Origin: Wenzhouxiangella sp. AB-CW3 | Lineage (GTDB): Bacteria; Pseudomonadota; Gammaproteobacteria; Xanthomonadales; Wenzhouxiangellaceae | DNA length: 24,000 nucleotides | Reading direction: 5' to 3' | NCBI RefSeq assembly: GCF_014725735.1 | Contig: NZ_CP061368.1 | Coordinates: 363,225-387,224, forward strand | Shown: positions 1-24,000 of the stretch, in pieces | Layout: every line of letters begins with the position of its first letter | How positions within the stretch are numbered: position 1 is the first letter of the stretch | Made by a program: the position numbers and the translations under genes | The notes under the pieces: generated by a model | Seen by the model: the letters and a program-made list of their open reading frames with translations, nothing else | Databases searched by the model: none | What the model was told of the DNA's origin: nothing

Positions 1-224
1 ATGAATCCTTGCGACTGGAGGGCGGAAAGCAGCTCTCGAATCTCCTCGACGGGCGCCGGATCAATATCAGGCAGGTCCAGCAACAGGGCGGCATCAGCCA
101 GCATTCCGGGCGCCTGCCGGCGGCGCTCCAGCAGCTCGGCGCAGATGGCCGGCGGGTCGAGGCGGTGAATGCGCAAGGCGAGCGCACCCAGTTGCACGAA
201 GCGCAGTTCTGCAGCTTGAGACAT
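1..224 (-). CDS. minC: Septum site-determining protein MinC, N-terminal fragment (gene continues beyond the left edge)
   Basis: Minus-strand ORF with ATG at 224-222 that runs off the left edge, so it has no stop in the window and is absent from the ORF track. My translation is MSQAAELRFVQLGALALRIHRLDPPAICAELLERRRQAPGMLADAALLLDLPDIDPAPVEEIRELLSALQSQGF... This follows the MinC N-terminal domain pattern as I recall it from E. coli (ELKGSSFTLSVVHL ... QAP.F...APVVL.L). The + ORF 9..299 is its antisense shadow. Confidence 0.55.
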   Translation of the reverse strand, partial: MSQAAELRFVQLGALALRIHRLDPPAICAELLERRRQAPGMLADAALLLDLPDIDPAPVEEIRELLSALQSQGF

Positions 225-401
225 GCGGGCTGGTCGATGACGAACGATACGTCATTATCGCATGGCCACCAAGGCTGGCCGACGCGACTTCTCGCCTGAG
301 TTCTTGCCGTTGGCTTGATGCCGGTCAACGTCCCGGCTGTCAGGGCATGTCACTCTGCAAGCAACGGATTGGGCGTTTCCATTCTCGAGGAGTGACTTGC
401 C

Positions 402-809
402 ATGTCTGGAAAATTGCTTCTGGCCGTAATATCGACGGCTTTCCTGATAGTGTTGACTTCATCTGTCCCAGTGCCGGTTGTTGCCTCCGAGCCGGAGACC
501 GACGAAGTGGTCGATCGGATTCGCGTGGTAGCTCCGCGCGTGACACGCAGTTCTCGTGGCTCCGGGCGCTACGTGGTCGAGACGGCAGAGCGTAGCGACT
601 ACGTGTATTACGGCGATCTGGATCTGACCCGCACCACTGACCTGTTCGAGTTGCAGGATCGCATTGGCGAAATGGCCACCGAAATCTGCGAGTTGCTGAC
701 CGAAATGTTTCCTCGCGGCTCTCCTTCGACGGCCACCTGCATTCAGCGGGCCATTGATGATGCCTCGCCACTGGTCGATGCGGCAGCGCGCGCGGCCATT
801 GGCAAATAG
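402..809 (+). CDS. UrcA-family secreted protein
   Basis: GAGGAG Shine-Dalgarno at 387-392, 9 nt before the ATG. Signal peptide LLLAVISTAFLIVLTSSVPVPVVASE. The core YVYYGDLDLTRTTDLFELQDRIGEMATEIC fits the UrcA-family signature (Y.DLDL...L..RI..AA..vC) recalled from memory. Confidence 0.7.
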   Translation: MSGKLLLAVISTAFLIVLTSSVPVPVVASEPETDEVVDRIRVVAPRVTRSSRGSGRYVVETAERSDYVYYGDLDLTRTTDLFELQDRIGEMATEICELLTEMFPRGSPSTATCIQRAIDDASPLVDAAARAAIGK

Positions 810-968
810 CATGTCGCCGGGGGTATGCTGGGCAGCGAATACGGATCGGGCTGGATCGCGGCCGGGCTTCCCGTAGAGGATTGCCAAGTCTGCTGACCTG
901 GGCCTTGAATTGATCTCGTGATCGGTCAAGAATGCCGGGATGCATCCATTCATTCCCGGAGAAACGCC

Positions 969-2288
969 GTGAACCGTTGTCTGTCTGTATCTTCCGCCGT
1001 GCTGTTGCTGCTGGCCGGGTCGTGGGCGCTGGAACTGCGTGCCGAGACTGCGGACTGGCATGACTGGATCGACGAGCAGAGCGAGGTGCTGTTTGATCGC
1101 GTCGTCGAATGGCGCCGGCATTTTCACGCCAATCCGGAATTGTCCAACCGTGAATTCGAGACAGCCGCCTACATCGAGGAATTCCTGCGCGATCTGGATC
1201 TGGAGGTGCAGACCGGCATAGCCCACACCGGTGTGGTTGGAGTTCTCGAAGGGGGGCGGCCGGGTCCGGTGGTGGGGCTGCGGGCCGACATGGATGCACT
1301 GCCGGTGCCTTCCCGCGCGGGCCTGCCGTTTTCGCCCGATGGCGTGACCGGCGAGTATCTCGGCGAAGAGGTGCCGGTATCGCATGCCTGTGGCCACGAC
1401 ACCCACATGGCCATGCTCATGGGCGTGGTCGAGATATTCGCTGCTCGCCGCGATGAGTTGCCCGGCACCATCAAGTTCATCTTCCAGCCGGCCGAGGAGG
1501 GCACCCCGCCGGGCGAGGACGGTGGTGCCGAGATGATGGTGGAAGAGGGCGTGCTTAGAGACCCCGATGTCGACGTGATTTTCGGCCAGCATATCTGGTC
1601 GCTGGCGCCGGTCGGTCAGATCGGCTATCGCCCCGGCGGCATCATGGCCGCTTCCGATCAGTTCACCATCACCATCCATGGCGAGCAGACCCATGGCTCA
1701 ACGCCCTGGACCGGTGTCGATCCGATCAGCGTGGCCGCCCAGGTCATCATCGGGCTGAACATGATCGTCAGCCGCCAGACCGAGTTGACCAAGGAGGCTG
1801 CCGTGATCTCTGTCGGTCGCATCCGATCGGGTGTGCGCAACAACATCATTCCCGAGTCGGCGGAACTCATCGGCACCATCCGCACGCTGGATACCGAGAT
1901 GCAGGACAAGATTCATGAAGACATCCGCCGCACCGTGGAACATATCGTCGCCAGCCAGGGCGCGACAGCGGATGTCGAGATCGAGCGCGGCTACCCGGTC
2001 ACCTACAACGACCCGGAGCTGACCGCGCGCATGGCGCCCAGCCTCGAGCGCGTTGGCGGTGATCAGGCCAAGGTTGTCGATGCCATCACCGGTGCCGAGG
2101 ATTTCTCGTTTTTCCAGCAGCAGGTGCCGGGGCTGTATTTCTTCGTCGGTGGCATGCCCCCCGATGCCGACCCGGAAGAAATGGCGCCTCATCACACGCC
2201 AGACTTTTACATCGACGAGGACGGCATGAAAACCGGCGTTCGGGCTCTGGCGACGCTGGCCATTGATTACATGCTCGGCGAACAATGA
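969..2288 (+). CDS. M20D-family amidohydrolase (N-acyl-amino-acid amidohydrolase / hippurate hydrolase type), secreted
   Basis: The longest ORF starts at GTG 918. I prefer GTG 969 because GGAGA (958-962) lies 6 nt upstream and it yields a clean signal peptide, (M)NRCLSVSSAVLLLLAGSWALELRA. Family motifs are present: HFHANPELSNREF, HACGHDTHMAMLMG, FIFQPAEEG. Confidence 0.85.
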   Translation: MNRCLSVSSAVLLLLAGSWALELRAETADWHDWIDEQSEVLFDRVVEWRRHFHANPELSNREFETAAYIEEFLRDLDLEVQTGIAHTGVVGVLEGGRPGPVVGLRADMDALPVPSRAGLPFSPDGVTGEYLGEEVPVSHACGHDTHMAMLMGVVEIFAARRDELPGTIKFIFQPAEEGTPPGEDGGAEMMVEEGVLRDPDVDVIFGQHIWSLAPVGQIGYRPGGIMAASDQFTITIHGEQTHGSTPWTGVDPISVAAQVIIGLNMIVSRQTELTKEAAVISVGRIRSGVRNNIIPESAELIGTIRTLDTEMQDKIHEDIRRTVEHIVASQGATADVEIERGYPVTYNDPELTARMAPSLERVGGDQAKVVDAITGAEDFSFFQQQVPGLYFFVGGMPPDADPEEMAPHHTPDFYIDEDGMKTGVRALATLAIDYMLGEQ

Positions 2289-2427
2289 GTTCTGCCAATA
2301 AACCTACTCCCACACTTCACAGCGCTCGGTCGGATGCCACCCGCTGCCCCTTAACATCCGACATGGACAGTCTCCCCCACCAGCCGTTATCCTCAAGCGC
2401 CCTTTCTTAAGCTGCGGAGCCAAGACC

Positions 2428-2637
2428 ATGTCCGACCACATCTATAAGCATATCGAACTGACCGGCTCATCCACCGAGAGCCTGGAGCAGGCCATCCGCA
2501 ATGCCATCAAGCGGGCCTCGAAGACGGTGCGCAACATGCGCTGGTTCGAGGTCATCGATACGCGTGGTCATATTACCGAAGGCGATGTCGAACACTGGCA
2601 GGTCACGATCAAGGTGGGTTTTACGCTCAATGAGTGA
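2428..2637 (+). CDS. Dodecin-family flavin-binding protein
   Basis: 69-aa [72 protein letters not shown]. Size and the pattern K.IE..GsS..S.e.Ai..Ai..A..Tv.n..WFEV...RG.i..g.v..wQV..KvGF are typical of bacterial dodecins. GGAG lies about 9 nt upstream. Confidence 0.8.
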
Positions 2638-2681
2638 TCGTGTGCTCTCGCGACTGATCGCCAGGGGGCGTTGACGCCTCC

Positions 2682-4565
2682 ATGTCTCTCATTTCCATTC
2701 GTGCCCTCGATTTCAGTATCGGCGGGCCGTTGCTGCTCGAAAAAGCCGAACTCGACGTTGGCACGGATGAGCGCATTGCCTTGGTGGGTCGCAATGGCGC
2801 GGGCAAGTCGACCCTGCTGAAACTGATGGCCGGCGATATTCATCCCGATGACGGGCAGATCGTCTACGGGCCGGGTGTTCGTGTTGCACGGTTGCAGCAG
2901 GAAGTGCCCGAGTCGGCCGGTGGCACGGTATTCGACCAGGTGATTGCCGGCGCTGGCGAGCTGGGTGAGTGGCTGGCCGAGTATCACCGTGTCAGTCAGG
3001 GTGAATTTGACCCGGAGACCCTGGCCGCGCTGCAATCCCGCATCGAGACGGCCGGTGGATGGGACCTGGATGCCCAGGTCGAGCGCGTGATCGACCACCT
3101 TGGCCTGGACGGTGAAGTGCCGTTTGACCAGCTCTCCGGCGGCATGAAGCGCCGTGTCCTGCTCGGCCAGGCGCTGGTGCGCCAGCCCGATGTCCTGCTG
3201 CTCGACGAACCGACCAACCACCTCGACATCGAGGCCATCGAGTGGCTGGAAGACATGCTCCGGAGTTTTGCCGGCACGTTGGTCTTCGTGACTCACGATC
3301 GCCGCTTCCTGCGCTCGCTGGCCACGCGCATCGTCGAAATCGACCGTGGTCAGGTGACGTCCTGGCCGGGCGACTGGGACAATTACCTCAGACGAGTCGA
3401 GGAGCGCGCCCATGCCGAGGCGCTGGAGAACCAGCGCTTCGACAAGCGCCTGGCCGAGGAGGAGGTCTGGATTCGCCAGGGCATCAAGGCCAGGCGCACC
3501 CGCAACGAGGGCCGCGTGCGTGCCCTCAAGGCCATGCGTGCCGAACGCGCGCAACGGCGCGAACGTCAGGGTAATGTGCGCATGGAAGCCGCCAGTGCGG
3601 GTCAGTCGGGTCGCAAGGTGATTCAGGCCAAGAACATCTCGTTTGCCTGGGATGGCCGGGCCATGGTCAGGGACTTCTCGACCACCATTTTCCGCGGGGA
3701 CCGCATTGGGCTGATCGGCCCGAATGGAAGTGGCAAATCCACGCTGCTCAAACTTATGCTCGGCCAGCTTCAACCGGATCAAGGCGAGGTCCGGCTGGGG
3801 ACCGGGCTGGAAATTGCATATTTCGACCAGCACCGTTCGGTGCTGCGCGAGGACTGGAACGCGGCCGAGAATGTTGCCGAAGGCCGGGAGTTCATCGAAC
3901 TCAACGGGCGCAGAAAACATGTCATCGGCTACCTGCAGGATTTCCTGTTTACCCCCGAAAGGGCGCGCGCGCCGATCACTCGTCTGTCGGGTGGTGAGCG
4001 CAACCGGCTGCTGCTGGCCCGGTTGTTTGCCCGCCCCTCCAACCTGCTCATCATGGACGAGCCCACCAACGATCTCGACGTCGAGACCCTTGAGCTGCTC
4101 GAGGACGTATTGGCCGACTACACCGGTACCCTGCTGCTGGTCAGCCACGACCGCGATTTTCTCGACAACGTCATCACCGCCAGCCTGGTGATGGAGGGTG
4201 ACGGCCAGATCGGCGAATACGTCGGCGGCTACAGCGACTGGCTGCGCCAGCGTCCCCGGAATGATGCGGATGAACCGGTCAAGCCCGAGTCACAGCCGGA
4301 TCCCCGGCCCGCGCCAAGAACCAACAGGGCAAACAAGCCGGCCAAGCTCAGCTACAAACTGGCCCGCGAGCTCGAGCAGTTGCCCGGCGAGGTCGAGGCG
4401 TTGGAAGTACGCATGGCCGAGCTGACCGAGCGCATGAACGACCCGGATTTTTTTCGTCAGGATGCCGAGGCCATCACCCGCCTGACCGGCGAGGTCGAAT
4501 CGCTGCAGGCTGAGCTGGACCGGGCCTATGAGCGCTGGGAAGAGCTCGAATCCCGGCAAGCCTGA
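2682..4565 (+). CDS. uup: ABC-F family ATPase Uup
   Basis: Two ABC cassettes (Walker A GRNGAGKST and GPNGSGKST; signatures LSGGMKRR and LSGGERNR) with no TM domain. A charged inter-domain linker and a C-terminal coiled coil (LEQLPGEVEALEVRMAELTERM...) are present. Length and layout are typical of Uup. Confidence 0.9.
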   Translation: MSLISIRALDFSIGGPLLLEKAELDVGTDERIALVGRNGAGKSTLLKLMAGDIHPDDGQIVYGPGVRVARLQQEVPESAGGTVFDQVIAGAGELGEWLAEYHRVSQGEFDPETLAALQSRIETAGGWDLDAQVERVIDHLGLDGEVPFDQLSGGMKRRVLLGQALVRQPDVLLLDEPTNHLDIEAIEWLEDMLRSFAGTLVFVTHDRRFLRSLATRIVEIDRGQVTSWPGDWDNYLRRVEERAHAEALENQRFDKRLAEEEVWIRQGIKARRTRNEGRVRALKAMRAERAQRRERQGNVRMEAASAGQSGRKVIQAKNISFAWDGRAMVRDFSTTIFRGDRIGLIGPNGSGKSTLLKLMLGQLQPDQGEVRLGTGLEIAYFDQHRSVLREDWNAAENVAEGREFIELNGRRKHVIGYLQDFLFTPERARAPITRLSGGERNRLLLARLFARPSNLLIMDEPTNDLDVETLELLEDVLADYTGTLLLVSHDRDFLDNVITASLVMEGDGQIGEYVGGYSDWLRQRPRNDADEPVKPESQPDPRPAPRTNRANKPAKLSYKLARELEQLPGEVEALEVRMAELTERMNDPDFFRQDAEAITRLTGEVESLQAELDRAYERWEELESRQA

Positions 4566-4640
4566 GGCCGTCCCGTATCTACGGTCAGACCATCACCGTG
4601 TAGAGTGGAGGTTGGTGCAAACACACATTGGAGGTCGAGA

Positions 4641-4829
4641 ATGATGCAACGTGCAATGCTTTGTGTTGCGCTGCTCGCGCTGCTTGGCGCCTGCGGAGAC
4701 TCCGGCGACGCCGAGGAACGCTACTTCGAGCATTACGAGGAATCGATTGATCGGGCCGAGGAAGTGCGCGACGAACTGCAGGAAGTCGAAGAACGCCGTC
4801 GCCGCCAGCTCGAGGAAAACGACTCCTGA
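4641..4829 (+). CDS. Small acidic lipoprotein (hypothetical)
   Basis: GGAGG at 4630-4634, 6 nt before ATG 4641 (the track ORF begins earlier, at GTG 4605). Lipobox LLGAC follows a hydrophobic leader (MMQRAMLCVALLALLGAC). The remainder is highly charged. Confidence 0.6.
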   Translation: MMQRAMLCVALLALLGACGDSGDAEERYFEHYEESIDRAEEVRDELQEVEERRRRQLEENDS

Positions 4830-4845
4830 AATTCAGTTCTTAGGT

Positions 4846-5904
4846 TCAGTTCTCACCTTGCCATTCGAGCACGGTCTTGACGACCGGCTCGATGGCAGGT
4901 GGCTCGCCTTCGGTGAGTGGCATCGGCACCAGCAGGCCGCGATGCGAAGCATCGAGGACCAGCGGCTCGGGCTGGTCGGGCAGGGCGAGTGATTCGACCG
5001 GCACCACGCCGTCGCCCAGCCCGGCACCGATATCATCCCAGCGCTCCAGCAACTCTTCGACAACTCCCTCGCGGCCGAATTGTTCGACCAAGGCGGACAC
5101 GCTTTCGGTCATGGCGGGGGTGGGCTCGGCCAGCACTCCGCCAATGATCTTCATCTCCACCCAATCCGGCCAGTCGCGCTCGTTGAGTTCGCCCAGGAAG
5201 CGGCTGTCGGGACGAAGATCGATTTTGGCCGCACCGGTGCCGTCGCGCAGGGCGGCGAAAAGTGAAAAGCGCCGCTCGCGGATGTCGCTGATCCATTCCC
5301 TCAGTTCCAGCCAGGCGCGCAGTCGCGCCCATTCCGAGCCCTGGTTGGGGGTGCCTACCAGGATGACGCCCGCCACCGCAGGCCCATCGACCCGGGCATC
5401 GGCATCGGCCGGATGGCGCCAGCGGGTGATGAAATCCCGGATCACCAGTCCGCCCATGCTGTGGCCGATAAGAATCAGTTCGTGGTCGCTGTCCAGTTCC
5501 GGCCAGTGCTCGGCCAGCAGGTCGGTGCTGTGGTCGATGGCCTGGTCGTTGGGATAACGGAATTCCCATGCGTTGATGCCGGCCTCGTCGAATGCGTTGG
5601 CCAGTTCATCCCAGATGCCGCCAGGTTCGTCGAGCCCGTGTAGCAGCAGCACGTCGGGTGGCCGCGAGTCGTCATGGCGTTGCGAGCGCGGGATGAATCC
5701 AAAGAGCTCGTCGGGCAGTGCCATTTGCTCCGGAAACCAATCGTGCAACTGTTCCTGCACCTGCAGCCGCAATTCGCGCTCTTGTTCCGGATGATGTTCA
5801 GTCCACCACAGCCACTTGGCTATTCCGCCCAGTATGGCAACGGCCACGACCAGGCCGATTGTCCTGCGCCATGGAAAACCTGACCTGCCTTTCCGGGTTG
5901 ACAT
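4846..5904 (-). CDS. Membrane-anchored alpha/beta-fold hydrolase (lipase/esterase-like)
   Basis: Nucleophile elbow GHSMGG. LLLHGLDEPGGIWDEL resembles an oxyanion-hole region. One N-terminal TM helix (IGLVVAVAILGGIAKWLWW). The longest ORF starts at GTG 5928. ATG 5904 (MSTRKG...) is preceded by GGAGG. Confidence 0.8.
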   Translation of the reverse strand: MSTRKGRSGFPWRRTIGLVVAVAILGGIAKWLWWTEHHPEQERELRLQVQEQLHDWFPEQMALPDELFGFIPRSQRHDDSRPPDVLLLHGLDEPGGIWDELANAFDEAGINAWEFRYPNDQAIDHSTDLLAEHWPELDSDHELILIGHSMGGLVIRDFITRWRHPADADARVDGPAVAGVILVGTPNQGSEWARLRAWLELREWISDIRERRFSLFAALRDGTGAAKIDLRPDSRFLGELNERDWPDWVEMKIIGGVLAEPTPAMTESVSALVEQFGREGVVEELLERWDDIGAGLGDGVVPVESLALPDQPEPLVLDASHRGLLVPMPLTEGEPPAIEPVVKTVLEWQGEN

Positions 5905-6051
5905 GCGTGGATGGCCTCCGTATCCCACCTGTAGATCACGATATCACGCGAGAGTTTCTGAGCCATCGTCCGAATGGTGAAGAATGGCTGCGTGGTTACT
6001 GCACTTGGTGGCAGAATCAGTCCAGATCACTCCAGAAACAGGTGCTGCGCC

Positions 6052-7089
6052 ATGCCGATTCGATTCGATCGAAACAAACTCCGGGAAACCCGGCAGACTT
6101 CCTGGCTGATGCTGGACCTGTTCATGGTCGTACTGGTCAGCATCAACCTGGTTTTCATCGTCTTCGACACGCTCTATGGCACCGTGGCCATGCAGCAGTT
6201 GCTCGAAGGCTTCTCGCCCGCATTCAACGCGTTTTACGACGAGCGGGTGCATCAGCATTTTCTCTACTACGACCTGATATTCGTCGCCATCTTTCTGGCC
6301 GAATTCTGCTTTCAGTGGGTGATGTCAGTACGCAAGCGCATTTATCCGCGCTGGTATTTCTACCCTTTCATGCGCTGGTACGACCTGGTCGGTTGCATCC
6401 CCATCGGTTCGCTGAGAATGCTGCGGCTGTTACGGATCGTCTCGCTACTTGTGCGACTGCAGAAGATGGGCGTGATCGACATGACCGAGACGCGCATCTA
6501 TCGCTTCTTCGAGTTCTACTTCAATGCCTTTATCGACGAGGTTTCCGACCGGGTCATGATCCGCACTCTCGACGACGTCAGGCGCGAAGTCGAGGATGAA
6601 ACGCCGATTACCCGCAAGGTGATCACCGAGGTTATCGCCCCGCAGCGCGAGTTGCTGGTCGAGCACCTGTCGCGTCGAATCGGCCTGATCGCGCAGAACA
6701 GCTACCAGCAGCACCAGGACACGATACGGGAGTACGTCGACTCGGTTATTGGCGACGCGGTGCGCGCCAATGCCGGGATTCGCAATCTCGAGCGCGTACC
6801 CATGCTCGGGCGTGCCGTGGTCGGCCAGCTTCAGCAGTCGATCAACGACATCGTTTACGAGGTCTTCGACCGCACTGTTCGCGATGTCAGTGCCGCCGAG
6901 AACAACCGCCTGGTCGACGAAAGTGTCTCGGTCATCATCGATGCCATCCTCGACGACCACCCCGAGCTTGGCGATATCGGCACGAAGATGACAGTGGAGG
7001 CTATCGAGCTGATCAAGGAGCGCGTTCGTGTCCAGCACTGGAAGGATCAGTTGCGACGTCGACATGAGCGGGCGGAGGCCATGCCCTGA
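6052..7089 (+). CDS. Voltage-sensor-like (S1-S4) membrane protein with a soluble C-terminal domain and no pore module
   Basis: ATG 6052 lies in frame within track ORF 5974..7089. There are four hydrophobic helices. The fourth is an S4-type arginine ladder, [19 protein letters not shown]2 carries an acidic residue (FLAEFCF) and S3 carries WYDLVGCIP. The about 200 residues after S4 are hydrophilic, with no further TM segment or selectivity-filter motif. Confidence 0.75.
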
Positions 7090-7178
7090 TTGAAGCCCTG
7101 AATGCGATCTACATTCGTGCCGGGTTAATATCATGCAACTGCATTCGTAGATATCACACCCAAAAGAGGACCACTGGC

Positions 7179-8018
7179 ATGGCCAATCGTCGAGACCTGG
7201 AAGCAGGCATCGAAACCGACCTGAAAGACCGTCTGACCTACTCGGGCTACCTCGGGCTGGAACGCCTGCTCTCGGCCCAGCAGCCGCTGTCGAACCCGGC
7301 GCACCATGACGAGATGCTGTTCATCGTCCAGCACCAGACCTCGGAGTTGTGGATGAAGCTGCTGTTGCACGAGCTGGGTGCGGCAGTGAACCATGTTCGC
7401 TCCGACGAGCTTGAGCCCTGTTTCAAGATCCTTGCCCGCGTCAAGCAGATCCAGCGCCAGTTGTTCGAGCAATGGGCGGTACTGGAAACGCTCACGCCCT
7501 CGGAGTATGCCGAGTTTCGCGGCGTGCTCGGTGGAGCCTCGGGTTTTCAGTCGCCACAGTATCGGGCGCTGGAGTTTCTGCTGGGTAACAAGAATGCCGA
7601 CATGCTCAAGGTCTTCGACCACGAGCCTTCAGTTCATGCCTGGCTGAAGAACTATCTCGACCAGCCCAGCCTTTACGACGAGTTCCTGCGCTACCTTTCC
7701 CGTCGCGGTCTGCCGGTGCCTGCCGACAAGGTTGAACGCGACTGGGCTGAACCCTACGAGTCCGATCCGGGTGTCACCGAGGTGTTTCGCCAGGTCTACA
7801 CCGATCGCGAGGCGCACTGGGATGCCTACGAGATGGCCGAGAAGCTGATCGATATCGAGGAGGGCTTTCATCTCTGGCGCTTCCGCCACATGAAAACCGT
7901 CGAGCGCGTCATCGGCCACAAGCGCGGAACCGGCGGATCGTCCGGGGTGAGTTTTCTCAAGCGCGCGCTCGAATTGCAGTTCTTCCCGGAATTGATTGAC
8001 GTTCGCACAGAAATCTGA
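7179..8018 (+). CDS. kynA: Tryptophan 2,3-dioxygenase
   Basis: AAGAGGA lies 8 nt upstream. Motifs are typical of bacterial TDO: [65 protein letters not shown]...GTGGSSG. Confidence 0.92.
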
Positions 8019-8025
8019 TCACCTG

Positions 8026-8146
8026 TCGTCCCGGAATCGCCGCAGGCGATGTCCGGGACCCCGCACGCATTGGTTCTGTTTGGAGCTGTGCCATGGGCTA
8101 CCGTGCGAGGCCCCGGATATTGCCTGCGGCAATTCCGGGGCGACGG
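8026..8146. repeat. REP/BIME-like pair of inverted palindromic units between the convergent genes kynA and kmo
   Basis: Unit 1 (about 8026-8067) and unit 2 (about 8103-8146) are imperfect reverse complements of each other, roughly 85% by eye. Each contains its own 26-nt hairpin: CCGGAATCGCC-GCA-GGCGATGTCCGG (8031-8056) and CCGGATATTGCC-TGC-GGCAATTCCGG (8113-8138). Confidence 0.8.
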
Positions 8147-8199
8147 CACTTGTATTGTCCCTGCTCCCCGATCCCGTTAACCGTCTCTAGTCTCCTCGT

Positions 8200-8234
8200 T
8201 TACCTTCACCTTTCACCTTTCACCTTTCACTTAT
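8200..8234. repeat. Heptamer tandem array, + strand CACCTTT (mRNA sense AAAGGTG), 3 perfect plus degenerate flanking units
   Basis: Perfect units start at 8207, 8214 and 8221, with degenerate units at 8200 and 8228. The kmo stop codon (TGA, 8222-8220) lies inside the array. Confidence 0.9.
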
Positions 8235-9584
8235 TACTTTCCCCAACCTTTCCCGCACCAGTCGTTCGCCCTCATCCAGATCAACCTCCTCCAGGGAGCC
8301 GGCCTCCCGCGTCAGCTCATCGAGGATTCCGGCCTGTATGCGACCGCGCCGCTGGGCCTCGGCGTAGGGCAGGGTGCGGAACATGACCATGGCGTAGCGC
8401 GGTACATACAGCTCGGGCAGGCGGGTGTAGAGTTCGGCCTCGATCTGTTTTTGCAGCTGAAAGGTCGGGTCGGCGACCTTGTCGCGCATTTCGATGTAGT
8501 TCTCCAGCGCCATGTCGGCGATGGCATCGGCGTTGGGCTTGCGCCGCCTTTCGTATTCGGCCAGCAGGGTGGGCCAGTCGGCGACGTTCTTGTCGAGCAG
8601 GCGGTTGAGCTCGGTGCAGTCCTCGAAGGCGCAGTTCATGCCCTGGCCGTGGAAGGGCACCACGGCGTGGGCGGCATCGCCGACCAGGGCGATGTGGTCG
8701 TGGTGCCAGGGTTGGCAGCGGACCGTGCCCAGAGGGCTGACCGGGTGCTCGGCGTGCTGGCGGGCGAAGTCCTCGCCGACCAGGTCCATGAAATCGGGAA
8801 ATTCCTGTTGGAAGAATGCCTCGGCGGCGTCGGCATCGGCAATGGCGGCAAACGAGCGTTCGTCTCCCTCGTGGGTCAGAAACAGGGTGGCGGTAAAGCT
8901 GCCGTCGGGATTGGGCAGGGCAATCAGCATGAACTCGTGGCGCGGCCAGATGTGCAGGGCATCGGGCGCGAGCCGGTGTGCGCCGTCGGCATCCGGTGGA
9001 ATATTGAATTCCTGGTAGCCGTGGGGCAGCCAGTCGATGGTGGTGTCGGTGTTCGCGCCCGATTCCAGCGCCTGGCGCACGACCGAGCCGGCACCATCAC
9101 AGCCCAACAGGGGGGAGCCGGTCAGGTCGATGGCCGCTCGCCCGGCCGGCTGCAACAAGGCGTTGGCCGGGTCCAGCGATTCGATTGGGCTGTCGAAGTG
9201 AAAGCGCGCACCGGCGGCTTCGGCCGCGTCGATCAGGATCTGGTTGAGTTCGCCGCGATGGACCGAGTGGATGACCTCGTCGGCATGGGTCGAGTAGGGT
9301 TGCAGAGACTGATTGCCGTCGCGGTCGTGGATCATGCGCCCGCGCATCGGCAGTGCCATGTTCATTACCTCGTCGAGCACGCCGATCTCGCGCAGGGCCA
9401 CGATGCCGCGTTCGGACAGCGCCAGGTTGATCGAGCGCCCGCGCTCGACGGCCTGCCGCCGCATGTCGGCGCGCTTTTCGAATACCTCCACGGCCAGTCC
9501 CCGCCGCGCCAGGTAGCAGGCCAGCACACACCCGGCCAGCCCGGCCCCGGCGATGTGGATGGGTTGTTGTTGGTCGATGGTCAT
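8220..9584 (-). CDS. kmo: Kynurenine 3-monooxygenase (FAD-dependent)
   Basis: FAD fingerprint IHIAGAGLAGCVLACYL. Also GRSINLALSERG, PMRGRMIH and GDAAHAVVPFHGQGMNCAFED, as in characterised KMOs. It is adjacent to kynU. Confidence 0.9.
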   Translation of the reverse strand: MTIDQQQPIHIAGAGLAGCVLACYLARRGLAVEVFEKRADMRRQAVERGRSINLALSERGIVALREIGVLDEVMNMALPMRGRMIHDRDGNQSLQPYSTHADEVIHSVHRGELNQILIDAAEAAGARFHFDSPIESLDPANALLQPAGRAAIDLTGSPLLGCDGAGSVVRQALESGANTDTTIDWLPHGYQEFNIPPDADGAHRLAPDALHIWPRHEFMLIALPNPDGSFTATLFLTHEGDERSFAAIADADAAEAFFQQEFPDFMDLVGEDFARQHAEHPVSPLGTVRCQPWHHDHIALVGDAAHAVVPFHGQGMNCAFEDCTELNRLLDKNVADWPTLLAEYERRRKPNADAIADMALENYIEMRDKVADPTFQLQKQIEAELYTRLPELYVPRYAMVMFRTLPYAEAQRRGRIQAGILDELTREAGSLEEVDLDEGERLVRERLGKVISER

Positions 9585-9623
9585 GTGTTTATACCGACTC
9601 CTGATTCATGCGGTACTTGATCT

Positions 9624-9757
9624 GGAAAGAGGGGTAGAGGGGGAGAGGAGGAGAGGGAAAGCCGACAAGAATGACAGGTCGCCACCTCCAAGCAAGTTCC
9701 TCTGACCCTCTCTTCTTCTACTCCTCTAATCCTCTATTCCTCTACCCGTCTTCCCTC
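9624..9757. repeat. Polypurine tract (9624-9661) and polypyrimidine tract (9698-9757), partly complementary; the latter carries TCCTCTA x3 with 8-nt period
   Basis: 9624-9661 GGAAAGAGGGGTAGAGGGGGAGAGGAGGAGAGGGAAAG has 37 of 38 purines. The 9698-9757 tract is CT-rich, with TCCTCTA starting at 9723, 9731 and 9739. 9624-9640 pairs with 9739-9755 at 15 of 17 positions. Confidence 0.85.
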
Positions 9758-9772
9758 ACACATCCGCCAGCC

Positions 9773-11071
9773 TCACAAGCTGTCCATCAGCGCCCTGACC
9801 AGTCGCAGGCAATCATCGTAACGGCTATACATCGGCACTGGCGCGACGCGGATCACGTCGGGTTCGCGCCAGTCGCCGACGATGCCCTGGCCTGTCAGGT
9901 ACTCGAAGACCTCGCGCCCGGAGTGTTCGGGATGAGTGATGCGCAGCGAGAGCTGGCAGCCGCGTCGGGCCGGGTCGGCGGGGGTGATGATCTGGACGTG
10001 TTCGGCCAGCAAACGCCGGACCATGGCTTCGAGGAACCCGGTCATCTTCTCCGATTTCTCACGCAGGGCGTCCATGCCGGCCTCGGCAAACATTTCGGTG
10101 GCCACGCGCACCGGGGTCAGGGCCAGGATGGGCGGGTTGCTGAGCTGCCAGGCATCGGCACCAGGGGTGGCATGAAACTCCGGCCCCATGCGAAAGCGCG
10201 ACCCGGCATCGTGGCCCCACCAGCCGGCAAAGCGCGGGAGTTTTCTCAAGTCGGTGACCCGGCCATGGCGTTCATGCACGAAACAGCCGGCCACGGCTCC
10301 AGGCCCGGAATTGCAGTACTTGTAGTGGCACCAGGCGGCGAAGTCACAATCCCATTCATGCAGTCTCAGGGGTACGTTGCCGGCGGCGTGGGCCAGATCC
10401 CAGCCGATGGGGACACCATGGCGGCGGGCAGTTGCGGTAATGCCGGCGATATCGAACAACTGCCCGGTGCGGTACTGAACGCCCGGCAGCAGCACCAGGG
10501 CCAGCTCGCCGGCATGGGCCTCGATGGCCTCGATGACGCGCCGGTCATCAAGCAGGCCGGAGTCGGGATCGGGGGCGAGCTCGATCAGATCGTGTTCGGG
10601 ATCGCCACCGTGAAAGATGACCTGCGACCAGGTGGCATGGCGGTCGGAAGGAAAGGCCCCAGCCTCGATCAGAATCTTTCGGCGCACGCCTTCGGGGCGA
10701 TAGAAGCTCACCATCATCAGGTGCAGGTTGACGGTAAGACTGTTCATGGCCACGACTTCGTGCGGCTTCGCGCCGACCAGGCGGGCCAGCGGCTCGCGCA
10801 GGAACTCATGCGCCGGCATCCACGGATGCGGTCCCGCGAAATGCCCCTCGACGGCCTGCTCGGCCCACATGTTCAGGTCGGCCTCCAGCGCGGCACGAGT
10901 CGCTTTTGGCTGCAACCCCAGCGAGTTGCCGCAAAAGTAGGCCTGCTCGCCGCCACGGTCGTCGCGCGGAATATGAAATCGCTCGCGCCATCCGCCCAGC
11001 GGATCGGCCTGGTCGAGTTCGCGCGCCAATACGGCGGCTTGTTCCAGGTTGGTGAATTCGGGTGTGTTCAT
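9773..11071 (-). CDS. kynU: Kynureninase (PLP-dependent)
   Basis: The track ORF extends to 11188. I place the start at ATG 11071 (MNTPEFTNLEQA...). Motifs: FCGNSLGLQPK, the PLP-lysine region WCHYKYCNSGPGA, and WGHD...RF. Confidence 0.9.
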   Translation of the reverse strand: MNTPEFTNLEQAAVLARELDQADPLGGWRERFHIPRDDRGGEQAYFCGNSLGLQPKATRAALEADLNMWAEQAVEGHFAGPHPWMPAHEFLREPLARLVGAKPHEVVAMNSLTVNLHLMMVSFYRPEGVRRKILIEAGAFPSDRHATWSQVIFHGGDPEHDLIELAPDPDSGLLDDRRVIEAIEAHAGELALVLLPGVQYRTGQLFDIAGITATARRHGVPIGWDLAHAAGNVPLRLHEWDCDFAAWCHYKYCNSGPGAVAGCFVHERHGRVTDLRKLPRFAGWWGHDAGSRFRMGPEFHATPGADAWQLSNPPILALTPVRVATEMFAEAGMDALREKSEKMTGFLEAMVRRLLAEHVQIITPADPARRGCQLSLRITHPEHSGREVFEYLTGQGIVGDWREPDVIRVAPVPMYSRYDDCLRLVRALMDSL

Positions 11072-11176
11072 GGATACCGGATGGATCGGGAATAGGAATG
11101 GACCGGACAAGATTAACGCAGAGCGGGGCGTGGAACGCGGTCGTGTCTCAGGATTGATATTCGTGGTGGCTTCGAG

Positions 11177-11255
11177 GCCAGCCTCCATTGGGAGGATTCG
11201 CTTCAGTTCGATGCGGTGGCAAGGCCCTCAGCGAATCCTCCCAATGGAGGCTGGC
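11177..11255. repeat. Perfect 26-bp inverted repeat (stem-loop / cruciform), 27-nt loop
   Basis: GCCAGCCTCCATTGGGAGGATTCGCT (11177-11202) is the exact reverse complement of 11230-11255. Each arm carries a sub-palindrome, CCTCC-ATT-GGGAGG. It lies 106 nt upstream of the kynU ATG. Confidence 0.95.
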
Positions 11256-11347
11256 ATGCCCTGCGGGGGAGGCGAAGAGGCGAAAGGTGAAAGGCAGAGA
11301 TCCGTCCGGCACCCGGAAACGGATTCTGAGCGTCAGCTTCATGATTT

Positions 11348-11448
11348 CCCTGAACCCTGAACCCTGAACCCTGAACCCTGAACCCTGAACCCTGAACCCT
11401 GAACCCTGAACCCTGAACCCTGAACCCTGAACCCTGAACCCTGAACCC
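11348..11448. repeat. Perfect heptamer tandem array, + strand (CCCTGAA)x14 plus CCC; mRNA/minus strand (TTCAGGG)n
   Basis: I counted units starting at 11348 + 7n for n = 0..13, with no substitution, followed by a partial CCC. The array lies between the stop of the cyclase-family gene (11461) and kynU. Confidence 0.97.
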
Positions 11449-11460
11449 GTAAAGCGTCCC

Positions 11461-12309
11461 TTACCCCTCCTCCCAGAGGTTCTTCGGGCAGGCGAGCGGA
11501 AACACCACCGGCCGACTCGGCACCGCATCCGTACACCAGTCCGGCAACTGCAGGTTCAGCAGGTACAGCCCGTCGGGCACCTCGTCGGGTACAAAAACGA
11601 ACTCGGTGACCGTGCGTTCGGCCACGGTCTCTTGCGTCGGCTGGCGGTCTTCGTTCAGGGCCCAGAAGCGGCGATGGGCCGGCAGACTGCCGTCATCCTG
11701 GCCTCGGTCGATGGACGGAGTGTCGACCAGCAGGTGTTCGACGCCGCGATGCAGCAGCCAGTCGATGGCTTCCAGGGTGAAATAGGGATGCGGATTGTCG
11801 CCCTGGTATTGTCGCTGCCGCTTGCCCGGATCGTTGGGCCGGGTGCGAACGATCAGCGCCGGGGTGTCGATATCGGCAGCGGATAGGTCGGCACGGCTGA
11901 TGACCTTCTCATTGGCCTGGCCCGGCGGAGGATAGGTCTCGCCGGTCTGCTTGCAGACGTGGGTCATCACGCTGACCACGCGCGCGGCCATCCAGGCCGG
12001 CGGGCAGGGTGGTTCGGTGAAGGCATGGCTGAGGTGGGCAATGCTTTCGGTGTGGGTGCCGTGGCAGTGGGGAGTGAGCTCCAGACGCTCGACATTGCAC
12101 GACCCGCCGCGCGCGGTATCGCCGACGAAGTTACCGGCTTCCAACGCCTGGGCACTGGCCGGTTCAACGCCGTAGAAAGAGGGTTGGCTTCCGGCAAAAT
12201 CCAGCGGCAGGGCCAGGCTGATGCCGGTATTCCCATCAGCCTGGTAGCGTTGTCCCCGGTGTTCGAACCACAGCTTCAAGCGAATTGATCCCGCTCGAGC
12301 CCCAGCCAC
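11461..12309 (-). CDS. Cyclase-family protein, putative kynurenine formamidase (divergent KynB)
   Basis: Putative-cyclase family layout: metal motif HCHGTHTESIAH (canonical H.GTH.D.P.H), then LIVRTRP, then EAIDWLLHRGVEHLLVDTPSIDR, then AHRRFW. Its position between ACMSD and kynU supports the role. The start is uncertain: GTG 12309 overlaps ACMSD by 34 nt, while TTG 12279 would give a TTGA start/stop overlap. Confidence 0.7.
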   Translation of the reverse strand: MAGARAGSIRLKLWFEHRGQRYQADGNTGISLALPLDFAGSQPSFYGVEPASAQALEAGNFVGDTARGGSCNVERLELTPHCHGTHTESIAHLSHAFTEPPCPPAWMAARVVSVMTHVCKQTGETYPPPGQANEKVISRADLSAADIDTPALIVRTRPNDPGKRQRQYQGDNPHPYFTLEAIDWLLHRGVEHLLVDTPSIDRGQDDGSLPAHRRFWALNEDRQPTQETVAERTVTEFVFVPDEVPDGLYLLNLQLPDWCTDAVPSRPVVFPLACPKNLWEEG

Positions 12310-13304
12310 TCCAGCGCCGTGCCGTGATAGAGCCGTTCACGCGTGGGCTCGTCCAGGTCGAGACTGTCGATGCCGCTGCCGGGCTGCTGTTCGCCCAGCG
12401 GGAAGGGGTAGTCCGTGCCCATGGCGATGCGCTCCGGGCCCATCAGCTCGAGCAGGTATTCCAGTGCCTTCTGGTCATGCACGCAGGAGTCGAGGTAGAA
12501 GCGGTCGAGGTAGTCGCGCGGGCCACCGTTGGGATTGTCCACCGCGACCAGGTCCGGGCGCATGCGCCAGCCGTGCTCGATACGGCCGATGGTGAACGGG
12601 AAGCTGCCACCACCATGGGCGAACAGGACTCGCATGTTCGGGTGACGGTCGAACACGCCGCCGAAGATCATCGAGCAGATCGCGCGCGACTGCTCGGCCG
12701 GCATGCCCACCAGCCACGGTAGCCAGTACTTGTTCATCGATTCCTTGCCCATCATGTCCCAGGGATGCACCAGGACGGCCGCGCCCAGGTCGCTGGCCGC
12801 GGCAAATACAGGCTCTAGCTCGGGGTCATTCAGGTTCCAGCTGTTGATGTGCGAGCCGATCTGTACGCCCCTGAGGCCCAGCTCCTTGACACAACGTTCC
12901 AGCTCGCGTGCGGCCAGTTCCGGTGCCTGCAGCGGCAGGGTGGCCAGGCCGGCCAGGTGACGCGGATGTTCGCGGCACTGCTCGGCCAGGTGGTCGTTGA
13001 GATACTGGCCCAGGTAAAGCGCGTGCTCGGGATCGGCGTGGTAGCTGAACATCACCGGCACGGTGCAGGCGACCTGCACCTGCACGCCCTTGGCGCCGTA
13101 GTCGGCAATGCGTTGCTCGATATCCCAGCTCAGGGGATCAACCGCCCGGAAGAACTTGCCGTCCTTATGAATCTCGGCCTTGCTATCGTCCCGGCCGGTG
13201 TCGTGGTGAATGGTCGGGAAGCCGGTGGTGTTGAACTTCTCGTTCAGATCCGGCCACTCGCGCGGCAGGATGTGGGAGTGCATGTCGATTTTGAGCATAT
13301 TCAT
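12276..13304 (-). CDS. 2-amino-3-carboxymuconate-6-semialdehyde decarboxylase (ACMSD, amidohydrolase-2 family)
   Basis: The track ORF extends to 13454. I place the start at ATG 13304 ([14 protein letters not shown]), which overlaps the upstream stop as ATGA. Motifs: [37 protein letters not shown]. Confidence 0.88.
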
Positions 13305-13813
13305 TTCTCCGGATGCAGATGCCCACACTGCGGACAGGTGCGATTCTCCTCGCTGCTGAAGAAGCGTTCGAACACCGGCGGGAAATCCTTTTCGATGTTC
13401 TTCAGCTCGAAGTATTCCTCGTAAACGCAAGCATTGCATTCCGGGCAGAACCACATCAGGCCGTCCTTCTCTTCCGGCAGGCGTTTGCGTTCGATGACCA
13501 GGCCGACGGTATCGGCGAACCGCTGCGGCGAATGCGGCACTTTCGGCGGCAGCAGGAAGATCTCGCCCTCGCGGATGGTGATGTCCTTCGGCTGGCCGTT
13601 CTCGATGACCTTGAGCAGCATGTCGCCCTCGACCTGATAAAAGAATTCCGGGCCTTCGTCGTAATGGTAGTCAGTGCGCTCGTTCGGTCCGCCCACCACC
13701 ATGACGATGAAGTCCTCGTCGGACCAGATCATCTTGTTGCCCACCGGGGGTTTCAGCAGGTGGCGGTTGTCCTCGATCCATTGCTTGAAGTCGATTGGCA
13801 TGCTTGGCAACAT
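13301..13813 (-). CDS. nbaC: 3-hydroxyanthranilate 3,4-dioxygenase
   Basis: Cupin core [18 protein letters not shown] ... [12 protein letters not shown], plus C-terminal CPECNAC ... CPQCGH (a rubredoxin-like site known in bacterial HAO). The track start is ATG 13828. ATG 13813 ([13 protein letters not shown]...) has GAGG 6 nt upstream. Confidence 0.9.
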
Positions 13814-13817
13814 GGTG

Positions 13818-13843
13818 GACCTCTTCATCTTGGTGAAGAGGTC
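13818..13843 (-). promoter_or_regulatory. 10-bp perfect hairpin covering the Shine-Dalgarno / alternative start of the 3-hydroxyanthranilate dioxygenase gene
   Basis: GACCTCTTCA (13818-13827), loop TCTTGG, TGAAGAGGTC (13834-13843). On the mRNA the 3' arm contains the GAGG that serves ATG 13813. ATG 13828 sits at the stem/loop border. Any function is inferred only. Confidence 0.4.
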
Positions 13844-13864
13844 AGTGTAAAGTGTGAAGTGTAA
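13844..13864. repeat. Heptamer array AGTGTRA x3, the inverted counterpart of the 13956-14004 array
   Basis: AGTGTAA AGTGTGA AGTGTAA. The reverse complement of 13844-13866 matches the CTTCACACTTCACACTTCACACT register of the downstream array at about 21 of 23 positions. Confidence 0.85.
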
Positions 13865-13955
13865 AGAACAAAGAGGTGGGTGCAGGCCCCTGACGCTTTT
13901 CCCCTTCCGTAAGCCCGACAGAATCCAGCCTACTCAAGCCCCAGCCGCAAGCCGT

Positions 13956-14004
13956 ACTTCACACTTCACACTTCACACTTCACACTTCACACTTCAAATT
14001 CACT
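13956..14004. repeat. Heptamer tandem array, + strand ACTTCAC (mRNA sense GTGAAGT), 5 perfect plus 2 degenerate units
   Basis: Perfect units start at 13956, 13963, 13970, 13977 and 13984, followed by ACTTCAA (13991) and ATTCACT (13998). The RidA stop codon (14002-14000) lies in the last unit. Confidence 0.95.
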
Positions 14005-14425
14005 CGTCCCCCAAATAAGCAACACACTTCAACTCGACTGCAATCGGCGTGGGCAGTGCCCCGACCTCCACCGTGGTGCGGCAGGGGCGGTGGTCGGTGA
14101 AGTGTTCGGCGTAGATACGGTTGAAGGTGGCGAAGTCGCGTTTCATGTCGGTCAGGAACACGGTCACGTCGACCAGGTCTTCCCAGCGCGCACCCGAGGC
14201 TTCGAGAATGGCGCGGACGTTGCGAAACACCGAGCGAGTCTGATCGGCGACATCGTAGGCGATCACTTCTCCTTCCTCGTTCAGCGTCACGCCGGGAATG
14301 TCTTTTCCCTTCGGCGCACGGGGTCCGACGCCGGACAGAAACAGGAACGGCCCGGCGCGTCGTGAATGCGGGTAGGCGCCGACGGGGGGTGGGGCGTTTT
14401 CGGTGCTGTGCTCTTGGTTGCTCAT
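14000..14425 (-). CDS. RidA/YjgF-family deaminase, putative 2-aminomuconate deaminase
   Basis: 141 aa with RidA-family features (GVGPR..., VTVFLTDM.DF..FN..Y, RPCRTTVEVGALP...VELKCVA). It lies between the semialdehyde dehydrogenase and HAO, as in known aminomuconate pathways. The specific substrate is an inference from context. Confidence 0.75.
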   Translation of the reverse strand: MSNQEHSTENAPPPVGAYPHSRRAGPFLFLSGVGPRAPKGKDIPGVTLNEEGEVIAYDVADQTRSVFRNVRAILEASGARWEDLVDVTVFLTDMKRDFATFNRIYAEHFTDHRPCRTTVEVGALPTPIAVELKCVAYLGDE

Positions 14426-14457
14426 GGTGTCATTTTCTGTTGATTGCTCTTTAGGGT

Positions 14458-14492
14458 GAAGGGGAAGACGTGAGACGGAAGATGGAAGGCGG
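14458..14492. repeat. Purine-rich heptamer array (RAGAYGG-like x5), the inverted counterpart of 14523-14578
   Basis: GAAGGGG AAGACGT GAGACGG AAGATGG AAGGCGG. The reverse complement CCATCTTCCGTCTCACGTCTTCC matches 14537-14559 (CCATCTTACGTCTCCCGTCTTCC) at 21 of 23 positions. Confidence 0.85.
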
Positions 14493-14519
14493 TAAAAAAG
14501 GGCACTTATCCCATCACGG

Positions 14520-16019
14520 TCACCGTCTTACGTCTCCCATCTTACGTCTCCCGTCTTCCGTCTCCCGTCTCCCGTCATCGCCAATCGCCACGCACACATT
14601 CTTCGGCTCGGTAAAAAACCGCATCGCCTCGAAGCCGCCTTCCTTGCCCAGGCCGGAGGCCTTGTGGCCGCCGAAGGGGGTTCTCAGGTCGCGTTTCATC
14701 CAGCAGTTGATCCAGATGATGCCGGCCTCCAGGCGCGCGGCCATGCGGTGAGCGCGGTCGATGTCGCGGGTCCAGACCGACGCGGCCAGGCCGTAGTCGA
14801 CGCCGTTGGCGATCGCCAGCGCTTCTTCTTCGTCGATGAAGGGGATCAATGTGGCCACCGGGCCGAACACCTCGGCCTGGTTGATGTCGGCTTCCGGTCC
14901 CAGGCCATCGATCAGGGTCGGTTCGATGAACCAGCCGTCGTCGCAGCGCCCGCCCGGTCGGCCGGGCTTTCCGCCGACCAGAACCTGTCCGCCGGCCTCG
15001 CGAGCCTGCTCGATATGGCCCATGACCTTGTCGAACTGGACCTTCGAAACCACCGCGCCCTGGTCGGTGCCGGTCTCCAGTGGATCGCCGACGACCAGCT
15101 TGCCGGTGCGCTCGATGAGCTTGTCGCGGAAAGTCTTGTAGATGTCTTCCTGCACCAGGATGCGCGAGCCGCAAAGGCAGATCTGGCCCTGGTTGGAAAA
15201 CGCCGCTCGCACGACTTCATCGGCCGTGGCGTCGAGATCGACATCGTCGAACACGACCGTCGGGTTCTTGCCGCCCATTTCCAGCGCCAGCTTGACGAAG
15301 CGCGGCGAGAGTTCGGCGGCCAGCATCCCTCCGACTCGGGTCGAGCCGGTGAAGGTCAGCGCCTTGAGCGCGCGGTGGGATGACAGCGCCCTGCCGGCGC
15401 TGTCGCCGGAACCGTGCACGATGTTGAGCACGCCGGCCGGAAAGCCGATTTCTTCGGCAATGCGCGCCAGCATCCAGGCACTGGCAGGCGTGACCTCGGA
15501 AGGCTTGGCCACCACCGTGTTGCCGGCGGCCAGTGCCGGCGCGATCTTCCAGCTCATCAGATAAAGCGGCAGGTTCCACGGCGAGATGGCGCCGACCACG
15601 CCCAGCGGTTGGCGCAGGGTGTAGTTGAAGCCGGACGGCCCCATGTCGTGCGCTTCGCTGAAGAACTGGCTGGCCGAGGCGGCGAAGAAGCGCAGGTTGC
15701 TGACCACCCGCGGGATATCGACTGAGGCGGCGAGCGCCAGCGGTTTGCCGGTATCGATGCTCTCGGCGCGGGCTAGCTCGTCGGCATGACGCTCGACGGC
15801 ATCGGCCAGCCGGTTGAGCCAGTGCGCACGCTCATCGGGCAGCAGCGCCGACCAGTCGCCGAAGGCACTTTCGGCAGCCGCCATGGCCTGGCCGATATCG
15901 TACTGGCCGGATTCTGCGACGGTCGCGTATTCCGCCCCGGTGGCCGGCTCGAATACCGGCAGAGTCTTGCCGGTTTGGGCCGGGGCAAACTCGCCGCCGA
16001 TGTAGTTCTCGACGCGCAT
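14520..16019 (-). CDS. NAD-dependent aldehyde dehydrogenase, putative 2-aminomuconate-6-semialdehyde dehydrogenase
   Basis: ALDH catalytic motifs LEMGGKNP and GQICLCGSR, plus NAD-binding FTGSTRVG. The ATG at 16019 abuts the SDR stop (16022-16020). Substrate is assigned from operon context. The last about 19 codons are repeat-encoded (see findings). Confidence 0.88.
   Translation of the reverse strand: MRVENYIGGEFAPAQTGKTLPVFEPATGAEYATVAESGQYDIGQAMAAAESAFGDWSALLPDERAHWLNRLADAVERHADELARAESIDTGKPLALAASVDIPRVVSNLRFFAASASQFFSEAHDMGPSGFNYTLRQPLGVVGAISPWNLPLYLMSWKIAPALAAGNTVVAKPSEVTPASAWMLARIAEEIGFPAGVLNIVHGSGDSAGRALSSHRALKALTFTGSTRVGGMLAAELSPRFVKLALEMGGKNPTVVFDDVDLDATADEVVRAAFSNQGQICLCGSRILVQEDIYKTFRDKLIERTGKLVVGDPLETGTDQGAVVSKVQFDKVMGHIEQAREAGGQVLVGGKPGRPGGRCDDGWFIEPTLIDGLGPEADINQAEVFGPVATLIPFIDEEEALAIANGVDYGLAASVWTRDIDRAHRMAARLEAGIIWINCWMKRDLRTPFGGHKASGLGKEGGFEAMRFFTEPKNVCVAIGDDGRRETEDGRRKMGDVRR
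14523..14578. repeat. Heptamer tandem array, + strand CCGTCTY-like x8 (mRNA sense GAGACGG), encoding the C-terminal tail of the aldehyde dehydrogenase
   Basis: Units: CCGTCTT ACGTCTC CCATCTT ACGTCTC CCGTCTT CCGTCTC CCGTCTC CCGTCAT. The whole array lies inside the 3' end of ORF 14520..16019. Confidence 0.92.
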
Positions 16020-16796
16020 CTACAGACTGCCGAGCCGGCCGCCGTCGACCGGCAGGTTGATTCCGGTGATGTAGCCGGCCAGCGGTGAGCACAAGAATGC
16101 GATGGCCGCGGCAGTCTCTTCCGGCTTGCAGAAGCGGCCCAGCGGCACGCCGGCAAGCATGGTCTTCTGTACCTGGTCTTCGCTGGTGTCCTGCGACTTC
16201 GCCTTGCCGGCCACCAGGCTGTCCAGACGCGGCGTCTCGGTAAAGCCGGGCAGGACGTTGTTGACCGTGATGCCGTCGGGGCCCAGTTCACGCGACAGCG
16301 TCTTGGCCCAGGCCGCCACCGCGCCGCGAACTGTATTGGACACGCCCAGCCCGGGAATCGGTTCTTTCACCGAGGTCGAAATGATGTTGACGATACGCCC
16401 GTAGCCGGCTTCGCGCATGCCCGGCACCAGCGCCTGGGCCAGGCGTTGACCGGCGATGAGATGCTGGTGAAAACCGACTTCGAACTCGTCCGGGTGGGCA
16501 TCGATGGCCCGCCCGGCTGGTGGTCCGCCGGAGTTGTGAATCAGAATGTGGTAGTGCCTGTCGCTCAGGTTCTCCAGACCGTCGGCTAGTGCCGCGGGGT
16601 CTCCGAGGTCCAGCGCAAGAAGATCGTGCCCGTCGCCCGGCAGAGTCTGATGGACGGCAGCAAGACGCTCCTTGTTGCGCGACAGCAAGGTGACTGTGGC
16701 GCCGCAGTCTGCAAGAGTCGAGGCGGTCGCTGCACCGATACCCTGACTGGCTCCGCAGATCAGGGCTCGTCGGCCCGATAGATCCAGGTTCAACAT
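16020..16796 (-). CDS. Short-chain dehydrogenase/reductase family protein with a non-canonical active site
   Basis: Rossmann motif ALICGASQGIGAA, then NSGGP and IVNIISTS. At the position where YxxxK is expected the sequence reads S-N-T-V-R (GVSNTVRGAVAAWAK). It is the first gene of the minus-strand operon. Confidence 0.8.
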   Translation of the reverse strand: MLNLDLSGRRALICGASQGIGAATASTLADCGATVTLLSRNKERLAAVHQTLPGDGHDLLALDLGDPAALADGLENLSDRHYHILIHNSGGPPAGRAIDAHPDEFEVGFHQHLIAGQRLAQALVPGMREAGYGRIVNIISTSVKEPIPGLGVSNTVRGAVAAWAKTLSRELGPDGITVNNVLPGFTETPRLDSLVAGKAKSQDTSEDQVQKTMLAGVPLGRFCKPEETAAAIAFLCSPLAGYITGINLPVDGGRLGSL

Positions 16797-17087
16797 GGTG
16801 TTTGGATGACTTGTGAATATGACAGGAATTCGAGGTTATCACAGCTCAGAAAGGACCTGAATCGGGCTGGCCCTGGTTTTTCCTCCCGCGTACCTTGGCT
16901 CAGATTTCGGGGTGTCCGACACGCTTGTGGAGGCAAACTGTGATGTGCCTTTCCGTTTGGCCCCAGGTGATCTGCGCCTTCACATTCGATAGCTTTCATG
17001 TAGATAGACTGCCGCCTCGATTGGGACGCCTCGACGTCCTGAATTCTGCTGACCTGAAGAGTTGGCGCAGCCATTGAGGAGGTAAGA

Positions 17088-17465
17088 ATGGAAATCATCA
17101 AGTTCGGTAATGACAATATCGAGAACACACTGGCCAAGATGAAAGACAGTGAACTCGACGATCTCGCTTTCGGTGCCATTCAGTTGGACGCCGCCGGAAC
17201 GATTCTTCAGTACAACGCTGCCGAGGGAGACATCACCGGGCGTGATCCAAAAGCCGTGATCGGCAAGAACTTCTTCAGGGATGTAGCGCCATGTACGGAC
17301 TCCAGAGAGTTTCGCGGCAGGTTTGAAGACGGTGTCAAGGATGGCAACCTGAACTCCATGTTCGAGTATGTCTTCGATTACGAAATGCAGCCGACCAAGG
17401 TCAAGGTCCACATGAAGACCAGCCTGTCAGGTGACAGCTACTGGGTGTTCGTCAAGCGAGTCTGA
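17088..17465 (+). CDS. pyp: Photoactive yellow protein (PAS-fold blue-light photoreceptor)
   Basis: 125 aa, colinear with Halorhodospira halophila PYP as I remember it (..[79 protein letters not shown]). Tyr42, Glu46, Thr50, Arg52 and the chromophore Cys69 (TGT 17292-17294) are all present. A strong GAGGAGG lies upstream. Confidence 0.97.
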
Positions 17466-17619
17466 TGTTCTATGCAGTCAAGCCGTGACCGCATTAATAA
17501 CCAGCAACGCTGGTCTCAATAGTCATGGTCGCTGCCTTTTGGGAGATCATTGGCGCTGAACTCAGAGAGCAGAACTGCTGCCAGTGATTGCTTCAACTGC
17601 CTGTCATAAGGGGTGATAC

Positions 17620-18807
17620 TTGGAACTTGATGCCCATCTGCTTCGCCCGGTGATCGCCAGTCTGATCACGGATGAACTGGCCGATATGCGAGGTGTCGGT
17701 CGGCTTGACCTTTCATCCGGCAGTTGGAATGGAGCCACCGTCATCGGTAGCGATGAGCTTCCCGTTGACTCCATCGAGATGGTCTCGTTGGCCACGAGCT
17801 GCGCCGAGTTGTTCGGGCTGCAGGAAACGGGGGCTGGCGACTACCTGCTTCGCTATCGATCCATAGCCGAGTGGGCAGAGCTGGCCGTCGACGGCATTCG
17901 GGATACCGGGATGGTGTCGTTCCGCACCTCTGGCACGACCGGCAACGCCAAGACAGTGTCCCATCGGCTGGTCGATCTTGAGCAGGAAGTAGTGGAGTTA
18001 ACTCATCTCGTGCTCGGCGTCCGACGAATGGTCTCCCTGGTGCCCGCCCATCATATCTACGGTTTCCTGTTCACCGTGCTTTTACCAATGCATCTGGGAC
18101 TGCCGGTCAACCGGGACGGGTGCTTGTCCGGTCTTCCTCCCCGGCATCTCGAGTCCGGTGACTGGCTGATTGGTTTCCCTCTTCGCTGGCGCCAGATCAA
18201 ACGCTTGCGGCGGGAAATTCCTTCTGGTGTTTCGGCAGTCACATCGACCTCGCCCTGTCCTTCCGAGCTGGTGCAAGACATGAAGAGTCTGGGCCTTGAT
18301 CGCATGCTGGCCATATACGGTGCGACGGAGACTGCAGGCGTTGGATACCGATTCGATGCGGAACAGCCTTATACCCTGTTTGACTACTGGAGCTGGTCCG
18401 GAAGCAGGCTGCATCGTTGCTGCAAGGATGGCCGACTGATCGAGATTGAACCCGAAGATGAGCTGGCGTTCGAGAACGATGGTCAATTCCGGCCCATGGG
18501 CAGAAAGGACACGGTGGTTCAGGTGGCCGGCAGGAATGTGCGTCCGGAACATGTGGCTGCCCGCATCACTGCTCATCCCCTGGTTGAACGTTGTAGTGTG
18601 GAGTTGGACACAACCCGGGATGAGCCTCGCCTGACTGCTTCGATCATTCTGGTATCCAATGCCAGTGCCACCGACGCGGAGTCTGTGTTGCATCGCTGGG
18701 CACAGGAGAAGCTCAACAGTGCCGAACGCCCGATGCGCTGGACTTTTGCCGGAGAATTGCCGGCCACGGCTACGGGCAAAACACGCGGCTGGAGCCTGTC
18801 GTCTTGA
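17620..18807 (+). CDS. pcl: p-coumarate-CoA ligase (adenylate-forming enzyme for the PYP chromophore)
   Basis: AMP-binding core motifs TSGTTGNAKTV and YGATETAG. About 395 aa, short for the family, as known for pCL. TTG start at 17620. It is sandwiched between pyp and tal. The substrate is inferred from context. Confidence 0.85.
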   Translation: MELDAHLLRPVIASLITDELADMRGVGRLDLSSGSWNGATVIGSDELPVDSIEMVSLATSCAELFGLQETGAGDYLLRYRSIAEWAELAVDGIRDTGMVSFRTSGTTGNAKTVSHRLVDLEQEVVELTHLVLGVRRMVSLVPAHHIYGFLFTVLLPMHLGLPVNRDGCLSGLPPRHLESGDWLIGFPLRWRQIKRLRREIPSGVSAVTSTSPCPSELVQDMKSLGLDRMLAIYGATETAGVGYRFDAEQPYTLFDYWSWSGSRLHRCCKDGRLIEIEPEDELAFENDGQFRPMGRKDTVVQVAGRNVRPEHVAARITAHPLVERCSVELDTTRDEPRLTASIILVSNASATDAESVLHRWAQEKLNSAERPMRWTFAGELPATATGKTRGWSLSS

Positions 18808-20381
18808 GTCTCGTTCGGGTAGACGGTGCCCCTCTTTCGACAAACCACATCGAACAGATTGCCCAGGGCGCTCGGGTTCAGATCGGTCGGCGCATTCTAA
18901 TTGCAGCGGGACAACAACGACATCGTCTCGACGAATTGATCGATCAGCGCCGACTGATCTACGGCGTCACCACGGGCTACGGCCCGCTGGCGGGGCGTCA
19001 TATCGACCCTTCGCGATCGGGAGAACTGCAACGCAACCTGATCTATCACCTGGCCAGCGGCACCGGCCCGCCGCTCGAGCGCCGCGCGGTGCGGGCGATC
19101 ATGGCAGTGCGCCTGAACACCCTGGCCCAGGGTTACTCCGCCGTCCGACCCGAAACCCTGGAGATGCTGGCTGCATGGTTGAATGCAGACATCGTTCCGA
19201 TCGTTCCGGCCAGGGGGACCGTGGGGGCCAGCGGCGACCTGACGCCGCTGGCCCATATCGCCCTGGCCCTGATGGGCGAAGCCGAGGTCTGTGACAACGG
19301 ACAACGCCGCCCGGCGGCATCGGCCATTACCGAGCGGGGCTGGCAGCCGCTCAAGCCGGAAGCAAAGGATGCGTTGGGGCTGGTCAACGGCACGGCTGCC
19401 ATGACGGGGATCGCGGCATTGAACGGACAGGCTGCCCTGCGTAGTGTTGACCTTGCGCTTCGCTGCACCGTGGCCTATGCCGAGTGCCTGCAGGGACAGC
19501 TCGAGGCCTGGGACCCTGCGTTCGGCGTCATGCGTCCCCATTCGGGGCAGCAGGAAGCCCATGAACGCCTGCTGAAGCTTGCTGCGGGCAGCCAGCGTCT
19601 CATCCCTGGTCAGCCGAGGTATCTCCGGTCCGCGGTCGAGCAATCCAGTCCCGTCCACGACAGCCGGTCACTGCTGCAGGATCCCTACACCATCCGTTGT
19701 GCACCCCAACTCTTCGGGGCGGTTCTGGATGTCATCGAATTCCACAACAGTACCGTTGATCGGGAGATCAACTCGGTCACGGACAACCCTGTGTTCGATC
19801 CGGAAGCCGATGCCGTGCTGCATGGCGGAAATTTCTACGGTCAACATGTCGCCTTTGCCGCCGACAGCCTGACCAACGCAGTCATCAAGACAGCCGTGCA
19901 TTCCGAGCGTATGGTCGCTCGACTGACTGATGAAAATCAGAATGGTGAACTACCTGCTTTCCTGCAGGGCCTGAGCACCGGCCTGCACAGCGGCCTGATG
20001 GGCGCGCAGGTCACGGCCTCTGCCATCGTTGCCGAGCTGAGGAGTCTGGCCCATCCGGCCTCCATCCAGTCGGTGCCCACCAATGCCAACAACCAGGACG
20101 TGGTCACCATGGGCACGATTGCCGCACGCAAGACTGCCGAGGTGCTGACCCAGACCCGGGAGCTGCAGTCCATCGCGGCCATCACCATGGCCCAGGGGGT
20201 TGATCTTGTCGGCTCGGATGGTTTCGCTCCAGCCACTGTGGCATTGCGCGACTGGGTGCGGGACTACTCGCCTGCCATTTCCACGGATCGCCCACTTTAC
20301 GGCGACATCGAGAGGGTCGGGCAGGCGCTGCATGATGCCGCCGGTCAGCCGATTGACCGCATTAGTAATCTCGACCGATAA
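18804..20381 (+). CDS. tal: Tyrosine ammonia-lyase (MIO-dependent aromatic amino-acid ammonia-lyase)
   Basis: MIO-forming triad in GTVGASGDLTPLAH. The family motif GVTTGYGPLA is present. NLIYHLASG carries the His-Leu pair at the selectivity position described for Rhodobacter TAL (Phe-Leu in PAL, Ser-His in HAL). The TTG start overlaps the pcl stop (TTGA, 18804-18807). Confidence 0.88.
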   Translation: MSLVRVDGAPLSTNHIEQIAQGARVQIGRRILIAAGQQRHRLDELIDQRRLIYGVTTGYGPLAGRHIDPSRSGELQRNLIYHLASGTGPPLERRAVRAIMAVRLNTLAQGYSAVRPETLEMLAAWLNADIVPIVPARGTVGASGDLTPLAHIALALMGEAEVCDNGQRRPAASAITERGWQPLKPEAKDALGLVNGTAAMTGIAALNGQAALRSVDLALRCTVAYAECLQGQLEAWDPAFGVMRPHSGQQEAHERLLKLAAGSQRLIPGQPRYLRSAVEQSSPVHDSRSLLQDPYTIRCAPQLFGAVLDVIEFHNSTVDREINSVTDNPVFDPEADAVLHGGNFYGQHVAFAADSLTNAVIKTAVHSERMVARLTDENQNGELPAFLQGLSTGLHSGLMGAQVTASAIVAELRSLAHPASIQSVPTNANNQDVVTMGTIAARKTAEVLTQTRELQSIAAITMAQGVDLVGSDGFAPATVALRDWVRDYSPAISTDRPLYGDIERVGQALHDAAGQPIDRISNLDR

Positions 20382-20433
20382 GAACGCCTATGCTTCACTG
20401 GTCATTGATGAAGACTCGTTGCAAGATGGCACC

Positions 20434-20664
20434 ATGCCGCGCTACATCCTCGACCTGGACATCAGTGCCGAAACCTACCTGAGTTACTACCAGGGCAGGG
20501 CGGCCACCGTATTCGCTGTCGACCGCCAGGGCCGACGCCTGCGCTTCCCGGCCATGGCCCTGCGCAACCACATCACCCACACCGGCATCCACGGCACCTT
20601 CTGCCTGGAGACCGACGACAATCACCGGCTGGTCGGGTTTCGTCGACTGAAGTCATCGTGGTGA
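20434..20664 (+). CDS. DUF2835-family small protein
   Basis: The track ORF 20200..20664 overlaps tal for its first about 60 codons. From ATG 20434 the 76-aa product MPRYILDLDISAETYLSYYQGRAATVFAVDRQGRRLRFPAMALRNHITHTGIHGTFCLETDDNHRLVGFRRL fits the DUF2835 pattern as I recall it (y.F.L.IS.e.yL.yYqG....V.v....GrrlqfPa..lr.f.t..Gi.G.F.l). Confidence 0.65.
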   Translation: MPRYILDLDISAETYLSYYQGRAATVFAVDRQGRRLRFPAMALRNHITHTGIHGTFCLETDDNHRLVGFRRLKSSW

Positions 20665-20900
20665 CCCTGCAAAACCTGCATTGTTGGCAGGCCTTCGTCG
20701 AAATACTGAACGAATGCGCATCTGCCCGGAATTAATTCGCCGTCGCTCGCTGTCTACCAAAACGCTCCCAAGGAGTCTCAGCCATTCGCAAAGAGATGAC
20801 TGATCCCAGAATCAAGAACGGCCCTGGCTACCGGGGAGCATTGGGCCCGATCCGAGTTCTGCGGTAAGCTTTGCCCCGAATAATCAGCTTAGGAAAAATC

Positions 20901-21902
20901 ATGACGCTCTGGATGGTGCGCTCGGCTTCAGGTGGCCGATTGGCCGATGAGTTCGTGGAGAAGGGGGTGGTGGCGTTGGGTGCCTCTCCGATAGGTGATC
21001 TGGCGTGTTTTTCGGACAAGCAGGGCATTCTGGACGCCCTGGAACAGCTCCGCCCCGACTTCAAGCCGGGTAAGCTTCAGGCTGCGGCGAGCCAGTGGAT
21101 TCGTTTCCGGGACGAAATCCAGCCCGGAGACAAGGTGATCACGTACGATTCAAGCCGTCGCGTCTACCACGTTGGAGAAATTTCCAGCGACTACCAGCAC
21201 GAGCCCGGCATCGTCGCTGAGTTCCAGCATTTTCGTTCCGTAGAGTGGAAGGGAGAGGTCGATCGCGATGTGTTGTCGGCCCGTGCCCGCAATTCCCTCG
21301 GGTCGACGCTGACTCTTTTTCGGATTCCGGATGACGTGGCCGAGGAGATTCTGGGGGCCTTGTCAGGTCAGCCGGCACCAGCATCAGGACACGAAGGCGC
21401 GGAGAGTGCCGAGGACGAGGACGAGGATGCACTGCTCGAGGGCTACCGGAGCCGGGCGCTGGAGATCATCAAGGACCGGATCAACCGCCTGGGGCATCGA
21501 CAGATGGAACACCTGGTCGCCGGGGTGCTCCGGTCCATGGGCTACAAGACCCGGGTTTCCCGCGAGGGCTCGGATCTGGGCGTCGATATCCTGGCCTCAC
21601 CCGACGGTTTCGGTTTCGAATCGCCGCGCATCATCGTGGAGGTGAAGCATCGGTCCGGCACGGCCATCGGCAGCAAGGATATCCGCAACCTGGTCGGGGG
21701 GCGTCACGCCAGCGACAAGGGGCTTTTCGTTTCTACCGGCGGGTTCACAAAGGATGCCCGCTACGAGGCCGATCGTGCGAATATCCCGCTGATGCTGTGG
21801 GATCTGGATGACCTGGTTCAGGCGCTCATCGAGAATTACGACAACGCCGATCAGGAAACCCGTACGCTGATCCCGCTGACCCGGCTGTTCTGGCCGGTTT
21901 GA
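20901..21902 (+). CDS. Mrr-type (PD-(D/E)xK) restriction endonuclease with an N-terminal recognition-like domain
   Basis: ATG 20901 follows AGGAAA (the track ORF starts at 20871). The C-terminal Mrr_cat-like core is GSDLGVDILA ... IIVEVKHRSG ... GLFVSTGGFT. The N-terminal about 150 aa (MTLWMVRSASGG...GDKVITYDS..RVYHVGEI...FRSVEWKGEV) resemble the N-domain commonly fused to such nucleases next to type I R-M loci. Confidence 0.8.
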   Translation: MTLWMVRSASGGRLADEFVEKGVVALGASPIGDLACFSDKQGILDALEQLRPDFKPGKLQAAASQWIRFRDEIQPGDKVITYDSSRRVYHVGEISSDYQHEPGIVAEFQHFRSVEWKGEVDRDVLSARARNSLGSTLTLFRIPDDVAEEILGALSGQPAPASGHEGAESAEDEDEDALLEGYRSRALEIIKDRINRLGHRQMEHLVAGVLRSMGYKTRVSREGSDLGVDILASPDGFGFESPRIIVEVKHRSGTAIGSKDIRNLVGGRHASDKGLFVSTGGFTKDARYEADRANIPLMLWDLDDLVQALIENYDNADQETRTLIPLTRLFWPV

Positions 21903-21933
21903 AGTCCCGCAGAAAAAGGAATTCACGACAACC

Positions 21934-23415
21934 GTGTTCGAACAGACGTTTCGCAATCTCGACAATGTGCTTCGGCAGGAAGCCGGTTGCGCCACCGAAC
22001 TGGACTACACCGAGCAGACATCGTGGATGCTGTTTCTCAAGTATCTGGCTGATCTGGAGAAAGAGCGATCCATGGAGGCTGAGCTGCGTGGGAAGTCTTA
22101 CGACTTTCTGCTGGAAGCGCCTTATCGCTGGTCAAGCTGGGCGGCGCCCAAGAACGAAGACAGCGAGTTTGATCATGACATAGCGCTCACTGGTGACGAT
22201 CTGATCGAATTCGTCAACGGCAAGCTGTTTCCCTATCTGCAGGGCTTTCGCGAGCGCACCGCCGAGACCGATACCATCGAGTACAAGATCGGCGAGATCT
22301 TTTCGGAAATCCGCAACAAGTTCACCAGCGGCTACAGCCTGCGCGACGCGCTGGAACTGGTCGACACGCTCAGCTTTGGCTCGCAGAAGGAAAAGCACGA
22401 GCTCTCGCACCTGTACGAGGCCAAGATTCGCAACATGGGCAATGCCGGGCGAAACGGTGGCGAGTATTACACCCCGCGTCCGCTGATTCGCGCCATGATC
22501 CGGGTGATCCAACCGGAGATCGGCGAGCGCATTTACGACGCCGCGGTCGGATCGGCCGGCTTCCTTTGCGAGGCCTACGATTACCTGCGTTACGGTCCTG
22601 ACGGACCGGATGCCGAGAATCCACCGAAACTGTCCACCGAAGATCTCGATACCCTGCAGCGGCGAACCTTTCACGGCAAGGAAAAGAAGAGCCTGCCCTA
22701 CGTGATCGGCATCATGAACATGATCCTGCACGGCATCGAGGCGCCCAACATCGTCCACACCAATTCCCTGACCGAGAATCTCGATGATGTTCAGGAGAAG
22801 GATCGCTATGACATCATCCTGGCCAATCCGCCTTTCGGCGGCAAGGAGCGCAAGGAGATCCAGCAGAATTTCCCAATCCGCACCGGCGAGACGGCGTTTC
22901 TGTTCCTGCAGCACTTCATCAAGCACTTGAAGGCCGGCGGGCGGGCCGCCATCGTGATCAAAAACACCTTCCTGTCCAATTCCGACAACGCCTCGCGTGC
23001 CCTGCGCCAGGAACTGCTGGAAAACTGCAACCTGCACACCGTGCTCGACTGCCCCGGCGGCACCTTCCTGGGCGCGGGCGTGAAGACCGTAGTGCTGTTC
23101 TTCGAGAAGGGCGCACCAACCCAAAAGACCTGGTACTACCAGCTCGATCCCGGTCGCAGCTTGGGCAAGACCAATCCGCTCAACGACGACGACCTGGAAG
23201 ATTTCGTCGAAAAGCAGAAAACCTTTGCCGATTCCGAACAGTCCTGGACCGTGCCCTTCGACCAGGTCGACACCGAGACGTGGGACCTGTCGGTCAAGAA
23301 TCCCAACAAGGCCGAAGAAGCCCCGTTGCGCGACCCGCAGGAAATCATCGACGAAATCGAAGCACTGGATGTCCAGAGCCGGGAGATTCTGGAAGGGATC
23401 AGGGGGATGTTGTGA
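21934..23415 (+). CDS. hsdM: Type I restriction-modification system, DNA methyltransferase subunit HsdM
   Basis: HsdM N-domain (FRNLDNVLRQEAGCATELDYTEQTSWMLFLKYL), AdoMet motif I DAAVGSAGFL, and catalytic NPPFGG (ILANPPFGGKE). GTG start. Confidence 0.92.
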   Translation: MFEQTFRNLDNVLRQEAGCATELDYTEQTSWMLFLKYLADLEKERSMEAELRGKSYDFLLEAPYRWSSWAAPKNEDSEFDHDIALTGDDLIEFVNGKLFPYLQGFRERTAETDTIEYKIGEIFSEIRNKFTSGYSLRDALELVDTLSFGSQKEKHELSHLYEAKIRNMGNAGRNGGEYYTPRPLIRAMIRVIQPEIGERIYDAAVGSAGFLCEAYDYLRYGPDGPDAENPPKLSTEDLDTLQRRTFHGKEKKSLPYVIGIMNMILHGIEAPNIVHTNSLTENLDDVQEKDRYDIILANPPFGGKERKEIQQNFPIRTGETAFLFLQHFIKHLKAGGRAAIVIKNTFLSNSDNASRALRQELLENCNLHTVLDCPGGTFLGAGVKTVVLFFEKGAPTQKTWYYQLDPGRSLGKTNPLNDDDLEDFVEKQKTFADSEQSWTVPFDQVDTETWDLSVKNPNKAEEAPLRDPQEIIDEIEALDVQSREILEGIRGML

Positions 23416-23678
23416 CTAACGGTCAGGGCCAGATTAAGACTCTAGGAGATGTGCTAAAGCTTGAGTACGGAAAGCCACTACCGAAGGAAAAGCGTAAAAA
23501 TCAAGGTAAGTATCCGGTCTTTGGTGCAAATGGGGTCAAGTGTTTTACCGATGTCCCATTCCACGCAAAGAGCAGCATCATCGTTGGACGTAAAGGAACT
23601 GCCGGTGCAGTAAACCTTGTTGATGGTGGCTTTTGGCCCCTTGATGTTACTTACTTTGTAACACTAGTGTCCGGTTAA
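23412..23678 (+). pseudogene. hsdS: Type I R-M specificity subunit HsdS, 5' fragment only (truncated by an IS insertion)
   Basis: The GTG start overlaps the hsdM stop (GTGA 23412-23415). VTNGQGQIKTLGDVLKLEYGKPLPKEKR...YPVFGANG...IIVGRKGTAGAVNLVDGGFWPLDVTYFV is a typical first target-recognition domain start. The frame ends after 88 codons at about the point where IS-like sequence begins. Full HsdS proteins are several-fold longer. The segment looks markedly AT-richer than hsdM by eye. Confidence 0.75.
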
Positions 23679-24000
23679 AAGTGCTCTGAATCCCGAAAAT
23701 CGCATGTTTTACAGCACATTACAAGCGGAAAAAGGTGTCCCCGATTTGAACGCGGAGTTCGCGGTGTATAACCAAGCCGATACCGTGCCCTCCGGAGTGG
23801 CAAATGAACATCGGCAAGACGCTTTTTGCTCAGATTATGGATTTCCTTCCCTGGAAGACTTTCCACCGCACCGTCGACCGATACGACGGCAACCGGCGAG
23901 TGCGAACTCTGAGCTGCGCCGAACAGTTCCGCTGTATGGCCTTTGCCCAGCTGACCTACCGCGAGAGCCTGCGGGACATCGAAGCCTGTCTCCAGGTTCA
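23670..24000 (+). mobile_element. Left end of an IS4-superfamily insertion sequence (extends beyond the window)
   Basis: The HsdS-like reading frame is lost at about 23660-23680. It is followed by a 120-nt leader and a transposase gene. The exact terminal inverted repeat cannot be defined without the other end. Confidence 0.6.
23804..24000 (+). CDS. DDE transposase, IS4 superfamily (DUF4372-type N-terminus), 5' fragment
   Basis: My translation from ATG 23804 is MNIGKTLFAQIMDFLPWKTFHRTVDRYDGNRRVRTLSCAEQFRCMAFAQLTYRESLRDIEACLQV... The string F.Q.MDFLP...F...V.RY.G...V..L.C..QF..MAFAQLTYRESLRDIEACL is the conserved N-terminus of this transposase group, from memory. The ORF is open at the right edge and so is absent from the track. 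Confidence 0.8.
   Translation, partial: MNIGKTLFAQIMDFLPWKTFHRTVDRYDGNRRVRTLSCAEQFRCMAFAQLTYRESLRDIEACLQV

Follow-up and report, generated by a model that had tools for sequence, protein, structure and literature searches.

Hairpin-forming heptamer arrays at the junctions of the kynurenine operon of Wenzhouxiangella sp. AB-CW3

The kynurenine operon of Wenzhouxiangella sp. AB-CW3 carries short-period tandem arrays in all five of its spacers, three of which can fold into hairpins, and close relatives have arrays at the same junctions with different repeat units. We give a probability of about 0.55 to the reading that these repeats are driven by slippage, homogenised between arms by template switching and propagated locally, with no effect beyond that of REP-like intercistronic RNA stem-loops.

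Organization of the operon and its arrays

The window, the whole 24-kb stretch of DNA analysed here, is from the closed nanopore and Illumina genome of AB-CW3 (CP061368). Genes were assigned using Pfam and the published AB-CW3 annotation and proteome table (PMC7691419 supplement) as follows:

8220..16796 (-), kynurenine/2-aminomuconate gene cluster
16020-16796 (-), SDR
14520-16019 (-), ALDH
14000-14425 (-), RidA-type deaminase
13301-13813 (-), HAO
12276-13298 (-), ACMSD
11461-12279 (-), cyclase
9773-11071 (-), kynU
8220-9584 (-), kmo

A TDO gene (Pfam; published AB-CW3 annotation) is convergent with this minus-strand cluster. The annotated kynU start is at 11071 and not at 11188, so that the cyclase/kynU spacer is 389 nt long rather than 272 nt.

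All five arrays reported at first pass were recovered at the same coordinates with Tandem Repeats Finder (TRF), and their described anatomy holds: they lie at or just past stop codons and are purine/G-rich in the mRNA, three of the five have a complementary array downstream with which they can pair in several registers, and the junctions lacking arrays are those where cistrons abut or overlap. The arrays, their partner arms and the other inverted repeats of the region are:

14523..14578 (-), array 3 purine arm, GGGAGAC/GGAAGAC/GTAAGAC-type heptamers x7.7 (TRF and sequence)
14463..14492 (-), array 3 pyrimidine partner arm, CTTCCGT/CTCACGT-type units (TRF; inverted repeats I6/I7)
13956..14004 (-), array 2 purine arm, GTGAAGT x5.9, perfect (TRF and sequence)
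13844..13866 (-), array 2 pyrimidine partner arm, ACTTCAC/ACTTTAC x3.3 (TRF; inverted repeats I2-I4, I8, I9)
11348..11448 (-), array 1, TTCAGGG x14.4 (TRF, CCCTGAA, 100% match)
11262..11300 (-), pyrimidine-rich tract downstream of array 1, TTCGCCT-like x3.6 (TRF, 11270-11295)
11177..11255 (strand not assigned), perfect 26-bp inverted repeat with a 27-nt loop in the cyclase/kynU spacer (I5, 100% complementary; predicted fold)
9698..9757 (-), array 5 purine arm, NTAGAGGA period-8 units x6, 70% match (TRF, 9698-9745, and sequence)
9628..9657 (-), array 5 pyrimidine partner arm, CCCCCTCT-like x3.8 (TRF)
8200..8234 (-), array 4, AAAGGTG x3.7 (TRF, 8205-8230, TTCACCT x3.7, perfect)
8025..8144 (strand not assigned), REP-like inverted pair with 43-nt arms, 86% complementary, between convergent kmo and TDO (I1)

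Array 3 (TRF: 14523-14576, CCGTCTC x7.7, 76% match, or 91% as a 14-mer) encodes the last approximately 19 codons of ALDH, with the tail ...GDDGRRETEDGRRKMGDVRR*, and its arms are 83-86% complementary in two registers in the inverted-repeat finder. Array 2 (TRF: 13956-13996/14003, ACTTCAC x5.9, perfect) begins 3 nt past the RidA stop codon, and its arm pairs were likewise recovered in several registers. Array 5 lies within a purine tract, about 25 nt past the kynU stop. The remaining two arrays have no partner arm: array 4 overlaps the kmo stop codon and is unpaired in the predicted fold, and array 1, whose x14 copy number is that of the closed AB-CW3 assembly only, begins 15 nt past the cyclase stop and is poorly paired. 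The pyrimidine-rich tract downstream of array 1 has counterparts in relatives L087 and L088; its pairing partner may be the purine-rich end of the cyclase gene.

Two further inverted repeats in the region are not tandem arrays. The 26-bp repeat at 11177..11255 has a counterpart in L087 that differs at one position on both arms, with pairing kept, and has two inter-arm mismatches. The REP-like pair between kmo and TDO, which is conserved in both L084 and L087, has a predicted fold of -93.6 kcal/mol (z=-3.9).

The three spacers with paired arrays have predicted folds of -59.1 kcal/mol (ALDH/RidA, z=-3.7), -75.3 kcal/mol (RidA/HAO, z=-4.0, with 23 consecutive pairs) and -71.2 kcal/mol (kynU/kmo, z=-2.2), the last being weaker and matched by 8 of 200 shuffles.

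Chance does not explain the period-7 arrays of the window, which has three perfect ones of at least three copies, against zero in 200 first-order Markov simulations; each of the other periods from 4 to 12 gives at most one perfect array of at least three copies. TRF finds no period-7 array in the window outside 8205-14576, and none is present in the 17 kb of the AB-CW3 genome upstream of it. The concentration in the operon seen at first pass is borne out more widely: in 41 kb of contiguous AB-CW3 genome (1.1% of the genome), counting spacers of 60 nt or more, arrays occupy 5/5 kynurenine spacers and 0/17 others (Fisher p=3.8e-5), and outside the operon some 105 kb of sequence from close relatives has only about two. 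At background or Xanthomonas-like array densities, a 6.4-kb stretch would contain five or more of them with an estimated Poisson probability of 2e-7 to 5e-6; so strong an enrichment is not expected from a purely neutral process acting genome-wide.

Persistence and unit turnover among relatives

In close relatives (82-91% KMO identity) the same junctions are occupied by arrays, but unit and copy number differ. The unit is not the fixed property of a junction that it first seemed: it is replaced from one relative to another, and a given unit can be met again at a different junction or beyond the operon. At RidA/HAO the unit is GTGAAGT in the window and L084, and AGGTGTT with TAACACC in L087; at kynU/kmo it is TAGAGGAN in the window and CACGAAG(N2-4) with CTTCGTG in L084 and L087, the window and its 91% relative having entirely different spacers there. 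At cyclase/kynU, TTCAGGG x14 of the window corresponds to TTTCCGG x2 in L087 and x8 in L088, and L084 has no array.

The two arms of a hairpin change together across relatives. For kynU/kmo the own-arm duplex is predicted at -73 kcal/mol, versus -39, -34, -18 and -20 kcal/mol for chimeric duplexes (-39 and -34 being the window 5' arm with the 3' arms of L084 and L087), and for ALDH/RidA of L088 the own-arm value is -59 versus -18 to -47 kcal/mol.

Genomes L084 and L085 are 99.98% identical over 16.7 kb, and one array differs between them by exactly 7 units (49 bp), which points to slippage. Because seven is not a multiple of three, array changes alter the C-terminal tails of ALDH and KMO: the ALDH tail is 14-19 aa longer in the window than in four relatives, and KMO, through array 4 copy number and frame, has 454 aa in the window and L087 and 466 aa in L084.

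Units are also shared between sites. L088 has a decamer-unit hairpin (GTCCACAGATGAACACAGAT...ATCTGTGTTCATCTGTGGAC) at two junctions, one of them a newly created 103-nt spacer where there are 0-2 nt in the window, L084 and L087 and 8 nt in L089; it also has TTTCCGG at two junctions and a HicAB insertion in place of the RidA/HAO hairpin. In L084/L085, GTGAAGT at RidA/HAO recurs about 5 kb away past a phosphoribosyltransferase gene, outside the operon. In L089, a 71% relative, the operon is compact: its spacers measure 0-46 nt and are free of arrays, making a conserved, operon-specific function unlikely.

Origin and possible role of the arrays

On the favoured reading, the arrays are long simple-sequence repeats, a type that certain high-GC bacterial genomes have in excess; their period is 7, occasionally 8-10, and in one soda-lake Wenzhouxiangella subclade they lie at the module boundaries of the kynurenine operon. 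They would grow and shrink by replication slippage. Intrastrand template switching (quasi-palindrome correction), selection for pairing, or the two combined could keep their purine and pyrimidine arms complementary. Neighbouring spacers would gain units by local copying, to which three cases of unit sharing point. On the polycistronic mRNA the paired arrays would form stable stem-loops, tolerant of register shifts and starting at the upstream stop or a few nt from it; the likeliest effect, if any, is REP-like, with the upstream segment shielded from 3'-5' decay and neighbouring cistrons insulated. For the arrays lacking a partner (TTCAGGG x14 and AAAGGTG x3.7), the simplest view is that of recent lineage-specific expansion.

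Persistence at five junctions despite complete unit replacement could instead reflect selection for structure and not mutation alone. Selected intercistronic RNA elements, in which pairing rather than sequence is maintained, would set the stability, processing or translation of kynurenine mRNA segments; arms of tandem units would make such hairpins robust to slippage, and the arrays would be found in this operon since its pathway has reactive intermediates and depends on stoichiometry. We hold this reading tentatively and consider it rather unlikely. Arrays are kept in four lineages with both arms switching unit together, the hairpins beat shuffled sequences, the operon is strongly enriched, and this role has also been suggested for the STRR hairpins of cyanobacteria (PMC2670836). 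The pathway is nevertheless run from a hairpin-free operon in L089, the cyclase/kynU array of L084 and the RidA/HAO hairpin of L088 are missing, and 2/5 arrays have no partner arm.

The comparison of strands is similarly divided. The RidA/HAO fold is better on the sense strand by 7-22 kcal/mol in 3/3 genomes, with more G-U pairs (22 kcal/mol and 11 G-U pairs in the window), a hint of RNA-level constraint. Most ALDH/RidA and kynU/kmo loci compared are, in contrast, nearly symmetrical, as expected of DNA-level palindromes: sense and antisense are equal within about 1 kcal/mol at ALDH/RidA in the window and L084 and at kynU/kmo in L084 and L087. The sense strand is favoured by 9.6 kcal/mol at ALDH/RidA of L087 and by 4 kcal/mol at kynU/kmo of the window, and the antisense strand by 6.7 kcal/mol at ALDH/RidA of L088.

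Protein abundance, a weak proxy for transcription through these spacers, rises across the ALDH/RidA array from 0.0017 (ALDH) to 0.021 (RidA-type protein) and across the cyclase/kynU array from 0.0047 to 0.012 (PMC7691419 supplement). Differences of more than 10-fold between adjacent cistrons would suit selected elements, but the largest jump, SDR to ALDH, is at an abutting, array-free junction. A role as transcription terminators is disfavoured: no terminator-like site was found on the mRNA strand of the operon, downstream proteins equal or exceed upstream ones in abundance, and the published proteomics shows no polarity across the arrays.

Repeated insertion of small non-autonomous mobile palindromes (REP/MITE-like), with the tandem units internal to them, is improbable. 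It would fit the decamer hairpin of L088, the conserved core GTAAAGCTTTTTCCAC common to three arrays of Rhodanobacteraceae MAG L018, the REP-like palindromes in the same spacers as arrays, and the wholly replaced kynU/kmo spacer. The five AB-CW3 junctions, however, lack the common ends or core expected of a transposase-recognised element, no target-site duplications were seen, the decamer element was not found in a further 21 kb of the L088 metagenome, and no RAYT or transposase gene is present in the window. At cyclase/kynU the flanks are conserved and only unit and copy number vary (x2, x8, x14), which indicates in-situ expansion and not insertion.

G-quadruplexes, as proposed for the heptamers of Xanthomonas and Nostoc, would modulate transcription or translation from the mRNA or non-template DNA. 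TTCAGGG x14 is a canonical G3N4 repeat, the sole such motif on the mRNA-sense strand in 24 kb (regex), and GGGAATC repeats form G-quadruplexes in vitro (Rehm et al., PMC4692102). As a general account this is very improbable, with 1/5 arrays matching the G3 x4 motif, no G3 runs in GTGAAGT, AAAGGTG, TAGAGGA or the orthologous TTTCCGG arrays of relatives, and no preference for four units in AB-CW3; of the two unpaired arrays, only TTCAGGG x14 could, from its sequence, form one.

Assembly or polishing artefact of a nanopore-based genome, a caveat raised at first pass, is essentially refuted for the arrays' existence: tandem repeats are error-prone in nanopore assemblies, and the Illumina-only contig stops at 11210, about 140 nt short of the 101-nt array and inside the 26-bp inverted repeat, but the genome is closed with nanopore and Illumina data and Pilon-polished with Illumina reads, an Illumina-only Logan assembly from this isolate covers 7098-11210 without gaps and therefore matches arrays 4 and 5 exactly, and orthologous arrays occur in three independent metagenome assemblies (ENA, NCBI, JGI).

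Heptamer arrays in other lineages

The purine-array/loop/pyrimidine-array layout is found at four sites in unrelated gene contexts in MAG L018, and with GGGATTC and GGGACTC units in Rhodanobacter MAG L073; the kynurenine genes of both are without arrays. The Acidobacteriota contig L103 has TTCAGGG x11 two nt past a urocanase stop, with five other heptamer units within 12 kb.

Contrary to the first-pass supposition, such arrays had already been described in a proteobacterial genus, Xanthomonas (Rehm et al. 2015, PMC4692102). There, 89-93% are intergenic, mostly between co-oriented ORFs, at a mean of 28 nt past the upstream ORF and with 2-26 units; those near stops are G-rich on the sense strand, and each genome has about 70 convergent inverted array pairs. 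AB-CW3 shares with Xanthomonas heptamer arrays past stops, between co-oriented genes and often in inverted pairs, and with cyanobacteria intercistronic heptamer-repeat hairpins, the 7-bp STRR hairpins between hupS and hupL (PMC2670836). Heptamers are, according to papers citing Mrazek 2007, the most abundant class of long simple-sequence repeat in most genomes. The kynurenine arrays of AB-CW3 belong to the fast-evolving, hairpin-forming repeat class described in Xanthomonas and cyanobacteria; their novelty is partial, the class being already known and its concentration in one operon unusual.

Tandem arrays at the junctions of the kynurenine operon

The minus-strand genes of the kyn operon code for SDR, ALDH, a RidA-type 2-aminomuconate deaminase, HAO, ACMSD, a cyclase-family formamidase, kynureninase, and KMO, and the TDO gene is convergent with them (Pfam and published annotation). 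The first-pass annotation had listed five short-unit tandem arrays at the operon junctions, and each is recovered by Tandem Repeats Finder (TRF), four with a period of 7 (x3.7 to x14.4) and one with a period of 8; they are arrays also by a definition of the type used by Rehm et al. 2015 (7-nt units, at least two units and at least 14 bp).

Arrays recovered by TRF at the kyn junctions (window positions; units as written on the plus strand)
11348-11448: array 1, cyclase/kynU spacer, CCCTGAA x14.4, 100% match
13956-13996: array 2, RidA/HAO spacer, ACTTCAC x5.9, 100% match
14523-14576: array 3, end of the ALDH gene, CCGTCTC x7.7
8205-8230: array 4, end of kmo, TTCACCT x3.7, 100% match
9698-9745: array 5, kynU/kmo spacer, period 8, x6
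14463-14492: complementary partner array
13844-13866: complementary partner array
9628-9657: complementary partner array

As originally described, all five lie close to a stop codon and are purine-rich on the mRNA strand. They start from -57 to about +25 nt relative to the stop, and the flanking genes are co-oriented for four of them and convergent for the fifth. Read in mRNA sense, the units at the junctions are GGGTTCA, GTGAAGT, GGGAGAC/GTAAGAC, GTGAAAG, and NTAGAGGA. Perfect period-7 arrays with at least three copies occur three times in the window versus none in 200 Markov simulations, and none of the other periods between 4 and 12 shows this pattern there. TRF reports zero period-7 arrays in the window beyond 8205-14576, which bears out the statement that its other spacers hold nothing comparable.

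Several simple readings can be set aside. The arrays are not CRISPRs, as the period is 7 and unique spacers are absent; a CsrA-type array of GGA motifs is rejected because only arrays 3 and 5 are GGA-rich; and a coding role for the TTCAGGG array is rejected because the sole ORF crossing it begins out of frame within the cyclase gene. The annotated start of kynU is at 11071, so that the cyclase/kynU spacer containing this array is 389 nt long.

The arrays are markedly local. In the 41.2 kb of contiguous AB-CW3 sequence that was scanned, period-7 arrays are confined to 6.4 kb of the operon; with spacers of at least 60 nt counted from the gene tables, arrays are present in 5/5 kyn spacers versus 0/17 others (Fisher p=3.8e-5), or 4/4 versus 0/9 when only co-oriented spacers are considered (p=0.0014). 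The claimed concentration in the kyn operon therefore holds within this 41.2 kb and is genuine, most intergenic regions here being free of arrays. Clade sequence beyond the operon, about 105 kb, contains only two arrays. Cumulative GC skew climbs over window positions 1-24000, and in the closed genome the locus is found at about 0.37 Mb, so the kyn operon (8220-16796, minus strand) is probably head-on to replication; a head-on orientation effect is nevertheless rejected, since neighbouring minus-strand genes are array-free and orientation alone cannot account for the hot spot.

Two neighbouring gene groups are also of note. Directly upstream of the operon and divergent from it, window positions 17088-20381 (plus strand) encode photoactive yellow protein (PYP), 4-coumarate-CoA ligase, and tyrosine ammonia-lyase (published annotation). 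For a predator that is not phototrophic this is a complete PYP chromophore-synthesis set, and the published proteome table gives no value for any of its three proteins. Downstream of this cluster, at 20871-23415, are genes for a protein with an Mrr-type restriction nuclease domain and for the type I methyltransferase HsdM, which are missing from the syntenic regions of relatives and have the appearance of a small defence islet.

The AB-CW3 genome was closed with nanopore reads and Illumina-polished (PMC7691419); in its main text that paper is silent on both these repeats and the kynurenine pathway. Gene coordinates from its supplement put the window at about CP061368:363,225-387,224, and a neighbouring cyclophilin is 100% identical to an AB-CW3 protein. 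Over 7098-11210 the window is matched at 99.98%, without gaps, by a Logan contig assembled for this isolate from Illumina reads only, which confirms arrays 4 and 5; these two are identical in the Illumina-only assembly and are not assembly artefacts, a concern raised by the first-pass annotation. The contig stops at 11210, inside a 26-bp inverted repeat and some 140 nt away from the 101-nt array. Two Illumina-only Logan contigs break at 7098-7126 with a 29-nt overlap, in the spacer upstream of TDO, and no tandem repeat is detected at this break.

Predicted repeat-built hairpins and expression of the operon

For three of the five arrays a complementary partner lies downstream, as had been proposed. 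TRF detects these partners and predicted folds pair them, and for the spacers RidA/HAO and ALDH/RidA an inverted-repeat finder matches the arms in several registers. On the mRNA strand all three spacers fold more stably than most or all of their shuffled counterparts. No partner exists for the TTCAGGG and AAAGGTG arrays, which are mostly unpaired in predicted folds. On the window's mRNA-sense strand, the TTCAGGG x14 array (11348-11448) alone matches a G3N1-7 x4 quadruplex motif.

Predicted folds of array-containing spacers, mRNA strand (energy; z score; shuffles as good)
ALDH/RidA: -59.1 kcal/mol; z -3.7; 0/200
RidA/HAO: -75.3 kcal/mol; z -4.0; 0/200; 23 consecutive pairs
kynU/kmo: -71.2 kcal/mol; z -2.2; 8/200

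The array hairpins have no common sequence across junctions, in agreement with the description of the units as unrelated. No Rfam 15 model reaches its gathering score at them, the sub-threshold matches being eukaryotic miRNA hairpin models at 25-33 bits versus gathering scores of 60-97. The inverted-repeat finder also reports a perfect 26-bp palindrome at 11177-11255 and a REP-like palindrome pair with 43-nt arms at 8025-8144.

Intrinsic (Rho-independent) terminators are rejected as a reading of the hairpins. A consensus scan of the minus (mRNA) strand for a GC-rich stem-loop with a U tract after it finds zero terminator-like sites at 7800-17200, and the pyrimidine arms are followed by mixed sequence; moreover, the downstream proteins are equal or higher in abundance. 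The published proteome table shows that the operon is expressed in three conditions with no polarity across the hairpins, which argues against termination at them; the values equally fit segmental stabilisation, internal promoters, or no effect.

Proteome values for kyn operon products (PMC7691419 supplement; conditions 1 / 2 / 3)
SDR: 0.032 / 0.012 / 0.011
ALDH: 0.0017 / 0.0039 / 0.0007
RidA-type deaminase: 0.021 / 0.022 / 0.024
HAO: not detected in any of the three conditions
ACMSD: 0.004 / 0.006 / 0.006
Cyclase: 0.005 / 0.002 / 0.002
KynU: 0.012 / 0.012 / 0.010
KMO: 0.013 / 0.011 / 0.006

Two other features of these spacers are worth recording. At 13818-13843 (minus strand) a predicted 9-bp hairpin, GACCUCUUC-ACCAAGAU-GAAGAGGUC, ends 4 nt before the HAO start codon and would sequester the likely Shine-Dalgarno sequence GAAGAGG; it is kept in the syntenic contig L084 of a relative and partly in that of another, L087. 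HAO, whose start this predicted Shine-Dalgarno-masking hairpin precedes, is the sole kyn protein undetected in the published proteomes. On the minus strand at 11100-11124, which is about 30-55 nt before the annotated start of kynU, the block GCTCTGCGTTAATCTTGTCCGGTCC is near-invariant in the window, L084, L087, and a third relative, L088, where the remaining spacer is not alignable. The block is a probable internal promoter or operator; in that case, two transcription units may exist, SDR-to-cyclase and kynU-kmo.

Turnover of the arrays in relatives, and arrays in other lineages

Syntenic kyn operons of relatives were obtained from soda-lake metagenomes by KMO search and context look-ups, with KMO identities to the window of 91% (L084/L085/L086), 87% (L087), 82% (L088), and 71% (L089).

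Junctions of the kyn operon in the window and in metagenome contigs of relatives
ALDH/RidA: window and L084, GGGAGAC-type hairpin; L087, GGGAGAC-type, degenerate; L088, 10-nt-unit hairpin; L089, short, array-free
RidA/HAO: window and L084, GTGAAGT + ACTTCAC; L087, AGGTGTT + TAACACC; L088, HicAB pair inserted; L089, short, array-free
Cyclase/kynU: window, TTCAGGG x14; L084, none; L087, TTTCCGG/ATTCCGG x2; L088, TTTCCGG x8; L089, no spacer
kynU/kmo: window, TAGAGGAN + CCTCT-rich; L084 and L087, CACGAAG(N2-4) + CTTCGTG; L088, GAAGAGG x3 only; L089, no spacer
kmo end: window, L084, and L087, AAAGGTG x3-4; L088, GGKTTCC x4 + GGKTTCA x4; L089, short spacer, array-free

The comparison shows that position is kept at short evolutionary distance and that unit, period, and copy number are not. 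Arrays recur at the same junctions at 82-91% KMO identity, but L089 (71%) has none, its spacers measuring 0-46 nt, and the pathway runs without arrays in the next relative out. At the cyclase/kynU junction the flanks are common to the window and L087. The insertion in L088 (5570-5967) is a HicA/HicB-like toxin-antitoxin pair of 70 aa and 62 aa, the 62-aa protein matching PF07927 HicA_toxin, and it occupies the exact RidA/HAO site of the GTGAAGT or AGGTGTT hairpin elsewhere. The TDO gene of L087 (11575-12399) is called as three fragments of 54, 173, and 61 aa, representing either a pseudogene or frameshift errors in the metagenome contig.

Change in unit number is seen between L084 and L085, independent assemblies that are 99.98% identical over 16.7 kb and differ by seven CTTCACA units (x3 at 675-698 of L084 versus x10 at 626-698 of L085), which could be either a true polymorphism or an assembly collapse. 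This array is outside the operon, directly after a phosphoribosyltransferase stop codon and 2.3 kb upstream of the kyn genes, and shares its unit with the RidA/HAO array about 5 kb away. In L088 one decamer-unit hairpin (GTCCACAGATGAACACAGAT...ATCTGTGTTCATCTGTGGAC) is present at two junctions (4890-5060 and 6525-6600), and TTTCCGG also occurs at two junctions; the hairpin copy at HAO/ACMSD constitutes a new 103-nt spacer, the distance between these two genes being 0-2 nt in the window, L084, and L087 and 8 nt in L089. The shared units are read as signs of local spread, and the difference in unit number as a sign of slippage. Since a 7-nt unit does not divide into whole codons, the arrays reshape the ends of proteins: AB-CW3 ALDH has a predicted array-encoded tail of 14-19 aa (GDDGRRETEDGRRK...) that is absent in relatives, and KMO tails vary (454 versus 466 aa). 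The frame changes touch only the non-conserved C-terminal tails of these two proteins.

The most economical account is that a slippage-prone, hairpin-forming class of heptamer repeats colonised the module boundaries of the kyn operon in one Wenzhouxiangella subclade and may be remodelling them continually, with an effect on the mRNA that would be REP-like at most. The alternative is that the hairpins are selected intercistronic RNA elements in which structure is conserved and sequence is not. Arms of tandem units would let pairing survive slippage in any register, slippage together with arm-to-arm template switching would renew the hairpins continually, selection at the five boundaries would set cistron-specific mRNA stability or translation, and the hot spot would reflect operon-specific selection beyond local copying. 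Taken jointly, we regard these propositions as unlikely, if well short of negligible.

Duplex energies were calculated between the 5' spacer half of one genome and the 3' half of another, and they collapse where units differ: for kynU/kmo the window's own arms give -73.0 kcal/mol versus -38.6 with the L084 3' arm and -33.7 with the L087 3' arm, the reciprocal chimeras give -18.0 and -20.1 kcal/mol, and for ALDH/RidA in L088 the values are -58.7 for its own arms versus -18 to -47 for chimeras. Such co-variation is compatible with selection for RNA pairing and with DNA-level palindrome homogenisation alike. The sense strand of RidA/HAO folds better than the antisense strand in three genomes (-69 versus -47, -65 versus -54, and -51 versus -44 kcal/mol) and has more G-U pairs. 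For ALDH/RidA and kynU/kmo the two strands are mostly equivalent, with exceptions favouring the sense strand in L087 ALDH/RidA (by 9.6 kcal/mol) and window kynU/kmo (by 4), and the antisense strand in L088 ALDH/RidA (by 6.7 kcal/mol); these strand differences, too, fit either reading.

Other lineages were surveyed through at least 80 KynU-containing loci (1.39 Mb; arrays of at least three copies scored), where, among the matches listed, at up to 63% identity, heptamer arrays are concentrated in few genomes. In a Rhodanobacteraceae MAG (L018) GAGGGCT arrays of up to 14 units begin, at each of four sites, at a stop codon or a few nucleotides beyond, with a short loop and then a C-rich array after them; a Rhodanobacter MAG (L073) has GGGATTC and GGGACTC arrays as inverted pairs. 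All of these lie outside kyn genes. In three L018 pairs (1440-1455, 16140-16155, and 17045-17060) a conserved core separates the G-rich array from the C-rich one; it reads GTAAAGCTTTTTCCAC in two cases and, as a variant, GAAGAGCTTTTTCCAC in the third, which hints that the arrays there flank a dispersed element.

A metagenome scan with the degenerate pattern (GGKTTYM)x4 gave 120 hits (L090-L209), with no Wenzhouxiangella relatives among them; the pattern also fits the plant/algal telomere unit GGGTTTA, so that most hits are eukaryotic telomere-like. The GGGTTTA arrays are on low-GC contigs and are presumably algal or plant-type telomeres, and several contigs combine GGGTTTA and GGGTTCA units. 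The sole useful contig is L103 (Acidobacteriota, Thermoanaerobaculales-like, GC 63%), with TTCAGGG x11 two nucleotides past a urocanase stop codon and, within 12 kb (1-11939), six heptamer or octamer arrays of different units, including a G-rich/C-rich inverted pair after queC. Unit-diverse, stop-proximal arrays are therefore not confined to Gammaproteobacteria; a urocanase search rejects this contig as a relative.

The kyn operon offers a compact test bed, with five arrays and three repeat-built hairpins in 6.4 kb of one expressed operon. AB-CW3 can be cultured, its genome is closed, and proteomes have been published, and selection on the hairpins is directly testable there; natural comparisons are at hand in relatives with other units or copy numbers and in one relative without spacers. 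That position is kept while units are replaced and arms change together yields two testable alternatives, RNA-pairing selection and DNA-level palindrome homogenisation. Should the arrays prove neutral, they would still illustrate clearly how, among close relatives, slippage-prone repeats reshape the spacers between cistrons and the C-termini of proteins.

Comparison with known repeat systems

Bacterial heptamer repeats have been known since 1990 (the cyanobacterial STRR) and were catalogued in Xanthomonas in 2015; to our knowledge, neither their function nor their generating mechanism has been established. Contingency-locus SSRs have units of 1-5 nt in promoters or 5' coding regions and mediate on/off switching in host-adapted pathogens. 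The AB-CW3 repeats are similarly slippage-prone, with copy changes that can shift the reading frame (ALDH and KMO tails), but are located at 3' ends or in spacers. According to Mrazek 2007, as cited in PMC4692102 and PMC4679880, heptamers are the most abundant class of long SSRs in most genomes, and polymerase slippage is the proposed cause.

REP/BIME elements are transcribed palindromes between co-oriented or convergent genes, excluded from promoter regions, with a conserved 20-40 nt sequence that is recognised by the RAYT transposase and has no internal tandem structure; they form stem-loops on a cistron's 3' side and can make the genes of one operon differ in expression, and a role as mRNA stabilisers, for example at E. 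coli malE-malF, was reportedly described by Newbury and Higgins in 1987. REP-like palindromes share the AB-CW3 spacers (8025-8144), but the array hairpins have arms of tandem units that differ by junction. No transposase-like genes are present in 41 kb of AB-CW3.

The STRR are a genome-wide family of heterocystous cyanobacteria with CCCCAGT, GGGGATT, and other units. These 7-bp repeats form hairpins between hupS and hupL, where transcript stabilisation or translation coupling has been proposed (PMC2670836), and a 26-unit array between pecE and pecF is cited in PMC4692102. AB-CW3 resembles them in having heptamer arrays of several unit types in intra-operon spacers with predicted intercistronic hairpins, and differs in its gammaproteobacterial host, its units, and the single hot spot in the 41 kb sampled.

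In marine Beggiatoaceae, also gammaproteobacterial, TAACTGA direct repeats are abundant intergenic heptamers that may overlap the upstream stop codon and are suspected of a post-transcriptional role; they have a single unit, oriented to and immediately upstream of start codons, with one inverted case (MacGregor 2015, PMC4679880). The AB-CW3 arrays, in contrast, are stop-proximal, unit-diverse, and often inverted pairs.

The closest parallel is in Xanthomonas, where two genomes each have about 185 GGGAATC-type arrays (Rehm et al. 2015, PMC4692102), and the first-pass statement that such arrays were not described for proteobacteria is incorrect. The Xanthomonas arrays contain 2-26 units, are 89-93% intergenic, mainly between ORFs of the same orientation and at a mean distance of 28 nt from the upstream one, lie on the coding strand in G-rich sense near stop codons, and form 70-75 convergent pairs per genome; they are transcribed with no function established, and keep their location among close relatives with varying length and sequence. 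They have one dominant consensus, GGGANTN, are evenly spread (about 1 per 27 kb), and prefer four units (PMC4692102). AB-CW3 arrays are likewise at gene junctions, mostly of co-oriented genes, close to a stop codon, purine/G-rich in sense, and in convergent inverted pairs for three of five, and those of the Rhodanobacter (L073) and Rhodanobacteraceae (L018) MAGs are of the Xanthomonas type. Unlike in Xanthomonas, five junctions of AB-CW3 have five units, and the period is 7-8, reaching 10 in relatives; only one array is G4-competent, the others having no G3 x4 motif; the units fail the GGGAATC/GGGANTN consensus, with no GGGAATC dimers in the window or clade loci; and, in the 41 kb sampled, the arrays are in one operon, with zero in 35 kb of flanks. 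We found no published description of such arrays clustering in one operon where every junction has its own unit. The AB-CW3 arrays belong to a known kind of element, and their local enrichment is statistically solid.

Follow-up and report, generated by a model that had tools for sequence, protein, structure and literature searches.

A perfect TTCAGGG array just after a stop codon in the kynurenine operon of Wenzhouxiangella sp. AB-CW3, probably a young, G-rich heptanucleotide microsatellite

The DNA analysed here, a 24-kb stretch of the chromosome of Wenzhouxiangella sp. AB-CW3 that is referred to below as the window, contains a kynurenine operon in which two genes for enzymes of tryptophan catabolism, as assigned by Pfam, flank a tandem repeat. 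The upstream gene (11461–12279, – strand; longest ORF to 12309) encodes a kynurenine-formamidase-like (kynB-like) protein of 272 aa belonging to the Cyclase family (PF04199), which corresponds to abcw3|00466 at 374685–375503 of the published AB-CW3 gene table and whose homologues are named arylformamidase or kynurenine formamidase by JGI. Downstream lie kynU, coding for kynureninase (432 aa; 9773–11071, – strand; Pfam KYNU_C; abcw3|00465 at 372997–374295), which is found in all three published proteomes of the strain, and kmo, coding for kynurenine 3-monooxygenase (KMO, 454 aa; 8220–9584, – strand; Pfam FAD_binding_3; abcw3|00464). The other neighbours on the – strand are identified by Pfam as genes for an ACMSD-like amidohydrolase, a 3-hydroxyanthranilate dioxygenase (3-HAO), a RidA-like deaminase, an aldehyde dehydrogenase (ALDH) and an SDR, and the tryptophan 2,3-dioxygenase gene is on the + strand. 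In an exact-product look-up, the cyclase with the 272-aa start and KMO were matched (Logan contigs L238 and L001, respectively), and no match was obtained for kynU, 3-HAO or the 282-aa cyclase ORF. The spacer between the cyclase gene and kynU measures 389 bp (11072–11460), in agreement with the gap at 374296–374684 in the published gene table (PMC7691419), whose coordinates exceed those of the window by a constant 363,224.

Within this spacer, Tandem Repeats Finder reports at 11348–11448 a perfect array of period 7 (14.4 copies, 100% matches, 0% indels, + strand unit CCCTGAA), and the letters, read directly, agree with it, the – strand reading being GGG(TTCAGGG)14. The flanking genes all being encoded on the – strand, it is the sense (non-template) strand that is G-rich. 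The original prediction had described a perfect (TTCAGGG)14 on the sense strand, in a spacer of 389 bp between a formamidase-like gene and kynU, and all of this is borne out by Tandem Repeats Finder, direct reading, Pfam and the AB-CW3 table; the 4-nt TTCA loops between neighbouring G3 tracts are also as described, while the tracts themselves are 15 and not 14. The array begins 12 nt past the cyclase stop codon (TAA, 11461–11463; linker at 11449–11460, – strand) and ends 276 nt ahead of the kynU ATG. It is located at ~374.6 kb on the circular 3.84-Mb chromosome CP061368, which has dnaA at position 1, and the GC skew is positive; replication therefore meets the operon head-on, with the G-rich strand serving as leading-strand template. 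A 126-aa ORF that runs through the array (11148–11528, – strand) was rejected as coding, as it has no Pfam match and the AB-CW3 table has no gene identifier between abcw3|00465 and abcw3|00466.

Several other features surround the array. Over the last cyclase codons and the stop codon there is a G-rich patch, GGGAGGAGGGGTAAGGG (11458–11474, – strand), and in the alignment the relatives have a comparable GGGAGAGGGGGATTGAGGG at the same place. At 53 nt 3' of the array, the mRNA carries a pyrimidine-rich, C-rich tract, CCTTTCACCTTTCGCCTCTTCGCCTCCCCC (11265–11294, – strand), which is the counterpart of the relatives' CCTCTCC arm and is complementary to units of the AGGTGAA type rather than to TTCAGGG. 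A perfect 26-bp inverted repeat with a 27-nt loop and without a U-tail was found by repeat search at 11177–11255 (arms at 11177–11202 and 11230–11255, no strand assigned), and it is the dominant stem in the predicted fold of the spacer. Finally, a leader of ~60 nt directly 5' of the kynU ATG (11072–11130, – strand) is kept in the relatives with 89–91% identity, the remaining spacer being unrelated in the alignment. No sigma-70-like promoter was found in a scan of 7000–17500 and no terminator in the cyclase-kynU spacer. Rfam 15 gave 0 matches at the gathering score in the whole window and, at E <= 1, two sub-threshold miRNA-hairpin matches, both on the 26-bp inverted repeat.

As to copy number, the figure of 14 is that of the window's own assembly (CP061368, nanopore plus Illumina). 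Two Logan contigs of SRR12473497, built from Illumina reads only, are practically identical to the window; Logan contigs break at arrays, and one of the two, L238, carries the cyclase gene, stops 28 nt into the TTCAGGG array and starts, at its other end, within a GAAGTGT array. Its end supports the cyclase/array junction and at least 3.6 units independently of the window's assembly. Logan contig L001, 99.98% identical to the window in the region of the kmo gene, begins at 11210, within the loop of the 26-bp inverted repeat; an inversion of the loop as the cause of this break was considered and rejected, as the two loop ends are not mutually complementary. That the array is an assembly artefact, or foreign DNA of eukaryotic telomeric origin, is extremely improbable. 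Long-read assemblies are error-prone at perfect repeats, and many low-GC contigs among the metagenome matches listed mix TTCAGGG with TTTAGGG, as expected of eukaryotic telomeres; against this, the Illumina-only contig extends across the junction and into the array, both flanks are collinear with those of the bacterial relatives, and the array is inside a circular chromosome, ~374 kb from dnaA. A eukaryotic telomere origin was rejected on this context.

The TTCAGGG array has company. Period 7 is the sole over-represented long period, with 4 strong arrays each in the window and the relative L002 (89%), compared with almost no arrays in ~1 Mb of loci from other taxa, and the window as a whole contains 4–7 heptamer arrays of different units, of which the TTCAGGG array is only one. 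All the junctions of the kynurenine operon bear a heptamer or octamer array, usually according to the same plan, in which the stop codon is followed by a purine-rich array, a loop, a complementary pyrimidine-rich array and the next start. The five post-stop arrays in the window are all purine-rich and C-poor on the sense strand, and each begins at or just past the stop codon; their units are AGGTGAA after kmo, TAGAGGAA after kynU, TTCAGGG after the cyclase gene, GAAGTGT after the RidA-like gene and GACGGGA at the ALDH 3' end. The TTCAGGG array is not a special device of its junction: it is one of several in the operon, and it fits a published genome-wide class.

The individual junctions, defined by repeat searches, differ in their details. 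Between the RidA-like gene and 3-HAO (13829–13999, – strand), about six GAAGTGT units come right after the stop codon and are followed by a loop and by the complementary CTTTACACTTCACACTTTACAC before the start; the RNA minimum free energy of this element is –72.1 kcal/mol (z = –4.8), and L002 has the element with a different copy number. At the ALDH/RidA junction (14426–14576, – strand), repeat searches and folding identify ~7.7 units of GACGGGA/GACGTAA, overlapping the ALDH 3' end, together with the complementary CCTTCCATCTTCCGTCTCACGTCTTCC. The kynU/kmo junction (9585–9772, – strand) consists of 8-mers, (TAGAGGAA)n, and then the complementary CCCTCTCCTCCTCTCCCCCTCTACCCCTCT, with a whole-spacer z-score of only –1.0. 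After kmo, an (AGGTGAA)3.7 array overlaps the stop codon (TGA, 8220–8222) and runs 3' (8205–8230, – strand), a position common to L002, and REP-like hairpins are also present downstream of kmo in the window. Long stop-to-start RNA hairpins are predicted at three junctions, where the pyrimidine-rich complementary array precedes the next start.

Among the arrays of the operon, the TTCAGGG array is the exception, as it has no complementary partner. This bears on the idea that it serves as an arm in a hairpin or processing module between the cistrons, pairing with a downstream pyrimidine-rich tract and either bringing the kynB stop codon near the kynU start or acting as a barrier to RNases and exonucleases. 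Three neighbouring junctions fold in this way, the GGGTTCA unit forms stop-to-start hairpins in a viral contig (see below), and the C-rich tract at 11265–11294 is at hand downstream; yet the 276 nt downstream of the array contain zero occurrences of CCCTGA or TGAACC, the C-rich tract matches units of another type, and the pairings predicted for the array in the spacer fold are scattered and long-range, so that a role as a hairpin arm appears improbable.

The closest genomes available for comparison are Wenzhouxiangella MAGs; a search of 5.8 billion proteins yielded no further strain of this species, and the cyclase had its best match at 91% identity. In L003 (77% protein identity) all the junctions are compact, and the cyclase gene and kynU overlap (ATGA). 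In L002, L063 and L026 (84–91%), the kynB-kynU junction holds two REP-like hairpins of the form GTCCCGGA...TCCGGGAC and no TTCAGGG, the hairpins lying between a GGGGAGAGG arm or GGGAGAGGGGGATTGAGGG patch at the stop codon and a CCTCTCC...CCCCC patch. The TTCAGGG array is therefore absent from the orthologous junction in all the relatives found (L002, L063, L026 and L003), which lends support to the recent expansion that had been deduced from the identity of its units. Sister arrays are common to the window and L002, with differing copy numbers, and the kynU-kmo junction of L002 has the same architecture built from a different unit (CACGAAG/CTTCGTG). As inserts, units and copy numbers differ between relatives, the array family turns over quickly, and the TTCAGGG array is, as judged from these comparisons, its apparent youngest member in the operon, which fits the perfect identity of its units.

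The array contains three non-overlapping motifs that comply with the canonical G3+N1–7 rule, and there is one elsewhere in the 24 kb, where dinucleotide shuffles yield 1.3 ± 1.1 (both strands). In ViennaRNA, the isolated array has a folding energy of –32.3 kcal/mol with the G-quadruplex (G4) term, forming three G4s, versus –13.6 kcal/mol over 117 nt without it, a weak self-pairing. For the nascent transcript, the predicted ensemble probability that at least one RNA G4 forms is ~1.0, and for the full spacer it is 0.92–0.97; over all the contexts, 91–100% of the ensemble is predicted to contain at least one RNA G4. Within the full spacer, where ordinary base pairs are a competing option, the gain from the G4 is only ~1.5–4 kcal/mol. 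GGGTTCA is also one of the two telomere units of Plasmodium, and (GGGTTYA)3GGG DNA melts at 64 ± 1 °C in KCl and at 55 °C in NaCl (PMC3082875). Growth of AB-CW3 takes place at 2 M Na+. Because of the ViennaRNA prediction and of these melting data on the Plasmodium unit, the array would very likely fold into G4s in vitro. Its likeness to telomeric DNA, noticed earlier, is closer than was claimed, since the heptamer itself is a telomere unit in Plasmodium (PMC3082875), though the array is not a singular telomere-like device.

The step from folding to function is less direct. A regulator acting through G4s in the RNA or in the non-template DNA strand would set the read-through into kynU and kmo, the stability of their mRNA or their translation relative to the upstream genes, with the copy number serving as a rheostat. 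Such a regulator is favoured by the three canonical motifs, the large energy difference made by the G4 term, a predicted G4 probability of 0.92–1.0 in all contexts, the stability of the Plasmodium-type DNA in KCl, the lack of a complementary arm that would compete for pairing with the array, and a 2.5–7 fold abundance difference between the proteins on either side of it. Indeed, in the published proteomes of AB-CW3 grown on staph, peptone or casein, the values are, respectively, 0.0117, 0.0117 and 0.0098 for KynU, 0.0133, 0.0113 and 0.0065 for KMO and 0.0047, 0.0015 and 0.0024 for the cyclase (PMC7691419), so that KynU and KMO are ~2.5 to 7 times as abundant as the enzyme encoded upstream. As the downstream proteins are at or above the level of the cyclase, the spacer does not silence the downstream genes and the array causes no strong polarity, and these proteome levels argue against a strong blockage of read-through by the array. 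Rather than neutrality, the excess of KynU and KMO could mean that the spacer contains an internal promoter or some stabilising structure; that both the upstream and the downstream proteins are detected would fit either a polycistronic transcript or transcription from an internal promoter.

Other observations also weigh against a regulatory G4: the array is not conserved, being absent from all the relatives found; the authors who described the known class of such repeats found no regulatory role (PMC4692102); the downstream proteins are not reduced; and canonical pairing in the full spacer leaves the G4 a gain of only ~1.5–4 kcal/mol. Moreover, G3 tracts are present in only two of the five array units of the operon, and since GAAGTGT, AGGTGAA and TAGAGGAA lack them, the G4 is not the common denominator of the arrays. 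The lack of conservation and the sister arrays without G4s thus weaken the case for a functional G4 regulator, which is unlikely, although with a chance worth keeping in mind. Several unrelated units share the same stop-to-start architecture in one operon, which suggests that position and period, and not G4 chemistry, are the shared property of the arrays.

The same unit recurs in other DNA. A metagenome scan found at least 120 stretches carrying (CCCTGAA)4; among the matches listed, the low-GC contigs with mixed TTCAGGG and TTTAGGG are eukaryotic-telomere-like and the high-GC contigs look bacterial or viral. Again among the matches listed, 44 high-GC arrays have (TTCAGGG)>=3, and an ORF boundary is found within 40 nt of the 5' end of the G-strand in 30 of the 44 and of its 3' end in 12; those 30 comprise a same-strand stop in 10 cases and an opposite-strand start in 22, with both in two arrays. 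A high-GC phage, represented by the viral contig L233, has (GGGTTCA)n-loop-(TGAACCC)n stop-to-start hairpins at consecutive junctions, ending in CCCTCCC-ATG. Closer to the lineage studied here, the Kulunda soda-lake contig L092, which is Wenzhouxiangellaceae-like and encodes a GlnA 83–85% identical to named Wenzhouxiangella proteins, carries at least 14.6 TTCAGGG units ~157 nt upstream of glnA; at this locus in its close relatives (Wenzhouxiangellaceae contigs), the array is missing or replaced by a GGGAGAC array. Other units recur too, GGGAGAC in the window and in L243, and GAAGTGT at two loci in L002.

That the same few units (TTCAGGG, GGGAGAC, GAAGTGT) appear at unlinked loci and in different genomes would be expected if the heptamers were iterated binding sites, bound in the mRNA by an S1-, Csp- or CsrA-like RNA-binding factor or in the DNA by a regulator specific for heptameric direct repeats, an idea already proposed for the TAACTGA heptamers of Beggiatoaceae and cyanobacteria (PMC4679880). 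The many units within one operon, however, would demand many factors, no candidate binding protein was identified, and units are replaced at the same junction between close relatives; the explanation is thus given a very low probability.

Comparison with known repeat systems helps to place the array. REP and BIME elements are imperfect palindromes of ~20–40 nt; they share its intercistronic niche, and REP-like hairpins occupy the kynB-kynU junction in the relatives, but the array is a direct tandem repeat without palindromic character. The simple sequence repeats (SSRs) of contingency loci are inside an ORF or between promoter elements, where changes in the number of units switch a surface or otherwise variable gene, while the array is outside the ORFs, between tryptophan-catabolism genes, and the scan of 7000–17500 found no sigma-70-like promoter. 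Eukaryotic telomere repeats of the TTYAGGG type are made by telomerase at the ends of linear chromosomes. The likeness of the array to the Plasmodium telomere, GGGTT(T/C)A, is one of sequence and folding chemistry only, the heptamer GGGTTCA being identical: the array lies between two bacterial genes, internal to an operon on a circular chromosome and with no telomerase, and is homogeneous, unlike the T/C-degenerate mix of the telomere.

Heptamers upstream of genes are also known in Haemophilus influenzae, where phase-variable 7-nt SSRs are reported to precede the hmw adhesin genes (PMC12721329). The likeness consists in a tandem heptamer in presumably transcribed, non-coding DNA, whose copy number could scale downstream expression, and the difference in that the hmw repeats are in the promoter/5'-UTR of surface-protein genes and their switching has been demonstrated, whereas here the genes on both sides serve amino-acid catabolism. 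The STRR heptamers of cyanobacteria and the TAACTGA repeats are dispersed tandem 7-nt units, intergenic near ORF boundaries and of variable copy number, for which a post-transcriptional role has been suspected (MacGregor, 2015; PMC4679880); they differ from the array in their units, which are not based on G tracts, in their host lineages and, for TAACTGA, in being mostly a few nucleotides upstream of start codons.

The nearest counterpart is the class of G4-forming heptameric SSRs described by Rehm et al. (2015), with GGGAATC in Xanthomonas and GGGGA(C/T)T in Nostoc (PMC4692102). Members of this class have 2–26 units (mode 4; the longest perfect Xcc array has 14), are intergenic in 89–93% of cases and lie at most 50 bp after stop codons, with mean distances of 28 nt to the ORF upstream and 160 nt to the one downstream; 70 of 186 repeats form convergent (inverted) pairs able to give stem-loops, lengths differ between Xcc and Xac with 83% of the repeats common to both, and the repeats are transcribed and stand beside ordinary metabolic genes, the authors having identified no regulatory role or function (PMC4692102). 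The AB-CW3 locus is similar in its 7-nt unit with a G3 tract and a 4-nt loop, in its intergenic position between co-oriented, ordinary metabolic genes just after a stop codon, and in the variation of length and sequence between related species; inverted pairs, too, occur among neighbouring members, as the sister arrays at three neighbouring junctions are convergent pairs. The array itself has no inverted partner, and pairing is not obligatory in the class. Other differences are the loop, AATC there and TTCA here, the one dominant genome-wide unit there versus several unrelated units in one operon here, and the orthologous position in relatives, which here bears a different G-rich patch and not the same repeat. 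The hosts differ as well, Xanthomonas and Nostoc there and Wenzhouxiangella, placed by NCBI in Chromatiales, here.

On the whole, rather than a conserved regulatory switch, the array is probably a young heptanucleotide microsatellite generated by slippage, belonging to the class of G-rich heptameric SSRs found just after stop codons. Its 7-nt register may have been seeded by a short G-rich patch at the stop codon of kynB; in the AB-CW3 lineage, replication slippage would then have extended it to 14 identical units, the intercistronic spacer around it having presumably opened up in the clade beforehand. As this array differs from its neighbours in lacking a complementary arm, as many as three G-quadruplexes could form in the transcript or in the displaced non-template DNA strand. 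If kynU and kmo are affected at all, the effect would be a modest by-product that varies with the length of the array, and could be exerted through extra spacing, loss of translational coupling, a block of structured RNA or the promotion of R-loops.

Some observations sit less easily with slippage. Fourteen uninterrupted units are at the extreme of a class whose mode is 4, and selection could be maintaining the array; the recurrence of TTCAGGG at unlinked loci and in other genomes, as upstream of glnA in L092 and at the viral junctions, is left unexplained by slippage alone; and the stable G4 fold predicted in 91–100% of the ensemble may leave room for a functional effect. A broader proposal is that heptamer modules at gene junctions are a general, evolvable intercistronic device, of which the kynB-kynU array would be a partner-less, G4-folding variant that uncouples kynU and kmo from the upstream genes in a copy-number-dependent manner. 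The device would consist of a G-rich array directly behind the stop codon, in most cases with a C-rich partner of complementary sequence directly ahead of the following start, and could hold the two codons together for re-initiation or mask C-rich Rho-loading tracts; we regard the proposal as improbable and continue to favour the young microsatellite.

G-rich heptamers beside stop codons were reported in 2015 and heptamer STRRs earlier still, and neither has a demonstrated function. To the class, the present locus adds a unit identical to a Plasmodium telomere variant, the haloalkaliphilic Wenzhouxiangella as a host lineage, and several unrelated units with the same stop-to-start architecture in one operon. 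If the repeats have no effect, the value of the case is mainly cautionary, as a perfect G4 motif in a bacterial spacer does not amount to evidence of regulation. Since AB-CW3 is cultured and has a closed genome and published proteomes, its operon, with one G4-only junction and three hairpin junctions, is a compact natural test bed for the effects of repeats on operon stoichiometry. Junction modules resembling the device described above occur in Wenzhouxiangella from soda lakes and in Xanthomonas, and a high-GC phage has them with the GGGTTCA unit.

In the window, a purine-rich heptamer or octamer array lies at the stop codon or just 3' of it at every junction of the kynurenine operon, as at kynU/kmo (9585-9772), RidA/3-HAO (13829-13999), ALDH/RidA (14426-14576) and the region 3' of kmo (8205-8230). 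At three of these junctions a complementary pyrimidine-rich array is found ahead of the next start codon, so that the two arms would pair into long RNA hairpins reaching from stop to start; the RNA fold calculated for the RidA/3-HAO spacer has an energy of -72.1 kcal/mol (z = -4.8). At the kynU-kmo junction of L002 (11300-11420), a relative with 89% protein identity, the heptamer is CACGAAG with its complementary CTTCGTG, and differs from the unit found there in the window. Between the two sequences, the stop-to-start architecture is retained while the repeat unit is swapped.

One array also enters coding sequence. At 14520-14576 the GACGGGA heptamer array supplies the codons for the last residues of the aldehyde dehydrogenase (C-terminal tail ..DDGRRETEDGRRKMGDVRR*); the protein ends in ..GGRRET* in L002 (6620-6700) and in ..ALAPK* in L003, a 77% relative (7100-7170). 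Comparison of the three tails indicates that the protein has been lengthened by expansion of the GACGGGA repeat.

Also in the kynB-kynU spacer are the two perfectly matching 26-bp arms of an inverted repeat (11177-11255), separated by a 27-nt loop; the repeat lacks a U-tail, and CCTCC/GGAGG occurs in each arm. The Illumina-only contig L001 begins at 11210, within this loop, for no evident reason in the assembly graph. About 60 nt adjoining the kynU ATG on its 5' side (11072-11130) are conserved in the 89-91% relatives, whereas the remainder of the spacer is unrelated between these and the window; this conserved stretch, in which neither an obvious Shine-Dalgarno sequence nor an obvious sigma-70 promoter was found, is a candidate regulator site or leader. 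In relatives, the kynB-kynU junction is also occupied by REP-like hairpins (GTCCCGGA...TCCGGGAC; L002 9780-9900), which in the window form an inverted pair 3' of kmo (8025-8144).

In two MAGs, one of Lysobacterales and one of Lysobacteraceae (L004 11332-11457; L017 9903-9942), kynU is likewise flanked by heptamer arrays, and such arrays are present in the loci surrounding kynU in two Flavobacterium genomes (L038, L042). Another organism with heptamer arrays of several units is represented by L094 (Ga0307374_10000822), a 58-kb high-GC metagenome contig; a 5-kb stretch of it (1150-4880) contains seven arrays built from six distinct units, (AGGGTTC)x20 and (CCACTGA)x22 among them. Among the matches listed (L064-L183) are many short low-GC metagenome contigs in which TTTAGGG arrays occur alongside TTCAGGG arrays (e.g., L085, L142, L159); these contigs are probably eukaryotic, with a telomere-like, T/C-degenerate heptamer. 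A Kulunda soda-lake contig (L092 1-262), Wenzhouxiangellaceae-like as judged by its GlnA, has an array of at least 14.6 CCCTGAA units that lies some 157 nt 5' of glnA; in relatives whose GlnA is 94-95% identical (L239-L243, 2265-2505) there is either no array at this place or a GGGAGAC array directly 3' of the upstream stop codon. Several gene junctions in a row in a high-GC viral contig (L233 1-4400 and L218; IMGVR_UViG_3300037692_000252) carry (GGGTTCA)n-loop-(TGAACCC)n hairpins, all of which terminate in CCCTCCC directly before an ATG; these hairpins make up a dispersed family whose unit is exactly that of the kynB-kynU array.
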